DNA from: Eubacteriales bacterium
GTDB lineage: Bacteria > Bacillota > Clostridia > Oscillospirales > CAG-272
Assembly: GCA_045644325.1 (NCBI GenBank)
Contig: JAZRGT010000031.1
Location: 3,952 to 67,951 of the forward strand
Length of the DNA: 64,000 bases
Reading direction: 5' to 3'
The notes under the pieces are model-generated. The model ran no database searches. It had not been told where the DNA came from and saw nothing but the letters and a program-made list of their open reading frames with translations. This document shows positions 1 to 64,000 of this stretch, in pieces; within the stretch, counting starts at the first letter, position 1; every line of letters begins with the position of its first letter. Made by a program: the position numbers and the translations under genes.

Positions 1-270
1 GCTGTTATAACGCTTGGACGATTTGGATTCGCAGACAACGTAGCCGTTTGTCTCAAGATAGTCAACGGCTCGGGATATCGTCGCCTTATCCTCCTCGCAA
101 CGCTCACAAAGCTCGGTTGCCGTTAACGACTCCGAGAGATACAGATAATAAAGGCAAGAAACGTGCGTGCTGCGAAGCTCATATTCAGACATCTCCTGAT
201 TTTTGAGCTTTTTGATATTTCGGCTGATCTTGACAATCAAAACAGTAAAGGTTTCAAAACGTTCTTTCAT
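1..270 (-). CDS. MarR-family transcriptional regulator (N-terminal part; the gene runs off the window start and is absent from the ORF track)
   Basis: Minus-strand ATG at 270 opens MKERFETFTVLIVKISRNIKKLKNQEMSEYELRSTHVSCLYYLYLSESLTATELCERCEEDKATISRAVDYLETNGYVVCE..., a typical MarR winged-helix pattern. No stop occurs before position 1. Confidence 0.8.
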   Translation of the reverse strand, partial: MKERFETFTVLIVKISRNIKKLKNQEMSEYELRSTHVSCLYYLYLSESLTATELCERCEEDKATISRAVDYLETNGYVVCESKSSKRYNS

Positions 271-286
271 AATCGACTCCTTTCGA

Positions 287-347
287 CTTGTTGAAGTTTC
301 AACAAGCCTGCTATAGTATACCACAAACTTGTTGAAATGTCAACAAG
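287..347. promoter_or_regulatory. Two palindromic operator-like sites upstream of the MarR gene
   Basis: CTTGTTGAA-gt-TTCAACAAG at 287-306 and CTTGTTGA-aatg-TCAACAAG at 328-347, directly upstream of the MarR start. Confidence 0.55.
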
Positions 348-393
348 TTTTATAAAATTGCTCTACTATTATTTTGTAAACTTTTTGGCAGAG

Positions 394-425
394 AGAAAAA
401 AAGGAGATAGCCATTGGCTATCTCC
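394..425 (-). terminator. Rho-independent terminator of the CARF-nuclease gene
   Basis: Stem GGAGATAGCC/GGCTATCTCC at 403-425 with a 3-nt loop. A plus-strand A-run at 396-402 gives a T-run on the minus strand, about 40 nt past the stop at 468. Confidence 0.7.
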
Positions 426-467
426 TGCTCCGCGAGTCTTATTCGTAAATTTCCGTAGCTTACTATG

Positions 468-1727
468 TTATCGCGCACCTATTCCGCTGAGTCCACGAAG
501 GAGGCGGGCGAGCGGAGCTTCTCTTTTTTCATGAGCCTGTTCAATTCTCTTTATACCCATTTCATCCATTCTTTCACGAAGGGTGTCGGGATCACTGCAG
601 GCATGCTCCATATCCGAAGTTACAAGCACCTTTTTTACGATCTCTCTACCAAAGAGTTCAGCAACCGTATTGAATTTATAGAGCTCCTCGCTGTCGAAAG
701 TTCCGTTTTTGCAGGAAATGAATACAGGCACAGCACCATACATTGCAACGATGTCGACTTCGTTTACAGACCTGTTTTCTTCAGCATCTCTGTCGCTCTC
801 GGGATCCCAGTCAATAACCACGCCGACGCGAATATCGTTAAAGGCACGATAACCATCTTCGTTGATTGCCGCAAGCGCAAAAGCCACTCTCAACTCGAGA
901 AGTTGACCTGCCTTAGTCATTATACGCTTGACTCTTTGATTGCTGAATTTAAAGGAAACGGTTCCGCTTCTCAGACTGTAATACTCAATAATTCCTCTCT
1001 CGTTGAGGTTTTTCATAATATCGTGACTAAACAGATATCTGCCTACTCTTGCCGAGGTCGATGCGTCAAGATCGCAAAGTCTGAATGAGACAGAAAGCGA
1101 ATCCGGATCCATCATCTCCGAGCAAGCCTCGCCGATGCAGCTCATAGTCATATTCCAAGACGCGGGATGGAACTGCCCGTCCGCAGTTCTCGAAGCCTCC
1201 CACATTTCTTCAACGTCACGGTGAAGCTCCTCATCGAGCACCCATGGCTCTTGATAATATCTGTCGTAAGGGTTGTCCACTATCTTGCCGCCGTGCAATG
1301 CAATAAGATCGTCTACCGAAACATTAAAGCTTTCAATATCGCAAACTCTGCCGTCATCATCGCAGTCGATCAGCTTCTTTTTATTAAAATCAAAATAATG
1401 ACATTGCACCTTGTGGGTCGCCATTATCGAGCCCACAGCCACTAGATAAAGATCCTCTCCGCCCGTCAGGTCGAAAACACAATCATCATATTGCTTTACT
1501 ATTTCCTCAAGCACGCCGATTATTTCACGGACGTTATTTCTATCCGCATTCATTGCAATAAGCTCGACCGTTTTTTCTCGTTTTTCTATCAAAGGACGCA
1601 AAAATTTAAAACTTTCGCGAATCGGCTTGGTATCGTGTCCGACCGTGATAACTCGATCCGGGTTGCAAAGCAGAGCATTTGCCACATTCTTAATAACCGA
1701 TCGGTCAAAGAATTCAACGACTGTCAT
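468..1727 (-). CDS. Card1/Can2-like CARF-domain PD-(D/E)xK nuclease (DUF1887-type)
   Basis: An ATG at 1727 lies 7 nt after GGAGG; the track ORF extends to a TTG at 1742. The N-terminal Rossmann-like region carries DLTGGEDLY. The C-terminus carries GQLLELRV...NEVDIVAMYGAVPVFISCKNG, the E..D-E-x-K pattern of Card1-like endonuclease domains. Confidence 0.65.
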   Translation of the reverse strand: MTVVEFFDRSVIKNVANALLCNPDRVITVGHDTKPIRESFKFLRPLIEKREKTVELIAMNADRNNVREIIGVLEEIVKQYDDCVFDLTGGEDLYLVAVGSIMATHKVQCHYFDFNKKKLIDCDDDGRVCDIESFNVSVDDLIALHGGKIVDNPYDRYYQEPWVLDEELHRDVEEMWEASRTADGQFHPASWNMTMSCIGEACSEMMDPDSLSVSFRLCDLDASTSARVGRYLFSHDIMKNLNERGIIEYYSLRSGTVSFKFSNQRVKRIMTKAGQLLELRVAFALAAINEDGYRAFNDIRVGVVIDWDPESDRDAEENRSVNEVDIVAMYGAVPVFISCKNGTFDSEELYKFNTVAELFGREIVKKVLVTSDMEHACSDPDTLRERMDEMGIKRIEQAHEKREAPLARLLRGLSGIGAR

Positions 1728-1895
1728 ATGACCACCTCCCAAGTTTTTAAAAAATTCGACAAAATCATTATAACATAATAATCCTTTATTGTCAACAAAA
1801 ATCGTGCATCGGCACGATTATTTGGTTTATTTGGCAATAAAAACATCCCCCGACACATATTCCGTGCATCGGAGGATTAAATAATCGATACAGTC

Positions 1896-3578
1896 TTAAC
1901 TCTGAAAAACGTCGTTTTTCCACTGTCCTTCAAAGACCGTGCCGTATGGGTTGATATATTTTCCGTAGCCGTGGCGTTTGTTGTCAAGCCATTCGCCCTC
2001 GTAGGATGAGCCGTCGTACCAATCCATCCTTCCGTAGCCCGTACGGATGCCGTTTTCCCACGCGCCGACGTAAATGCTTCCCGTATCGTATTTGTACGTG
2101 CCCTCTCCGTGGCGTTTGCCGTCGAGCCAGCTGCCGCTATATACGCTTCCGCTGACATAATACATAGTTCCTTGGCCCGTGCGAACGCTGTCTACGAAAT
2201 CGCCCTCGTAAACGTCGCCGCTTTTCCATATGTATTTACCGTAACCGGTGCGCGTGCCTTCAACGAAGTCGCCGATATATTTATCGCCTGCCGCCCAGGT
2301 ATAAGTACCCTTGCCCGTGCGCTCGCCCTTCAGCCAATCGCCCTCGTAGACGTTGCCGCTCGTCCAGGTATATTTGCCCGCGCCGTGGCGGTCGCCGTTG
2401 ACGAAAACACCCTCGTAAACATCGCCCGAGGTGTAGACAATCTTGCCAACGCCGTTCGGAATGCCACGCTCGAGATATCCCGTGTAAGTACCGTATGAAA
2501 GCGCGTAATTCGTCACGTTGCCAGTAACATTCTGCTTTTTCTGCTCTTGATCGAGATACTCGGACGTTAAATGACGTGTTTCATCAAGAAAAGCATGCGC
2601 ATTTGCGTCAAGCTCCTCGTCCCAGCCGATCAGATACGCGGTCAGCGCATCGACCTCAGCACCGTTGCCCATCAGGCTTCCGTCCAGATACTTATCCGCA
2701 AGCCGGACTACCTCATCGGGATAATAGAAGTCACGCGCGCCGTAAAGGTGACAGAGCTCGTGGCGGAAGGAGTCGTTACTGGAGGAAAAGAGAGTGACAC
2801 GCTCGCTTTGCGTACCGGTTGTCCAGCTCGCATAGGCTCTGCCCGGCTTATTGATCGCAAAAACGATGGGATTCGAATCTCCGCCGTATATGTCTTGGAG
2901 CGTCTTTTGCGCGCTCTTAAGATTTTTAAGACCGAGCGCGGAAAGCGCAGCCTCCTGCCAATCGTCATCGGTATTTGCGGTATCTACCAACACCGCGATA
3001 TCGACGACCGTATAGGAAAACGTGACATCAAGCGTCTTTCCGTATTTTTTCGCATCGGATTCAAGCGACTTTTCCTGACTCGCGAGTGATACCTGAAGCT
3101 CGCTCTTTGCCTTTGCATCCCAAGCCGACACGGTATCATTGACCAAGAAAACGTGTACGTTGACGCGACCGAGAAGCTCGGGGCAGTTTCCGCTGTCCTT
3201 TGCGATAAGATAAACGTGATCGGCAAATTCCGCGGGCGGCTCGGTAACCTCGGGCGCAGCCGTCGTTTCGGGAGCGCGTGTGGTTTCGGGAGCCCGAGTC
3301 GTTTCGGTGGAACGCGTTGTTTCCCCATCGGTTTCGGGAGAAACCGTCGTTTCGGGTGTGTTGACAGTAGCATCGGTCTCCTGTGCAGTCTCGGGGGAGG
3401 AGGTCGTTTCATCTATAGAATAGGTGGGCGTTGGCAGCTCGGTTCTCGCCGAGGTGCGCGGTGCCGTGTAATCCGAAAGGAAGGATTCAACGAAGAAGTC
3501 GCAGGATGAAAGTGCGCCGGCTGCGCAGAGCAGCGATAGCATCAGCGCAGCGATTCGCAATATATTTTCAGATTTCAT
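1896..3578 (-). CDS. Secreted lipoprotein with an HExxH metalloprotease-like core and about eight C-terminal MORN repeats
   Basis: Signal peptide and lipobox (LLCAAGALSSC), then a T/P/E-rich linker. An HELCH motif sits in FRHELCHLYGARDFYYP. A 23-aa periodic YxGxWxxGxxxGxG pattern follows (YEGDWLKGERTGKGTY...). The start overlaps the upstream stop (TAATG). Confidence 0.65.
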   Translation of the reverse strand: MKSENILRIAALMLSLLCAAGALSSCDFFVESFLSDYTAPRTSARTELPTPTYSIDETTSSPETAQETDATVNTPETTVSPETDGETTRSTETTRAPETTRAPETTAAPEVTEPPAEFADHVYLIAKDSGNCPELLGRVNVHVFLVNDTVSAWDAKAKSELQVSLASQEKSLESDAKKYGKTLDVTFSYTVVDIAVLVDTANTDDDWQEAALSALGLKNLKSAQKTLQDIYGGDSNPIVFAINKPGRAYASWTTGTQSERVTLFSSSNDSFRHELCHLYGARDFYYPDEVVRLADKYLDGSLMGNGAEVDALTAYLIGWDEELDANAHAFLDETRHLTSEYLDQEQKKQNVTGNVTNYALSYGTYTGYLERGIPNGVGKIVYTSGDVYEGVFVNGDRHGAGKYTWTSGNVYEGDWLKGERTGKGTYTWAAGDKYIGDFVEGTRTGYGKYIWKSGDVYEGDFVDSVRTGQGTMYYVSGSVYSGSWLDGKRHGEGTYKYDTGSIYVGAWENGIRTGYGRMDWYDGSSYEGEWLDNKRHGYGKYINPYGTVFEGQWKNDVFQS

Positions 3579-4366
3579 TATTCCTCAACAGTAGCCTTAA
3601 GAATATCGCCAATTCCGTTGAAAATATACTTCGGACGGTAGGGGAAGTTGCCGATATCCTCGCGCGCGGTTACGCCCGTGAGAACAAGGATGGTGTCAAC
3701 ATTCGACTCGATGCCCGCAATAATGTCGGTATCCATTCTGTCGCCGATGAAGGCGATATCCTCGGAGTGACAGCCGAGACGCTTGAGTCCGTGGCGGATC
3801 ATTACGGGGTTGGGCTTGCCGACGAAGTACGCCTTCTTACCCGTCGCGATCTCGATGGGAGCAACGAGAGAGCCGGTCGCGGGCATAATTCCGCGATCGG
3901 TCACGCCGACGGTGTCGGGGTTGGTGCCGATGAGCTTCGCGCCCGCGTTGACGAGTGCGATAGCCTTCTCTATCTTTTCAAAGCAGTAGGTGCGTGTCTC
4001 GCCGACAACAACGTAATCGGGATTAACGTCGTTCATATAGATGCCCTGATCGTACATCGCCTTCGAAAGCGAAGCCTCGCCGATAACGTAAGCGGTACAT
4101 CCGGGCGCCTGGCTGTGGAGAAATTCCGCAGTTGCCATCGCGCTGGTGTAGAAATGGTCGGGCGTGACCGAAAGTCCCATTCTCTCGAGCTTCATCGAAA
4201 GCTCGTGGGGAGTTCTTTCGGGCGAGTTGGTCAGAAATACGAACTTTTTGCCGTTATCGAGCATCCAGTTGACGAATTCGCGAACACCGTCGAGGATCTT
4301 ATCTCCGTGGTAGGTAACTCCGTCCATATCGCAGATAAATCCCTGCTTTTCCAAAATGTTTTTCAT
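3578..4366 (-). CDS. HAD-IIA family sugar/nucleotide phosphatase (NagD-like)
   Basis: DMDGV catalytic motif (FICDMDGVTYHG), LTNSPERTP, and GDRMDTDI, with a GGGAGA ribosome-binding site. Confidence 0.8.
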   Translation of the reverse strand: MKNILEKQGFICDMDGVTYHGDKILDGVREFVNWMLDNGKKFVFLTNSPERTPHELSMKLERMGLSVTPDHFYTSAMATAEFLHSQAPGCTAYVIGEASLSKAMYDQGIYMNDVNPDYVVVGETRTYCFEKIEKAIALVNAGAKLIGTNPDTVGVTDRGIMPATGSLVAPIEIATGKKAYFVGKPNPVMIRHGLKRLGCHSEDIAFIGDRMDTDIIAGIESNVDTILVLTGVTAREDIGNFPYRPKYIFNGIGDILKATVEE

Positions 4367-4412
4367 AGTTTTCTCCCTAATTTTATTGTTTTATAAATAT
4401 TTTAATTCAATC

Positions 4413-4575
4413 CGTTTTTTCGGGGGCTTTGCCTCCGAAAAAACACCGCTAAGACGAGCCGGGGCGAGTCCGCGCGCCGAGGGGAGCTGTCAAAATCTTT
4501 GATTTTGACAAGCGGCGATAAGCGCGCGAATCCCCGCCGAGCAGTTTTCAATTGTAAAACGCAGTTTTACAATTG
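4413..4575 (+). repeat. MITE-like palindromic intergenic repeat, copy 1 (full length)
   Basis: About 165 nt with three internal hairpins: TTTTTTCGGGGG..CCTCCGAAAAAA, GTCAAAATC..GATTTTGAC, and CAATTGTAAAAC..GTTTTACAATTG. It is near-identical in reverse complement to 44717-44882 and partly to 19504-19578. Confidence 0.8.
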
Positions 4576-5397
4576 AGTAATCAGTGAAATGCCGTACAAA
4601 AGTGTTTCGTAGTCAAGCGCGCCCTCGCCGTAAGCGACGAGATTGCCGCGCGCGCTGATAAAGAATGTGGTCGGGATCGACTGTACCCAATAAGTGTAAG
4701 CCGCCTCGTCAGTCAGATCGAAGTAAACGGGGAACGAGTATCCCATCGAATCGATGAAGGCGGATGCCGACTGCATCGTTTCGACCTCACCGTCGGTCAG
4801 ATTGACGAGCATAAATACCACCTCGTCGCCGAGCAGACGGTAGACCTCGTCAAAATCGGGCATCTCCGATCGGCACGGACCGCACCAGCTCGCCCAGAAA
4901 TTCAGAACGATCGGTTTGCCGAACATATCCGAAAGACGCACGGGTTGACCGTTTCGATCGTAAACCGTAAAATCGGGCGCGGGATTTACTTCCTCTTCAG
5001 GCTCGGGTTCGGTTGTGGCTTCGGGTTCTGCCGTAGTTTCGGGTTCGGGAACCGTTGTGACCTCGGGTTCTGCCGTAGTCTCGGGTTCGGGTACCGTTGT
5101 GACCTCGGGTTCAGCCGTAGTCTCGGGCTCGGGTACCGTTGTCACCTCGGGTTCTGCCGTGGTTGTCGGAGTCAAAGTGATTACCGTCATTCCGCCAAGG
5201 TCGATCGGGGGTGCTGTGGTTTCTTCCGCCGCCGTGGTGACTTCTTCGGTCCCGGTTGTATTTTCCTGTGTAATAACTTCGGTGTTAAGCGTTTCTATAT
5301 ATTCCGTCGTTATTTCTCCGCTCTCGTTGATGCAAGAGGTAAAGGAAAAGAGGAGAAACAGAGCGAGAAATAAAGAGAAAGATCTGATCTTTTTCAT
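4567..5397 (-). CDS. TlpA/ResA-like thiol-disulfide oxidoreductase lipoprotein with a repetitive linker
   Basis: Lipobox FTSC and thioredoxin motif WASWCGPCRSEMP. The 14-aa linker unit TTAEPEVTTVPEPE repeats. A GGAGG ribosome-binding site is present. Confidence 0.85.
   Translation of the reverse strand: MKKIRSFSLFLALFLLFSFTSCINESGEITTEYIETLNTEVITQENTTGTEEVTTAAEETTAPPIDLGGMTVITLTPTTTAEPEVTTVPEPETTAEPEVTTVPEPETTAEPEVTTVPEPETTAEPEATTEPEPEEEVNPAPDFTVYDRNGQPVRLSDMFGKPIVLNFWASWCGPCRSEMPDFDEVYRLLGDEVVFMLVNLTDGEVETMQSASAFIDSMGYSFPVYFDLTDEAAYTYWVQSIPTTFFISARGNLVAYGEGALDYETLLYGISLITQL
5003..5163. repeat. In-frame 42-bp tandem repeat (about 3.5 units) inside the TlpA-like gene
   Basis: The unit ctcgggttctgccgtagtctcgggttcgggtaccgttgtgac repeats with few substitutions and encodes TTAEPEVTTVPEPE on the minus strand. 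Confidence 0.85.
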
Positions 5398-5421
5398 AAT
5401 ATACCTCCAAAATATTTAATT

Positions 5422-5991
5422 TTACTGAATTTCCGCGTAGATCATCGAGATTCCGCGCAGAAGCGTGTCGCCCGACATCGAGCCCTCGTAGTAGGCTACG
5501 ACATATCCCTCGGCGTCGATAAAGAAGGTGGTCGGGATCGACTGGATGCCGTAGGTGTAAGCCGCCTCGGACGTGGTATCGAAATAAACGGGGAAGGTGT
5601 AGCCCATCGAGCTGATGAAGGACTTTGCCGAGTCAAGCGTTTCGCTTTGACCGTCGGTGAGATTGACCATCATAAACGCTACCTTGCCCTCATACTGCTT
5701 CGCGACCTCGTCAAAATCGGGCATTTCAGCCTTGCAGGGCGGGCACCAGCTTGCCCAGAAGTTGAGCACCACGGGCATCCCCTTCATATCCGAAAGCTTT
5801 ACGGGATTTCCGTCCTTATCGTAGACGGTAAAATCGTAAGCCGCAACGCGCTCGGCATCCTCCTCGGTGTGGGTATGATCGGGGGCGGCGGTAGTTTGGG
5901 CGGGATCGGTCGCCTCGCCCTCACCTTTGCACGATGCAAACGAGACGATCAAAAGGATCGCAAGGAGCAGGCTGAATAATTTTTTCTTCAT
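5422..5991 (-). CDS. TlpA/ResA-like thiol-disulfide oxidoreductase lipoprotein (tandem paralog)
   Basis: Lipobox FASC and WASWCPPCKAEMP. The C-terminal half is colinear with 4567..5397. Confidence 0.85.
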   Translation of the reverse strand: MKKKLFSLLLAILLIVSFASCKGEGEATDPAQTTAAPDHTHTEEDAERVAAYDFTVYDKDGNPVKLSDMKGMPVVLNFWASWCPPCKAEMPDFDEVAKQYEGKVAFMMVNLTDGQSETLDSAKSFISSMGYTFPVYFDTTSEAAYTYGIQSIPTTFFIDAEGYVVAYYEGSMSGDTLLRGISMIYAEIQ

Positions 5992-5996
5992 TATTA

Positions 5997-6635
5997 TTAA
6001 AGTGCCTCCAGAAGTGCCTCGTATCTCGTCAGGAGGAAATCGTATCCCTCATCCGAGAAGTGGCGGTTCGATTTGCCGTCAAGAACGCATCCCTCATCGA
6101 TCCACTCGCACTGCGCGGGATTGTAGAATGAGAAGCCCGCCTGACGGTAATTATCGAAGCAGGGCATACCCCAACGCGCGCAAACCGCGAGCATCGCATC
6201 AACGTAGTCGATATCCGAAAGTCCCTCGGCGTTCTTCGATCTCCAACGGTCATAGTTGGTGAGGAAGAGGAACTTTGCCTTCGGGTACTTTGCAGTAAGT
6301 CCAAGAATGAGATTGTTGAGCGCACCGCAGAAGGTCGCGCTGTCCTCCGAATCGACCTCGCCGAGCGGGATCGAGAGACGCTTATCGTTCGCGCCGCCGA
6401 GAACAACAACGTAATCCGCGCCGTCCTCCATATCCTTATAGCGAACGACCATCGGTACCTTGTTCGGCTCTGCCGTCTGAAGTGCAACGGTGCCGCCGTT
6501 GAGACCGTGGTTATAGACGGTCATATTGTGCTTTTTGCCGAGCTTGTTGACCCAGGTGATATGATTGCCGTGCTTCGAGCCGTAGATGAGAGAGTCGCCG
6601 ATAGCAACGAGTGTTTTTCCTGTGAGATTAGACAT
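5997..6635 (-). CDS. SGNH/GDSL-family hydrolase
   Basis: Block I LVAIGDSLIYGS, block III VVLGGANDK, and a C-terminal acid/His region. Confidence 0.75.
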   Translation of the reverse strand: MSNLTGKTLVAIGDSLIYGSKHGNHITWVNKLGKKHNMTVYNHGLNGGTVALQTAEPNKVPMVVRYKDMEDGADYVVVLGGANDKRLSIPLGEVDSEDSATFCGALNNLILGLTAKYPKAKFLFLTNYDRWRSKNAEGLSDIDYVDAMLAVCARWGMPCFDNYRQAGFSFYNPAQCEWIDEGCVLDGKSNRHFSDEGYDFLLTRYEALLEAL

Positions 6636-6672
6636 TTAATTGTCCTCCGTTTTTACATATTTATACATGCTA

Positions 6673-6701
6673 ATTATACCACCAACAGCGCACTTTGTCA
6701 A
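6673..6701 (-). promoter_or_regulatory. Consensus sigma-70-type promoter for the SGNH/TlpA gene string
   Basis: The minus strand reads TTGACA-17 nt-TATAAT. On the plus strand this is ATTATA at 6673-6678 and TGTCAA at 6696-6701. Confidence 0.65.
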
Positions 6702-6885
6702 TGATATTTCTTACATTTATATTATATCATTATTATTACCGTTTTCGGGAACGAGGACACGAAAAAATCAAGGTCGGCTTGTGCCAAAGTTAAGAGCTCG
6801 CCACGCGCGAGTTAAGGTTCGCCCGAGGAGAAGTTGAGGCGACTGTTTGACGGAGGCAAGTGCAATATAACGAGGCACAAATTTT

Positions 6886-7146
6886 TTAGTCGTAAAAAAA
6901 GAATTCAAATGATTTTGCATATCGTTTGCATCTTGCTATTATCGCAGGTCGTTTCTTGGTTTTTCGTGAACAAAGGGCGGTGACAAAATCAGCATTTCGG
7001 ATAATCTCGTCCAGGTTAGTATCATATATGACCTCAACCGAGGGAGAGGAAAGTCCCTGAATATTAGTCATAACTCGGGTGCAATTTTTGGGTATGTATT
7101 TGTCGGCATTTGTAATCTTTCGGGTGGCAATCAAGGCAAGTTTCAT
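6886..7146 (-). CDS. Hypothetical 86-aa protein (paralog of 62068..62328)
   Basis: MKLALIATRK...RCKRYAKSFEFFFYD is roughly 60% identical by eye to the 62-kb copy. I recognise no family. Confidence 0.6.
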   Translation of the reverse strand: MKLALIATRKITNADKYIPKNCTRVMTNIQGLSSPSVEVIYDTNLDEIIRNADFVTALCSRKTKKRPAIIARCKRYAKSFEFFFYD

Positions 7147-7169
7147 TTATTTTTCTCTATTCTTAATTT

Positions 7170-7192
7170 AGTATACTTAAATCAAGTATACT
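7170..7192. promoter_or_regulatory. Two AGTATACT palindromes in the divergent region between the 86-aa gene and the RHH gene
   Basis: AGTATACT occurs at 7170-7177 and 7185-7192. The same octamer occurs at 62034-62041, upstream of the paralog. Confidence 0.5.
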
Positions 7193-7257
7193 TACAACAT
7201 TATAACATAAAAATATCTTAAAATATACTTAAAATAAGATATTTTTGGAGAATAAAA

Positions 7258-7446
7258 ATGAGAAATAAAAAGAACAAGCATCTCGGACTTGAGATCGACC
7301 CCGAACTGCACTTCAAGCTGCACTACATTTCCAAATACGAAGGCCGCTCCGCGAACGGTCAGGTTCTCTATCTTATCCGCAATTGCATCAAGGATTTTGA
7401 AAGACGAGAGGGCGTTATCGAGATTCCCGAGGAAACCGAAGATTAA
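7258..7446 (+). CDS. Ribbon-helix-helix (CopG/Arc-like) DNA-binding protein
   Basis: The 62-aa product shows a strand-helix-helix pattern: HLGLEIDPELHFKLHYISKYEGRSANGQVLYLIRNCIKDFE. A GGAG ribosome-binding site is present. Confidence 0.6.
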   Translation: MRNKKNKHLGLEIDPELHFKLHYISKYEGRSANGQVLYLIRNCIKDFERREGVIEIPEETED

Positions 7447-7591
7447 CAGAAATTTTCCCCACCCTCTTGCAATTTGGAAAAATTTGTGTTATAATAAAAT
7501 TGGTAAAATATAAAGCTTTTCGCGAAGCGAAAAGCTACCTTAACTCTGCACTCTGCATTCTGCACTCTGCACTTTTTCGGAGGATCCGTCT

Positions 7592-9271
7592 ATGAAAAAG
7601 AATTCCTTCTCCCGTCCATCGCCTAAGGCTCCGACGAGCGAGCTTTACCTTGATTTTCAGCGCCGCGCCGATGCTTTCGTCGCCGACTGTATGCGCGATT
7701 GGTCGCCCCGTACCATCAAAGGAACGAAGGTCATCCACGACTGCGTCTGGGGTACGGTTATGTTCTACCCCTGGGAGCTTGAGCTCATAGATTCTCCGCT
7801 TTTTCAGCGTTTGCGCCGCATAAATCAGCTTGGTCTGGCACAGCTGACATACCCCTCGGCGCACCATTCGCGATTTGAGCACACCCTCGGCGTCGTTGCC
7901 GTTACGGCACAGATGATCGCGGGCGTCGCGCGCCACGATGCCGCCGTTATGGCGGGCAAGGAGCAGACCATCCCCGCATCCCATCAGCGCCGTCTGCGCC
8001 TCGCCGCACTCCTTCACGATATCGGTCATTGCTTCTTCTCGCATCTCTCGGAAACCATCTACGGCGAAATGCCCGTGATGAAGGAGCTGAAGGCAACCGA
8101 ATCGATGTTTGAGCGCGCACAGCCGCACGAAATGCTCGGTTATATTATCATAAATACACCCACGTTTATAAAATGCATCTCCGAAAGCCTCGGCTATCCC
8201 TTTGAGGATGGCGAGGATGCCGCAGAGCTTCTTGAAGAAGTAGGCAGAATGATCGTCGGCGCACCGCCCGAGGTTAAGGACGGGGTTCGTTACGTTTATC
8301 TGACCGAAATGATCAACGGTCAGTTCGACGCCGATGCACTCGACTACCTTCGCCGCGACAGCTACGCGACGGGTCTTGCGCTCGGTTACCACATCGACCG
8401 CTTCCTTTATAAGCTCCGCCTCGCCGACCGCGTGGCAGACGACGGCACCGTCGAGCGGCATCTGACCGTACCCGTTTCGGGTCTGTCAACCGTCGAGGAA
8501 ATGGTCTTCTCGAAGCTTATGCTTTCAAGATATATCTATCAGCACCAGAAAGTGCTTGCCGCAGAGTCCTTGATCGAGGATATGGTCGTCGGTATGCAGC
8601 GCGGAGGCAGATTCGCGCACCCCATCGACTTCCTCTACCTCTGCGACAACGATATCTACTCGATCGGAGCACCCTCCGCAGATAAGGCACTCCGTCCCGC
8701 CGTCACCGATTGGAAGCTTTCGGATGACAGCGACGTCACCGTAGGCGATATGGCGGCAAGAGTTCTCGCCCGCCGTCTGCCGAAAAAGGCACTCGTTATC
8801 AGCCAGTCGAACGTCCGCTCCGCGGGCGGTATCGCGGCGCGCGACCTCGGAATCTCGGGACTCGCGGCGGCTGTCAGCCTCCTTCCGAGGCTTCGCGAGG
8901 AAATCCTCGAGCAATCGCGCGTCTATGCTGAAAAGCTCGGCATGCAGCGCCCCGAGATGTACGATATCCACATCGCCATCCCGCACATCAGTATGGCAAA
9001 GGACTATTCACGCACTCCCGTTCTGACCTACGACGGCGAGTTCATCCCGATGTCCGAGGCAGTAAATCTCAACGATTGGACGCGCTCCTTCGCGGGTCAG
9101 TCCTGGAACGCCTATATCTTCGCCGAGCCCGAGATCCTGCCCGCGGTCAGCCTCGCGGCATACACGGTGCTCGAACGCAACGGCATTCTCTGTCAGAGAG
9201 GAATGCTCTTCTCTTCCCTTAAAGAATCCGACGCTATCGAGGCGGCAGCCGAAAAGCTCGGCTTGGATTGA
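7592..9271 (+). CDS. HD-domain dNTP triphosphohydrolase-like protein (SAMHD1/dGTPase family)
   Basis: SRFEHTLGV, LLHDIGHCFFSH and DADALDYLRRDSYATG are the H..HD..D signature of SAMHD1-like dNTPases. A GGAGG ribosome-binding site is present. Confidence 0.75.
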   Translation: MKKNSFSRPSPKAPTSELYLDFQRRADAFVADCMRDWSPRTIKGTKVIHDCVWGTVMFYPWELELIDSPLFQRLRRINQLGLAQLTYPSAHHSRFEHTLGVVAVTAQMIAGVARHDAAVMAGKEQTIPASHQRRLRLAALLHDIGHCFFSHLSETIYGEMPVMKELKATESMFERAQPHEMLGYIIINTPTFIKCISESLGYPFEDGEDAAELLEEVGRMIVGAPPEVKDGVRYVYLTEMINGQFDADALDYLRRDSYATGLALGYHIDRFLYKLRLADRVADDGTVERHLTVPVSGLSTVEEMVFSKLMLSRYIYQHQKVLAAESLIEDMVVGMQRGGRFAHPIDFLYLCDNDIYSIGAPSADKALRPAVTDWKLSDDSDVTVGDMAARVLARRLPKKALVISQSNVRSAGGIAARDLGISGLAAAVSLLPRLREEILEQSRVYAEKLGMQRPEMYDIHIAIPHISMAKDYSRTPVLTYDGEFIPMSEAVNLNDWTRSFAGQSWNAYIFAEPEILPAVSLAAYTVLERNGILCQRGMLFSSLKESDAIEAAAEKLGLD

Positions 9272-9339
9272 TGTAAACGATCGAAAATCAACACCGAAGG
9301 GAAAGAAATATTTTCAAATCAAATACGGAGGTATATATT

Positions 9340-9954
9340 ATGGATTTTCGTGATCAGATAAAGCAAACGCTTCAGGTAGCCACCGATATCGCAGAAAAAG
9401 AGGCAGAGGAAAAAAGAATCCTCCGTTTGAACGCCTTTTGCAACACGGTCAAGTATCACATCGCCGATAAAGCAAGCCATCACACCGATCGCAACGTGCC
9501 GTTCAAGATCAGAATGCGCTTGATCTGCACCGAGCCCTTTGATATCGATGAGGGCCCCAGACGCGGCTCGCTCTATCAGACCTTCACCAAAACGAGTCAA
9601 GCCACTCTCTCAAAGGACGTCCTCGCCTTCGAAAACAACATCAGAGCAGAGCTCAAAAAGGACGGCATAATCGTCGGCAAATGGCAGATGTATAAGCTGC
9701 CCAATGAGCTCGACGAGGAGCTCTATCTCCCCTCGAGCGATCCCGAATTCCCCGATAATTTCAAGCTTTATCTCGACGACAATACCAAGCTCGATCAGTA
9801 TTATCTCGATCCCTATTCCCCCTTCACGATCAAAGAGGTCGAAGACCGCAGCCACGGCTCGGCGCGCTACACGTATACCTATACCCAGGATACAATGAAG
9901 ATTATGGATCCACTGGGCGCTACTTTGATCCTCCCGATCTCCTTTAAGTTATAA
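9340..9954 (+). CDS. Hypothetical protein (204 aa)
   Basis: ORF with a GGAGG ribosome-binding site. No motif recognised. Confidence 0.6.
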   Translation: MDFRDQIKQTLQVATDIAEKEAEEKRILRLNAFCNTVKYHIADKASHHTDRNVPFKIRMRLICTEPFDIDEGPRRGSLYQTFTKTSQATLSKDVLAFENNIRAELKKDGIIVGKWQMYKLPNELDEELYLPSSDPEFPDNFKLYLDDNTKLDQYYLDPYSPFTIKEVEDRSHGSARYTYTYTQDTMKIMDPLGATLILPISFKL

Positions 9955-9998
9955 ACCAAAAACATTTAATAAAAATCACAAAGTGAGGTAAAATCATC

Positions 9999-10586
9999 AT
10001 GGCAAAATTTGTATGTTCCGTTTGCGGCTACGTTCACGAGGGTGACGCAGCTCCCGAAAAGTGTCCCGTTTGTAAGGTTCCCGCATCCAAGTTCAACGTA
10101 ATGGCAGAGGGCGCAGCTCTCGCAGCAGAGCACGAGTACGGCATCTACGCAAAGACCGTAAAGAACAACCCCGACGTCTCCGAGGAAGACAAGAAGTACA
10201 TCTTCGAGCAGCTCATGGCTAACTTCAACGGCGAGTGCGCTGAGGTTGGTATGTATCTCTGCATGGCACGCATCGCACACCGCGAGGGCTATCCCGAGAT
10301 CGGTCTCTACTGGGAAAAGGCAGCTTTCGAAGAGGCAGAGCACGCAGCAAAGTTCGCAGAGCTCCTCGGCGAGGACCTCGAGCCCAATATGAAGGCTACC
10401 ACCAAAGATAACCTTGCATGGCGCGTTGACTGCGAATACGGCGCAACCGCGGGCAAGTTCGACCTTGCAAAGTGCGCAAAGAAGAACAACCTCGACGCCA
10501 TCCACGACACCGTCCACGAAATGGCACGCGACGAAGCTCGCCACGGCAAGGCTCTCGAGGGTATGCTTAAGAGATATTTCAAATAA
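9999..10586 (+). CDS. rbr: Reverse rubrerythrin (N-terminal rubredoxin-like domain plus ferritin-like diiron domain)
   Basis: [10 protein letters not shown]...CPVCKV forms the rubredoxin site. ExxH diiron motifs follow ([18 protein letters not shown]). Confidence 0.9.
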
Positions 10587-10631
10587 TCCGAAAAGCCTTG
10601 TAAAATAAAGCTTTTACATACTTATCAACAC

Positions 10632-10666
10632 AAGAAGAGTGATCGAAAGATTGCTCTTCTTTTTTG
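10632..10666 (+). terminator. Terminator of rbr
   Basis: Imperfect stem AAGAAGAGTGATC/GATTGCTCTTCTT followed by TTTTTT. Confidence 0.7.
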
Positions 10667-10681
10667 CACTTTTGCCTCGGT

Positions 10682-10765
10682 TTCCACAAAAAACGTGGAA
10701 CTTTTGTGGAATTTCTCACTTCCCATGGACTCGATTTGGAAGTTAAAGTGGAACTTAAAGTGGAA
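10682..10765. promoter_or_regulatory. Array of GTGGAA hexamers (one inverted pair plus phased direct copies)
   Basis: TTCCAC at 10682-87 faces GTGGAA at 10695-700. Further GTGGAA/TGGAA copies lie at 10706, 10737, 10748 and 10760, spaced 11-12 nt apart. Confidence 0.4.
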
Positions 10766-10878
10766 ATCTTTCTTTTAAATTTATTATTTCAAAAAAGCCT
10801 ACTCTCGCAATAGTCTTTTGACTTTGTTTGCGGAAAGGTTGCGAAATAAGATGAAATTTTCTATTTTAAAATATTATG

Positions 10879-10907
10879 TTGCAAAATAGAAATATTTGTG
10901 ATATACT
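10879..10907 (+). promoter_or_regulatory. Promoter upstream of the GH43 gene
   Basis: TTGCAA-17 nt-TATACT preceded by a TG (extended -10). Confidence 0.5.
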
Positions 10908-10913
10908 ATAATT

Positions 10914-11054
10914 AACCGCGCCGATATCAAGGGCGGCGGAAACTTTGACGACGGCTGTGCGGTGTTTATCTCTCCCGACGGCGCGTTTGAGACCCGGACG
11001 GGTCAGTCGATCTTCCTGCTGAGAAACGATAAAGCGGAAGCCGACGTTATTTAG
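10914..11054 (+). pseudogene. 3' relic of a paralog of the 60102..61508 lipoprotein gene
   Basis: It translates to NRADIKGGGNFDDGCAVFISPDGAFETRTGQSIFLLRNDKAEADVI*. This is colinear with KDIKGVGNFDDGAIAYIYPDGAFKTWTGQSAFLLK in 60102..61508. There is no start codon or N-terminal part. Confidence 0.7.
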
Positions 11055-11134
11055 TCTGAAACCGGACATTTTTATAAGGTAAGAGTCCCGGATTCGAGAT
11101 ATCAGTAAATAAGTTATTGGTTTAGGAGGTAAAA

Positions 11135-12256
11135 ATGATCAAGAGATGCTTTGCTTTGATCCTTTGCGTGCTTATGATCTCCGCTATACTTGCAGGGTGC
11201 GCCGATAAGGATCCTGTACTTGACGAAGAAACGACAACCGAGGCAGCTATGACAGATCAATCCACCGAAATCCCCATCGAAACTACCGTCGAGATTACTA
11301 CAGAGGAGGAAACAACTTCGGAATACATGTATAAAACCGTGCAAAATCCCATTCACGATATGGGCGGCGACCCTTGGGTCGTGGAGCATGAAGGCGAATA
11401 TTACTATTGCTTTATCGGTTACAATGCTATTTGGGTGAGAAAAGTATCTTCGATAGCAGAGCTTTCGCTGTATGATGCAACTTTGGTCTACTTACCGCCC
11501 GAGGGTACTATGTATTCCTTGAATTATTGGGCACCCGAGCTGCACTATATTAACGGTGAGTGGTATATTTACGTTGCCGCCGATGACGGAAATAACGAAA
11601 ACCACCGTATGTACGTTCTTCGCGGCACGTCGGGGGACCCTACTGCTCCCTTCGAAATGGTGGGGCAGATCACCGATCCCTCAAATAAATGGGCGATCGA
11701 CGGTACTGTTTTACAGCTGAACGGCGAGATGTACTTTATTTGGTCAGGCTGGGAAGGAAACGAGAACGTGGCGCAAAATCTCTATATTGCCCATATGAGC
11801 GACCCTTGCACCATTGATTCCGAGCGCGTTTGCATCTCCGTTCCCGAACTGTATTGGGAAAAGGAAGGTCAGCCCTACGTCAATGAGGGACCTGCCGTAC
11901 TGCAGCATCAGGGAAAGACCCACTTGGTATATTCCGCGTCCGGCAGCTGGACGGATTACTATTGCCTTGGTATGTTGACGCTGACGGGAGACGATCCTAT
12001 GAATGCCGATTCCTGGGAAAAAACCAACCAAGCCGTGTTTAAAAAACGTTATAACGTGTGCTACGCCCCCGGACACAATTCTTTCTGCACAGCCCCCGAC
12101 GGAAGCGTCTGGATGATATATCACGGTAACTTGGTTTCGGGTACGGGCTGGTCGGGCAGATCTGTCTGGATCGCGCCCGTAACGTTTGATGCAGACGGCA
12201 CACCCAATTTCGGTCAGCCCGAACGCGAGGTGCAGTTCCCCTACTTGCCGGAATAG
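11135..12256 (+). CDS. Glycoside hydrolase family 43 lipoprotein
   Basis: Lipobox ILAGC, GGDPWVVEHEGEYYY, WAPELHYINGEWYIYV, and IDGT/NEGP blocks typical of GH43 five-bladed propellers. Confidence 0.8.
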   Translation: MIKRCFALILCVLMISAILAGCADKDPVLDEETTTEAAMTDQSTEIPIETTVEITTEEETTSEYMYKTVQNPIHDMGGDPWVVEHEGEYYYCFIGYNAIWVRKVSSIAELSLYDATLVYLPPEGTMYSLNYWAPELHYINGEWYIYVAADDGNNENHRMYVLRGTSGDPTAPFEMVGQITDPSNKWAIDGTVLQLNGEMYFIWSGWEGNENVAQNLYIAHMSDPCTIDSERVCISVPELYWEKEGQPYVNEGPAVLQHQGKTHLVYSASGSWTDYYCLGMLTLTGDDPMNADSWEKTNQAVFKKRYNVCYAPGHNSFCTAPDGSVWMIYHGNLVSGTGWSGRSVWIAPVTFDADGTPNFGQPEREVQFPYLPE

Positions 12257-12264
12257 CTCTGATT

Positions 12265-12296
12265 GAGTGCCATCCCTTTGGATGGCGCTCTTTTTT
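12265..12296 (+). terminator. Terminator of the GH43 gene
   Basis: Stem GAGTGCCATCC/GGATGGCGCTC followed by TTTTTT. Confidence 0.7.
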
Positions 12297-12431
12297 AAAC
12301 AAAAAGCCGATCCACCGTTTGAGGTTGGATCGGCTTTGTGCGCTTACTGCTTTATAAAAATTCTTTTTTGATTTATTATACCAAAAAAGCCTACTCTCGC
12401 GAATAGGCTTTTTGCTTTGTTTTCGGAATGG

Positions 12432-12460
12432 TTGCAAAAGGTTGAGATTTATGGTATAAT
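12432..12460 (+). promoter_or_regulatory. Promoter upstream of the heparinase-like gene
   Basis: TTGCAA-17 nt-TATAAT. Confidence 0.55.
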
Positions 12461-12636
12461 ATAAACATACCTTGTGTCGTATATAGGGAGAATTGCCCTC
12501 GCCTGACATCACATTCAGCAATTTGAACTTCTTCAGTCCCGCTCGTATTTTTATGGCGGATTCGCAACGAAAACTCGCCATGTGTTTCCTCAAGATGCGC
12601 TACAGATGGTAAATATAATATAATAGGAGAGATTTT

Positions 12637-14652
12637 ATGGTTGATATGATGACTACAAACCAACAGTTGTTTTGTGAGCTGTTGGATCGCAGTATTTTGG
12701 AACTGTCGGATATAGACGTTACCTTTCGCGATCGTGGTATCGAGGCGGCGGAAAAGCAGTTGGCGGATTACATACGCTCCTGTCTGAAAACAGAAAATTT
12801 CTTTAAAATACCTTATCAGCCCAGAGAAAATGCCTGGGCACTGCCGGAGGATGACGACTTTGCCGCTGCAGAGAAAATAATAAACGGCGAGCTTCGCTCG
12901 ATAGCATTTCCCCATAAATTTACCGATACCTCCCACGTAGATTGGGAATTTAATCCCACTCCAAATGAATCCCCGGAGTGGACGTGGCAACTTTCCCGTC
13001 ATCACGAATGGCGCTGCCTCGGACATTGCTACCGTCTCTCGGGCGACGAGAAATATGCAAAAGCATTTACAGAGCTTTTTATGAGTTGGTGTGAGCAGGC
13101 AAAATGCCCGTCTGATATGTCAAAAAACACAAAATGTTGGAGAACTATCGAAGCGGGTATCCGTTTGGCACTGAATTGGAACTATGCGTTCTACTCATTT
13201 TACAAATCACCGTATATGACGGATCGTGTAATATGTACCTACGTGCGCTCGATCTGCGATCACGGATACCGTCTTAGCCGCTTTCATAGCGCGGCAGGAA
13301 ACTGGCTGATTATGGAGATGGCGGGGCTTGCACATATAGGCATGCTTTATCCTTTCCTGACCAAAGCACGCGAGTGGGGTGATTATGCCTTTTCGAAGCT
13401 CCAATCGGAGCTTGACCGTCAAGTATATCGCGACGGCTTCCAATTTGAGTTGTCTACGAATTACCACGACGTGGTCATTATGAATTACCACAGAGTATTC
13501 GCCGCGGCGCGGGAGATAGGATATCCCGTCAGCCGAGAGTTCATCGACAAGCTCTTGCCACTGTTCGAGCTTGACATCAATATAACTTGTCCTGATGGCA
13601 AATACCCCGACCTTAACGACGGACATCGCGCTTCGCTTGAAACTTGGTGTCGTTTGGGCAGCATATATTTTCCGAAACATGAGGCAATAAATTATTTTGC
13701 GACCAATGGAAAGGATGGACGAGCTCCCGAGTATACGAGTGTTGCTCTGCCATATTCCGGATTGGCTTTTATGCGTACCGGATGGGGCAAAGACGATCTT
13801 TGGTGCTTTATGGATGCCGGAGATTTTGGTCGCGGACATCAGCACGAGGACAAATTGAATGTCCTTATGTATGCGTATGGCAAAAATCTTCTTCCCGACT
13901 CAGGCTGTTACTCATACGATAGCTCCGATATGCGACGCTTTGTCTTAGACTCCCGTTCGCACAACTGTGCTATGGTTGACGATATGTCGCAGAATCGCAA
14001 GGGAAGATATCATCCCGACAACGAGCCGTTGGATAGATACGCAGGTATGCTATGGAGCTTTTCAGCCGACGTCGACAGCGTTGAAGGCGTTTACGATCAA
14101 GGATACGGTGAGCAGTACCTTCACGTTATACACAAGAGAAAGCTGATCCTTTTCAAAAAAGGCGTTGCCGGCAGCGCTCCGTTTGCGATGGTTATTGACA
14201 GATTTATAAGTGAAGATGGCGAAGAGCATCTTTTTCAGCCCTCCTATCAGCTTGGCACAGAGCCATACACAGATGACGGCGTGCGTTTTACAGCTGATCA
14301 CGGCGACCAAGTCAGCTTTAGTATTATTGCCTCGGAGCGTCATGGTATTATTATCGGACAGGAGAAGCCATTATTTATGGGGTGGCGAAAGAGCTATGAG
14401 CTTCCCAATGCATTAAACTTTCCCGTTCCCGCACCCTGCGTAAGGTTTGCTTTAAAAGGAAAAGCCGCGCGTCTTGTTACACTTTTATGCCCTTACAACG
14501 GCACGGGCAAAACGCCAAGATCGGTCGAAGCCTTGAGCAGTATTTCCGATACCAAAGCTTTTATTGAATTTTCCGATGGCAGTACTGCGATCATTGACGA
14601 ATTGGATCATCCGTGTTACGCGGACACGGCAGACAAATTGGTTGAGATATAA
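12637..14652 (+). CDS. Heparinase II/III-like polysaccharide lyase family protein
   Basis: An alginate-lyase-like N-terminal helical region (WTWQLSRHHEWRCLG, IEAGIRLALNWN) is followed by a heparinase II/III block (GDFGRGHQHEDKLNVLMY, DSGCYSYD, RSHNCAMVD). Confidence 0.7.
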   Translation: MVDMMTTNQQLFCELLDRSILELSDIDVTFRDRGIEAAEKQLADYIRSCLKTENFFKIPYQPRENAWALPEDDDFAAAEKIINGELRSIAFPHKFTDTSHVDWEFNPTPNESPEWTWQLSRHHEWRCLGHCYRLSGDEKYAKAFTELFMSWCEQAKCPSDMSKNTKCWRTIEAGIRLALNWNYAFYSFYKSPYMTDRVICTYVRSICDHGYRLSRFHSAAGNWLIMEMAGLAHIGMLYPFLTKAREWGDYAFSKLQSELDRQVYRDGFQFELSTNYHDVVIMNYHRVFAAAREIGYPVSREFIDKLLPLFELDINITCPDGKYPDLNDGHRASLETWCRLGSIYFPKHEAINYFATNGKDGRAPEYTSVALPYSGLAFMRTGWGKDDLWCFMDAGDFGRGHQHEDKLNVLMYAYGKNLLPDSGCYSYDSSDMRRFVLDSRSHNCAMVDDMSQNRKGRYHPDNEPLDRYAGMLWSFSADVDSVEGVYDQGYGEQYLHVIHKRKLILFKKGVAGSAPFAMVIDRFISEDGEEHLFQPSYQLGTEPYTDDGVRFTADHGDQVSFSIIASERHGIIIGQEKPLFMGWRKSYELPNALNFPVPAPCVRFALKGKAARLVTLLCPYNGTGKTPRSVEALSSISDTKAFIEFSDGSTAIIDELDHPCYADTADKLVEI

Positions 14653-14796
14653 AACAAAGCAAGCCTTGATTTGGAACTAAAAGTGGTTTTGATTTATTAT
14701 ATCAAAAAATCCCGCCCAAGCGAATTATAAGTGCGATGGGTTACAGTGCCGATATCGACGTAGATCAGCTTCCAAAGAAATCGGGATTATGATATA

Positions 14797-14830
14797 ACAA
14801 AAATACGGGCTGCCGCCCGGGCGTCAGCCG
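14797..14830 (-). terminator. Terminator of the SBP gene 14845..16368
   Basis: On the minus strand, the stem GGCTGACGCC/GGCGGCAGCC is followed by a T-rich run. Confidence 0.55.
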
Positions 14831-14844
14831 ATTATTATTATGTT

Positions 14845-16368
14845 TTACTGTCTTCCCTCAAAGTACTTGAGAAGCTGTTTGATTCTGTTATTATATAATC
14901 TTTCCTGAACTTTATAGTCAGACGCAAAGGTATTGGTGCCGCTTCTGACAATAGAACGTGTGAAAGTTCCGATATTATCTATCTCACTTCCGTAAACCAT
15001 ACCGGTGTCGAACTTGATACTTTTACGGATAAGGTCGAAGATCATACCCGATTCAGCGTCAACAAGGTATCTTGTCTTCATAATAACCTCGCAGTAAACG
15101 GGAAGGATATCCATATAGGAGCGGTAATTCCATTCCTCAAATACGATACCAACCTCACTCACGTGCTTACTTGTTGCCATAACCGACATAGTGCTGTAAG
15201 CATCCTGCGCGGTGGTGTAGTAGTTCTGCTGATTGAGATCGAACTTCGGCATAGGAAGCAGACCGTAGGTGGAATTCATGTTTCTGAGCGCCTGATTGAC
15301 TTCAGCGCTCGGATAAATGTAGAAAAGCCAGAAGAGAGCCTCGTCGTTCGTGAACTTGTTGATGAGAGTAGGTTCGTCAGAGTCTGTGTATGCACCGCCC
15401 GCCTCACTTAAGAGGGCGATATTATAGTCGATAGCGCTCGAAACCTTATCGGGATCCCAAGCGATCTCGAGGCCGCCGTCGGAGGTCTTAGCAAGAATAT
15501 CAATACCGAATGCGGTAAGGAATCCATCGTAAGATGCGGCGCCGTCGCTCGAGAGGATACCAACCTTATCGGGGAGGTCGGCGATGCCTGACTGGTTGGT
15601 GTCTACCCAGGCATCCTTGGTGTACTGAAGAAGAAGGTCGATAGTCCACTGTCCGTCAAGAACTACGTCATAGAGGTTGCCGATCTTATAATCGTTTGCA
15701 AGAGTTGCATTATAGTAAATAACCATAGAGCGGTCAACACCCGTAAGGTTGAGGTCGCCGACGATGAAGTAGAGCTGATCTTTAATGGTTGCGGCTTCAA
15801 CGTAGGTCTGATTCCACCAAGGATGGCTGATATCCATAGTTTCAACGTCATAGAGATTTACATAGCAATCGCGGAGAGCCGAGGCTGTAGAGTAGTATGC
15901 GTAGTTTGAAATAAGGTCGAGACCCGAATCACCGCCCGACTGATATTCAGCTATAACCATACGATAAGACTCATCCTTACTCGAGCTCTCGATAAAGTCA
16001 AAGGTAAAATTAAGATCTTCCTCGAGCTTCTGGTTTCTCTTGTAGATTGCGTCGTTGAGAATATCGCCGTTTGTGCCCTCGGCAAAAAACTCACGGTTCC
16101 ACGTTTCTTCGTCACGCAGCATCATTGTGATAACAGTACCATCTTCAAACCTTGTGCCCTCTGCGGTCGGGGAAGCTATATAGGGTCTGCCCCACTCGTC
16201 GGTAAGGGGAGCGGTCTCGGCGGGAGCATCCGTCAAGGCGGGAGTTGCAGTCACGTCAGTAGCGGTAGTTTCGTCCGCGCCGCCGTTATCCGCACACGCA
16301 TAGAAGCAAAGCGTCAGAGTGATGAGCGCGAGAATGAACGAAATAATTCTGATAAATTTTTTCTTCAT
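14845..16368 (-). CDS. Extracellular solute-binding lipoprotein (large sugar-type ABC SBP)
   Basis: Lipobox FYACADN. It is about 500 aa and colinear with 45095..46606 and 52626..54152. Confidence 0.7.
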   Translation of the reverse strand: MKKKFIRIISFILALITLTLCFYACADNGGADETTATDVTATPALTDAPAETAPLTDEWGRPYIASPTAEGTRFEDGTVITMMLRDEETWNREFFAEGTNGDILNDAIYKRNQKLEEDLNFTFDFIESSSKDESYRMVIAEYQSGGDSGLDLISNYAYYSTASALRDCYVNLYDVETMDISHPWWNQTYVEAATIKDQLYFIVGDLNLTGVDRSMVIYYNATLANDYKIGNLYDVVLDGQWTIDLLLQYTKDAWVDTNQSGIADLPDKVGILSSDGAASYDGFLTAFGIDILAKTSDGGLEIAWDPDKVSSAIDYNIALLSEAGGAYTDSDEPTLINKFTNDEALFWLFYIYPSAEVNQALRNMNSTYGLLPMPKFDLNQQNYYTTAQDAYSTMSVMATSKHVSEVGIVFEEWNYRSYMDILPVYCEVIMKTRYLVDAESGMIFDLIRKSIKFDTGMVYGSEIDNIGTFTRSIVRSGTNTFASDYKVQERLYNNRIKQLLKYFEGRQ

Positions 16369-16409
16369 TTTTTGTTCCTTCTTTCTATTTTAATAAAATA
16401 TATGTGTTA

Positions 16410-18404
16410 TCAGCCGATTATAAGTGCGAGGGGCTCCATCGCCGCGATGGAGTACTTAACGTAAGTCACGCCGTCGCGCACCTCGAAGTCACAGGGGATG
16501 CGTTCGCCTCGCTCATTGAGACGGTCTATGCGCGACACCGCACTCTTGATTACAAGCGGAAGTTCGTCGATGGCATCCTGCGAAAGATTGAAGGCTACGG
16601 CGAATGTCTCGCCTCCGGGAAGTCTGCCTGCCCTAAGATAGAGCTCTGCATCCTCGGGGTAATAGAGGGGAAGAAGATCGTTCTTCGAAAGGATATCGAC
16701 CAACTGTTGCTTTCTCGTTTCGTTTAAGAGCGAGAAGGCGGAATAATACTTAAAAGGCATATCAGGAGTTCCGCAAAAAACGATGCACTCACCGCCAAGC
16801 GAGGTCTTATGGCGAGTCACACCGGGATACAGAGGCTCGGGGACGCTCTGCTTTTGGTTGAAATGATAGACTTCGGAGAGCCATTCGGTCTCGGAGGAGA
16901 GAGGTTTAAGCTCTCTGTTTCCATACTGCACGTCCAAAGAGATACCGTTCACTCGCTCACCGGTTGCGACCTTTGCGCTCGTGGAGACGGTCTGCACACC
17001 GACCTGATCAATGGAGGCGGCACCCGACGCTACGGTCACGCCAAGCTCTGTGGCGAAGCCGCGAGTGACAAGCGCGGCAGCCGCGCCGACGGAGAGGATG
17101 AGAGTCCCCTTCATAAATCCACGGATCTCGTCATCGGTGAAGCCTCGGACGGAAAAATCGTCGAGGAAAACTGCGCCCTCGCCGTCGTTTCCAAAGTAGA
17201 AAGGAAGACCGAGTCGCTCAAGCACACAGCTCGACCAGGCGGAGAGATTAAAATGCTTCTTTGTGCGTAGCTGATAGAAAAAGTCCTGCTTTCGCGTAAG
17301 GGGAATGCGGCATCCAAACGGACGGAGCTGACTTGCGTAGGCGGTGAGAGCTTCATAGAAGCCCGAATATTTTGCAAGCTTTTTTCTGTACGCCTTGCCC
17401 GATGCGGGCTCGAACGCGGTAAGTCTTGTTATCCAATGCTTTGCACCCGTTGCGCCCTCGAGTATCGATGCGGTAAAGTGAGCGTGAAGGAGCGCGGCAG
17501 AGGTGGAATATCTGTTCTGCGGACAAGTATCGGTTTCTGCCAGGAAAATATCGACCTTGTCTTTTGTATTTTCGCGTAGGATAGCCGCGCGAAACATATT
17601 TGCGGTGAAGTTACGCGCGCCGCCCGTGTTAGCGGAGTTTGAGTAGGGTCCGCCGTTGAGACGGATTATTTTCGGATTGCCCTCGCCTGCGAACGCCTCT
17701 GCGGTATAATCGGAGAACTCGCAGAACGTGGATGTGTAGATGCCCGAAACCACTCCTTGAATGGTAGGATCTACCTCGTCGAGCCCCTCTCGCATAGCTT
17801 TTACACAATCAACGATCGAGTCACGAACTACCTCGACGTAAAGGTCGGAATAATATTTATCCTCCTCGGTGTTGCCGAGTACATGCTGATAGAGCTCCTC
17901 TCGGGTGATCGCCTTTTTTGCACGTCGGTTGAGTTCTGCCATGTGATGTTTGCAAGCACAGCCACCCGTCGGTCGGTAGAAAAGTCCAAGATCGTCATCG
18001 AGCATAACAACGGAGGGGTGATGCTCGGCGAGAATACGGAACTGCTCTTTTATGTACTTGCGGAAGTCGGGATCGAGGGGACAGCAGGTTACTATTCTCT
18101 CTTCTCCTGTCGGGAGAGAGACGGTAGGCTGAAAGGGATATGGCTCGTAGGGGGTGTAGATGTGACCAAGGGTTGCCTGCACGAGCACGCCGTGCTTTGC
18201 ACCGCGCTTATCCAGCCTCTCGCGGAAGAGGTCGTACTTTTCGCATTGCAACTCCGCTTTGTTGACAGGGGGAGTTCCCTCGGGATTGAACTCCATCATA
18301 AACATAGCGTGAGTGCTGACGCCTGTTCTTTGCTGTTCTATTATATCCTCGACGATCTCGTCGATGTGATCGGTGTCAAGTGGCATTATAGATAGGTTAA
18401 GCAT
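16410..18404 (-). CDS. Hypothetical 664-aa cytoplasmic protein, possibly glycan-active
   Basis: The start is placed at the ATG at 18404 behind AAAGGAGAG; the track ORF extends to 18476. It lies 14 nt downstream of the GH130 gene on the same strand. No motif recognised. Confidence 0.6.
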   Translation of the reverse strand: MLNLSIMPLDTDHIDEIVEDIIEQQRTGVSTHAMFMMEFNPEGTPPVNKAELQCEKYDLFRERLDKRGAKHGVLVQATLGHIYTPYEPYPFQPTVSLPTGEERIVTCCPLDPDFRKYIKEQFRILAEHHPSVVMLDDDLGLFYRPTGGCACKHHMAELNRRAKKAITREELYQHVLGNTEEDKYYSDLYVEVVRDSIVDCVKAMREGLDEVDPTIQGVVSGIYTSTFCEFSDYTAEAFAGEGNPKIIRLNGGPYSNSANTGGARNFTANMFRAAILRENTKDKVDIFLAETDTCPQNRYSTSAALLHAHFTASILEGATGAKHWITRLTAFEPASGKAYRKKLAKYSGFYEALTAYASQLRPFGCRIPLTRKQDFFYQLRTKKHFNLSAWSSCVLERLGLPFYFGNDGEGAVFLDDFSVRGFTDDEIRGFMKGTLILSVGAAAALVTRGFATELGVTVASGAASIDQVGVQTVSTSAKVATGERVNGISLDVQYGNRELKPLSSETEWLSEVYHFNQKQSVPEPLYPGVTRHKTSLGGECIVFCGTPDMPFKYYSAFSLLNETRKQQLVDILSKNDLLPLYYPEDAELYLRAGRLPGGETFAVAFNLSQDAIDELPLVIKSAVSRIDRLNERGERIPCDFEVRDGVTYVKYSIAAMEPLALIIG

Positions 18405-18418
18405 ACTCCGCTCTCCTT

Positions 18419-19435
18419 TCACAGTTGTTCGGTACAAAGTGCGATCAGATCGGAGAGCGAGGCTGTTGCAAGACACTCTACGGTATCTGACGCGCCATAA
18501 TAAATTTTGACCGTTTCGTCATCCTCAAGGATCATACCGCCGGGGAAGATGACGTTCTGTCTGAAGCCCTCGTCGGTTTCAAATGGCAATTCGGGGGCGA
18601 TCAAGGGCTCTTTCGACATGCCGATCACCTTTGTCGGATCTTCAAGGTCGAGCAGCATAATGCCGGCTGTATACCGTTTGTCCCACGAGGGTTCCCAACC
18701 GTTTTTACCTCTGCCCGCCTGTCGGTCAACCGCGTGGAAGGTCGTAAGCCAACCGTACTTTGTTTTGATGGGCGGTGCCGCCGGACCGATCTTATCGTTT
18801 GCAAAAGGAACATGTTCTACGCCCATTACAAGCTCTGTGTCACCCCAATATTTTAAGTCGGGAGATCTTGATGCCCAAATGTCGAAGCGATCCTTTCCGC
18901 CTCTGGAATAAACGGTAAAGGGACGCTCGAGGCGCACGTACATGCCTCCGATACGCTCGGGAAACAGAACCATATTGCGATTGTCGGGAGCACTTACACT
19001 CAGAATATTGAAGCAATCGAGGGAGTCATTAATATCGGCGATGACGCCGCGGATTCCGTGACGGGTATCCGTTGCAAGGCAAAGATAGAGCTTATCATCA
19101 ATGACGGTCAGGCGCGGATCGTAATAGCGTCGTACGTCACTTTCCTTCGGCAAGCTCGCGCTATCAAAAAGAGGCTTTTCGCGGACGGTCCAATGAACAC
19201 CGTCGTCGCTTTCGGCAACACCGAGCAGAGTTCCCGGCTTTTTGACGGGCGGCCAGACGTCTTCCTCAAAATTGTAGTCATCACGAAAGATCATAATGTA
19301 TTTTTCGCGATACTTCGCAACTCCAGCATTGAATATGAGAGAGGCGTTATAGGGGATGTCATTTCTCGTCAGGATAGGTTTTTCCAATTTTTTGATGCAC
19401 GAAGCAGTATAGAGGGGAGGTGTAAAGATCGCCAT
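18419..19435 (-). CDS. GH130 family glycoside phosphorylase/hydrolase (mannoside phosphorylase-like)
   Basis: The start is placed at the ATG at 19435 behind AAGGAG; the longer track ORF runs into the repeat element. Motifs: PILTRNDIPYNASLIFNAGV, VLFPERIGGMYVRLERPF, GWLTTFHAV, KIYYGASDT. Confidence 0.8.
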   Translation of the reverse strand: MAIFTPPLYTASCIKKLEKPILTRNDIPYNASLIFNAGVAKYREKYIMIFRDDYNFEEDVWPPVKKPGTLLGVAESDDGVHWTVREKPLFDSASLPKESDVRRYYDPRLTVIDDKLYLCLATDTRHGIRGVIADINDSLDCFNILSVSAPDNRNMVLFPERIGGMYVRLERPFTVYSRGGKDRFDIWASRSPDLKYWGDTELVMGVEHVPFANDKIGPAAPPIKTKYGWLTTFHAVDRQAGRGKNGWEPSWDKRYTAGIMLLDLEDPTKVIGMSKEPLIAPELPFETDEGFRQNVIFPGGMILEDDETVKIYYGASDTVECLATASLSDLIALCTEQL

Positions 19436-19462
19436 CTTAAAAAGTCTCCTTTGTGTTTTTAT

Positions 19463-19578
19463 CATTATAGCCGATTGTAAAATTACAAAAATATAATTAA
19501 ATTCGTTTTTTGGCGGCGGCGATAAGTGCGCGTACTCCGCCGCGCGGATTTTCAATTGTAAAACGCAGTTTTACAATT
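19463..19578 (+). repeat. MITE-like repeat, copy 2 (internally deleted)
   Basis: It carries TATAGCCGATTGTAAAA, then CGTTTTTTGGCGGCGGCGATAAGTGCGCG...TTTTCAATTGTAAAACGCAGTTTTACAATT, which matches the two ends of copy 1. Confidence 0.7.
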
Positions 19579-19691
19579 AGGTATTTTTATCATTATAGCA
19601 TTTTTTCATCGGTTTGTCATTTTGATTGTTTTTATAACATTGCAATTATTATGCTTTTTAAATAATTTTTCTGCGGTTTTTTGAAATATTC

Positions 19692-19720
19692 TTGCATTTA
19701 TTCTTGTAATGTGTTATAAT
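19692..19720 (+). promoter_or_regulatory. Promoter of the AraC-family gene
   Basis: TTGCAT-17 nt-TATAAT. Confidence 0.6.
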
Positions 19721-19745
19721 AGGTTCAATGAAGGAGGTGATGACG

Positions 19746-20564
19746 ATGCACGATATGGGAATGCTTAAAAGTTATAGAGATGCACAGATCACAAAGGATC
19801 ATGGTGTGCGATGTGTCGTCAATACGCCGATCGAATTTCCGCTTCATCATCACGATTACTATGAGCTTGAGATCGTTGCCGAGGGAGAGATGCTGCACGA
19901 ATGCAACGGAAAAAGCATGAGGCTTGGGAAGGGGGACGTGTATATCCTTTCGCCCCACGACGTTCACCGCCTTGTTCCCACTCAAAAAACCACAATATAT
20001 AACGTTTGTATTTATACGGAGCAATGCAGCAAATCGATTGCGAGACTGTTGCTTGATGAGGAATATCCGCGCTTTGGTAGAGTTGATGATAACTTAATGA
20101 ATGAGATCAGTGCGCTACACTCTGCCTTGCGGGATGTCCTGAACTCGACGGGTCAATACCGCGGGGCACGCACGTCGGCTCTTACAACTCTGCTTGCGTC
20201 AAGACTTTTTGAAATGACCTCCGCTGAGATATCATTGCAGTCTGATCAATCATACTCAACCATTGCCAAGGCAATGTCGTTTATTGAGGCGCACCTCGCA
20301 AATCCGATCACGCTTGAGGAGGTTGCGGCTGCTTCGGGATATTCCCGAACCTACTTCAGCAGACTTTTCAAGGAGATCGTCGGAATCAATTTCAAAAATT
20401 ACCTCGAGCGGGAGCGCATTGAACTGGCAAGTGATCTTCTCGAAATTGAAGAAATGAGCATAACCGAAATAGCCTACGCGGTTGGCTTTAACAGCTTTTC
20501 CTCCTTTTGGAGAGCCTTCAAAAAGCTCAAGGGAGTTTCTCCAAGAGAGTGGAGAACACGATAA
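19746..20564 (+). CDS. AraC-family transcriptional regulator (cupin plus HTH)
   Basis: There are in-frame ATGs at 19728, 19740 and 19746; the last lies 8 nt after GGAGG. The C-terminal HTH block reads TLEEVAAASGYSRTYFSRLFKE...ITEIAYAVGFNSFSSFWRAFKK. Confidence 0.85.
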   Translation: MHDMGMLKSYRDAQITKDHGVRCVVNTPIEFPLHHHDYYELEIVAEGEMLHECNGKSMRLGKGDVYILSPHDVHRLVPTQKTTIYNVCIYTEQCSKSIARLLLDEEYPRFGRVDDNLMNEISALHSALRDVLNSTGQYRGARTSALTTLLASRLFEMTSAEISLQSDQSYSTIAKAMSFIEAHLANPITLEEVAAASGYSRTYFSRLFKEIVGINFKNYLERERIELASDLLEIEEMSITEIAYAVGFNSFSSFWRAFKKLKGVSPREWRTR

Positions 20565-20576
20565 CCGCTTGTAGCC

Positions 20577-20700
20577 CGCCACGGCAAAAACCTCAAAAAT
20601 ATGCTTAAGAGATATTTCAAATAAGCCCTAAAACCTTGTAAAATAAAGCTTTTTGCGCTAAAAACACAAGAAGAGCGATCTTTCGATCGCTCTTCTTTCT
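20577..20700 (+). repeat. Copy B of the rubrerythrin 3' end plus terminator module; serves as a bidirectional terminator
   Basis: It reads ARHGKNLKNMLKRYFK* in frame, compared with [16 protein letters not shown] at the end of rbr. The shared spacer follows, then the stem AAGAAGAGCGATC/GATCGCTCTTCTT. Confidence 0.8.
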
Positions 20701-22364
20701 CATTGAGATGCTCTTTCACGGTATAATGTTTTGCCGAGATACTCTATATATCTGTACAAATCACGGTCTATTCGGCGGTTGTATTTTCCGAGTGCCTGCA
20801 CGACCTCAAAGGTTTCATAATCGTATTCAATCGTAACGTATGGGACGTTTTTCTCTTTTCTCAAAAACACGATGATAGAGTAATGGGATATAACATTACG
20901 GAAGTACCTATTGGTATAAACGCAATTATGCTGCAACGCACCTTCATGCTTAAAGTCGGAAATCGTTTTTGGAACTATAATAAAATATCCGTTTTCCTCT
21001 CTGTTGATCCACGATAATTCCTGCTCCGCACGAGCATATTGGTTGATCTCGTTTACCGAAACGCGCAAAGCCTTTTCCTGCACCATAACATCGTGTCTTT
21101 CAATATAGTCTTTATCAAACAGATCATCAACAGTTACGGCAGGAGTTTGGGCGAGCAAATCAATATAGTCACCGTACAAATTTGCATTGAAAATACCCGG
21201 CCTTCTCAAAAAATTAATCAGCTTTGTGTCTAAAACAGAAGCGTCAAGGTTGAAGTGGTTGAAAATTTGCACCAAAGAGGTGTATATACTATCACCGGTC
21301 CTCCTTTTCTTCATTACCGATTCCAGCTTTTGAAGAATATCAATATCGTGAAGTCCGCAACGTTTGATGATAGGAAGCGTATTGATAACGTTATTTTTAC
21401 TTGCAAAATCAATTTGCTTCGACGTAAATTCTTCCAGATATTCGACGATATTTTCAATATGCACCGTCGATGAAAACAGTTTGTGCTTAAACACAATTTC
21501 CGCTTTATTGCTATATAACGCCGCCAACATCAGTTTTACGTACTGAAGACAGTTTACTTCGGTTGCCTCAATATAATCATTCAGATATTTACAATCACAA
21601 TTTCTGACTATTTTATTAAGGTTGACATAAGCCGCCGCATCAGAAGCCTGCCATTTCGAACGTACCGTGGAGTATCTTGCACTCGCGCCCGCACACGAAA
21701 TGTGCTTTGAAAATTTATAAAGTCTGCCTTCTATACACACAATACGAATAATTTCGGTTGTATCGCTATTAGTAACAACAACGTTGCCTACTCTTCCCTC
21801 CTCATAAACGTCGTTTCTCGAGAAAACCCTGAATACATAGGCGTTTGAGTACTTGGACAGAAAGCCTTCAGAATACCTGCTCATTGCTGTTCTTGAATAG
21901 TATGGTATTCTGATATATTTCATTTTGTGCTCAAAGGCATCATAATGTGCTTTTATACTGTTATCGCAGTCAGCAAAAATTTCTTGGAGCAATTCCTGGT
22001 CCTTGTTTTTAACCAAGCTAAAACTTAAGGGAGCAGGTTCCAATTGGACACTGGCTGAATCAACTCTTACTCCGACCGGTGATTTTGATTCAATTTCCTT
22101 GCGGACTGCCTCTGTTCTTTTATACGGCAACAGCAGCTCTTCTTTTTTTTGCATTTTCTCGTTTTCGATCTGCGCGAGTTCCCGATCAATCTTATCTTGA
22201 AGATCTGCATCTTCATATTTCAAAAAGCCCTTTTCAAACGCGTCAAGCGGCAATTTCGCAACTCTGTTTCCATAATCAACATAAAAGTACTTATCGTCAA
22301 CAGAAACGATTATTCCCGTTTGCCTTAATTTGTTAACAACTTTTTTTCCAATGATAATATTCAT
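20700..22364 (-). CDS. PcfJ-like domain protein
   Basis: The start is placed at the ATG at 22364 (MNIIIGKK). The C-terminus HEGALQHNCVYTNRYFRNVISHYSIIVFLRKEKNVPYVTIEYDYETFEVVQALGKYN fits the PcfJ-like pattern known from conjugative elements. Confidence 0.6.
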   Translation of the reverse strand: MNIIIGKKVVNKLRQTGIIVSVDDKYFYVDYGNRVAKLPLDAFEKGFLKYEDADLQDKIDRELAQIENEKMQKKEELLLPYKRTEAVRKEIESKSPVGVRVDSASVQLEPAPLSFSLVKNKDQELLQEIFADCDNSIKAHYDAFEHKMKYIRIPYYSRTAMSRYSEGFLSKYSNAYVFRVFSRNDVYEEGRVGNVVVTNSDTTEIIRIVCIEGRLYKFSKHISCAGASARYSTVRSKWQASDAAAYVNLNKIVRNCDCKYLNDYIEATEVNCLQYVKLMLAALYSNKAEIVFKHKLFSSTVHIENIVEYLEEFTSKQIDFASKNNVINTLPIIKRCGLHDIDILQKLESVMKKRRTGDSIYTSLVQIFNHFNLDASVLDTKLINFLRRPGIFNANLYGDYIDLLAQTPAVTVDDLFDKDYIERHDVMVQEKALRVSVNEINQYARAEQELSWINREENGYFIIVPKTISDFKHEGALQHNCVYTNRYFRNVISHYSIIVFLRKEKNVPYVTIEYDYETFEVVQALGKYNRRIDRDLYRYIEYLGKTLYRERASQ

Positions 22365-22475
22365 TGTTCGCCCTCTATACAAGATGAATCAAATTTACGT
22401 ATTCCCACACGCCGCATTTATACTGAAAATTGCGTCTTCGGATCCACTGTGCCGATCTTCGGCTTGATTTAATTT

Positions 22476-22504
22476 ATTATATCACAAAAAGCGCAAAATG
22501 ACAA
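22476..22504 (-). promoter_or_regulatory. Promoter of the PcfJ-like gene
   Basis: The minus strand reads TTGTCA-17 nt-TGaTATAAT (extended -10). Confidence 0.6.
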
Positions 22505-23094
22505 TATATTCTCTGTGTTTTCGATATGATATACCTTGCCGATCGCTGCCCCCCTTGGTGGAACTCAAAGCGAAAATCTCTGTTTTGGAGTTATTATATC
22601 AAAAACGCCTACCATCGTTCTTTCCTTGGTAAGGCACGGAGAAAGATCGCTCGCGCTTCGTCTTATGTTAAACATATATACGGAAACTCTGTCGGAGGAA
22701 GCAGATGTGACAAGTACGCGGGAAACGAGAAAATTGTTCCGCTACGACAACAACGGCAACGTTGCATGCCAGTATAGTGCCTCCCACGCGTGGGGAGAGG
22801 GTGGTCTTTTGCTCGGAGCCAAGCTTTTGGGCAGCGTGCATTATGAAAGCGGCACACCTGTACTGGAGGAAATAGCCACGATTTTGCCCTTCAATGCAGG
22901 AATTTATATACCAAACGGTTGGACGCTGATCTGTAAAACGTAAAACGGCAAGCTGATTCGCCGGCTGATTTATGAAAGGTAATAGAGTATCCTTGCAAAG
23001 ATTGGCGTTAACGGGATCAATGGTAAAACCTCGTTCGATGCCAAAGAGTATGGATGCGAAATCGCCGCAAAGCTTCTTGATGAATTTAATCATA

Positions 23095-23123
23095 TTGACA
23101 ATTATTTGATTTTGATGTATAAT
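23095..23123 (+). promoter_or_regulatory. Consensus promoter of the Cys/His-repeat gene
   Basis: TTGACA-17 nt-TATAAT. Confidence 0.7.
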
Positions 23124-23181
23124 TATAAAAACGCTCTAACTAAGAAGATTTGAAGCGATGACAAAGAAAGGAGATACTATA

Positions 23182-24174
23182 ATGAAACGGCTTACGTTCA
23201 AGATACTCTACTATATAGCCGCAAGTTTGTTAATCATCTCTGCTTTTTGTCAGCTTGTTTGGCGTTTAAATTCTTGGCATCTGAGTTTGTCTGATCATGA
23301 ACACGATTATAATTTCACAAACAGTGACCTACACAACCATTGGCAACAATGCGAATGCGGGGAGATACAAAATCAAACTAAGCACAGCTTTATACGGGAT
23401 AAAAATACCAAATATCATTGGGAATTTTGCAATTGCGGGCGCATCAATGGATATGAAATCCATAGCTTCGCATCGTGGAGCATCATAACTGAAGCCTCAG
23501 AAACCTCATCGGGTCTTAAAGAAAGTTTTTGCGATATCTGCGATTTTTACACTATCAATACCATCCCTAAAATTCCGCATGAACATAATTATTCCGAAGA
23601 ATGGAATTGGGATGAACTCAATCATTGGCAAGAATGCGTTTGCGGAGAAAAGAGTGCATTTTTATCTCATAAGTATGGTGAATGGGTAGTAACCCAAGAG
23701 GCTACGATTCACGCAACCGGAATACAAGAGAATATTTGCGAAACTTGCCGATTCGTTATAATCAAACCCCTTCCTCACACACATTCCTTTGACTCAATCT
23801 GGGAAAAAGATGCAAGCAAGCATTGGCACCTGTGCTATTGCGGAGAAAAAAGCGATGTCGCTTCTCACTCATACGGAAGCTGGAAAACAACACGAGCCGC
23901 TACCATAAACGCTACCGGAGAACAGAAGCGTTCTTGTAATGATTGTAAGTTCACCGAAACCAAAACCATTCCGAAAATACCGCACACTCACTCCTACACC
24001 AACACATGGTTTAATGACGAAAATGAGCATTGGAATCAGTGTTCTTCTTGTCACGATAGGATCAACATCTCAGCTCACACACTTAAAGAAACTACGTCAA
24101 CGGATGCATCGAAAAAACGAAAAATATGCACAGTGTGCAGTTATTGGCAAACAGAGAAGGCCTCCGGCAATTGA
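23182..24174 (+). CDS. Membrane-anchored Cys/His-rich tandem-repeat protein
   Basis: The start is placed at the ATG at 23182 behind AAAGGAGA. An N-terminal TM helix is followed by four roughly 70-aa repeats of the pattern H.H.Y..W..D...HW..C.CGE......H.YG.W.......AT..G.....C..C.F......PKIPH. Confidence 0.65.
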   Translation: MKRLTFKILYYIAASLLIISAFCQLVWRLNSWHLSLSDHEHDYNFTNSDLHNHWQQCECGEIQNQTKHSFIRDKNTKYHWEFCNCGRINGYEIHSFASWSIITEASETSSGLKESFCDICDFYTINTIPKIPHEHNYSEEWNWDELNHWQECVCGEKSAFLSHKYGEWVVTQEATIHATGIQENICETCRFVIIKPLPHTHSFDSIWEKDASKHWHLCYCGEKSDVASHSYGSWKTTRAATINATGEQKRSCNDCKFTETKTIPKIPHTHSYTNTWFNDENEHWNQCSSCHDRINISAHTLKETTSTDASKKRKICTVCSYWQTEKASGN

Positions 24175-24213
24175 TACCATTTGTGGGTGCCTTTGAACGT
24201 TTAGCAGCCGTTT

Positions 24214-24266
24214 AAAAAAAGCCAAAGCACTTTGCCTCGGTTCGAGGCAGAGTGCTTTGGCTTATT
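24214..24266. terminator. Bidirectional terminator between convergent genes
   Basis: A long stem GCCAAAGCACTTTGCCTCG/CGAGGCAGAGTGCTTTGGC is flanked by an A-run and a T-rich run. Confidence 0.7.
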
Positions 24267-24870
24267 ATTTTAATACGGGTTTCTGTCTATCGATACGAGG
24301 CTGAAAAACAAAGCAATCCAGTCCATTCTTTATATTTGAGAAACATCCGAGTATCGAACAGATGTAATCCAGATCGTAGATTTCCTTCTTAATAAAAAAC
24401 ATCATTGCTGCATCAAGATCAAGCTCATAGTTTATTGCAAATCCCGCGGAATGAAGCAATTCCTCGGTTTGGTCGGTATCCAAACGCAGGGCAACTGCAA
24501 TTGCAAATGCGTTACCGCGTTCAATATCCGGCATCTCGCCACTCATAATACGTCCCCATTTGGAGCTGCTGAAATTTGCTGCCTTATAAATATCCGACGC
24601 CTTGGGCATCTCGTCATCAAATTTATTATATATGTGTTCCTTATCATTCATAAATTGATGGATTTTTCTTGCCAACGACATAGAAGCAGTATCGGGAGAT
24701 CTTAAAAGAACCTTGTCGTCCTTCTTATCAAACACCTTTCGCATTGCAGTATTCCACAGCTCTGTAGCCATTATATCCGTGATGCTTTTATCGATTCGCT
24801 TAGGTGCTGAAAATATGCACTCATTAGCAGCATCTGCCTCATAAGGGTCAAAATACTCCAATTTTCTCAT
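24265..24870 (-). CDS. XRE-like helix-turn-helix protein with a C-terminal extension
   Basis: The start is placed at the ATG at 24870 behind AAGGAG. The HTH-like block reads SKWGRIMSGEMPDIERGNAFAIAVALRLDTDQTEELLHSAGFA. Confidence 0.6.
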   Translation of the reverse strand: MRKLEYFDPYEADAANECIFSAPKRIDKSITDIMATELWNTAMRKVFDKKDDKVLLRSPDTASMSLARKIHQFMNDKEHIYNKFDDEMPKASDIYKAANFSSSKWGRIMSGEMPDIERGNAFAIAVALRLDTDQTEELLHSAGFAINYELDLDAAMMFFIKKEIYDLDYICSILGCFSNIKNGLDCFVFQPRIDRQKPVLK

Positions 24871-24921
24871 ATTGTTTCTCCTTCTAAAACGAGCTTGAAT
24901 TTTGCAAAACGCTATGGTAAT

Positions 24922-24950
24922 ATTGTAACACAATAAATAGCATATTTCAA
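24922..24950 (-). promoter_or_regulatory. Promoter of the HTH gene
   Basis: The minus strand reads TTGAAA-17 nt-TACAAT, preceded by TGT. Confidence 0.5.
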
Positions 24951-25011
24951 TATCTTTCGAAGAAAAAATACAAAATATAATATATTCTCCGCAAATACAT
25001 TGGTTTTCCCG

Positions 25012-25051
25012 TCATACAAACAAATGGCTGACTCTTATAGAATCAGCCATT
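25012..25051 (-). terminator. Terminator closing the 13-gene operon
   Basis: The stem AATGGCTGA/TCAGCCATT lies 6 nt past the stop at 25057. It is followed on the minus strand by TTGTTTGT. Confidence 0.6.
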
Positions 25052-25056
25052 TTCAA

Positions 25057-25449
25057 TTAGATTGCAGTATACTCTAAAATCAAAGATCTGAGATCATTCG
25101 CGATCGCAATAAGCGTGCCATTGGTTATAGGATATTCAAAGGTCCAGCTTTCCTGCAAAAATTTCTTCTCTTCAACCAGCAATTCTCTTGCCTTCGCTTC
25201 AAAAACTCTTGCCTTGCGCTTGTCGCGCGAGGGAAGCATTTGAGATACGAGCTCAGCACATTCCTCTAAAATCTCCGCGCATTGGTGACAGGTAGGGGCG
25301 AGACAATTATATTCACCAGCATCTCCACCCGCGAATTTAGACAAAAACCATTTTTCGAGATCCATCAACTTATACTGTACGGCATATACGTCTTCAGCAA
25401 GCCGCTCCTTGTTAATAATATCGCAGTTTTTGGGGCTAAACAGCATCAT
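25057..25449 (-). CDS. Hypothetical 130-aa protein (last gene of the operon)
   Basis: AGGAGA ribosome-binding site. It lies 19 nt after the RuvB-like gene. No motif recognised. Confidence 0.6.
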   Translation of the reverse strand: MMLFSPKNCDIINKERLAEDVYAVQYKLMDLEKWFLSKFAGGDAGEYNCLAPTCHQCAEILEECAELVSQMLPSRDKRKARVFEAKARELLVEEKKFLQESWTFEYPITNGTLIAIANDLRSLILEYTAI

Positions 25450-25468
25450 ATTCTATCTCCTATCGTTT

Positions 25469-27148
25469 TTAGGTAGTTGGGGTGTGCTCACTGCCTTCAA
25501 CTTGAGCTGTGGTAACTTCGATCGGATCGGTGCTGTCCTCGTTGCCGGTAGAAGGCAACTGACCTACCGTTACGCCCTCCCCGAAATCGTAATATCCATA
25601 TTTCAAGTAATCATCCGCCTTGGGGGTAAGATATCTTCCGCGAGATGTAACGCTTATAAAGCCGATCTTCATCAAGAAGGGTTCATATTCTTTAGTAAGG
25701 AGCTTGGAATCGAGATATACGCGAGCAGCAAGCGTTTCTTCGGAGAGGAAGCCCTTTGCCTCGTCTGCAATCGCTCGAAGTATTCTTCTGTCCGTATCCT
25801 TGAGTCCGATTTTGTCTATACCTCTGTCTTCAAAATACCGTTCTGCCATTTCAAGGGTGACAGTATCGGTATCAAGTGTGACTGCTTTGGTCTTCAGCCC
25901 CTTAACTACTGCTTCAAGCTCTCTGATGGAGCTGCGGCAACGGTTGATGCACGCATCTACGACAGCTTCCTCTGCATTAAGCTCCATCGCACCGAGCTTT
26001 TTTTTGAAAATGCGACGAAGCTCATCGCGAGTATAATCCTGAAGGACGAACGTAAGGTATCCGCAACGGTCCTTGAGAGTTGAGATGATCGCATCATAGT
26101 CGGTCGTAGCACCGATAAAGGTAAAGTCGGGAATCGGCACGCTCTTAGTACCACTTTCTGTCAAATAGCTGAATACACGGTCATTAAGAACGGTAAGTAA
26201 ACTCGACTGAAGCTTTACGGGTAGTGCGTGTATCTCATCAAGTGCGATCACCACGGGGCGATTGGCTTTGGAGATATTTATGAAAAAGTCCTGAAATAGC
26301 CGCTGGGATCTAACGTCGTTCATAAGCGAGGTACAATCAATGAACTCAAAGTCTACACCAAGCTCCTTGGCAACGAGCTTCATAATGGTACTCTTACCAA
26401 GTCCTCTGTTGCCCAAGAGCAGAATATGATCAAGGTGCTTTTTGCCAAGCTTTTTGGCTGCCGCAATATCCTCCTTGAGTTTGCTGATAACGTGCGACTG
26501 TCCGATGAATTCATCAAGACAGCGAGGTGCCAAGGGGTTGCCTTCATAATAAATTATATCCGACCCCGATCCTTCTTGTGCGTAAGGAACCAAGGGCGTA
26601 GTATCCTCGGCGTTGGCGGGCACAAAATCCGCGGAAGCACCGTCAGCACCCTCATATGGTGCTTCATCCGTGTCCCACTCGCCCTGTTTTAAAGTCGGTG
26701 TTTCCTTTTTGGGAGGAGGGGGTGCCAATCTCTTTCCCTTTTGGGAAGGATTTTCATCCACATCCAAAATCGGTTTGATCGGAGTCTCTCTATCCGTAAC
26801 AGGTACTTCAGGATATGCCTTGATATTGCCCTTACCTCTGCTAATATCAGCAAAGGAAGGTGTCACCTTGGAATCCAGAAGTCCGAAAAATGCCATAACC
26901 GTGCTATTATAAAAACCGTATCTTTTTAAAATATCGATAACGTTATCAATACTTTCATAAATATTCCGGCATTTTGCTCTTTCCATATAAGAAGGAGCCT
27001 TGGTATAAAGCTCCTTACAATGATCCGAAATGCCACGAAGCATTTCAGCCGCTTTCTCTGCTTTGGCAGGGGAAGCCTCTTTCGCAAGATTTCTAGCTCC
27101 TACAAAAAGAACTCTGATCTGACTTAATGTTTTCATTTGGTTCTCCAT
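25469..27148 (-). CDS. RuvB-like AAA+ ATPase with a roughly 220-aa non-RuvB N-terminal extension
   Basis: It is colinear with all three RuvB domains. Matching blocks: LDEFIGQSHV, Walker A GNRGLGKST, Walker B VIALDEIH, FTFIGATT, LKDRCGY, and the C-terminal winged helix (GLKDTDRRILRAI...EPFLMKIGFISVTSRGRYLT). Confidence 0.75.
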   Translation of the reverse strand: MENQMKTLSQIRVLFVGARNLAKEASPAKAEKAAEMLRGISDHCKELYTKAPSYMERAKCRNIYESIDNVIDILKRYGFYNSTVMAFFGLLDSKVTPSFADISRGKGNIKAYPEVPVTDRETPIKPILDVDENPSQKGKRLAPPPPKKETPTLKQGEWDTDEAPYEGADGASADFVPANAEDTTPLVPYAQEGSGSDIIYYEGNPLAPRCLDEFIGQSHVISKLKEDIAAAKKLGKKHLDHILLLGNRGLGKSTIMKLVAKELGVDFEFIDCTSLMNDVRSQRLFQDFFINISKANRPVVIALDEIHALPVKLQSSLLTVLNDRVFSYLTESGTKSVPIPDFTFIGATTDYDAIISTLKDRCGYLTFVLQDYTRDELRRIFKKKLGAMELNAEEAVVDACINRCRSSIRELEAVVKGLKTKAVTLDTDTVTLEMAERYFEDRGIDKIGLKDTDRRILRAIADEAKGFLSEETLAARVYLDSKLLTKEYEPFLMKIGFISVTSRGRYLTPKADDYLKYGYYDFGEGVTVGQLPSTGNEDSTDPIEVTTAQVEGSEHTPTT

Positions 27149-27177
27149 TTATATATTTAACTGATTTTATATAACGC

Positions 27178-28173
27178 TTAAACCATACTTTCCAGTCCCC
27201 ACTTGGAGAGAAGCTTTCGAATATTCTCTGCCGTGGTAGCATTGGAAAGTCCCGTGGCTTTAATGTGTGCTGTGCCGATCACTTGTCCGACGGTAGAGGA
27301 TTTATGGATGCCGATACATTCTCCATCTCTGTTAAAAACAGGAGCTCCACTATCGCCGTTATTTGAGGGAGCTGTATACACGAGGTCGTCATCGTCACTC
27401 GAATGTGCAAATTTTACGTTTCCGGACACCGGCGCCAAACCAAAGTTAAGCCCATTACCTATAAGCATCATTGCGATTCCGGGACGAACCTGGCAATAAT
27501 CTTTAATAAGCGGTACAAATGGTGTTCTGCCATTAAAGTTCTTTATCTTCAAAAGAGCTAAATCGAATTTTTTGTCGGCTTTAACAAACTCCGCTTCACA
27601 TTCGATTGTTCCATCACCGTTTTTCACCGATATGCAGGTTGCTCGTTTGGAGCCCTCGTGGATAACGTGATGGTTTGTAAGGAAGTACCCGTCGGAAGTG
27701 ATGAAAAAGCCACTTCCAACACTCGAATGTGCTCGTACAACCAATGTCGCCGGAGAGCATTTTTCAAATACATCCGCCACCCAATCGACATCTTCGCCGG
27801 GAGATGGAGGTTTTACGTGAATAGGTGATTTAAGTGTGAGGGAAAGGCGCTCCCCTGATGCATCAATAGGCTTGATTGCTTTCTTATCGTCTGCAATCGG
27901 TGAGGTCAACGAAACTTTAGTTGCGCCTTTTAATATTGCCTTCTTAACTTCGGCAGTAATTCCGTATTTGGTTATAATTGCCGCGAACGTATCGTACCTG
28001 TCCGCCTCGGCAAAAAGCAATGCTTTGTCGGAATAAGACTCTATCTGCCATCGGATTTCTCGCAAGGACTTTGCATACAGTATAGCATACGATCTGGCGT
28101 TAGAGGCATCGCCTACATCAAGGTGTTTTCTGAACTGATTGCGGTAATATTCAAGTTGTTCGGAATAAAGCAT
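27178..28173 (-). CDS. Trypsin-fold (S1/HtrA-like) serine protease with an N-terminal helical domain and no PDZ domain
   Basis: The catalytic triad contexts are TNHHVI, FDLALLKI and NNGDSGAPVF. Confidence 0.75.
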   Translation of the reverse strand: MLYSEQLEYYRNQFRKHLDVGDASNARSYAILYAKSLREIRWQIESYSDKALLFAEADRYDTFAAIITKYGITAEVKKAILKGATKVSLTSPIADDKKAIKPIDASGERLSLTLKSPIHVKPPSPGEDVDWVADVFEKCSPATLVVRAHSSVGSGFFITSDGYFLTNHHVIHEGSKRATCISVKNGDGTIECEAEFVKADKKFDLALLKIKNFNGRTPFVPLIKDYCQVRPGIAMMLIGNGLNFGLAPVSGNVKFAHSSDDDDLVYTAPSNNGDSGAPVFNRDGECIGIHKSSTVGQVIGTAHIKATGLSNATTAENIRKLLSKWGLESMV

Positions 28174-28191
28174 TGTAAGACTCCGATCTGT

Positions 28192-29541
28192 TTAATCGCC
28201 AAGCGCCTCGCGAAGCTTAGCCGGCAGAAAAGAAAGATCGTACTTGGCTCCGAATTTCTCCTTGAACGTCCTCGTTTCCATAGCGTCCCTCAGCATTCTT
28301 GCTTCAAAACCTTCGACCTGAATGTTGTTATAAAGATCAAGAATGATTTGATTGAGTTTGTAATCAAAGTACTTCTCGTCAAGTGACATATTGAGCCTAT
28401 AAGCATCGAATGCCATAAGATCTTCGTCCGAGGTGGAATTGATATATCTTGCCAAAATAGTTTCAAAATCAGCTCGAGTGATCTTGTCGTCATGGGGAGA
28501 ACCGCTTCCGAGAGCAATGATCTCGCGCTTCATAGGAAGGCTAGCCGCCTGACGGCAAATCGATTTTATATCAGCGCCTGAATATCCGGCAAAACGATCA
28601 GCGAGCCACTCGGTTGTTACGTCAGAAGCGCAAGGGATATCAACGCGACCCTTGACCTTGGGATCCTTGCCGAGAGCAATTCTGACAAGCTGCTCTCTTG
28701 CCGGAGCATCGGGCATAGGAACGTAGATCTGTGTGTCAAATCTGCCTCCGCGAAGAACTGCACTATCCAATGCCCAGGGGCGATTGGTTGCCGCTATTAC
28801 GATTCTGACCTGTCCGGGTTTTGCTTTTGCGGTAAATCCATCCATATAAGTAAGCAGCGTCGTAAGCTGCTCCCGGGTGTGCGTTGATTCGTCACCCTCA
28901 CGGGAAGCCGCGATAGCATCTATTTCATCGAAGAAGATGATGCACTTTTCCAGCTTATTCGCCTGTTCGAATATCTCTGCAATTATCTTTGCACCGTCAC
29001 CGACAAGATTCGCCATTACGTCCTTGATCTGGACAACGGCAATTTTACAGCCCAGAGCACCTGCAAGACATTTTACTGCATGTGTCTTACCCGTACCGGG
29101 AGGTCCGTAAAGTAAAACCTGAATACCTCTGTCGTTTCCGCGATATTTGCGGTAGATAGGTGCGTATTTAGGATCCATAGGGGCAAAAATATTGACTACG
29201 AACTGGTCTCGAAGATCTTTGAGACCGGCGATATCGCAGAGAGTCAGCTCAGGTATCGGAGCTGCAAACCAATCTGTTGTCTTAATTTTCTCTTCGCTTG
29301 CCCCCGAAGCCCTCGCGGGCTTCGGGATGGTGGGATTTGCAAGGAAGGCGCCGATCTCATTAACTACGGTACGGTAGTAACTACGGTGCGATTCTATGAG
29401 GTTGCTCTTCTTAAGTTCATCCTCTGCATCGCGAACTGCAAGCTTGCCCATCTCTATCGCGCGAGGGATATTGTTATCCTTGCGCGCCTCGTTGTATTCT
29501 TTTACGTAGTTTTCAACCCTTGAAATCGGTATCTGATTCAA
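28192..29541 (-). CDS. Classical-clade AAA+ ATPase, Vps4/katanin-like, with an N-terminal helical (MIT-like?) domain
   Basis: A TTG start follows AAGGGAGA. Motifs: Walker A LLYGPPGTGKTH, Walker B IIFFDEIDA, and SRH ATNRPWALDSAVLRGGRFD. There is a single ATPase cassette, with no TM or protease domain. Confidence 0.75.
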   Translation of the reverse strand: MNQIPISRVENYVKEYNEARKDNNIPRAIEMGKLAVRDAEDELKKSNLIESHRSYYRTVVNEIGAFLANPTIPKPARASGASEEKIKTTDWFAAPIPELTLCDIAGLKDLRDQFVVNIFAPMDPKYAPIYRKYRGNDRGIQVLLYGPPGTGKTHAVKCLAGALGCKIAVVQIKDVMANLVGDGAKIIAEIFEQANKLEKCIIFFDEIDAIAASREGDESTHTREQLTTLLTYMDGFTAKAKPGQVRIVIAATNRPWALDSAVLRGGRFDTQIYVPMPDAPAREQLVRIALGKDPKVKGRVDIPCASDVTTEWLADRFAGYSGADIKSICRQAASLPMKREIIALGSGSPHDDKITRADFETILARYINSTSDEDLMAFDAYRLNMSLDEKYFDYKLNQIILDLYNNIQVEGFEARMLRDAMETRTFKEKFGAKYDLSFLPAKLREALGD

Positions 29542-29543
29542 CG

Positions 29544-30191
29544 TTATTCTCCCTTTCTTTCTTCGTCAAGCATTGCCGCGATAGCATCAATGCGAGCTTC
29601 ATCGGAAGCGCTTACGCTTTCTTCGGGCTTGGCAGCCGGCTGAGTAGTTGTAATCCCGGAAACGAGGCGAGCCTCTAGGGATTTCTTGATATTGTCCACA
29701 CGCTGAGTACGCTTGGGATCTTTGTTTTCCTTCTTGCCGTAGATCTTTTCATACGCGGACATATGTGAACTCGACATCTCGGAGCGAAGAGATTTTACAC
29801 TCTTACGTGCATTGGCGAGAGCTTCACGAAGACTCTTGTATTCCTTGCCGAGCTTGGTAAAGTCGGGAGCCTTTGCGAATACTGCTTTGCAAGCCTTGAG
29901 AGCTTTGGGCAACTTACCGAGTCTTGCCATTACCTTCGCCGTAATAGCACAGGTCTTGATTTCAAGCTCAACTGCGGCGAGCTCTTCACCGAATTCCTGA
30001 AAATCGGCGATCATATCAACAAGCTCGTTGACATAGTCATTGTTATCCATCTTTGCAGCCTCATAAGCTGCATCCGAAAGCTGATTTACGAGGTTTTCGA
30101 TATCCTTGCGCTGTTCTCCAATCTCAACGATTGTTTCTGCGATAAGAACTTCCTGGTGGAACTCCTTATCCTTGATAGTTTTTTTAGTCAT
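29544..30191 (-). CDS. All-helical 215-aa protein, possible ESCRT-III/Snf7-like subunit
   Basis: The ORF is confident (AGGAGG ribosome-binding site). ITAKVMARLGKLPKALKACKAVFAKAPDFTKLGKEYKSLREAL resembles the alpha2-alpha3 region of ESCRT-III proteins. The tail is acidic and amphipathic (EARIDAIAAMLDEERKGE). The fold call is inference. Confidence 0.45.
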   Translation of the reverse strand: MTKKTIKDKEFHQEVLIAETIVEIGEQRKDIENLVNQLSDAAYEAAKMDNNDYVNELVDMIADFQEFGEELAAVELEIKTCAITAKVMARLGKLPKALKACKAVFAKAPDFTKLGKEYKSLREALANARKSVKSLRSEMSSSHMSAYEKIYGKKENKDPKRTQRVDNIKKSLEARLVSGITTTQPAAKPEESVSASDEARIDAIAAMLDEERKGE

Positions 30192-30235
30192 AACTGTATT
30201 CCTCCTGAAATATGATTTCTGTATTATTTTTAGTA

Positions 30236-30955
30236 TTAGTTGCCGTACTTTTTCTGAAGCTGAGCCAATCTGTCGCTAACCTCCCGTGCTGCGGAAGTAT
30301 CGGACTCACTTGCGGAAACAGGAGCTGTATATTCTTCTCCATATTTCTTCTGAAGCTCAGCCAATCTGTCTGAAACCGCATGCGAAGCGGCGCTTCCCGA
30401 ATAATTAGCTTTCATAATAGCGGCACGCTCCTTGATCTTTCTCTTAGCTGCCTCAAGCTCTTTCTCGTCCTTGATGCTGCGCGCCATCTTATTTTCAATT
30501 TTGTTGATGATAGCGAGAACCATATCTACCACCCTGCCGATATCGCTTTCGTTATTGACCATAGCAGGAAGCTTCTTTTCGGGAACGACCTTAATAACGT
30601 ATGAATACCACTCATAGTCGATAAGAGATGCAATATACATTTCGAGGTCAAGAAGGATCTCACGCACTCTGAGAAAATCATCGGTCTTATCATTATTATG
30701 ACTGATCTGTGTTTCCAGTCTAGAGATCGCATCGTTAATACGAACAAGCTCTCTTTCGCTTGCCGAGGATCTGCTTTTTGCTAACAGCTCGCGTTCTCTC
30801 TGCTCAAGCATATTCTCAAGTTCCACCGCATTGCGGTCAAACTTTGAGATCTTTTCATCCAGATGAGTTACAACTGCAGTGACGATTTCAGCCTCTTCGG
30901 CGGCTCTTTTTTCGATCGACTTTTTTCTATTGCTAAAAATCGTATCAATTATCAT
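30236..30955 (-). CDS. Coiled-coil 239-aa protein with a duplicated C-terminal VSDRLA(E/Q)LQKKYG motif, possibly ESCRT-III/PspA-like
   Basis: The ORF is confident (AAGGAG ribosome-binding site). The N-terminus is IFSNRKK followed by long heptad helices. Two C-terminal copies of SDRLAxLQKKYG resemble MIM1-type MIT-interacting motifs. This is inference. Confidence 0.45.
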   Translation of the reverse strand: MIIDTIFSNRKKSIEKRAAEEAEIVTAVVTHLDEKISKFDRNAVELENMLEQRERELLAKSRSSASERELVRINDAISRLETQISHNNDKTDDFLRVREILLDLEMYIASLIDYEWYSYVIKVVPEKKLPAMVNNESDIGRVVDMVLAIINKIENKMARSIKDEKELEAAKRKIKERAAIMKANYSGSAASHAVSDRLAELQKKYGEEYTAPVSASESDTSAAREVSDRLAQLQKKYGN

Positions 30956-30972
30956 TGTATTTGTCTCCTTTA

Positions 30973-31512
30973 TTATTTTTGAGTGTGTTTGTTGATTGTG
31001 ACTCTGTAAATATTCACGCTTTTAAGCATTAGCATATTTAACTTCAACAGAGCCGCAACCTCGGGATCGTTCTTGAGAGATGACTCAAGAATGTTGGGGA
31101 ACTCCTCCGCTGAAACGCGATTTGCAATTTCACGGATGTGGACAAGAAGCTTATCTCTCAAGTACATCGAGTACCCCTCAAAGGTGTTATTAATAAGCTC
31201 CCTCTCATATAAATATGAGATATCACCTTCTTTTACAAACGGCAATCCTTTTCCATCCAAGGAAGATGCATCAACGTTTCTTCTTGAAACAATAACGCTG
31301 CCGTTTGCGGAATACCCTCTTCCGTCATCACCGAATCCCCAAGGGATTTCGATATCTCCAATACGGAGACACCAATAAAGATTGTCGGATTCATAGAAGC
31401 AATAGTCGGGGAAGACGTTTTGCTTCTTTGCCTCCACAAAAGGCTTGGTGCTGTACGCCGCAATAAATCTCTTGCCGTTAATAACGGATACTCGCTTTGT
31501 TTTCCAAAACAT
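30973..31512 (-). CDS. Hypothetical 179-aa protein
   Basis: The start is placed at the ATG at 31512 behind GAGGGTG; the track ORF extends to a TTG at 31653. No motif recognised. Confidence 0.55.
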   Translation of the reverse strand: MFWKTKRVSVINGKRFIAAYSTKPFVEAKKQNVFPDYCFYESDNLYWCLRIGDIEIPWGFGDDGRGYSANGSVIVSRRNVDASSLDGKGLPFVKEGDISYLYERELINNTFEGYSMYLRDKLLVHIREIANRVSAEEFPNILESSLKNDPEVAALLKLNMLMLKSVNIYRVTINKHTQK

Positions 31513-31539
31513 TTTTTCACCCTCGAACGTTGTGACAAT

Positions 31540-31568
31540 ATTATAACACATTCTATCTTTACACTCAA
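31540..31568 (-). promoter_or_regulatory. Possible internal promoter in the only sizeable gap of the operon
   Basis: The minus strand reads TTGAGT-17 nt-TGtTATAAT. Confidence 0.35.
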
Positions 31569-31663
31569 GCAAATATATCCCGTTTTTCGGGAAATAGAAC
31601 TGCACTTCCAAATTTTTGCCCAAAATTTGAAAGTGCAGAGATAATATATACAATATGGTTAGT

Positions 31664-33169
31664 CTATTCTGAAAGCAAGCTGTCTAAAAAATTCCGACAT
31701 TTTTCACAAATATTCGGACCGTCAAGAAAATTTTCAACAATTCTAAAATAACGCATATGTTTTTCTTTAAGCTCATCGTACATCTTTTGTAAATGGATCG
31801 AATCAGAGTTCAGAACAGGATCGCGCGCTGCCGCAGTTCTTCCTACATCCGTATTCCAAGCCGCCTTCACTGCAGCACCAAGTGCAACAACGTTTTCCGA
31901 AGCGAGCTTCACGTACTTTTTGTCTTTGTTGGCATCCTTTATTCGCAAAGCTCCATCATCTGTCTCCTTATCAACCCAAAGCACATTTGGAATGGGGATT
32001 ATAAAATCCTGACAAATATGCCTTATGACCGTTTCTCTCAACGCCTTTATCCTTGCAGTTCCGCCGGTAAAAATAATGTGAGAAACCTTCTTATTATTCA
32101 ATCGGTCTTTATTCAGGTTGATATAATAATTTATATGCTCAGCGCACTGAATAAAGCAGTTTTCGATATTTATTGAGCGATCATCTTCGCTCGTGTAGAT
32201 TCCAACATAAATCGTATCGCCTTTTATTGAGCTGCCGATCTGATTCTTTTGCAAGACGAATTTCTTGATTTTTGTTTTACCGTCTTTGGTCAGCGTAGAT
32301 TCCACGCGCATAGTTTGAGGCGTCGTGTCATTTTCATTGCCTTGGAAAAAGTCTGTCTTGCTCTTTTCCACAGAATAATCAAACAACGGAGTATCTCGCT
32401 TCTCACCATTTACATTCAATATCGTGCTGTTTTTATATATCTGAATGCAAAGCTCCTCGGTTATCTGCTTGCCCATCTTGATATCCATTCTTCCATTTTC
32501 AATACTTGCTGGAGCTGTGATAGGGCAAATACTGATAGAATCGTCTTCGGGGCACTTGTTGGCTTGGATGACGGTCATATCAAGCGTATATCCGCCAAAA
32601 TCTGCAACGAGGATCAGATCGCCGTCTTTGATTTTATTTTTGTATTCGTTTACTTTTTGATGTGCCTCATTATAAGCAATTACCGCAAGAACAGGCTCGG
32701 GAGCGTATATAATTTCTATTTTTTGAGATGTTCCGAAAACACTTTGGCAAGTATTAAAAATAATATCTCTGAGGTTTTCGCAATATTTACTCTGGTTGGT
32801 TGGAGAAGTATACGTGGGATGACCGAAACATACCCTCTTCAATGTAGAAAAATTGTATTCGATACTGTCTTTCCTACATTTTTTTATGATTTTGAACAAC
32901 ACTTTCATATATTCTTCAACGTAATCTATGCGAATTCCTTGACCGATATCCTCCTTCAAAGAATCAATGATTGCTATATCAGCACTCGTATTAAAAGCAT
33001 ATTGAAAATATCCCGTTTTATCTTCGGTCATTGCGGTTGCAAAATATTTGTCGTTAAGTAATTTATCGTAAAAAATTATCGGTTCTTTATCTTTATCCTC
33101 GTATCCCACCACGCTGACCGAGCTGCTTCCGAAATCTATACCCAGATATTTGATATTTATATTGGACAT
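31664..33169 (-). CDS. Hsp70/actin-fold (ASKHA) ATPase, Hsp70-like nucleotide-binding domain only
   Basis: Phosphate-1 YLGIDFGSSSVSVVGY, phosphate-2 LVADFGGYTLDMTVI, and the adenosine motif IIFTGGTARIKALRE. There is no Hsp70 substrate-binding domain. Confidence 0.7.
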   Translation of the reverse strand: MSNINIKYLGIDFGSSSVSVVGYEDKDKEPIIFYDKLLNDKYFATAMTEDKTGYFQYAFNTSADIAIIDSLKEDIGQGIRIDYVEEYMKVLFKIIKKCRKDSIEYNFSTLKRVCFGHPTYTSPTNQSKYCENLRDIIFNTCQSVFGTSQKIEIIYAPEPVLAVIAYNEAHQKVNEYKNKIKDGDLILVADFGGYTLDMTVIQANKCPEDDSISICPITAPASIENGRMDIKMGKQITEELCIQIYKNSTILNVNGEKRDTPLFDYSVEKSKTDFFQGNENDTTPQTMRVESTLTKDGKTKIKKFVLQKNQIGSSIKGDTIYVGIYTSEDDRSINIENCFIQCAEHINYYINLNKDRLNNKKVSHIIFTGGTARIKALRETVIRHICQDFIIPIPNVLWVDKETDDGALRIKDANKDKKYVKLASENVVALGAAVKAAWNTDVGRTAAARDPVLNSDSIHLQKMYDELKEKHMRYFRIVENFLDGPNICEKCRNFLDSLLSE

Positions 33170-33184
33170 AATAATTGCTCCTTA

Positions 33185-33832
33185 TTAGTAGCTTTGACCG
33201 CGGGCGTCAGCCAGCACCTTAATAACGTTTTCTATCTGTTCTGTCAGAAATTCGACCGAGTTTGATCCTCTAGTTCTGATCAGAGAATTGATCGCATTAC
33301 ATACGCCGTCTCTCAGCTTCTCTTCGAGATCTGATATTTCCGCATAATACGCTTCCTTCTGCTCAATAAGGTCTTCCAGTTCCTTGATTTTTTCACTCTC
33401 AACACCGTCAGATTTAGCAGAGGGTGCTGCCTTCTCCACTTCAAGGTCATTAATACGAGCAATAAGCTTTGCGTTATTCTTAATCTCTTCCTTAAGCTTC
33501 AACTCAAGCTCTTCGATCATTGCGCAATTTTCAAAGACCGGCACGACATTTTCATTGAGCATGAGCTTTATCTCTTGTAGCTCTTTGATCAAAATTTTCA
33601 TTACCTTGTTGTTCTGATGCAATACTTCATCATGCATGCAGGTAGGATCGCGTGGCTCATCTTTTTCTTTTGCATCTCCGCTTTTGAGTGCAGGCTCTTT
33701 ATCATCAGTATCAACAGCTACGTTTCTTTTGGACTTGAGTGCAAAAATTACAAGAACCGCCGTAACCGTTATCGAAAGCAATAGCACATATCCCAACATA
33801 CATGCTGCAAGTATCTGCAAAATATTTTCCAT
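33185..33832 (-). CDS. N-terminally membrane-anchored coiled-coil protein
   Basis: The TM helix ILAACMLGYVLLLSITVTAVLVIFAL is followed by heptad-rich charged helices. Confidence 0.6.
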   Translation of the reverse strand: MENILQILAACMLGYVLLLSITVTAVLVIFALKSKRNVAVDTDDKEPALKSGDAKEKDEPRDPTCMHDEVLHQNNKVMKILIKELQEIKLMLNENVVPVFENCAMIEELELKLKEEIKNNAKLIARINDLEVEKAAPSAKSDGVESEKIKELEDLIEQKEAYYAEISDLEEKLRDGVCNAINSLIRTRGSNSVEFLTEQIENVIKVLADARGQSY

Positions 33833-33854
33833 TACTATACCCCCTTTTTATTTG

Positions 33855-35801
33855 TTAATTGCTTTTACATAGCTTATTTAAGCTTTCATTATAATCCCAA
33901 TGATGCCCGAAGCTTAATTCGAGAAACCAAACTGAGCTATCTACTGTAATATTATCACCAAAAACTATTTCTCTTAAATCTAAAGGATAAAGGTTATATA
34001 GCTTCCTTACAGCCTCCTCATTAAGCTTTACCATTCCCAAATCACCGCAAACTATCAATCTTTTAGGATGGTAGTTGGAGCCGTCGACGCGATATAATTG
34101 CTGACCGTTATTTAAGAGATTAGCATCTTGCGAATTCAAACAGATACATACTGTATCTTCACAAGAACATTTTTTGATATGATAGGTTTGTAAGCGCTTC
34201 GAGCCATCAAAGCGGATCTCTAATTTCGGATCGTCTACCGGAATAGTTGTAATACGCGAGAAGGAATTCTTTTCTACGGCAAACTGACAACAGGTACAAA
34301 CGTAATGCTCCTCACCCGACATTCTCTTAAAATCCGTACTACGCCCGCACCGCGGGCAAACAGCTATTTCCGAAATCACAAAATCGACCTCGTTTGTCGG
34401 AGTCACTCTGACTGCGTTAAGATAATCAAGGGCGTTAGTCAGTTGGTCAATACTGTCCATCTGATTAACGATCTTTGTAACCATAACCTTGACTTCGCCA
34501 ACCTCGCTATGTGTCTGTTTTACAGATTCGTACATATCAAGCAACAGCTTCTTGTTCTCTTGGTCGAGCGAACGGATCGCGTCGGTTACCTTCTTCAAAA
34601 GCTCTGCTGAGGAAATATCATCATTATTCTTACCGTTGCGAAGCTCGTTTAAAATCTTATCGAGCCTTTTATTGATATTATTCTCGCTCTTTTTGAGAAG
34701 ATCGTTGACAGAATAAACGATCTCTTGCTGTTGATTATTGATATCTCGCTTAAAGGCTTCAAAATATTCCACGCCGACGATCTTACCAGCTAGCATTTTC
34801 ATTTCCTTTATATGCTTTTCACCGATATCGTTGCCAACGTGCCGAATCTCCCGAAGTACCGCTTCAAACTTTTCCTTTATTTCATCATCCTTAACAGACT
34901 CAATAATACTGAAAGTTTCACCGCAGCTGAGGCAATGAACATTGTTGTCACTGTCTTTGTAAACGTTTCTTCCGGTTGCTTGGCATGCGGGACACTCAAG
35001 ACGAAAATAGCAAAACGGATCTGTTTTGGCTATATGGTCGATCTTGATTTCCGAAAAGCTTTTTCCGGTCTGCTCGCAAATCTGCTCCATATAGTTAAAC
35101 GCAGGCTTGAGAGTTTTAATAAGATTGTCGTTTCCCTCTTCTATCATATGCTGAATGATCTTTATCATATCCTGGTCTTTTGAGCTCATTCTGAGATATT
35201 TTAACTCATATACCTGATTATGGATAAGGTCTAACAGTCCTCGAACTGCCTTAGGTGTTTTATCCAATTCTACTCCAAGCAAATCTAGGCAAATATCTTC
35301 TTTTTTTACATTCAGACTTTTATTTTGAGCATCATCTGTTTGTTTTGCCACTTCGTCAAGCACTTTATCAATAGCCTTTTTGAAGGTTCTGATCATTTCG
35401 TCGGCTTCCGAATCGGTCATAACATCAATCCTATTCAACCATCCCAAAATATCACCTTCCGAAAGCTCAAGCATACGGTTGAACTTTTTGGACATCTTCT
35501 TTGACATCCGGGTATAATCAAGTCTATCGATGAACTCCGCAAGCTGATCTTTTTGCTTGGAATTCAGCTCATTGATATAATCAATAAGCTCTCTAAAAAG
35601 TTTTTTTCTTGCCTTGAACTTATTGGTGAAGAAGAAGGTACCGTCAGGAAAGACCCGTTGAACCACGCTCTCCATAAATTCCTCACCCGCACCGCCTGCA
35701 ACGGATTCTATAAGCTCGCCTACGATATTCCCCGCCACCGCCTTAGCTTTTTTAAGCCAAGTACAAGAAATAAAGATTAATAAATATTCTACAATTTCCA
35801 T
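33855..35801 (-). CDS. Large helical protein with two zinc ribbons (648 aa)
   Basis: CPACQATGRNVYKDSDNNVHCLSCGE and CPRCGRSTDFKRMSGEEHYVCTCCQF are embedded in long helical regions. A GAGGATG ribosome-binding site is present. Confidence 0.6.
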   Translation of the reverse strand: MEIVEYLLIFISCTWLKKAKAVAGNIVGELIESVAGGAGEEFMESVVQRVFPDGTFFFTNKFKARKKLFRELIDYINELNSKQKDQLAEFIDRLDYTRMSKKMSKKFNRMLELSEGDILGWLNRIDVMTDSEADEMIRTFKKAIDKVLDEVAKQTDDAQNKSLNVKKEDICLDLLGVELDKTPKAVRGLLDLIHNQVYELKYLRMSSKDQDMIKIIQHMIEEGNDNLIKTLKPAFNYMEQICEQTGKSFSEIKIDHIAKTDPFCYFRLECPACQATGRNVYKDSDNNVHCLSCGETFSIIESVKDDEIKEKFEAVLREIRHVGNDIGEKHIKEMKMLAGKIVGVEYFEAFKRDINNQQQEIVYSVNDLLKKSENNINKRLDKILNELRNGKNNDDISSAELLKKVTDAIRSLDQENKKLLLDMYESVKQTHSEVGEVKVMVTKIVNQMDSIDQLTNALDYLNAVRVTPTNEVDFVISEIAVCPRCGRSTDFKRMSGEEHYVCTCCQFAVEKNSFSRITTIPVDDPKLEIRFDGSKRLQTYHIKKCSCEDTVCICLNSQDANLLNNGQQLYRVDGSNYHPKRLIVCGDLGMVKLNEEAVRKLYNLYPLDLREIVFGDNITVDSSVWFLELSFGHHWDYNESLNKLCKSN

Positions 35802-35815
35802 ATCATCCTCGCTTT

Positions 35816-37063
35816 TTATTCAAATGCTATGATATAATCAGCAATCTCGGGATTTATAGAGCGACAATCCCAAACAAGCTCTTCCGGTACCCTAAAAGTT
35901 ATATTATCAGGAAGAGAGCTTATATCCTCAACGACTATTTTGGTTGGATAGGGACTGCGAAGCACAATAGCGGTTACCGTGCTTTCTTCAATACTGCCTT
36001 TAATATGTATTTCGGGCGCATACACCTCGACGATCCGTACTGCAGAACCGTCAAAAGCTCCTGCTTCAATGGAAGCGATCGACTCGGGTAATACAACGGT
36101 TTTGATCGCGGTTGCGTCGCGGAAGGCTCCCGGACCAACCGCTGTTACCTTTATCTTTGTTTTTACGGTGGGATCAATTTTGTATATATGCTTCAAAATC
36201 AAGGAGTTGATATCGTTGATGGGTTTGATTATATCCACTCTACCCTTAAGCACGTCATCCTGAATAAAGATCAGAATATCACTTGTCATCTTTGCATCGT
36301 TGGTTAAAGTATCATTGACTGTGTATATTTCCTTCTCACCCAAAGGCAGTAGGTCCTTTGCTGTCAAAAACACACCGTTGAAAGTTGCGCTTCTTTCGCC
36401 CTGAGTATCCGTGATCTCGTATGTAGCAAAGCGTGAGTATAAATCGCGGTCGCACCATGTGTCGGCACACTCTACGGCATTCATATTGGGAGTTAATGCA
36501 AACGGTATAAATAAGATGACCCAAACAAAGCAAACAGCCAACATTCCCGTTTGCTTTGCTATACTCAAGTTACTACTTTTGGTACTGGTAGGGAGATTAA
36601 GCACGTATAAAACAAACAACAATAGCGAAGTAAATGTGTGGCAAGGAAGTAAAGCAACAACGATAATACCAAAGTACAAAGCAAGTTCGCACAGAATAAT
36701 AATATACATCGTTCGGAAATGCATTATTCTGAAAATTGTCAGGATCAAGCAGATGCATACGGTGAACGATATCAAAACAACCAAAGCGATAAGTGACAAG
36801 CTTAAGGTACGATCGACAGCAAAACCGCTATACAAGGCGTGTGATAACAAAATCAGTATTGAAAATGCTATACAAATAAACCATCTGGAACACAAAATGG
36901 CACCGGAAACTTTGCACCTGTTGATTTCTTTTGTTAATTTGGCGTTTTTTCTACGCTCTCTCTCCAATACTCGATTATATTGGATTTGTTGTCCAGCAGC
37001 CTCTTTGCTGACTATTACACTTGGAGATTCGTACTGCTTCAGATCAAGCAAATAATTACTCAT
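35816..37063 (-). CDS. Polytopic membrane protein (5-6 TM) with a C-terminal BspA-type leucine-rich-repeat region
   Basis: The start is placed at the ATG at 37063, 8 nt after GGAGG, and overlaps the upstream stop (ATGAGTAA). Hydrophobic segments run from ILCSRWFICIAFSILILL onward. The C-terminus carries VGPGAFRDATAIKTVVLPESIASIEAGAFDGS. Confidence 0.65.
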   Translation of the reverse strand: MSNYLLDLKQYESPSVIVSKEAAGQQIQYNRVLERERRKNAKLTKEINRCKVSGAILCSRWFICIAFSILILLSHALYSGFAVDRTLSLSLIALVVLISFTVCICLILTIFRIMHFRTMYIIILCELALYFGIIVVALLPCHTFTSLLLFVLYVLNLPTSTKSSNLSIAKQTGMLAVCFVWVILFIPFALTPNMNAVECADTWCDRDLYSRFATYEITDTQGERSATFNGVFLTAKDLLPLGEKEIYTVNDTLTNDAKMTSDILIFIQDDVLKGRVDIIKPINDINSLILKHIYKIDPTVKTKIKVTAVGPGAFRDATAIKTVVLPESIASIEAGAFDGSAVRIVEVYAPEIHIKGSIEESTVTAIVLRSPYPTKIVVEDISSLPDNITFRVPEELVWDCRSINPEIADYIIAFE

Positions 37064-39467
37064 TGCATATACCTCCATACGTCACTCTATCGTTTTCTTT
37101 GTAGAATAAGTAAGTGTCTCCTTCGTAAACAGATATCGTGAATTCATACGTAATCTTTTTCTCAAGAACAGCAACGTGCTTGAATTCTATCGTTATATTT
37201 CGATCAAAATCATTGTTTCGTATGCTCTTACGGACGCAAGATCTATCCGCTAAAGTCAAATAAGGGAGATACTTCTTGATATTTTTCTTAACGTGGTTCT
37301 CAAGATGATGCTTTGCCCGGGTTTGAGTATTTTCGCGCTTGTTCAGATAATCCAGAACTTTGGAGTAGATCTCCTCTGCTTTCTTTTTCTCGGAATCATA
37401 CTTATCATCGCATTCGGTCGCACAATTCGGACAAAATATTAATCTGAACGGAGATGCATCGGATTTGCATTTATCCACGCAAGAGGGGCATATTATTCTG
37501 TCGCAAGAAGAACATCTGCGAAATTTCTCATAGGAGAGTTTATCATAATACTTCGCCTTGCCGCACACAACGCAATGGAATACCAGCCCAGGATATTTCG
37601 CATCATCCAGCACGTACTGCTTCATTCCATCGTCGCTCTCTACCTCAAACAGCTTCAGTTCACCGTCGCACCCCTGAATAATATCTTTGGAGAGGCAATT
37701 ACGGCACGCCAACTCGCCTTTATTAACGACCTTCGGACGTAACGCAGAGATCTTGCTGTTTGTAGCACATCTCGAACAAACGCGGCTTTGGCAGATTTGG
37801 CATCTGTTGTCTTCGGACTTGTTATCGTGTAAAACAGCCTGTCCGCAGTTAGCACATGTAAATACATTGCCGTTTTTTTCAATAGGAAGAAAACCGTTTG
37901 TATCAACAAGGGCGTAAACCGTGCCCGATCTATTACCGCAAATGACGTTTTCGGTCTTTTGATATGTATAAGCACCGCGGGAAAATCTGTCTTGACAGTT
38001 ATCACAAGAATGTTTGCCGTCAAGCAAGATATGAGAAGCAAGGTAAGCATCCTTTTGCTTTTCCGAAGAATAGTAGATCGTTCTTCCACAGATCTCACAC
38101 GTAAAGCTGTGGACGCCCGAGGTATATATATCACCGAATTCAATCTTTTGGTCCTTCAGATAATATGCTGCTGAGAAATGTTCATAATAGTGGTATTTTC
38201 CTGTAAGAGGACATTTGCGACACTCACTCTTAAGCCGAAAATTATTATCGACAAAAAACACATCCTTAATGTAAAAATGCTTGGTAACGCCGTTTCTTTC
38301 AACACCGACCGCATAATTATTAATTGCCCGTACCTGATTTTCCCCATTAGCAAGAGTTGCTACAAAATTGGGGTCTTTAAGAGTCCATTTATCCGGGATG
38401 ATCTTGATGCCTTTGCCGTTTTTTTCAACCTTGTGCGCCAGCACAAGCGATCCGAAATCATTGATCGGATATTCATTCGGTATGTTAGTCAAGCCTTCGA
38501 ATTTATAGGTTGGCTCTTGATTTTTTAATTGGCTCTCAGACAAATAGAGATAAAGCTGAGTGGTGACTTCAAATGCCCCCAAGCTGCTTCGCCAGATCAC
38601 AGAAAGGTCGCCTATCTCTCGGTTGCACGAAAAACGATACACATACTTTTTATCATTAACAGCATCAATCAAAAGTGCACAGGGCTTTACCGTCAGCTGA
38701 CCGACCTTTGCATCCTCCTGAATTGAAACGCGCCCGAGAAATTGACAAAATTGAGAGCTCTCGGATGCAGCAAGCACGCTCAACATTTTTTGGATATTTT
38801 CACGACGGCAGCTTTCGTTGGCGCTTTCACCCGGAAGCTGACCGTTCAGAATGAAATTCAATATTTCACTCGCTTGATTTTGTGCCGCACCCTGCTTCAA
38901 AAGCTTTTCAGCATCCAATTCCGATTCAGAGAATGTACTACGCTCGTCCTTATCAATATGCTTGTGCGTATAGACGGTTGAGCCCTCTCCGTTTTCATAT
39001 TTCATATCTACGGTCAAATAATCAACCATTCTTTCGTAGATATCTCCAACTGCTGCAACGATTTCCACCTCGATCTCGTAATGAGAGAAAAACCAATCAA
39101 CGCCGTGTTCAGCCTCCTTCGGTGGATCACTTATACTGATTTCTCCGTGGGTTCGGTTGCCGAACAGCTTATTATTCAAAAGATCTTTTTCAGGCGGTAT
39201 GGTGTTGTATTGAACATAATAACAGCTGTAATCCTTCTTGACCTTATCCATCAATCGGGTTATAAATCTTGAGGCACGAATGGCACGCTCGGCGTTGGGG
39301 TGTTGTTCCGAATCGGGATTTTCCCCAAAGCATATCTCATAATGAATATCATCGAGATAGCAGGAAACGTAGTTGCTATTTTCTTGGTAATCCGTAACAA
39401 GATTTTCTTCTTTCGCCGCCTTCAATAATTCATATATCTGTTTTTCTTGATCGGTTAGAATAATCAT
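37056..39467 (-). CDS. Cys-rich multi-zinc-ribbon protein (803 aa)
   Basis: The start is placed at the ATG at 39467, one nt after the SNF2 stop (TGAAATG). At least nine CxxC pairs are present, including CRKCPLTG, CEICGRT, CDNCQDR, CANCGQ, CQICQSRVCSRC, CRNC, CVVCGK, CSSCDRIICPSC and CPNCATEC. Confidence 0.65.
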   Translation of the reverse strand: MIILTDQEKQIYELLKAAKEENLVTDYQENSNYVSCYLDDIHYEICFGENPDSEQHPNAERAIRASRFITRLMDKVKKDYSCYYVQYNTIPPEKDLLNNKLFGNRTHGEISISDPPKEAEHGVDWFFSHYEIEVEIVAAVGDIYERMVDYLTVDMKYENGEGSTVYTHKHIDKDERSTFSESELDAEKLLKQGAAQNQASEILNFILNGQLPGESANESCRRENIQKMLSVLAASESSQFCQFLGRVSIQEDAKVGQLTVKPCALLIDAVNDKKYVYRFSCNREIGDLSVIWRSSLGAFEVTTQLYLYLSESQLKNQEPTYKFEGLTNIPNEYPINDFGSLVLAHKVEKNGKGIKIIPDKWTLKDPNFVATLANGENQVRAINNYAVGVERNGVTKHFYIKDVFFVDNNFRLKSECRKCPLTGKYHYYEHFSAAYYLKDQKIEFGDIYTSGVHSFTCEICGRTIYYSSEKQKDAYLASHILLDGKHSCDNCQDRFSRGAYTYQKTENVICGNRSGTVYALVDTNGFLPIEKNGNVFTCANCGQAVLHDNKSEDNRCQICQSRVCSRCATNSKISALRPKVVNKGELACRNCLSKDIIQGCDGELKLFEVESDDGMKQYVLDDAKYPGLVFHCVVCGKAKYYDKLSYEKFRRCSSCDRIICPSCVDKCKSDASPFRLIFCPNCATECDDKYDSEKKKAEEIYSKVLDYLNKRENTQTRAKHHLENHVKKNIKKYLPYLTLADRSCVRKSIRNNDFDRNITIEFKHVAVLEKKITYEFTISVYEGDTYLFYKENDRVTYGGICNE

Positions 39468-39468
39468 T

Positions 39469-42240
39469 TCACTTCTCCGCAGGAGCCTTTCCAAACTCCG
39501 GTATCTTACATAGTTCTCTGATCATATTCTTTACATACTCTTGATCCTTACGATGGTAGAAAAACTCCATCAATTCGGAAAAACTGTATTTTTGGAAAAG
39601 AATCGTATTGGTAAGTTTCATCTTTTTGAAGAACATATTACAATCGCTCTGCTTTTTAAGCTCCACAATCTTTGCGCGCAAAATGTCCACGATAATAGGC
39701 TGAAGAAAGGCGATGTCGGGGGTATTATTACCGTAAAGATCCAAGCCCTGAGGATCGGCAAGAATTTCATAGTACCATTTAAGAAATTCGCTGTCCGGAT
39801 TTTTCGACGGATCTTTCATAATAGTAGTGAGTATAGTAATTATTCTGCACTCCTTCACCTGACCGGTTCTGTGAACGCGTCCGATCCACTGTTCAATATC
39901 AACAGGCTCGAGCAATCGCTCGCCTTTTATATCCATATGAGCAAAAATGAAGGTAGAATAATCCTGATAATTGATTCCCGCCCGCTGCTGTTCATTGACT
40001 ATAGCTATCTGGTTGTAATTTTTATCGGCAACCCGTTCTTCTTGCGCTTGATTGTCGTAAACAACATTATGAGCTCGGCTGGCTTGATCGTTTTCATACT
40101 TATAATGCGTTGCCATACATTTTCCTATCATACTGCGTGACATCTTATCCTGAAATACCGAATCACTCAGATAGCAGAGTATAGCATCGCGGCACAAACC
40201 GCTGATAAAGGGATCTATCGCTTGGTAGATCAAAAAGTTACGCATTTCACTTGCCTCAGCGCAACCCTCAAGCAAATTTTCAAATGATGCAATGACAAAG
40301 CCATTCTCGGACATAAGATTCTTCATATCGTTTATCCCGAAGTTGTTCATTTGTAAAGATCTTCTTACCGAGCTTAAATACTTTACCAAAAGAATTGCCT
40401 TTGCTGCACGCTTTTTTGAGTCGCTGTCCATCAGATTACAAAGTTCGGGATCGTTAATGTTAGCGTCAAAAGCTATTCCTCGTTTTCCTCTTCTGTTCCA
40501 GTTGACTACAGAATACGCTTTGTTCAACTGCTCCTTATCTGTTATTTTTTCAGATTTAAGCACACTCATGATAACAGCATCTATAGCGGCTCTCAGATAC
40601 AATTCGTCATATTCATCAACAAATTCGCCTTTGCTCCACCGATTGTAAGTCTCCTTTGCCTTTTTCGTTGCCGTTTCGTTATCATACATATCCTGCTTAT
40701 ACATCATAGTGAGTTTCTTTTCGATGCTTGCATCAAGAGCTTTAAGGAAGCCAGATCCTATTGCCGCAGCTATATCTGAATATAACGGCAATTTTCCTTC
40801 AGCCAAACCTGTCATATCATCGGAAACGCTATTAATACGCTTTCTGGTAAAGAAGCTGTTTATGACACCGAAAAAGGTATTTTTTCTCGCTTTATTATCT
40901 TCATCGGCAAATATATCGTTAAGAGGATTAAGCTTGGCAGGCGATACACGGCATATTGTATTATAGAAATACTTGTATGCCTCATCCTTGTTCATACCAA
41001 ATCGTTTGCGGTCAACCATATAAACAAGATCAAATACGTCCTCAAGCGCGGTTCTTATGGGAGTGGCACTTAAAAGAACGCAGAACTTCTTCTCAAAGTT
41101 CGCAATAATATCCATTGTACTCTTTTGACGTTTGCGAAAAGTTTCGATTGTAATATTCGCATAATCAGATTCGTAAAAAGAATGTATTTCGTCAATGATC
41201 ATCAAGTCAATAGTGGGATCGGCAACAGTCTGTGGCCCCACTGACCAAATATTATTCAGATCATACCTTGTAATCCGCGCGTAAAGTTCATCCCACGTAC
41301 GCTTTTGCCCCTCAAACTCTTTGATATAATGATTTAATTCATCAACGAGAGTCCTCTGATGCTCTTTGTCCATATTTTTCGAAGGAATATTTCTCACTCT
41401 ATCTCTCGTTGCTTTTAGCAGCTTTATTGTTTCTTCCAACTTCTGTTCAGACATACTGCTGTCAGAAAACAATGTTCTTATTCTTCCGGGGTCATTGTAT
41501 CCAAAATAACAAAGTATATTTTGAATGGTTACAACGGGTGTCGTCAAGTCTATGCGATCAAGCTTTTCTTTGAGTTCATTCAAAAAAGCTCTGTCACGGG
41601 GTTTAATATTATCTTTGTATTTACAATTATTGAAATCACTTAATTGTTCTCTTACTTGCTTAAGATCCTTGGTGAGCATAGCATCTGTAATAATATAGAT
41701 ATCGTTCTCACCACGGTTTCTATCTTTTTTGTTATTTGCCATCTCACCAAAGGTAGCCATAAGATGCTCAACTTCGTTTCCTGCGGCATACTTGGTACGA
41801 TCGTGAACAGTAAACAGCTTGGGAAATTTTTCTTCAATTTCTTTAATCCAATCATCTTTGGTTCTTTCGGGGACAACTAAAAGCACGTTTCTTATAGCTC
41901 CGCTTTCAAACATAGCATGCGCAGTCATAAGAGCCTCCACTGTCTTTCCGAGGCCTACTTGATCACCGAAAACACCGCGTCCCTCAAAACGGTTGAGCAT
42001 CGCGTTAACATTTTCCACCTGATATTTAAACGGAATGAAGGGATAATCTTTCGCGAGTAATGCGACTTCAACATCACCAAAAAACTTTTGACCTTTTACC
42101 TCTCTCGCAGCGTCAAGAAGATTCTTGAGCTTGGGATCATAAGTTTTTGGATTTTCTGTATCAATGCCCGAAGCGACTTCATTTGAAATACGAAAAACTA
42201 TATTTTGCGCCTCGAAAATCATTTCATCGTTGTTATTCAT
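39469..42240 (-). CDS. SNF2/Rad54-family helicase-like ATPase (first gene of the operon)
   Basis: Motif I DQVGLGKT, motif Ia LVVPERTKDDW, motif II IIDEIH, motif III LLSATPIRT, and motif VI WIGRVHRTGQ. Confidence 0.85.
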   Translation of the reverse strand: MNNNDEMIFEAQNIVFRISNEVASGIDTENPKTYDPKLKNLLDAAREVKGQKFFGDVEVALLAKDYPFIPFKYQVENVNAMLNRFEGRGVFGDQVGLGKTVEALMTAHAMFESGAIRNVLLVVPERTKDDWIKEIEEKFPKLFTVHDRTKYAAGNEVEHLMATFGEMANNKKDRNRGENDIYIITDAMLTKDLKQVREQLSDFNNCKYKDNIKPRDRAFLNELKEKLDRIDLTTPVVTIQNILCYFGYNDPGRIRTLFSDSSMSEQKLEETIKLLKATRDRVRNIPSKNMDKEHQRTLVDELNHYIKEFEGQKRTWDELYARITRYDLNNIWSVGPQTVADPTIDLMIIDEIHSFYESDYANITIETFRKRQKSTMDIIANFEKKFCVLLSATPIRTALEDVFDLVYMVDRKRFGMNKDEAYKYFYNTICRVSPAKLNPLNDIFADEDNKARKNTFFGVINSFFTRKRINSVSDDMTGLAEGKLPLYSDIAAAIGSGFLKALDASIEKKLTMMYKQDMYDNETATKKAKETYNRWSKGEFVDEYDELYLRAAIDAVIMSVLKSEKITDKEQLNKAYSVVNWNRRGKRGIAFDANINDPELCNLMDSDSKKRAAKAILLVKYLSSVRRSLQMNNFGINDMKNLMSENGFVIASFENLLEGCAEASEMRNFLIYQAIDPFISGLCRDAILCYLSDSVFQDKMSRSMIGKCMATHYKYENDQASRAHNVVYDNQAQEERVADKNYNQIAIVNEQQRAGINYQDYSTFIFAHMDIKGERLLEPVDIEQWIGRVHRTGQVKECRIITILTTIMKDPSKNPDSEFLKWYYEILADPQGLDLYGNNTPDIAFLQPIIVDILRAKIVELKKQSDCNMFFKKMKLTNTILFQKYSFSELMEFFYHRKDQEYVKNMIRELCKIPEFGKAPAEK

Positions 42241-42271
42241 ATCAGGACCTCATTGCTTAATAATTAATTTT

Positions 42272-42300
42272 ATTATAACATAAAAGGATCAAAAAAGCAA
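42272..42300 (-). promoter_or_regulatory. Promoter of the 13-gene operon
   Basis: The minus strand reads TTGCTT-17 nt-TGtTATAAT, about 30 nt upstream of the SNF2 start. Confidence 0.6.
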
Positions 42301-42513
42301 CGGATTTGTCGTTTTTTGTTTCTGAATTCACCTAATTAAACGCCACAAAACCAAACTCAACTTTCATAAATTTCAGCCTTGCAATCCCCATATCCCGTTC
42401 GGCATTTTCCGCATTATTCATATTAGCACACGTATTTGTGTTCTCAAATGCCCGTCATACATACGCCAAAACGGCAAGGACTTTCGTCCTTGCCGTTTGG
42501 ATTATATATGATA

Positions 42514-43617
42514 TTAAGCTCCCGATAATTTCTTGAGCTTTTTGAGATTTTCGCGGATTTCAATGTTCTGGGGGCAGATCTTTTCGCATTTTCCGCATTC
42601 GATACAGTCGCCCGCCTTGACTTCGAAGGAATTAAGGCTCGCCTTGGTTTCCTTTTTCGTTACCTTTGCCAGAGCGTATTCATTATACACGGCAAACAGA
42701 TCTGCGATCGGTACGTTTTTGGGGCAAACCTCTGCGCAATATCTGCATTTGGTGCAGGGGATCTGTCTGTACTGTCGAATAATCTCTCTTGCCTTGTCGG
42801 TCGCCGCAAGCTCCTCTTCGTTCAGCGGAACGAACGGATGCATTGTGCGGATATTGGATTCCATCATCTCCATATTGCCCATGCCCGAAAGCACCATAAA
42901 TACCTCGGGGAAGCTTGCCGCATATCGCAGAGCATAGGATACGGGTGTCGCATCGCCGAGCTTTTTGAATTCTGCCACGGCGGCATCGGGGAGACCCACA
43001 AGCGCGCCGCCCTTGACGGGCTCCATTACGATGACCTTTTTGCCGTGCTTGACGGCAACGTCATAGCACTTCTTGCTCTGAACCGAGGGATCGTCATAAT
43101 CGAGATAGTTGATCTGCAGCTGAACTGCCTCGATCTGCGGCTGTTCGGTAAGTATCATATCGAGAATATCTGCCGTGTCGTGGAAGGACATCGCGATATG
43201 CTTTACTTTTCCTTCCTTTTTCAAACCGTCAACGATTCCGAAGCTGTTGCACTCCTTATGCTTTTTATAGGAGTTGCGGTTGAGCGCGTGGAAGAGATAA
43301 AAGTCAAAATATTCAACTCCGCAGATCTCCAGCTGAGATTCAAATAAGGGAAGGATCTCCTCCTCGCTTTGGAAAAACCAATCCGAAAGCTTGTTTGCAA
43401 GGATATAGCTATCTCTCTCGTAACGGGAGGTCAGACAGGTTTTGACTGCCTTTTCGCTTTTGCCGTCGATATATCCGTGCGCGGTGTCGAAATAATTAAA
43501 TCCGTTTGCAATAAACGAGTCTACCATTCGATTGCATTCTGCCGTATCCACCTCACCGTCTATCATCGGCAAACGCATACAGCCAAATCCGAAATTGCGT
43601 TTTACATTGTCAAACAT
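42514..43617 (-). CDS. Aldo/keto reductase with a C-terminal 4Fe-4S ferredoxin-type domain
   Basis: The AKR N-terminus reads FGFGCMRLP...NGFNYFDTAHGY. The C-terminus carries CTKCRYCAEVCP and CIECGKCEKICP. The start is probably the ATG at 43617 behind GAGGTG. Confidence 0.8.
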   Translation of the reverse strand: MFDNVKRNFGFGCMRLPMIDGEVDTAECNRMVDSFIANGFNYFDTAHGYIDGKSEKAVKTCLTSRYERDSYILANKLSDWFFQSEEEILPLFESQLEICGVEYFDFYLFHALNRNSYKKHKECNSFGIVDGLKKEGKVKHIAMSFHDTADILDMILTEQPQIEAVQLQINYLDYDDPSVQSKKCYDVAVKHGKKVIVMEPVKGGALVGLPDAAVAEFKKLGDATPVSYALRYAASFPEVFMVLSGMGNMEMMESNIRTMHPFVPLNEEELAATDKAREIIRQYRQIPCTKCRYCAEVCPKNVPIADLFAVYNEYALAKVTKKETKASLNSFEVKAGDCIECGKCEKICPQNIEIRENLKKLKKLSGA

Positions 43618-43893
43618 AGGGCACCTCATCTTTAAATATTAAAATGTTTCAATAAATATATTATAATATACAATTCGATCGTTGTCAATATTTTTTAAAA
43701 ATTTCGCAGCCTTTTGAAATCAAGCCGCGAGCTCACCGAGCGGGAGATTATATCAAAAGCCTATTTTGCGAACAGGCTTAGCGTTTTTTTGCGGAAAGGG
43801 GGTAATTGACAAGCTTAATATATTTTAACTTGTCAACTATGGTGACCCTTAATAGCATATTTATCTGTCACGGTCAAGTGGCTCGCGAGTTTT

Positions 43894-44682
43894 TTATACT
43901 TTCCCCGAGCTATCCTCCGAATAAAAGCGGCGGCGGTATTCTGAGGGAGATATTCCCGTGTGATATTTATAAAATTTGCACAGCGCGCTTGCTGACCCAA
44001 AGCCCATAACCTCGGAGGTTGTCTGTATGGTGTGGTTTGCCGAGCTGAGATATTCTTCAATACGGCGAATGCGCAGGTCGGTTATGTATTTTTTTATCGG
44101 GATTTGCTCGGATTTGTAAAACACGCGTGAGACGTAGTCGGGACACAGACTGAAATGCAATGCAATATCGTTGACAGTAATATTGCGGTGTATACTTGCA
44201 TAAACGTATGTCTTGATGCTTTGGGCAAGCGATGTCGTGGGTTCGGTGTGAGGCTCTGACTGATACAGCACCTCATAAAACAACGCGTGCATAAGTGAGT
44301 TCATCGCCTCGCGAGGGTAATCGCTATATCCCAGCCTGTTTACAAGCTGGAAAAGCAGCTCGCGTATGTTTTTTTCCTCCCGGGGCGTAAAGCAGTTGGG
44401 GAAGGATGGGCGGGCGGCGTCACATTCGAACATTACGTAATAAAAACCGGTTTTGATACCCGACGGGCGATAACCCGCGCTGGTGATACCTTTCTCAAGG
44501 AAAATGCACTGCCCCGCTCGCACCTCATAGCGATTTCCCTCCTGCTCGATATACAAAACGCCCTCGGTGACAAATATAAGGTTATGGGGAGAATAACGCG
44601 TGCGCGGTGCATGGCTCCATACTGGATTGGTCACATATAGATATTTCGCCTTCAGGTATGTGCAACTGCTTACAAAATCCAC
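43894..44682 (-). CDS. AraC-family transcriptional regulator
   Basis: A GTG start at 44682 lies 8 nt after AAGGAGG; the track ORF's N-terminal extension lies inside the repeat element. A cupin-like N-terminus is followed by the HTH block ITVNDIALHFSLCPDYVSRVFYK... Confidence 0.8.
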   Translation of the reverse strand: MDFVSSCTYLKAKYLYVTNPVWSHAPRTRYSPHNLIFVTEGVLYIEQEGNRYEVRAGQCIFLEKGITSAGYRPSGIKTGFYYVMFECDAARPSFPNCFTPREEKNIRELLFQLVNRLGYSDYPREAMNSLMHALFYEVLYQSEPHTEPTTSLAQSIKTYVYASIHRNITVNDIALHFSLCPDYVSRVFYKSEQIPIKKYITDLRIRRIEEYLSSANHTIQTTSEVMGFGSASALCKFYKYHTGISPSEYRRRFYSEDSSGKV

Positions 44683-44710
44683 GTTCGAGACCTCCTTTTT
44701 CTCACATCTA

Positions 44711-44927
44711 TATAGCCAATTGTAAAACTTCGTTTTGCAATTGAAAACCAGCGCGGCGGGGGTACGCGCGCTTATCTCCACCGCCAAAATCAAGGATTTT
44801 GACGGCTCCCCTCGGCGCGCGGGCTCGCGTGGCTCGCGCGCCGAGGTGTTTTTTCGGTCGGCAAAGCCGCCGAAAAAACGGATTTTATTATATTATAATT
44901 CGCGTATTTTTACAATTGGCTATAACA
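44711..44927 (-). repeat. MITE-like repeat, copy 3 (inverted relative to copy 1), with outer terminal inverted repeats
   Basis: 44717-44882 is the reverse complement of copy 1 with scattered substitutions. It is bounded by TATAGCCAATTGTAAAA (44711-27) and TTTTTACAATTGGCTATA (about 44908-27). Confidence 0.75.
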
Positions 44928-45094
44928 TTTATAATTAAATTATATCAAAATCTTCGTGCGTTGTCAATACAATTACACAAAGTCGGAAAATATCAATAAA
45001 GTTAGGATTTTTTCACTTGATTTTTTTAAAAAAATTTGTAAAATATAAGTATATATAATATGATTTTCATATTAGCTTTATCAGGAGGAAAACG

Positions 45095-46606
45095 ATGAAA
45101 AGAAACGTATTATTAAGAGTGCTCTCTCTTATGTTGGCTGTGATGATGCTGCTTTCCGTGATAGCATGCGCCGATCAGACCGATACCCCCTCGGACACGA
45201 CTGCGGGAGGCAATAACGGTGATGAAGGCAATGCCGCTACCACTGCCGCCCCCGAGACCACAAGTCCTTATGACGAAAACGGTTATCTCAAGGATACTCT
45301 GTCCCCCGATCTCAACTTTGACAATTACAAGTTCAACATTCTGGGCTGGAACACATCCTTGCCGGACTTTTACGTTGAAATGGACACAGGTGACACCGTT
45401 GTTGATAGTATTTTCTTACGCAACTTAGCCGTTGAGGAGAGACTGGGCATTACCATCTCCTCTAACCTTATCAACGGTGACAACTCCAATCAGGCTTCCT
45501 ACGTTGAGCACGCAATGGCAGCAATCCTTGCAGGCGGCACTTGCGAATACGATATGATCGGTTGCTACAGTATGTGCGGCGGTACTCTTGCTACCCGTAA
45601 CGCTATCACCGACCTGTACACGCTTGATCACCTCAACTTTGATATGCCCTGGTGGTCCGACTCGCTTATCGAAATGTCTACCATCAACGAAAAATTGTTC
45701 TTCGTTTCGGGCGATGCGGCAAACTCGCTTATCTACAACCTCTACTTCCTTATCTACAACCACAATCTCGGAACAAGTATCGGTCTGAGCGATCCCCGTC
45801 CGCTGGTTCTGGACGGCACTTGGACTATCGACAAAATGATCGAAATGACCGCAAACACTTACGTTGACGCAGGCGCGACCGGTCCCTCCGTTGAGGATAC
45901 CTTCGGATACGTAAACTACGGTCAGGTACATATGGACTGCTTTATCGCCGCATCCGGTATTCGTATGTCCGCCCCCAATGCCGATGGCGTAATTCAGCTC
46001 ACCGATGACTTTATGGGTGAAAAGACACACTCTCTCATCACTAAGCTGAACAGCTGGATCTGGGAGACCGGCGATTGCTGGTATAATACCAGCGACGGAT
46101 ATAAGATCATCACCGACAACCGCGCGCTGTTCGGTGCAGTTGCGGGCAGTACCATCACCGGTCTGCGCGACAAGGATATGTCCTACGGTATAGTTCCTTA
46201 TCCCAAGATGTACGCCGATCAGGAGCAGTATTACACCAACCTCGGCTTTGCTTACACCAACTTCTGCATTCCCACAACTGCTAAGGATGCCAATATGTCC
46301 GCAGCCGTTCTTGAGGCGCTGGGCTCCGAGAGCCACAGATCCTCCGCTCCCGCACTGTTTGAAAACTGTATGAAGTCGCGTTGGGCAGCCGACAACCTTG
46401 ACGGTCAAATGTACGATATCATCAAGGGCAACCTGTATATTGACTCCACCCGTATCTTCAGCTCCAGCTTTACCTGGGCATCAAGCGCAGTTGCTCTGTT
46501 CCGAAACAGCTTGACGGGCAACGACAGTAACTGGACCGCCAAGATCAAGGGAGCCTCCCGAAACATCAATAAGGTGTTTGAGGGCATTTCCGAGTCTCTC
46601 AGCTAA
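45095..46606 (+). CDS. Extracellular solute-binding lipoprotein (sugar-type)
   Basis: Lipobox VIACADQ. SPYDENGYLKDTLSPDLNF is shared with 52626..54152. A GGAGG ribosome-binding site is present. Confidence 0.7.
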   Translation: MKRNVLLRVLSLMLAVMMLLSVIACADQTDTPSDTTAGGNNGDEGNAATTAAPETTSPYDENGYLKDTLSPDLNFDNYKFNILGWNTSLPDFYVEMDTGDTVVDSIFLRNLAVEERLGITISSNLINGDNSNQASYVEHAMAAILAGGTCEYDMIGCYSMCGGTLATRNAITDLYTLDHLNFDMPWWSDSLIEMSTINEKLFFVSGDAANSLIYNLYFLIYNHNLGTSIGLSDPRPLVLDGTWTIDKMIEMTANTYVDAGATGPSVEDTFGYVNYGQVHMDCFIAASGIRMSAPNADGVIQLTDDFMGEKTHSLITKLNSWIWETGDCWYNTSDGYKIITDNRALFGAVAGSTITGLRDKDMSYGIVPYPKMYADQEQYYTNLGFAYTNFCIPTTAKDANMSAAVLEALGSESHRSSAPALFENCMKSRWAADNLDGQMYDIIKGNLYIDSTRIFSSSFTWASSAVALFRNSLTGNDSNWTAKIKGASRNINKVFEGISESLS

Positions 46607-46611
46607 AAGAT

Positions 46612-48297
46612 ATGAAAAAAACGTGTTTTATACTTGCGCTCGTTATATTTACAATGACATTGGCAGGCTGTCAGCCTGCCAATGTGCCCTCTGCGGATAC
46701 TACCGCCCCCGACACCACTGCGGCAGATATCGCTTCGGATACCACAGTGGCGGACGGTCTTGTCAGAATAGTGGAGGGTGGCGAGAGTGACTATATGGTA
46801 TTGCGCGCAGATCTGGCGTCCGATACCGAGGTTAATGCGGCAGTTGCGTTGCGCACAGCCATCAACGAAACGTACGGCATCCGCATGCGCATCGGTAACG
46901 AGATTGACTCAAAGCCCGACCGTGCAATAATCGTTGGCAACGTAAACTACGGCGGCGCGGCAGAAATTGCTGCCTCTCTCGGCTACTATGAATATATCAT
47001 TACGTTTTCGGGACAGCATATCGTCATTTGCGGCGGCAGTCCCGAGGCAACTCAGTCAGCAGTAAACGCCTTTATAGATAAATATCTGAGCAAAGATTCC
47101 GGGGTGCTTGCCGTCCCCGAAGATCTGAACGACTCTTACCGCCCCGAGACGCTGGCAACCGACGGCACTATCGGCGGCGAAAGCCTCAAAAATTTCAGCA
47201 TATACGTCAGCTCTACTGCCGTATACAGCGAAAAGCTGGCGGCGGGGAGCATACACTCGGCGCTTCGCGAGACCTTGGGCATTAATATTTCTGTTATCGA
47301 TAAGGGTACCGTACCCGGCGACTGTGCGATAATCATAGGCAACGTTAAAAATGCGACCTCTGCAGGTTGTGATGCTGCGCTTGCGGCTTGCGGCGACGGT
47401 CAGGGACTTGTATATTTCGAGGGCACAAGAGTGTATATCACGGGCAAGGATACCGATGCCACCTGCCGCGCAGTCGAGCTGTTTATAAAAGACTGTCTGG
47501 CGGCGGACCACGTAAAGGACGGTGTGCTGACCGTGCCCACCGACACGCTGAAGGTATCGACTCCCGCCGAAACGTATACCGTTATGAGCTTTAATCTGCT
47601 TGTGGCAAAGGAGTCGGAGCCCGACCGTTTCAATGCGGCGCTGACACAGATAAATGCGGCTGACCCCGATATTCTGGGTGTTCAGGAATGCTCGGTTTTG
47701 TGGTATGAATACCTCTGCCGTCAGCTTGGCGACAGATATAATGTGGTTGGCGAGCTTAATCACTCCTCCACGCAGATGTGGCGCAACGCCATTTTCTACA
47801 AAAAAGACAAGTTCGAGCTACTCGAGACCAAAACGCAGTGGCTGTCGGCAACGCCGAGCGTTTCCAGCCGTCTTTCGAATGAAAACCAGTATCGCATACT
47901 TACGTATGCCGTGCTGAAGGATGTCAAAACCGGTGCCACATTTGCGCATTGCAACACGCACATGACCATAATCGAGGAGGTGCGCGAATCGCAGTTCAAT
48001 GTGTTGGTCAGATTGCTTGAAAAGCTTGATTACCCCATCGTTATGACGGGTGACTTCAACACGCGCGAGGGCACGGGGTATTATCAGAAGATAACCGATT
48101 TCGGGCTGTACAGTGCGCACGTTATGACGTCGGCAAACGATCCCGCACATACGGTTTCGTCCTCGACCATAGACTTTTGCTTTGTTGACCCCGCACATAT
48201 GGGCGTGGTCAGCCACGAGGTAATTGAGGAGACCGTGAACGGCGTCGAGCCCTCCGATCATAACGCAGTAGTGGTCAAATTCAGGTTTTATGAATAA
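46612..48297 (+). CDS. Lipoprotein with a C-terminal endonuclease/exonuclease/phosphatase (EEP) domain
   Basis: Lipobox LAGCQP. EEP blocks: VMSFNLL, PDILGVQEC, HCNTHM, MTGDFNT and PSDHNAVVV. Confidence 0.75.
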   Translation: MKKTCFILALVIFTMTLAGCQPANVPSADTTAPDTTAADIASDTTVADGLVRIVEGGESDYMVLRADLASDTEVNAAVALRTAINETYGIRMRIGNEIDSKPDRAIIVGNVNYGGAAEIAASLGYYEYIITFSGQHIVICGGSPEATQSAVNAFIDKYLSKDSGVLAVPEDLNDSYRPETLATDGTIGGESLKNFSIYVSSTAVYSEKLAAGSIHSALRETLGINISVIDKGTVPGDCAIIIGNVKNATSAGCDAALAACGDGQGLVYFEGTRVYITGKDTDATCRAVELFIKDCLAADHVKDGVLTVPTDTLKVSTPAETYTVMSFNLLVAKESEPDRFNAALTQINAADPDILGVQECSVLWYEYLCRQLGDRYNVVGELNHSSTQMWRNAIFYKKDKFELLETKTQWLSATPSVSSRLSNENQYRILTYAVLKDVKTGATFAHCNTHMTIIEEVRESQFNVLVRLLEKLDYPIVMTGDFNTREGTGYYQKITDFGLYSAHVMTSANDPAHTVSSSTIDFCFVDPAHMGVVSHEVIEETVNGVEPSDHNAVVVKFRFYE

Positions 48298-48303
48298 AAA
48301 ATA

Positions 48304-48340
48304 AGGACAGAGAATTTTTACGTTCTCTGTCCTTTTGTTT
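48304..48340 (+). terminator. Terminator of the EEP gene
   Basis: Stem AGGACAGAGAA/TTCTCTGTCCT followed by TTTGTTT. Confidence 0.7.
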
Positions 48341-48434
48341 GTGCCCTGCTTTTTTAATAAGGGAGCAGATATCTATGATTCCGTAGCACAGAAACTAATT
48401 TGGTTGCAGATCAGGTGGGTGGGAAGGTTTGCCG

Positions 48435-48556
48435 CGCCGCGGCAAACCTCGAGGGTATGCTTAAGAGTTATTTCAAATATGCCCCTGAAGCCTTGCAAAA
48501 TAAAGCTTTTTACGCTAAAAATACAAGAAGAGCGATCTCTCGATCGCGCTTTTCAC
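48435..48556 (+). repeat. Copy C of the rubrerythrin 3' end plus terminator module (decayed)
   Basis: It shares CGCCGCGGCAA..CTCGAGGGTATGCTTAAGAGTTATTTCAAATAT plus spacer and hairpin. Relative to rbr it has a 2-nt deletion, and the stop codon has changed from TAA to TAT. Confidence 0.75.
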
Positions 48557-48741
48557 GTAATCTCTACTATATTGCTTTTATATGTTTTTGTGCTTTATCA
48601 AACATCAAAAAAGGTCACAAATGAACTTTACACGGCTTATTAATTATGATATAATTATTATAATAGCCGTTAAATTATATCTTGGTTAAATTACCGCTAT
48701 GATCCAAGTTTATTATTTTATATTCTAAAAGGAAGGGAACA

Positions 48742-50310
48742 ATGGTCAAGGTTGATAATAACGAATTAGGAATAATTTTAAGTACCCTTTCGTGTGAAAA
48801 GATATTCAGTGAAAAACGGGCTTTTTTGAGACTTGAATCTGATGATATGTTTGAAATAGCCCTGGTTGTCTCGGGTTCGGGAATCCATCGCGTTCTTGAT
48901 AAGGACATTCCAAGCAAACAAGGAGATATATTCGTAATCCCTCCGCACACTCCTCACGGCTATTTTATTGAAAAAGAGAATGACGATTTTGCGATAAGAC
49001 GGCTCTTTTGGAATATGAACGATTGGTTTAGCGGAGATTGCGCCAATCATTCAAGCCGCCGCTATTGTTACGGTATATTTCGTGAAAACTCAACTTTAGG
49101 ATATGCCGTTTTGAATGCCACCGTATTTGATGATATTGGTCATCTGTGGAATATTATCGAATCCGAAATCGAACTGCAAAGAGAGGAATACAGAGAAGCC
49201 ATAAGAGGAGTGCTTTCTTATTTTTTGATAACTATTTCAAGATATATAAACTCTTCTGTAAAAAATCTGTCTTTTGCATCGTACGAGGAATGGAATATTG
49301 TATCCAGCGCAATTAAAATCATCCGTGAGGAATATTATGATCCGTCACTCAATAAAGAAAAGATCGCCGAGAGACTTTATGTAAGTAAATCTCATTTGGG
49401 AAGAATATTTACCAAAATCACCGGCAAGTTCTTTTCGGATTACTTGCGTGATATAAGATTGAATAACGTTTGTCAGCTTTTAGAGAAAAGCGATTCCAAT
49501 ATAAATGATGTCGCCAGAAGATGCGGATTTATCAATATTCCGTCTTTTTACAAGAATTTTGAAGCAAAAATGAATATGACACCGAATGAATACAGACAGT
49601 CCGTGCTTCACTCTGCGACCTGTACGATTACGGATGAATATATCAAGTTACTAAAAGGAGAAAAAATAATGGGGATTTTGAATGATATTTCTGAAAATCT
49701 TCAAAAGGGTAAATCTAAAATAGTAAAGCAGCTTGTTGGGCAGGCACTTGACGAGGGAGTAAAGCCTGACGATATTCTCAGCGAAGGCTTGCTCAGAGGT
49801 ATGAGCATTATCGGTGAGAAGTTCAAAAACAACGAGGTATTTGTTCCCGAGGTTCTCGTTGCCGCAAGAGCAATGAATATGGGTGCTCAAATTCTGAAGC
49901 CTTATCTGGCTGAATCGGGAATAAAGGCGGTCGGCAGGGTTTGTATAGGTACAGTTCAAGGAGATCTTCACGATATAGGAAAGAATCTTGTAAAAATGAT
50001 GCTTGAAGGCAAGGGACTTGAGGTGATCGATCTGGGAACGGACGTAGCCGCTGAAACTTTTATTCAAACCGCCATTGAACAGGACTGCCGCGTGATTTGT
50101 TGTTCGGCGCTCCTCACCACCACTATGCCGGTTATGGCTGAAGTAGTGAAATTAGCTGAGGAAAAAGGCATACGGGATAAGGTGAAGATTATGATCGGCG
50201 GCGCGCCCGTTTCGCAGGCATACTGTAATAAGATAGGTGCTGACTGTTATACGGTTGACGCGGCAAGCGCGGCTGATGCTGCCGTAGAGTTTTGCAAGAC
50301 TCAAGTTTAA
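48742..50310 (+). CDS. AraC-type regulator reading in frame into an MtaC/MtbC-like corrinoid (B12)-binding protein
   Basis: Residues 1 to about 300 are cupin plus AraC HTH (KIAERLYVSKSHLGRIFTK...INDVARRCGFINIPSFYKNF). From the ATG at 49669, behind AAAGGAGAA, comes a corrinoid protein with DxHxxG (GDLHDIGKN), SALLTTT and MIGGAPV. There is no in-frame stop between the two parts. Confidence 0.7.
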   Translation: MVKVDNNELGIILSTLSCEKIFSEKRAFLRLESDDMFEIALVVSGSGIHRVLDKDIPSKQGDIFVIPPHTPHGYFIEKENDDFAIRRLFWNMNDWFSGDCANHSSRRYCYGIFRENSTLGYAVLNATVFDDIGHLWNIIESEIELQREEYREAIRGVLSYFLITISRYINSSVKNLSFASYEEWNIVSSAIKIIREEYYDPSLNKEKIAERLYVSKSHLGRIFTKITGKFFSDYLRDIRLNNVCQLLEKSDSNINDVARRCGFINIPSFYKNFEAKMNMTPNEYRQSVLHSATCTITDEYIKLLKGEKIMGILNDISENLQKGKSKIVKQLVGQALDEGVKPDDILSEGLLRGMSIIGEKFKNNEVFVPEVLVAARAMNMGAQILKPYLAESGIKAVGRVCIGTVQGDLHDIGKNLVKMMLEGKGLEVIDLGTDVAAETFIQTAIEQDCRVICCSALLTTTMPVMAEVVKLAEEKGIRDKVKIMIGGAPVSQAYCNKIGADCYTVDAASAADAAVEFCKTQV

Positions 50311-50333
50311 TATTTAAGAATAGAGGGAAATTT

Positions 50334-51371
50334 ATGACTAATCACAATATGAGAAAATGGGTGGATTCGCTGAAAGGTACGGATCAAAAGAAGTCCATAC
50401 CCATTTTGTCCTTCCCGTGTGTGAATCTTTTAGGCGTAACAGTCCGCGAACTTATTTCAGACAGCGCGCTTCAAGCTAAAGGAATGAAGGCGGTAGCCGA
50501 TAGGACGGATGCCGCAGCTTCTGTCAGCTTTATGGATCTGTCGGTTGAGGCGGAATGCTTTGGTGCTGAGGTTGCAGTATCTAATGACGAAGTTCCTACG
50601 GTTAAGGGAAGAATAATAAACGATATGGATGAGGCTGAAGCACTTCAAATACCCGATGTGGGAAGCGGAAGGACTCAGCTGTATATTGATGCGATAGAAA
50701 AAGCAAGTAAAGAGATAACGGATCGCCCCGTGCTCGCAGGTATGATCGGGCCATTCTCTCTTGCCGCCAGACTGCTTGACGTTTCCGAGATAATGATGGA
50801 TTGCTATGATGATCCCGATATGGTACATACCGTGCTTGAAAAGGTCACCTCGTTTCTGATCCAATATGCCAAGGCATACAGAGCGGCAGGCGCGAACGGT
50901 ATAGTAATGGCTGAGCCGGTTGCGGGACTTCTTTCTCCCACGCTCGAAGAGGAATTTGCCTCGCCTTACGTCAAGAAAATAGTCGATGCGGTTCAAAGCG
51001 ATGATTTCATTATAATTTATCATAATTGCGGAAACAACGTGCCGCTGATGCTCCCCTCGATTATGACCACGGGATGTGCGGCTTATCATTTCGGAAATGC
51101 GGTGGATCTTGAGAAAGATATCATTGATAAAGTGCCGGGCGACGTTATTATTATGGGAAATATTGACCCCGCCGGCGTACTTCGAATGGGAACTCCCGAC
51201 AGAGTAAGAGAGGAAACGCTGGCATTATTGAATAAATGTTCAAAACACCCTAATTTCGTTTTGTCATCGGGTTGCGACATTCCTCCTATGACACCGTGGG
51301 AAAATATTGATGCGTTTTTTGCGGCTCAGAATGAATATTATGAAAACAGAGGAGACCACCGCAATGATTAA
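50334..51371 (+). CDS. URO-D family methyltransferase (MtaA/MtbA-like)
   Basis: The start is placed at the ATG at 50334 behind AGAGGGAAA. IIYHNCGN (H-x-C zinc motif) and SSGCDIPP are present. It lies adjacent to the corrinoid protein. Confidence 0.7.
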   Translation: MTNHNMRKWVDSLKGTDQKKSIPILSFPCVNLLGVTVRELISDSALQAKGMKAVADRTDAAASVSFMDLSVEAECFGAEVAVSNDEVPTVKGRIINDMDEAEALQIPDVGSGRTQLYIDAIEKASKEITDRPVLAGMIGPFSLAARLLDVSEIMMDCYDDPDMVHTVLEKVTSFLIQYAKAYRAAGANGIVMAEPVAGLLSPTLEEEFASPYVKKIVDAVQSDDFIIIYHNCGNNVPLMLPSIMTTGCAAYHFGNAVDLEKDIIDKVPGDVIIMGNIDPAGVLRMGTPDRVREETLALLNKCSKHPNFVLSSGCDIPPMTPWENIDAFFAAQNEYYENRGDHRND

Positions 51372-52602
51372 AGTATCATTAAATGATCGCGAAATCCTCC
51401 GTGAGCTTGCCGCGCGGAAGGCTCAGCTTGCTAACTGCGCCCGCAACGACGAGATCCTCGAGATGTGGAATAAACAGGCGAAAGGCATAAAGGACACACC
51501 TACCGTCAGATTATTGTTCTCGAATTTTCCGGGCGAGGTCATTGATCCCCGTATGCGCTGTGAAGGTGCTGAGGCGCGGAAACTTGAACGGCAGCTGTTA
51601 TCCTCTATGGTAGGCAGAGAGCTTTTTGACGATGATACTCCGATTTCGGACAGATTTGACGTAAACGTATTTGTAAAAGGCTCGCCCTTTGGCGCACGTC
51701 CCAATATTACCCGAGCCAAGGGTTCGATAGGATTTCATATCGAGCCGTTGACCGACGATATAGAGGAGGATTTCGATATCTTCCGCGGCGGCGGTTTTAC
51801 TGTTGATATGGACGGCACAAGGGAATGGTGCGCTTTTGCGGACAGTATTTTCGGGGATATTCTCCCCGCCCGCATTATGCAGGCATCCCTGAAGGGCGCT
51901 ATCACCAATCCCTTGGTAATGCTGATCAATATGGAAACATACTATACGTCTATGTATGATTGTCCCGAAAAGCTCCACGAGCTGATGGATATGGCAACGA
52001 GGGTTTACGAGAAATACTACGATTATCTCGAAGAAAACGGACTGCTTCTTCCGACAAACGGATTTTCCCGTGTCGCTCAGGAATCATTCGCATTCACCGA
52101 TGAGCTCCCCGCCGACGGTGAAATAACCTCCACGAAGCAGATTTGGGGCTTCCTTGAATCGCAGGAAACAACAGCCGTCTCTCCGGCGATGTACGGAGAA
52201 TTCGTTTATCCTTATTTTGACCGTATGGTCAAGCGATTCGGTCTGCTTTCCTACGGTTGCTGTGAAAGAGTGGACAACCTTTGGGAAGACTACCTTTCGG
52301 GATGGGATAATCTCCGTAAGCTCTCGGTATCGCCCTTTAATAACGAAGAGCAGGTTGGTGAATATCTGCGCGGAACCCGCGTTGTATATTACAGTAAACC
52401 CAGAGCCGAGTATGTAACAGAGCCCGGTCCTCTTGATGAAGATGCGATACGAAAATGCTTCAGAGATATCAGCAAAGCATCGAGCGGATGCTTGCTTGAG
52501 GTAGCTCAGAGAGAAGTGGGAACCATTTATGGTGACTATGAGCGCGGCAGACGTTACGTTCAGCTCGCGAAGGAAACCATAGCCGAATATTGGAAACCTT
52601 AA
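51364..52602 (+). CDS. Conserved 412-aa protein, copy 1 (possible substrate-specific methyltransferase; function unknown)
   Basis: The start is placed at the ATG at 51364 and overlaps the upstream stop (ATGATTAA). It is roughly 85-90% identical by eye to 54234..55472. Confidence 0.6.
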   Translation: MIKVSLNDREILRELAARKAQLANCARNDEILEMWNKQAKGIKDTPTVRLLFSNFPGEVIDPRMRCEGAEARKLERQLLSSMVGRELFDDDTPISDRFDVNVFVKGSPFGARPNITRAKGSIGFHIEPLTDDIEEDFDIFRGGGFTVDMDGTREWCAFADSIFGDILPARIMQASLKGAITNPLVMLINMETYYTSMYDCPEKLHELMDMATRVYEKYYDYLEENGLLLPTNGFSRVAQESFAFTDELPADGEITSTKQIWGFLESQETTAVSPAMYGEFVYPYFDRMVKRFGLLSYGCCERVDNLWEDYLSGWDNLRKLSVSPFNNEEQVGEYLRGTRVVYYSKPRAEYVTEPGPLDEDAIRKCFRDISKASSGCLLEVAQREVGTIYGDYERGRRYVQLAKETIAEYWKP

Positions 52603-52625
52603 GGATTTAATTAAAAAAAGATAAA

Positions 52626-54152
52626 ATGGAGGCAATTATGAAAATCAAAAGCATCATTTCGCTCATCCTCTGCCTGATTATGGCATTTTCCGCCGTTGCA
52701 TGCAGTAACACGGTCGATCCGTCCGAAACTACACCTGACGGAACAACAAACGCTCCTGCCGCAACAGTCGCTCCCGATTCTGCGCCGGCGGTCGAGGAAA
52801 CCGAGAGTCCCTACGACGAAAACGGATTCCTCAAGAGCTCTCTGCCCGAAGAACTTGACTTCGGCGGCGAGAAAGTCACTGTTCTTTGGTGGACGGACGT
52901 TGAGAATCCCGAGTTCTTTGTTGAAGGCGAAAATGGCGAAATCATTAACGACGCTATTTTCCAGCGTAACGCAAACGTTGAGTCCCAATTGGGCATTACC
53001 TTTGAGTGGGTAGGCATCAAGGGCCAGTACAACAACAACGTCGGTGCGAATTATGCAAATCACGTCGGTAATCAGTACGCAGCCGGCGACAAAACATATG
53101 ACATTATATCCGCTCACTCCTGCACTATCGCGCTCACCTCGATGTACGGCTACTGCGCAGACCTTATGAAGGCAAAGCATCTCGACTTTGAAAAGCCCTG
53201 GTGGCCCGAAGTCATGCTCGAGACAGCAACGATCGGCGATAAGATGTTCTTCGTTTCCGGTGACATTTCCACTAACTCCATCCATCAGATGTACGCGGTT
53301 TTCTATAACAAGAATCTTTTCAAGAATTATCCCCATCTCGTAGAGCCCTCGCAGTACGTTCTTGATAACAACTGGAACATCGAAACCTTCCAGATCATCA
53401 CCAAGGATATGTATCAGGACCTTGATAACTCTAACTCCGCAAATGAACACGACTTTTACGGTATGTCCACTCTGTGGTGGCATTTTGACGCTCTTTATTA
53501 CAGTTCCGGTCTGAGACAGGCAGAAAAAGATCCCGAAGAACTCTTCAAGATCTCCGATGACTACTTCAGCGATAAGGCTATCGCTCTTAACGATTCAATT
53601 GGTGCCTGGGTCAACTCAGGAACCGTGTACGTCGATAATACCAAGTACCATAAGGTATTTTGTAACGGAAACGCTCTGATGTCCCTGGCTCGTCACCATG
53701 ACATTGCAAACTACCTTACGGGTGACTTCACGCACGGTATCGTTCCTGTTCCCAAGTACAATAACGATCAGGAAAACTATATTACCTTAGTCGGCAATCC
53801 CATATCCTTCTACTCAATTTACGCCCTCTCCGAAGATATAGACCGTGCCGCAGCGGTTCTTGAATGCTGGGCAAGCGAGGCTTACCGCCTTACGTCTCCC
53901 GCGGTCTTCGAGACTACCTTCAAGCTCAGATATTCCGATACGTCTGTTGAATCCCAGATGTACGATATCATTCGCGCGGGAATCGTATTTGATTTCGGCA
54001 GACTATTCAACGACACTCTCGGCAATATGAGCGGTCAGTGGAGCTGGGGCGCATCTCAGGGCACAAGCTGGGCAACCGCAAGTAAGCCTTATGCGAGATC
54101 TCTTCCCACCAAGCTTAAAGATATCACAGACAGCTTCAAGGCTCTCAACTAA
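52626..54152 (+). CDS. Extracellular solute-binding lipoprotein (sugar-type)
   Basis: Lipobox AVACSN. It is a paralog of 45095..46606. Confidence 0.7.
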   Translation: MEAIMKIKSIISLILCLIMAFSAVACSNTVDPSETTPDGTTNAPAATVAPDSAPAVEETESPYDENGFLKSSLPEELDFGGEKVTVLWWTDVENPEFFVEGENGEIINDAIFQRNANVESQLGITFEWVGIKGQYNNNVGANYANHVGNQYAAGDKTYDIISAHSCTIALTSMYGYCADLMKAKHLDFEKPWWPEVMLETATIGDKMFFVSGDISTNSIHQMYAVFYNKNLFKNYPHLVEPSQYVLDNNWNIETFQIITKDMYQDLDNSNSANEHDFYGMSTLWWHFDALYYSSGLRQAEKDPEELFKISDDYFSDKAIALNDSIGAWVNSGTVYVDNTKYHKVFCNGNALMSLARHHDIANYLTGDFTHGIVPVPKYNNDQENYITLVGNPISFYSIYALSEDIDRAAAVLECWASEAYRLTSPAVFETTFKLRYSDTSVESQMYDIIRAGIVFDFGRLFNDTLGNMSGQWSWGASQGTSWATASKPYARSLPTKLKDITDSFKALN

Positions 54153-54182
54153 AGCTTATATAAAGCTTTTACATACCGATAT

Positions 54183-54224
54183 ACACGCAAAGAGCGACCG
54201 AAAGGTCGCTCTTTGCGTGTTTTT
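54183..54224. terminator. Bidirectional terminator between convergent genes
   Basis: Perfect 17-bp stem ACACGCAAAGAGCGACC/GGTCGCTCTTTGCGTGT with a GAAA loop, followed by TTTTT. Confidence 0.8.
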
Positions 54225-54233
54225 ATTCTATTC

Positions 54234-55472
54234 TTAAGGTTTCCAATACTCGGATATGGTCTCCTTGGCGAGTTGAACGTAGCGTTTGCCGCGTTCATAG
54301 TCGCCGAAAATAGTTCCGACCTCTCTTTGTGCCACCTCAAACAGACATCCGCTTGAAGCTTTGCTGATATCTCTGAAGCATCTTCTTATCGCGTCTTCAT
54401 CAAGGGGGCCGGGATTGGTCACGTATTCGGCTCTCGGCTTGCTGTAATATACAACTCGGGTGCCGCGCAGATATTCGCCGATCTGCTCCTCGTTATTAAA
54501 GGGAGATACCGAAAGCTTGCGCAGATTATCCCATTTTGAAAGGTAATCTACCCAAAGATTATCAACTCTTTCGCAACAGCCGTAGGAAAGCAGACCGAAG
54601 CGTTTGACCATACGGTCAAAGTAGGGATAAACGAATTCTCCGTACATATCGGGAGATACCGCAGTTGTTTCCTGCGCTTCGAGGAATCCCCAGATCTGCT
54701 TTGTGGAGGTTATTTCACCGTCGGCGGGAAGCTCGTCGGTAAAGGCAAAGGACTCCTGAGCAACGCTTGAAAATCCGTTCGTCGGCAACAGCAGCTTGTT
54801 TTCTTCAAGATAATCATAGTATTTCAAGTAAATATTCGTTGCCATATCCATCAGCTCGTGAAGCTTTTCGGGGCAATCGTACATGGACATATAGTAGGTC
54901 TCCATATTGACGAGCTTGACAAGCGGATTGGTGATAGCACCCCTCAGGGAAGACTGCATAACTCGGGCGGGCAGAATATCACCGAAAATGCTGTCGGCAA
55001 AGGCGCACCATTCCAGAGTACCCTCCATATCGACGGTAAATCCGCCGCCGCGGAAGATATCGAAATCCTCCTCTATATCGTCGGTCAGGGGCTCAATATG
55101 ATAGCCGATGGAATCCTTGGCTTTAGTTATTATAGGAGTCGCGCCGAAGGGAGAGCCCTTTACGAACACGTTTACATCAAATCTGTCAGAGATCGGCGTA
55201 TCATCGTCAAAGAGCTCGCGTCCGACCATGGAAGAGAGCAATTGTCTCTCAAGTCTGCGCGCATCCCGACCCTCGCAACGCATACGGGGATCGATAACCT
55301 CACGCGTAAAATTCGAGAAAAGCAATCTGACGGTAGGCGTATCGCGAACACCCCGAGCCTGTTTTTCCCACATTTTTATGATCTCATCATTTCTGAGGCA
55401 GTTGGCAAGCTGTGCCTTTCGCGCTGCAAGCTCACGCAATATTTCCCGATCTTTTATAGAGACGTTGACCAT
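54234..55472 (-). CDS. Conserved 412-aa protein, copy 2 (inverted paralog of 51364..52602)
   Basis: It is colinear with copy 1 over its full length (MVNVSIKDREILRELAARKAQLANC...). Confidence 0.6.
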   Translation of the reverse strand: MVNVSIKDREILRELAARKAQLANCLRNDEIIKMWEKQARGVRDTPTVRLLFSNFTREVIDPRMRCEGRDARRLERQLLSSMVGRELFDDDTPISDRFDVNVFVKGSPFGATPIITKAKDSIGYHIEPLTDDIEEDFDIFRGGGFTVDMEGTLEWCAFADSIFGDILPARVMQSSLRGAITNPLVKLVNMETYYMSMYDCPEKLHELMDMATNIYLKYYDYLEENKLLLPTNGFSSVAQESFAFTDELPADGEITSTKQIWGFLEAQETTAVSPDMYGEFVYPYFDRMVKRFGLLSYGCCERVDNLWVDYLSKWDNLRKLSVSPFNNEEQIGEYLRGTRVVYYSKPRAEYVTNPGPLDEDAIRRCFRDISKASSGCLFEVAQREVGTIFGDYERGKRYVQLAKETISEYWKP

Positions 55473-55673
55473 TGCAAAACTCTCCTGTTTTTCAATAATT
55501 TTACCTTTTAATTATACCATAAAAAAGCAGCAGTGTAAAGCCTTTGCGCTCAATTTTGAAACTCGGATAATACAAAAGCGTATAAAAAGATCAATATATA
55601 TTTCCCAAACGCTTGAAATGTTTCGCGACTCGTGATATAATTAAAGCATCAAATAACGCAAGGGAGAACCGCC

Positions 55674-56984
55674 ATGTTACAAGCAGGATTTGCAAGAGTT
55701 GATATCACCCCGCCCTTCGGGAACGACCTTTCCGGCTATTATGAGCGCCGTCTTGCCGACGGTACGCTCGATCCCCTCTATCTCAACGCCGTTGCGCTGA
55801 CGGTTGGCGAGGAGACCGTTCTTCTGATGGCTGCCGACTACATCGGCATCAAGATGGAACACAGCATCGCCATCCGCGAGCTGATCAGCGAAAGGACGGG
55901 CGTACCGACCGATCACATCCTGCTCGCCGCGCTCCATCAGCACACAAGCCCCTGCCTTGCCGATCCGACAAAGCGAGAGACCGCGCTTCGTGACAAGGTC
56001 TTTATCGACGTCGTCTACCGCCGCTTTGCGGATGCCGCAGTAATGGCACTTGACGACAGAGCCGATGCCGAGATGTCGGTAGCTGCCCGCAAAGCGGCTG
56101 AGCCGATCGCCTTTGTGCGCCGCTATTTTACCAAGGAGGCGGGTGTTGTCACAAATCCGAGCTCAAAATTTACGCTGACGGGTCGCTGTGCCGATGCCGA
56201 TAACACGGTGCGCCTCGTCCGTTTTGCGAGAAAAGATAAAAACGATATTGCCATCCTCAACTTCTCCACCCACCCCGACGTCATCGGAGGAACGAAGTGG
56301 TCTGCCGACTGGCCGGGATTTGCGCGCCGATTCCTCGAGGAGGATATTTCGGGCACGTCCTGCCTCTTCTTCACGGGCTGTCAGGGCGACTCGAATCACA
56401 ACGATTACTTCAAACCGCGCGAGGAGCGTCTCCACGGCGGACGCTACGAGCACAGCCGATATATGGGACGAACGGTTGCCGATGCCGCGATCGCCGTTTG
56501 GAATGAGATGACTCCCGTGGCGGATGACAGCATCTTTGCCGAATGCCGCACTATTTATAGCCTCACGAATACCGAGGGCATTGAAAAATATGACGAGTGC
56601 GTACAGTGGGTACGGGACTACAAGGCGGGAAAGATTCCTCCCGACACCTATACGATGGCAGACCGCGCTTTTTGCTACCGCGTTGCCGCCCTTCGTGAGC
56701 AACCCCTTTTCCGACCCGTTCCCCTTACCGTCATAGGCGTGGGCGGCGTGGTTTTCGTCGGCTTCGGCGGCGAGGCTTTCACCTCATACGGACAAAAAAT
56801 GCGTGACCTTTGCCCCGACAAATTCGTCGTTTCCGCAGTTTGCGCAAACGGCTACGAGGGCTATCTGCCGACCGCCGAGGCATTCAGTCAGGGCGGTTAC
56901 GAGGCGTGTTCCTCCTTCTTTATGCCGACGCTTGAGGAAGAAATCGTCAGCGTGGCAAAGGAAATGCTTGAAAAATTGAAATAA
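55674..56984 (+). CDS. Neutral/alkaline ceramidase-like hydrolase family protein
   Basis: The N-terminal block FARVDITPPFGNDLSGY, LHQHTSP and NFSTHPDV resemble the neutral ceramidase N-terminal domain. Confidence 0.5.
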   Translation: MLQAGFARVDITPPFGNDLSGYYERRLADGTLDPLYLNAVALTVGEETVLLMAADYIGIKMEHSIAIRELISERTGVPTDHILLAALHQHTSPCLADPTKRETALRDKVFIDVVYRRFADAAVMALDDRADAEMSVAARKAAEPIAFVRRYFTKEAGVVTNPSSKFTLTGRCADADNTVRLVRFARKDKNDIAILNFSTHPDVIGGTKWSADWPGFARRFLEEDISGTSCLFFTGCQGDSNHNDYFKPREERLHGGRYEHSRYMGRTVADAAIAVWNEMTPVADDSIFAECRTIYSLTNTEGIEKYDECVQWVRDYKAGKIPPDTYTMADRAFCYRVAALREQPLFRPVPLTVIGVGGVVFVGFGGEAFTSYGQKMRDLCPDKFVVSAVCANGYEGYLPTAEAFSQGGYEACSSFFMPTLEEEIVSVAKEMLEKLK

Positions 56985-56999
56985 AAACGAGGTTTTGAT

Positions 57000-57836
57000 A
57001 TGAAAAAAATAGGATTTGTCGATTATTTTATAAGCGAATGGCACGCTGACAATTATCCCGCTTGGATCGAGCGGATCTGTGCCGAAATGGGGGTTGATTA
57101 CAAGGTTGCCTATGCCTGGGCAGAGCTTGACACTTCGCCCGTGAGCGGAGTGAGCACGGATGAGTGGTGCGAAAAATTCGGCGCGGAGCGATGCGCGACC
57201 ATTGACGAGCTCTGCGAGAAGAGCGACGTCATCGTCATTCTCTCCCCCTCGAACCCCGAAACTCATCTGCGCTATGCTGAGGCGGTTCTCAAACACGGCA
57301 AGAGGACTTATATTGACAAGACCTTCGCGCCCGATGCGGCAACCGCAAAGGAAATCTTCGCCCTCGGCGAGCGATACAACACTCCCTTTTTCAGCACATC
57401 TGCGCTGAGATATGCCACCGAGCTTGACTCGGTCGACGAGCCCGAGAGTATGCTCGTGACGGGTGGCGGCTCCAATCTTCCCGAGTATTTCATTCATCTC
57501 GGCGAGATGACCGTCAAAAAAATGGGCGCGATCAAGAGTGTTCGAGCTACCAAAAACGGAAGTCAGTGGATAATTTCCGCCAAAACCGCAAGCGACAAGG
57601 ATGCAACTATGATATACGGCTCCGCGATGCCTTATAACGTCTATATGACCAAAGACGGAAAAGAGGCTTGGAAGTCAATAAAATCCCCCTTCTTTGACGG
57701 ATTGATCGCGGATATGCTTCGCTTTTTTGAAACGGGCAAGACGAGCTTTGCCTCTGCGGAAACGCTCGAAGTCAGCAAGCTTCGCGATGCTGTTCTGACC
57801 GCGACCGAAAATCCCGATAAGGAAATCGAAGTCTGA
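57000..57836 (+). CDS. Gfo/Idh/MocA-like Rossmann-fold protein (atypical)
   Basis: MKKIGFVDYF...SDVIVILSPSNPETHLRYAEAVLKHGKRTYIDKTFA fits the N-terminal layout of that family, but the glycine-rich loop is not canonical. Confidence 0.4.
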   Translation: MKKIGFVDYFISEWHADNYPAWIERICAEMGVDYKVAYAWAELDTSPVSGVSTDEWCEKFGAERCATIDELCEKSDVIVILSPSNPETHLRYAEAVLKHGKRTYIDKTFAPDAATAKEIFALGERYNTPFFSTSALRYATELDSVDEPESMLVTGGGSNLPEYFIHLGEMTVKKMGAIKSVRATKNGSQWIISAKTASDKDATMIYGSAMPYNVYMTKDGKEAWKSIKSPFFDGLIADMLRFFETGKTSFASAETLEVSKLRDAVLTATENPDKEIEV

Positions 57837-57851
57837 TAAAGGAGTAAAACG

Positions 57852-60101
57852 ATGATATTTTCAAGTAACTTTGTATCGGCAACTATCGAAAAAGCAACTA
57901 CGAAGAAAAACGTGGCGGCGCCCTATCTGCGCCGTGATATCGTACTCGACAAGATCCCCGAGCGGACCGAGATCACGGTCTGCGGACTTGGATTTTACGA
58001 GCTTTACGTCAACGGAAAGCGAATCACAAAGGGACATCTGTCGCCCTATATCGTCAATTCCGATCAGGTTTTGCCCTACGATCATTACGACGTAACCGAC
58101 TTGATGGTTTACGGCGAGAACACCTTTGCCTTCCACCTCGGCAACGGAATGCAAAACGGCTTCGGCGGATTTGTCTGGAGCTTTGAGCAGGCTCGGTTCA
58201 ATTCCGCGCCCAAGCTTGCATTTGCCATCGAAACGGTGACCGAGGGCAAGAAAGAGGTGATCGAGGCTGACGAAAAGATGCTTTGCCATCCCTCTCCCAT
58301 ATACTTTGACGATCTTCGTATGGGTGAAAAATATGACGCGCGGCGCGAGATCCCGAATTGGAATCTGCCCGGGTGCGATCTTTCGGATTGGACTCCCGCC
58401 ATTCCCGTTTCCACCGATCGCGGTGAGCAAATGCTTGCCTGCAACAAGCCGATCGTCGCAACGGGCGAGATGCGTGCAATTTCGATCACGAAAGAGGACG
58501 ACGCCTATATTTATGATTTCGGATACAACTGTGTCGGACTCACCCGCTTGAATATAAAGGGTAATTACGGTCAGCACATCGTCATCGACCACGGCGAGCT
58601 GATCAAAGACGGCAAATTTACCCAATCCAACATTACCTTCACCAGCTCCATTCAGTTTGGACAGCCCAAATACGTTCAGAGAACCGAATATATCTGCCGC
58701 GGCGGAGAGCCCGAGAGCTATACCCCGAGCTTTACATATTACGGCTTCCGTTACGCAAAAGTAACGGGCATCACCGAGGAGCAGGCAACGCCCGAGCTTC
58801 TGACCTACGTTATAATGAACACCGAGCTCGGCGACCGAGGCGACTTCAAATGCTCGAATGAAACCCTTAATAAGCTTCAGGAGATGACTCGCCGTTCCAC
58901 GCTCGGAAACTTCCAGCACTTCCCCAACGATTGCCCTCACAGAGAGAAAAACGGTTGGACTGCCGATGCGGCGCTTTCCGCAGAGCAGACCATTATGAAT
59001 TTCGAGCCCGAGGATAACTATCTGATGTGGGAGAGATGCATCACGCGCGCGATGGATAACCGCGGCGCGCTCCCGGGCATAGTTCCTACGGGCGGATGGG
59101 GATTTGCTTGGGGCAACGGTCCCGCGTGGGACAGCGTGCTTGTCTATCTGCCCTATTTTGCGGCAGTTCTGCGCGACGATCTTCGAATCGCTAAGGAAGC
59201 AAGCCGCGAGATGCTACGTTATTTCGCTTATCTCCGCACCCGATTTGATGAAAACGGTCTGCTTTCGATCGGTCTTGGCGACTGGTGCCCCGCCTACCCC
59301 GATTATATGCCCCCGCTGATCTTTACCGACAGCACGATCTCTTACGATCTTGCGATCAAGGCGGCGTATCTCTATGACAGACTCAATATGAAGCTTGAAG
59401 CGGACTATTGCCGTGCCTTTGCAAGCGAAATGCGGGCGTGCATCCGCGAGCATCTGCTTGATAAAGAAACTATGCGCTTCTCGAGCGGAACGCAATCCTG
59501 TCAGGCAATGGCGATATTCTACGGACTTTGCGACAGTGATGAAGAAAAGGGAAAAGCATTTTCGCTTTTGCTTGATGAGATCCGCGCAAAGGATGATCAC
59601 ATGGGTGTCGGCGTGCTTGGCGGCAGAGTGATCTTCCGCGTGCTTTGCGATTTCGGTTATGAGGATCTTGCCATTAAGATGATCACCCGCCCCGATCAGC
59701 CCTCTTACGGATGTATGATCGAGGACGGCTTGACAACGCTCGGCGAAACTCCCCGTCCCCCTTACAGCTCGCTCAACCACCATTTCTGGGGCGATATTTC
59801 CGCATTGATGATCGAATATTTTGCGGGAATCAGAGTCAACCCCGACCTCCTCGGAGCCGATCATATCGATATCGCGCCCGTGTTCGCCTCCGATATGGAC
59901 TATGCCGAAGCTTATCATCACTCGATTTGCGGCAAGGTCGAGGTAAGATGGCAGAGGAAAGCGGACTGCATCGAATTGACGCTTATCTATCCCGAGGGAA
60001 CCGTCGGTTCCGTGATCGCCCCCGCAGGTTATACCGTTAATGGTGCCCAAAAGGTTTCTGCGGCAAGCGGAAAGTATATATTTAAAAGGAAGATATTTTA
60101 A
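57852..60101 (+). CDS. GH78 alpha-L-rhamnosidase
   Basis: FYELYVNGKRI matches the N-terminal domain and NDCPHREKNGWTADA matches the six-hairpin catalytic domain. The length and C-terminal beta domain fit GH78. Confidence 0.8.
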   Translation: MIFSSNFVSATIEKATTKKNVAAPYLRRDIVLDKIPERTEITVCGLGFYELYVNGKRITKGHLSPYIVNSDQVLPYDHYDVTDLMVYGENTFAFHLGNGMQNGFGGFVWSFEQARFNSAPKLAFAIETVTEGKKEVIEADEKMLCHPSPIYFDDLRMGEKYDARREIPNWNLPGCDLSDWTPAIPVSTDRGEQMLACNKPIVATGEMRAISITKEDDAYIYDFGYNCVGLTRLNIKGNYGQHIVIDHGELIKDGKFTQSNITFTSSIQFGQPKYVQRTEYICRGGEPESYTPSFTYYGFRYAKVTGITEEQATPELLTYVIMNTELGDRGDFKCSNETLNKLQEMTRRSTLGNFQHFPNDCPHREKNGWTADAALSAEQTIMNFEPEDNYLMWERCITRAMDNRGALPGIVPTGGWGFAWGNGPAWDSVLVYLPYFAAVLRDDLRIAKEASREMLRYFAYLRTRFDENGLLSIGLGDWCPAYPDYMPPLIFTDSTISYDLAIKAAYLYDRLNMKLEADYCRAFASEMRACIREHLLDKETMRFSSGTQSCQAMAIFYGLCDSDEEKGKAFSLLLDEIRAKDDHMGVGVLGGRVIFRVLCDFGYEDLAIKMITRPDQPSYGCMIEDGLTTLGETPRPPYSSLNHHFWGDISALMIEYFAGIRVNPDLLGADHIDIAPVFASDMDYAEAYHHSICGKVEVRWQRKADCIELTLIYPEGTVGSVIAPAGYTVNGAQKVSAASGKYIFKRKIF

Positions 60102-61508
60102 ATGAAAAGATTTGTTTCTTTAATTTTCGCGATCTTGCTCGCACTTTCCGCAGTTTCCTGTGCGGGCGGCGATAACCCTGCCGAAACCACAGAAACCTCG
60201 GCGACAGCAGAAACTGTGCCCGAAACCGAGCCCGTTCCCGAGGTGGTTTCTCTGATTGGTGCGGGCGGCGAGGCGATTTATCAGATAATCCGCCCCGACG
60301 AGGGAAGCGACAGCGAAAAACAGGCGGGAATCGATCTGAAAAAGTCGCTGAAAACGCTGACGGGCGCGGAGTTTTCGCTCTCATCCGACTTTTTGATGCC
60401 CAATCAGACTCTTGATGACCTCGCGGAAGTGCCCGAGATCCTCATCGGCGCGACCAACCGCCCCGAAAGCATCGCGGCGCGCGAGGGTTTGACCGTCAAT
60501 GATTACGTCATCCGCGTCATTGGCTCAAAGATCGTCATTGCGGGCGGCTGTGATCTTATGACGAAGCGCGCTATCGAGGAATTTCTTTCGATGCTCGGCG
60601 CGGAAAACGGATTTTCGCTTGACAAAACCACCGATATCCGACGTAAGATCGAGCGCGGACCTTATATCGTTGCGCTGACCAATCAGGGCAAGGAGTACCT
60701 CGAGGTCTACGATATTTCGAGCGGCAAGCTTGACGAGAGCTCGCTCGTCTGGTCCTATAAGCTGCCCTACTACAACATCGCGGGCACGAAGCTCCGCCAT
60801 TCCGAGACTCACGGCGACGTTGCGCTTGCGGTTTGCGGCAACACCTACGGCTGTATGATCTCATACCCCGAGGGCAAGCTACTCTGGTCTACCGAGGCGG
60901 CGGCGAGCAATCCCCACAGCATCGAGCTGATGCCGAACGGCGTTATCGCGATCGCTTCAAGCACGGGCGGCGAGGTTCGCTTCTTCACCACCGACAAGAA
61001 AACAAGCCGCACTCCCGCGGCGAAGGTGACTCTTGAGGATGCTCACGGCGTGCTTTGGGATGATGAAAAGCAGGTTCTTTGGGCGATAGGCAGAACCGTG
61101 CTGACGGCATATCGCGTGACGCTCGACGGCACAAAGGTGACCGTCACCGAGGAAACCTCCCTCCGCGCGACGATCCCGAGCGACTGGTCACACGATCTTG
61201 CGCCCGTTTACGGAAACACGGGCGAGCTCTGGATCACCACAAGCTCGCACGTTTATCGCTTCAATAAAACGTCAAAGACCTTCTCCACCAACTACGCGGG
61301 TCACGAGATCCTCGACCGCAAGGACATCAAGGGCGTCGGCAACTTCGATGACGGTGCCATCGCCTATATTTATCCCGACGGCGCTTTCAAGACCTGGACG
61401 GGCCAGTCCGCATTTCTTCTGAAATCCGGCGCATCGGCAAGCGAAACGCTCACATCCGCAGACGGACATTTTTATAAGATAAGAGTTTGGGATACGAGGT
61501 ATCAGTAA
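60102..61508 (+). CDS. Secreted lipoprotein of unknown function (beta-rich C-terminal domain)
   Basis: Lipobox LSAVSCAGG. The start abuts the GH78 stop. A relic of a paralog lies at 10914..11054. Confidence 0.65.
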   Translation: MKRFVSLIFAILLALSAVSCAGGDNPAETTETSATAETVPETEPVPEVVSLIGAGGEAIYQIIRPDEGSDSEKQAGIDLKKSLKTLTGAEFSLSSDFLMPNQTLDDLAEVPEILIGATNRPESIAAREGLTVNDYVIRVIGSKIVIAGGCDLMTKRAIEEFLSMLGAENGFSLDKTTDIRRKIERGPYIVALTNQGKEYLEVYDISSGKLDESSLVWSYKLPYYNIAGTKLRHSETHGDVALAVCGNTYGCMISYPEGKLLWSTEAAASNPHSIELMPNGVIAIASSTGGEVRFFTTDKKTSRTPAAKVTLEDAHGVLWDDEKQVLWAIGRTVLTAYRVTLDGTKVTVTEETSLRATIPSDWSHDLAPVYGNTGELWITTSSHVYRFNKTSKTFSTNYAGHEILDRKDIKGVGNFDDGAIAYIYPDGAFKTWTGQSAFLLKSGASASETLTSADGHFYKIRVWDTRYQ

Positions 61509-61518
61509 TATAAGATTT

Positions 61519-61553
61519 CCGCCCAACCTCAAATGAGGTTGGGCGGGGTTTTG
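61519..61553 (+). terminator. Terminator of the lipoprotein gene
   Basis: Stem CCGCCCAACCTC/GAGGTTGGGCGG followed by GGTTTTGTT. Confidence 0.75.
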
Positions 61554-61556
61554 TTG

Positions 61557-61688
61557 GTGGTAATCTCGCTTCGCTCGAATGATAGTCGGCTACGCCGAGT
61601 GATAATCTGCCTTCGGCAGAGTGATAATTTGCCCCTATGGGGCAAAATAAAGGTGAATTTCCGCCGATGGCGGAAATTTTCTTTTTTA
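61557..61688 (+). repeat. Tandem array of five short hairpins with conserved GTGATAAT-type linkers
   Basis: The clear hairpins are TCGGC-tac-GCCGA, TCTGCC-ttc-GGCAGA, TTTGCCCC-tat-GGGGCAAA and AATTTCCGCC-gat-GGCGGAAATT, preceded by a weak fifth one (TCG/CGA within 61566-61579). GTGATAAT recurs exactly 22 nt apart at 61599 and 61621, with degenerate copies before. A T-run follows the last hairpin. Confidence 0.6.
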
Positions 61689-61732
61689 TTTACGAAATAA
61701 AAATATTATACTACCCTGATGACAAAATTCTA

Positions 61733-61761
61733 TTGACAAATGACACACTTTATAGTATAAT
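61733..61761 (+). promoter_or_regulatory. Perfect consensus promoter driving the candidate ncRNA
   Basis: TTGACA (61733-38)-17 nt-TATAAT (61756-61). Confidence 0.7.
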
Positions 61762-61767
61762 TAACTT

Positions 61768-61971
61768 GCCAAACCAATTAAATACTGCAATTCAGGTATA
61801 ATTTTTCTTAGGGAAAGTATATCTTTTTTCCTATTGGATAAAGTTAGAATTTGATAAAATGCAAATTCCGCTTTGTTCAATAGGTTATACCCATTTTGCA
61901 ATGATTGGTTTGGCGACTATTGGAGTTTGCGTTTTTGTGCGCCCGCTTCGGTAGGCGCACTTTTTGTTTTT
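61768..61971 (+). ncRNA. Candidate structured RNA of about 200 nt (sRNA or cis-regulatory leader of the 86-aa gene), class unknown
   Basis: Four nested long-range helices: 61768-78/61904-14 (11 bp), 61786-90/61896-900, 61795-801/61885-91 and 61830-36/61878-84. An intrinsic terminator GTGCGCC/GGCGCAC plus T-runs follows at 61937-71. There is no ORF. Confidence 0.5.
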
Positions 61972-62067
61972 ATGTAAACGTAAACAGATGCGCCTGACCG
62001 AAAAAACTGCTCGCAGAAGGTATGCTTACTTTGAGTATACTTTATTTTAAAATTCGGAGATAATCAA

Positions 62068-62328
62068 ATGAAACTTGCCTTGATTGCTATGCGTAAAGTA
62101 AAAAATATCGAGCAATATATACCGAATGACTGCACGGTAATTCTGACAAACATTCAAGAACTCACCTTTACCGATCTCCCCGTCATCTACAACTCAAATC
62201 TCGACGAGCTGATCAAAAACGCAGATTACGTAACCGCGCTTTGCTTCAGAAAAATCAAAAGACGTCCGCCGATAATACCAAGATGCAAACGCTACGCAAA
62301 ATCTTTTGAATTCGTATTCATTGATTGA
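62068..62328 (+). CDS. Hypothetical 86-aa protein (paralog of 6886..7146, opposite orientation)
   Basis: MKLALIAMRK...RCKRYAKSFEFVFID. A GGAGA ribosome-binding site is present, and an AGTATACT octamer lies at 62034-41 upstream. Confidence 0.6.
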   Translation: MKLALIAMRKVKNIEQYIPNDCTVILTNIQELTFTDLPVIYNSNLDELIKNADYVTALCFRKIKRRPPIIPRCKRYAKSFEFVFID

Positions 62329-62361
62329 ATCAAAAAAATTCCTCGTCCTTGCTAAAATATA

Positions 62362-62390
62362 TTGCATTCCCACTCGATCTGTGCTATAAT
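62362..62390 (+). promoter_or_regulatory. Promoter of the edge-truncated SGNH-like lipoprotein gene
   Basis: TTGCAT-17 nt-TGcTATAAT. Confidence 0.6.
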
Positions 62391-62418
62391 TAAACTAACA
62401 ATCGAAAGGAATGTCTTA

Positions 62419-64000
62419 ATGATGAAAAAGTTCTTATCCTTATTCCTTGCCATATTACTTGCCTTTTCTGCCGTTTCCTGCGTTGGGGGCGGGGAGGAGA
62501 CTGAGGCGGGAGAAACCGATTCCGCGACCGATCCCATCGAGACCACAGAGGCACCGACAGTAACCGAAGCACCCGAAACCACAGAAGAAATCAAGGAGGA
62601 CGAAGCTTTGAATATCCTTTTCCTCGGCAACAGCCTGATGTATTATAACGATATGCCCGAGCTTTTCGCGAAAATTGCGGCGGCGAACGGCAAAAAGGTA
62701 AACGTAAAATCCGTCACCAAGGGCTCGGCGACCATTTCCGACTTCACCGACGAGCGCACCGAGGTCGGCGCGCAGGCGATCCCGCTTCTCAAAAATCAGC
62801 CGTGGGATCTTGTCATAATCGAGCCCTCTCGCCGAATCTCTCCCTATGAAAACACCGTTAAAGAGACCGAGCTCGCATCCGCGAAGAAGATTCAGGAGCT
62901 CGCGAAAGCCGCGGGCGGCGACGTGCTTCTCTACTCCGTTTGGGGCAACAACAACGGAAACGTCGAGGAATACAAGGCGAACAACCCGACGAGTATGACC
63001 AAGGTCGCAAGTCACCTGATGGGCAGAAAGTCGCACACCAAGTTTATGCACGAGGTCAACCTCGAGTTCGCGGCGGCACTCGGCGTAAAGCTCGCGCCTG
63101 CGGGCTACGCATTTGAAAACTGCATCGCGAAATACCCCACGCTGAATCTTTACGATGCCGACGAGCGCCATCCCTCGCCGATCGGTTCCTACCTTGCCGC
63201 GGCTGTCATTTACGCGACCGTTTTTGAGGAAAACGTTGAAAAGATCGTCTACGCGATCGGCAACGCGCCCGCTTCGGGCGTGCTTGAGGGCATCGCGAAC
63301 GATACCGTCCTCGGCGGTCTTATTCCCGATCTCACCGAAGCGGAATCTGACAAGTCCTTCAATCTCCTCATCGTCGGCTCGAATCTTATGGATGACTACG
63401 CCTGCGCGAGCGTTTTTGCAAAGCTCGTAAAGGAAGCAGACGGCAGAACCGTCGTTTCGCAGTACGTCAACTCCTCGACCTTTGTTATCAACAATCTTGT
63501 CAACGAGAAAAACGACCTCGGACTCCGTGCCGCGCTTGCCGAGACCGAGTGGGATGCCATCATCATTCAGATCACACGCCGCTGCACGAAGTCGGCAACC
63601 GACGTTGAGGAAAGCGAGCTGAACGCGCTCCGCGCGGTAATGCCCCTCCTCAAGGCGGAGACCGACAAGATCTACCTCTTCACGCTCAACAGCAAGGCAA
63701 AACCCGGAATCTTCACGACCGCGGGCGGTGCCGTCGGCTACACCGACACGGGCAAGAAGGAAACCTACTCCGCAGAAGAAGGCAGCGCGTATTTCAAGGC
63801 ACTTGCCGACAGATGGGCGGCTGAATTCTCGGTCGGCGTCATCAACTACGGCGAGGCGTACCTCGACTACAAGGACCCCGAGAAGATCGGGCTCGGCTAC
63901 CTTCAGGCTTGCATGATCTACAACACCATCTTCGGTAAGGCTCTACCCGAGACCGTCACCGAAACGAACGGCAACTCCGCCGCAGTTGCAAAGAATCTGC
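62419..64000 (+). CDS. Lipoprotein with tandem SGNH/GDSL-like esterase-type domains (3' end beyond the window; absent from the ORF track)
   Basis: My own translation from the ATG at 62419 gives MMKKFLSLFLAILLAFSAVSCVGG... with no stop up to 64000. It carries NILFLGNSLMYYNDMP and DERHPSPIGSYLAAAVIYATVF, then a second NLLIVGSNLMDD block. Confidence 0.75.
   Translation, partial: MMKKFLSLFLAILLAFSAVSCVGGGEETEAGETDSATDPIETTEAPTVTEAPETTEEIKEDEALNILFLGNSLMYYNDMPELFAKIAAANGKKVNVKSVTKGSATISDFTDERTEVGAQAIPLLKNQPWDLVIIEPSRRISPYENTVKETELASAKKIQELAKAAGGDVLLYSVWGNNNGNVEEYKANNPTSMTKVASHLMGRKSHTKFMHEVNLEFAAALGVKLAPAGYAFENCIAKYPTLNLYDADERHPSPIGSYLAAAVIYATVFEENVEKIVYAIGNAPASGVLEGIANDTVLGGLIPDLTEAESDKSFNLLIVGSNLMDDYACASVFAKLVKEADGRTVVSQYVNSSTFVINNLVNEKNDLGLRAALAETEWDAIIIQITRRCTKSATDVEESELNALRAVMPLLKAETDKIYLFTLNSKAKPGIFTTAGGAVGYTDTGKKETYSAEEGSAYFKALADRWAAEFSVGVINYGEAYLDYKDPEKIGLGYLQACMIYNTIFGKALPETVTETNGNSAAVAKNL

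What the first reader, a model, noticed from the sequence alone, without database searches (positions are those of the whole stretch)
28192..30955. Bacterial ESCRT-III-like pair next to a Vps4/katanin-type AAA+ ATPase, with MIM-like C-terminal motifs
Seen in the sequence:
- Two adjacent all-helical proteins of 215 and 239 aa precede a single-cassette classical AAA+ ATPase. Its SRH reads ATNRPWALDSAVLRGGRFD; the PW is typical of the Vps4/katanin/spastin clade.
- The ATPase has a roughly 70-aa helical N-terminal domain.
- The 239-aa protein starts with IFSNRKK, like the short basic N-terminus of ESCRT-III and PspA proteins. It ends with two copies of VSDRLA(E/Q)LQKKYG, encoded by a roughly 30-bp direct DNA repeat at about 30251-30280 and 30345-30375.
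- The 215-aa protein contains ITAKVMARLGKLPKALKACKAVFAKAPDFTKLGKEYKSLREAL, reminiscent of ESCRT-III alpha2-alpha3. It ends in an acidic amphipathic helix.

Established knowledge: ESCRT-III C-terminal MIM1 motifs, (D/E)xxLxxRLxxL(K/R), recruit the MIT domain of Vps4. Bacterial ESCRT-III relatives (PspA/Vipp1) are not normally paired with a Vps4-type ATPase.

Inference: this may be a filament-plus-disassemblase membrane-remodelling module, used here as an effector or scaffold. I cannot verify whether such bacterial pairs have already been catalogued.
Basis: partly seen in the sequence, partly recalled or inferred. Interest (0 to 1): 0.8.

Follow-up and report, generated by a model that had tools for sequence, protein, structure and literature searches.

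The report
Bacterial ESCRT-III-like proteins with MIT-domain ATPase
A mobile island in a gut Clostridia genome encodes two helical proteins (at least one predicted to fold like ESCRT-III) next to an AAA+ ATPase whose N-terminal domain is predicted to look like the MIT domain of Vps4. Reviews say bacteria lack this filament-plus-disassembly-motor pairing, so it is worth testing.

Summary

**Supported**
- The 215-aa protein (B) is modelled by AlphaFold2 with the six-helix ESCRT-III layout. Its best PDB fold matches are CHMP2A/CHMP3, then PspA, Vipp1, CHMP1B/IST1, Asgard ESCRT-III, CdvB and Snf7: 27 of the top 50. E-values are weak.
- The ATPase N-domain (residues 1-75, pLDDT 91) is a three-helix bundle. 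Its top four PDB matches are Vps4 MIT domains.
- B ends in a near-invariant amphipathic helix after a low-confidence (pLDDT <50) linker, as a MIM would.
- A (239 aa), B and the ATPase are adjacent in all 14 gene contexts examined. A trypsin-like protease and a RuvB-like ATPase usually follow, and these two share a second helical N-domain.

**Not supported or untested**
- No sequence profile links A or B to Snf7 or PspA.
- A's fold was not tested.
- The ATPase is not a Vps4-clade member. It has an FtsH/Cdc48-type RGGR second region of homology (SRH), a Leu pore loop and its own branch in a small tree.
- B's hairpin is acidic, so membrane binding is doubtful.
- The second VSDRLAxLQKKYG copy is a lineage-specific 96-nt duplication.

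I found no published description. Best reading: a mobile-element-borne, ESCRT-III/Vps4-like polymer-and-remodeller module. Its biological role is unknown.

The parts
30236..30955 (-). Protein A, 239 aa. All-helical by sequence reading. N-terminus hydrophobic then basic (MIIDTIFSNRKK); family hallmark IPEKKLP. Fold not tested.
   Evidence: ORF; family alignments; sits directly upstream of B in all 14 contexts; only generic coiled-coil hits by profile; hhalign to ESCRT-III prob 3%, E 0.015, colinear over 123 columns
30338..30376 (-). A tail motif, copy 1: VSDRLAELQKKYG (residues 194-206). This is the copy conserved in close homologues as R..EL.KKYG.
30242..30280 (-). A tail motif, copy 2: VSDRLAQLQKKYG (residues 226-238). 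It arose by a 96-nt tandem duplication found only here and in L011.
29544..30191 (-). Protein B, 215 aa. Predicted ESCRT-III-like fold with helices 6-47, 51-90, 94-106, 112-138, 161-180 and 195-212.
   Evidence: AF2 (pLDDT 67; 75-90 over residues 11-80, 70 and 62 over 81-100); Foldseek PDB (CHMP2A/CHMP3 prob 0.98/0.93; 27 of top 50 hits are ESCRT-III superfamily); Foldseek BFVD (Snf7 family protein at rank 2, prob 0.82); hhalign
29547..29603 (-). B C-terminal amphipathic helix DEARIDAIAAMLDEERKGE (residues 197-215). MIM-like, near-invariant across variants, preceded by a low-confidence linker.
   Evidence: alignments; AF2 helix 195-212 and pLDDT <50 for 181-190
28192..29541 (-). Single-cassette classical AAA+ ATPase, 449 aa, TTG start.
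   Evidence: Pfam AAA 8.5e-37 plus AAA_lid_3; NCBIfam; more than 120 homologue clusters at 51-100% identity in Clostridia
29317..29541 (-). ATPase N-domain (residues 1-75): MIT-like three-helix bundle.
   Evidence: AF2 pLDDT 90.7; Foldseek top hits VPS4A MIT 1yxr, VPS4B MIT 4u7y and Sulfolobus Vps4 MIT 2w2u, prob 1.00, TM 0.69-0.77; hhalign to MIT alignment prob 36%, E 3.8e-4, in register
28387..29259 (-). AAA cassette: Walker A GPPGTGKT (146-153), pore loop 1 MANLVGDG (176-183), Walker B IIFFDEID (201-208), SRH (251-269), C-terminal helix SDEDLMAFDAYRLNM (371-385).
28195..28386 (-). ATPase C-terminal extension, ending in the conserved motif KYDLSFL. Role unknown.
   Evidence: alignment; coordinates
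27178..28173 (-). Trypsin-like serine protease, 331 aa. His/Asp/Ser motifs are intact (TNHHV, DLALLK, GDSGAP). It has an ~85-aa helical N-domain of a second family.
   Evidence: Pfam Trypsin_2 1e-19; motifs; N-domain alignment A8; follows the ATPase in 12 of 14 contexts
25469..27148 (-). RuvB-like AAA+ ATPase, 559 aa, carrying the same second-family helical N-domain and a RuvB C-terminal winged helix.
   Evidence: Pfam RuvB_N 1.7e-22, RuvB_C 3.5e-14; NCBIfam RuvB 176 bits, below the 282 cut-off; N-domain
25057..25449 (-). Conserved ~130-aa protein of unknown function that closes the core module in nearly all variants.

Best explanation
**What it is.** A conserved module carried on mobile islands of gut Clostridia. 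Two helical proteins (A and B) form, or at least B forms, an ESCRT-III-like polymerising scaffold. A dedicated classical AAA+ ATPase docks on it through an MIT-like N-terminal domain and remodels or disassembles it using ATP.

**Shown (computed here)**
- The triad A-B-ATPase is invariably adjacent.
- B is predicted to have the ESCRT-III helix layout.
- The ATPase N-domain is predicted to be MIT-like.
- B has a near-invariant C-terminal amphipathic helix behind a flexible linker.
- The ATPase, protease and RuvB-like catalytic motifs are intact.

**Inferred**
- B (with A) polymerises.
- B's C-terminal helix binds the MIT-like domain, as MIM1 motifs bind Vps4.
- The hexameric ATPase then extracts subunits.
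- The trypsin-like protease and the RuvB-like ATPase carry a second, swappable helical N-domain. They are brought to the same scaffold, as eukaryotic ESCRT-III tails recruit MIT-domain enzymes such as calpain-7. Alternatively, the protease clips the autoinhibitory tail to trigger assembly.

**Likely role.** The island context suggests a conflict or defence role, or a role in the element's own biology, rather than housekeeping membrane repair. The context includes a DrmD-like SNF2 helicase, a PcfJ-like gene, and integrase or TraG neighbours in variants. This role is the weakest inference.
For: **Fold of B.** AF2 helices are 6-47, 51-90, 94-106, 112-138, 161-180 and 195-212. In Foldseek against the PDB, ranks 1-2 are CHMP2A and CHMP3 (prob 0.98 and 0.93). 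27 of the top 50 hits are PspA, Vipp1, CHMP1B/IST1, Asgard ESCRT-III, CdvB/CdvB2 or Snf7. In the viral library, where such folds are rare, a Snf7-family protein ranks 2 (prob 0.82). hhalign of B against a validated ESCRT-III alignment is colinear over 106 columns (E 0.0022; reference validated).

**MIT-like domain.** AF2 pLDDT is 90.7. Foldseek ranks 1-4 and 7 are Vps4 MIT domains (TM 0.69-0.77, rmsd 1.6-2.5 Å). 13 of the top 50 hits are MIT domains. hhalign to MIT gives prob 36% in register (reference validated).

**MIM-like tail.** The motif IDAIxAMLDEER is conserved from 100% down to 18-34% identical variants.

**Conserved triad.**. The protease is absent in L023 and L025 while A, B and the ATPase remain.

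**Second N-domain.** It is shared and swapped among the protease, the RuvB-like ATPase and a 568-aa protein.

**Island context.**
Against: - No sequence profile connects A or B to Snf7, PspA_IM30 or any solved ESCRT-III protein.
- hhalign probabilities are low: 12.8% for B and 3% for A.
- The B model has only moderate confidence (pLDDT 67; helices 3-4 about 50). Foldseek E-values are 0.36-4 with global rmsd of 28-50 Å, so the match is one of helix topology, not a rigid superposition.
- A's fold is untested, and A and B are not detectably related to each other.
- B's hairpin is acidic (helices 1+2 net -11) and helices 3-5 are basic (+11). This is the reverse of canonical ESCRT-III.
- ATPase pore loop 1 has Leu instead of the aromatic residue used by Vps4 to grip substrate.
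- The second N-domain family gives no MIT signal.
- No binding, polymerisation or phenotype has been shown.
Confidence: 0.6

Rival explanations
1. A regulated unfoldase/protease module without any ESCRT-III-like polymer. The AAA+ ATPase and the trypsin-like protease act together as an ATP-dependent proteolytic or activating pair, in the manner of the IetAS defence system. A and B would be coiled-coil adaptors, inhibitors or substrates, and the N-domains would be generic TPR-like adaptors.
For: PADLOC IetA models match the ATPase (1.5e-34, 118 bits). A protease follows the ATPase in 12 of 14 contexts. The N-domain profile also hits consensus TPR proteins and TPR repeat proteins in the representative library. 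A and B give only coiled-coil hits by sequence.
Against: The IetA match covers only the generic AAA cassette. As far as I know IetS is a subtilisin-like protease, not a trypsin-like one. The protease is missing in L023 and L025 while A, B and the ATPase persist. This reading does not explain why B's model matches ESCRT-III structures first, or why the N-domain matches Vps4 MIT domains ahead of TPR proteins.
Confidence: 0.2
2. The fold matches are artefacts. A and B are ordinary long helical-hairpin or coiled-coil proteins, and the N-domain is an ordinary three-helix bundle. The resemblance to ESCRT-III, MIT and MIM would be convergent or coincidental, with no mechanistic meaning.
For: All Foldseek E-values exceed 0.1. 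The alignments for A and B are shallow (9 and 14 sequences). There is no sequence-profile support. The charge polarity of B is reversed. The ATPase is not in the Vps4 clade.
Against: Three independent components of one known system (scaffold fold, MIT fold, C-terminal conserved helix) coincide in adjacent, always co-occurring genes. ESCRT-III superfamily entries are a tiny fraction of 350,542 PDB chains, yet they fill 27 of the top 50 ranks. Vps4 MIT domains take ranks 1-4 for a pLDDT-91 model. Even a validated ESCRT-III profile fails to list PspA or Vipp1 at E<1e-10, so sequence silence is expected in this superfamily.
Confidence: 0.15
3. A PspA/Vipp1-type housekeeping envelope-stress system. 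A and B would coat and stabilise damaged membrane, and the ATPase would recycle them.
For: PspA and Vipp1 structures are among B's fold matches (ranks 3, 5, 7, 8). The window-type operon encodes membrane proteins (33185-33832 and 35816-37078). Close homologues of A start with a hydrophobic M.(L/F)F.F(F/A)G motif.
Against: There is no PspA_IM30 profile hit, and no PspB/C, LiaI/F or Toastrack partners. The system is rare and patchy, sits on a low-GC mobile island, and was not found in most of 185,579 species genomes with the patterns used. B's hairpin is acidic. The hydrophobic N-terminus of A is absent in remote variants.
Confidence: 0.05

Closest known systems
Archaeal Cdv / ESCRT-III-Vps4 (CdvB-CdvC) and eukaryotic ESCRT-III-Vps4
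   Same: One or more ~210-240-aa helical-hairpin proteins with a C-terminal short motif after a flexible linker are encoded next to, or act with, a single-cassette classical AAA+ ATPase that has an N-terminal three-helix MIT domain. B's model matches CHMP2A/CHMP3/CdvB and the N-domain matches Vps4 and Sulfolobus Vps4 MIT. A C-terminal helix after the lid aligns with the Vps4 C-terminal helix.
   Different: There is no detectable sequence homology of A or B to Snf7. The ATPase lies outside the Vps4/katanin/spastin clade: RGGR-type SRH, no Vps4_C Pfam hit, no β-domain, Leu instead of Trp/Tyr in pore loop 1, and a 65-aa C-terminal extension. B's hairpin is acidic. The host is a bacterium and the locus is a mobile island. 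A protease and a RuvB-like ATPase are part of the module.
Eukaryotic ESCRT-III tail / MIT-domain interactome (Vps4, spastin, calpain-7, USP8/AMSH, ULK3, MITD1; PMC9477494)
   Same: The logic is that of several different enzymes, including a protease, each carrying a small helical N-terminal adaptor domain and encoded or acting with tail-bearing scaffold proteins.
   Different: Only the ATPase N-domain is shown to be MIT-like. The protease and RuvB-like N-domain is a second family with no MIT signal. No interaction has been tested.
Bacterial PspA / Vipp1 (IM30) / LiaH
   Same: These are the bacterial members of the ESCRT-III superfamily, recognisable mainly by structure. PspA and Vipp1 polymers are among B's fold matches.
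   Different: According to a 2025 review, PspA systems lack a Vps4-like ATPase (PMC7619361); PspF is a bEBP-type AAA+ regulator. There is no PspA_IM30 profile match here. The partners and genomic context differ.
Bacterial Vps4-like ATPases acquired from archaea, and PspA/Snf7 + AAA+ operons noted in PMC11237479
   Same: They are bacterial AAA+ ATPases genomically associated with membrane-remodelling-type proteins.
   Different: Those cases are either true Vps4 homologues in which Snf7 is replaced by a TPR-6TM protein, or sequence-recognisable PspA/Snf7 proteins with a two-cassette AAA+ ATPase and ABC transporters. Here neither the scaffold nor the ATPase is recognisable as Snf7 or Vps4 by sequence, and the partners are a protease and a RuvB-like ATPase.
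IetAS anti-phage system (AAA+ IetA + protease IetS)
   Same: An AAA+ ATPase is followed by a serine protease on a mobile or defence island. IetA models hit the ATPase.
   Different: The hit is confined to the generic AAA cassette. The protease class differs. IetAS has no A/B-type helical partners and no MIT-like N-domain, as far as I know.

Membership tests
ESCRT-III superfamily (Snf7/CHMP, CdvB, PspA/Vipp1) | Protomer fold: long α1-α2 hairpin followed by short α3, then α4 and α5 | tested here: met
   For B only. AF2 helices 6-47, 51-90, 94-106, 112-138 and 161-180. Foldseek ranks 1-2 are CHMP2A/CHMP3 (prob 0.98/0.93), and 27 of the top 50 hits belong to the superfamily. A Snf7-family protein ranks 2 in BFVD. 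Caveats: pLDDT 67, E-values 0.36-4.
ESCRT-III superfamily (Snf7/CHMP, CdvB, PspA/Vipp1) | Same fold for the second protein (A) | not tested
Sequence profiles give only coiled-coil or designed-helix hits. hhalign to ESCRT-III gives prob 3%, E 0.015.
ESCRT-III superfamily (Snf7/CHMP, CdvB, PspA/Vipp1) | Match to Pfam Snf7 (PF03357) or PspA_IM30 (PF04012), or to solved members by sequence profile | tested here: not met
   There is no hit at E≤10 for any of 33 family members, or for profiles A1, A2, A6 and A7 against PDB sequences.
ESCRT-III superfamily (Snf7/CHMP, CdvB, PspA/Vipp1) | Basic membrane-binding hairpin or N-terminal α0, and an acidic C-terminal half | tested here: not met
   In B, α1 is -5 and α2 is -6, while α3-α5 total +11. 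This polarity is consistent across the family. Short basic N-termini are present. A hydrophobic N-terminus occurs only in close homologues of A.
ESCRT-III superfamily (Snf7/CHMP, CdvB, PspA/Vipp1) | Self-assembly into filaments, rings or helical tubes | not testable with these tools
   Needs purification and EM.
MIM1-type Vps4-recruiting tail | Short conserved amphipathic helix at the extreme C-terminus after a flexible linker, consensus (D/E)xxLxxRLxxL(K/R) | tested here: inconclusive
   Position, linker and conservation fit: B residues 197-215 are near-invariant, with helix 195-212 and a low-confidence linker (pLDDT <50 at 181-190). The sequence DEARIDAIAAMLDEERK does not match the MIM1 consensus literally. 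A's RLAELQKK does resemble it, but it is not conserved beyond close homologues. Binding is untested.
Vps4/katanin/spastin ('meiotic') clade of classical AAA+ | N-terminal MIT three-helix bundle | tested here: met
   AF2 pLDDT 90.7. Foldseek ranks 1-4 are VPS4A, VPS4B and Sulfolobus Vps4 MIT, TM 0.69-0.77. Pfam MIT is not hit by sequence. hhalign gives prob 36%.
Vps4/katanin/spastin ('meiotic') clade of classical AAA+ | Clade-specific cassette features: RR(R)F/L-E SRH without the Pro-Gly insertion, aromatic pore loop 1 (K-W/Y-x-G), Vps4_C domain | tested here: not met
   The SRH LRGGRFD aligns without a gap to FtsH/p97/PAN LRPGRFD. There is no Pfam Vps4_C hit at E≤0.1. A C-terminal helix does align with that of Vps4 and p97-D2.
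Vps4/katanin/spastin ('meiotic') clade of classical AAA+ | Best profile or phylogenetic affinity to Vps4/CdvC | tested here: not met
   NCBIfam: CDC48 160.7, PAN 156, FtsH 154.4, CdvC 132.5 bits. phmmer bits: p97-D2 122, FtsH 121, katanin 113, Vps4 113. In the NJ tree the family has its own long branch outside both groups (small taxon set).
IetAS defence system | IetA-type AAA+ ATPase paired with an IetS (subtilisin-like) protease as a two-gene system | tested here: not met
   IetA models match residues 141-333 only. The protease is Trypsin_2/HtrA-like. The protease is dispensable in variants L023 and L025.

The most novel reading that the evidence does not exclude
Gut Clostridia carry, on mobile islands, a complete functional analogue of the ESCRT-III-Vps4 machine that sequence searches cannot see. 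It may be an ancient, highly diverged relative. A heteropolymer of two ESCRT-III-fold proteins would use its C-terminal tails as a small 'MIM code'. That code would recruit an MIT-domain AAA+ disassemblase and, through a second adaptor domain, a serine protease and a RuvB-like motor. This would be a prokaryotic counterpart of the eukaryotic ESCRT-III/MIT-enzyme network, used in conflicts between mobile elements and hosts.
Probability: 0.35. Interest if true: 0.9.

Novelty: new variant of a known kind. Interest (0 to 1): 0.75.

Why it matters
Current reviews state that a Vps4-like ATPase regulating ESCRT-III dynamics appears absent in bacteria (PMC7619361). The known bacterial exceptions are either horizontally acquired Vps4 genes that have lost Snf7, or PspA proteins with unrelated ATPases (PMC11237479).

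A bacterial module would change that picture if it pairs an ESCRT-III-fold protein carrying a conserved C-terminal tail with an MIT-domain AAA+ ATPase. It would show either deep ancestry or independent re-invention of the 'polymer plus MIT-docked disassemblase' design.

It would also give a small, genetically compact system for dissecting tail-MIT recruitment, including recruitment of a protease. And it would add a new kind of machinery to the cargo of mobile islands in the human gut microbiome.

The prediction can be tested directly with peptides, pull-downs and negative-stain EM.

Tried and rejected
- **Family libraries.** Pfam, NCBIfam and PADLOC scans of A and B gave only sub-threshold coiled-coil noise.
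- **Profiles against PDB sequences.** HMM profiles of A and B (close and diverse sets) found no ESCRT-III hit.
- **A versus B.** hhalign found no relation.
- **Pfam MIT on nine N-domains.** No hit.
- **ATPase N-domain profile against 1.84 billion representatives.** Only its own family (about a dozen 50% clusters) and multi-repeat TPR proteins appeared, with no bona fide MIT proteins.
- **Second N-domain family against MIT.** Nothing. Against the PDB it hit designed helical repeats, with Sulfolobus MIT 2w2u only at E=1.3.
- **Clade placement from the PDB sequence search.** Two-cassette p97-type chains filled the list. The AAA cassettes were not separately validated.
- **Collection scans.** Genome and metagenome scans returned few loci because the back-translated patterns were narrow or saturated.
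- **Mobile-element collections.** Viral contigs, phage records and plasmid records gave no relatives.
- **Other negatives.** The 501-aa neighbour had no PDB sequence hit. No tRNA gene or Rfam family at gathering threshold was found in the window.
- **Rejected idea.** I considered that the protease is the ATPase's obligate partner. The triad persists without the protease.

Full report
**1. What is in the sequence**

The finding covers three adjacent minus-strand genes:
- A: 30236-30955, 239 aa.
- B: 29544-30191, 215 aa.
- A single-cassette AAA+ ATPase: 28192-29541, 449 aa, TTG start. The homologues' N-termini agree with this start.

The DNA direct repeat is real: 30234-30294 versus 30330-30390, 72% identical over 61 nt, 96 nt apart.

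The genes lie in a tightly packed minus-strand operon running from about 42240 to 24265. It ends at a terminator-like hairpin with a 20-bp stem, found on both strands (24219-24263). The operon sits in a segment of lower G+C (0.38-0.45, against about 0.5 in most of the flanking sequence). That segment also holds a PcfJ-like gene and an SNF2 helicase resembling DrmD, DpdE and BrxH.

**2. The gene set is conserved and the triad is its constant core**

Close homologues of A and B are very rare. Of 5.8 billion proteins, 9 clusters match A and 15 match B. The ATPase has more than 120 homologue clusters at 51-100% identity, where named from Clostridia, Oscillospiraceae or Ruminococcaceae metagenome-assembled genomes.

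I looked at the gene neighbourhoods of diverse ATPase homologues. In all 14 contexts, the two genes upstream of the ATPase are recognisable, if distant (18-34% identity), relatives of A and B.
- A's hallmark is IPEKKLP, after two long helices.
- B's hallmarks are DPK..R...KK..EARLV and the C-terminal IDAIxAMLDEER(K).

Downstream there is usually a trypsin-like protease, a RuvB-like ATPase and a ~129-aa protein. The protease is missing in L023 and L025, and the RuvB-like gene in L025 and L027, while A, B and the ATPase stay. The rest of each operon varies: ASKHA-like ATPase, LRR_5 proteins, Zn-ribbon proteins, SNF2 helicase, a NusG paralogue.

Variants sit beside an integrase (L009/L010) or a TraG-type coupling protein (L023).

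The window is 95% identical in DNA to a contig of a 'Eubacteriales bacterium' MAG (L011).

No relative was found in IMG/VR viral contigs, INPHARED phages or PLSDB plasmids.

**3. Are A and B ESCRT-III-like?**

*By sequence: no.* Pfam Snf7 and PspA_IM30 are not hit at E≤10 by any of 33 family members. Profiles of A and B find only coiled-coil or designed helical proteins among PDB sequences. A and B are not detectably related to each other.

The comparisons give colinear but statistically weak alignments:
- B: 106 columns, E 0.0022, prob 12.8%.
- A: 123 columns, E 0.015, prob 3%.

*By predicted structure, B is ESCRT-III-like.* AlphaFold2 on the 14-sequence alignment gives helices 6-47, 51-90, 94-106, 112-138, 161-180 and 195-212. 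From my own knowledge, this is the α1-α6 layout of CHMP-type proteins. Mean pLDDT is 67, with 10-residue block means of 75-90 over residues 11-80 (70 and 62 over 81-100) and about 50 for α3-α4.

Foldseek against 350,542 PDB chains puts CHMP2A and CHMP3 (7zcg) first, with probabilities 0.98 and 0.93. PspA, CHMP1B/IST1, Vipp1, Synechocystis PspA, Asgard ESCRT-IIIB, Loki CHMP4-7, CdvB2, Snf7 and CdvB follow. In all, 27 of the top 50 hits belong to the superfamily.

In the viral structure library, where this fold is rare, a Megaviridae 'Snf7 family protein' ranks second (prob 0.82).

The caveats are real. E-values are 0.36-4 and global rmsd values are large, so what matches is helix topology, not a rigid body.

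It stays open.

From my own knowledge, the N-termini of close A homologues (MAFFTFFGENKQK, MNLLALFGINKQK) resemble the M..LFG..K start of many CHMPs. This motif is absent in remote variants.

**4. Is the ATPase N-domain MIT-like?**

Yes, by predicted structure. With 53 diverse sequences, residues 1-75 fold with pLDDT 90.7 into three helices: 5-21, 25-43 and 50-68. The best PDB matches are:
- VPS4A MIT (1yxr, prob 1.00, TM 0.75, rmsd 2.1 Å).
- VPS4B MIT bound to the IST1 MIM (4u7y).
- The Sulfolobus Vps4-like MIT bound to CdvB (2w2u, both chains).
- 2v6y, at rank 7.

SKD1, spartin, USP8 and NRBF2 MIT domains also appear. In all, 13 of the top 50 hits are MIT domains.

By sequence the domain is only 'TPR-like'. 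It hits consensus TPR proteins at E 2e-5 and TPR repeat proteins in the library of 1.84 billion representatives. Pfam MIT is silent.

A validated MIT alignment also hits the same consensus-TPR proteins. hhalign aligns the two domains in register over helices 1-2 (prob 36%, E 3.8e-4).

**5. MIM-like tails**

B's last 19 residues (DEARIDAIAAMLDEERKGE) are the most conserved part of the family. They form a predicted helix (195-212) after a linker of pLDDT below 50. That is exactly where ESCRT-III proteins carry their MIT-interacting motif. The sequence is amphipathic and acidic-then-basic, but it does not match the MIM1 consensus literally.

A's VSDRLAELQKKYG resembles the RLxxLKK core of MIM1 more closely. 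However:
- Only EL.KKYG is conserved among close homologues.
- The motif is lost in remote variants.
- The second copy comes from a 96-nt duplication seen only here and in L011.

Binding is untested.

**6. Is the ATPase a Vps4-type enzyme?**

In architecture, yes: an MIT-like domain, a linker and one classical cassette. In lineage, no.
- NCBIfam scores are CDC48 160.7, PAN 156, FtsH 154.4 and CdvC 132.5 bits.
- Pfam Vps4_C is not hit.
- Pore loop 1 is NLVG, a conserved Leu, where Vps4 has Trp.
- phmmer scores to all references are similar (90-122 bits).
- The family forms its own long branch in a small NJ tree.

Features shared with Vps4 and katanin are the 'PW' and a helix after the lid (SDEDLMAFDAYRLNM) that aligns with the Vps4 C-terminal helix. 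p97-D2 has that helix too. A 65-aa extension ending in KYDLSFL is specific to the family.

**7. The other two enzymes**

The protease has intact His, Asp and Ser motifs. The RuvB-like ATPase has intact Walker motifs. Each begins with an ~85-aa helical domain of a second family (alignment A8).

In L027 the same domain heads both the protease and a 568-aa protein of unknown type. It therefore behaves as a swappable adaptor.

In the window only these three enzymes carry an N-domain of either family, and only A and B carry the tail motifs.

This second domain gives no MIT signal. It is only weakly similar to the ATPase N-domain (prob 14.5%). Its fold is untested.

**8. Most likely mechanism and rivals**

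The best-supported reading (about 0.6) has four parts:
- B, probably with A, forms an ESCRT-III-like polymer.
- The ATPase docks on B's C-terminal helix through its MIT-like domain and remodels the polymer.
- The protease and the RuvB-like motor are brought to the same scaffold through the second adaptor domain, or the protease activates it by clipping the tail region.
- The module serves a conflict-related or element-related function.

The last part rests only on context.

Against a membrane role, B's hairpin is acidic and its α3-α5 region is basic, the reverse of canonical ESCRT-III.

The rivals are:
- An IetAS-like unfoldase-protease module with coiled-coil adaptors (about 0.2). It is weakened by variants that lack the protease.
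- Coincidental fold resemblance (about 0.15). It is weakened by three independent components of one known system coinciding in always-adjacent genes.
- A PspA-type stress system (about 0.05).

**9. Novelty**

Full-text searches found no description of this operon.
- A 2025 review states that a Vps4-like ATPase appears absent in bacteria (PMC7619361).
- A 2024 comparative-genomics paper reports only archaeal-derived Vps4 genes in bacteria paired with a TPR-6TM protein, and PspA/Snf7 with other AAA+ ATPases and transporters (PMC11237479).
- The 2024 survey of ESCRT diversity mentions bacteria only for PspA, Vipp1 and SPFH (PMC10936438).

I therefore class the locus as a new variant of a known kind. 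It works like ESCRT-III/Vps4 in architecture. However, its ATPase is not a member of the Vps4 clade, and its scaffold proteins are not members of the Snf7 or PspA sequence families.

Noticed in passing
window 27178-28173 and 25469-27148 (N-terminal ~85 aa of each); L027 11507-12619 and 12661-14367: The trypsin-like protease and the RuvB-like ATPase share a second helical N-domain family (helix-3 motif ERAK[CL], ending G..(4-5 aa)V..FFG). In L027 the same domain heads the protease and a 568-aa protein of unknown type, so it behaves as a swappable adaptor. Its fold and binding partner are unknown.
   Followed up: partly
window 25057-25449 (-): A ~130-aa helical protein with no family hit follows the module in nearly every variant (126-130 aa in L001, L007, L013, L014, L017, L018, L023 and L025; 124 aa in L027). 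It is probably a further core component.
   Followed up: no
window 31664-33169 (-) and 30973-31653 (-): A 501-aa protein has actin/Hsp70-type (ASKHA) phosphate and adenosine motifs by eye (LGIDFGSS, ADFGGYTLD, FTGGTARI) but no Pfam or PDB sequence hit. It is paired with a conserved ~177-aa protein whose true start is MFWKTKRVSV, inside the listed ORF. The pair recurs in L001, L012, L013 and L014.
   Followed up: partly
window 39469-42240 (-): The operon begins with a 923-aa SNF2-type helicase. Its N-lobe resembles the defence-associated helicases DrmD, DpdE and BrxH (E 1e-13 to 1e-18), all below family cut-offs.
   Followed up: partly
window 20700-42300; L010 4241-7662: The whole segment has low G+C and includes a PcfJ-like gene (20700-22382). 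The 95%-identical contig L011 differs by about 2 kb exactly there. A different variant of the system (L010) sits next to the same kind of aldo/keto-reductase-4Fe4S gene as in the window (42514-43629), together with an integrase. This suggests a recurrent insertion site.
   Followed up: partly
window 23158-24174 (+): A 338-aa protein with an N-terminal hydrophobic segment and several repeats of a His/Cys-rich unit (H.H.Y...W..D...HW..C.CGE). It has no family hit and converges on the operon end.
   Followed up: no
window 24219-24263: A perfect 20-bp-stem hairpin with T-runs on both strands. It is a bidirectional terminator-like site between the operon end and the convergent gene.
   Followed up: no
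window 28195-28386 (-), ATPase residues 386-449: A family-specific C-terminal extension of the ATPase, of variable length (up to ~150 aa in P0120) and ending in the conserved KYDLSFL motif. It has no counterpart in Vps4, FtsH or p97.
   Followed up: no
window 29922-30176 (-), B residues 6-90: B's predicted α1-α2 hairpin is strongly acidic (net -11) and α3-α5 is basic (+11). This is the opposite polarity to canonical ESCRT-III and is consistent across the family. It argues against hairpin-mediated binding to acidic membranes.
   Followed up: yes
L009 8105-8665: One common variant of the system (P0110, listed in 100 blocks of the collection's index) starts with a NusG paralogue directly upstream of A. 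This suggests operon-specific antitermination of the long operon.
   Followed up: no
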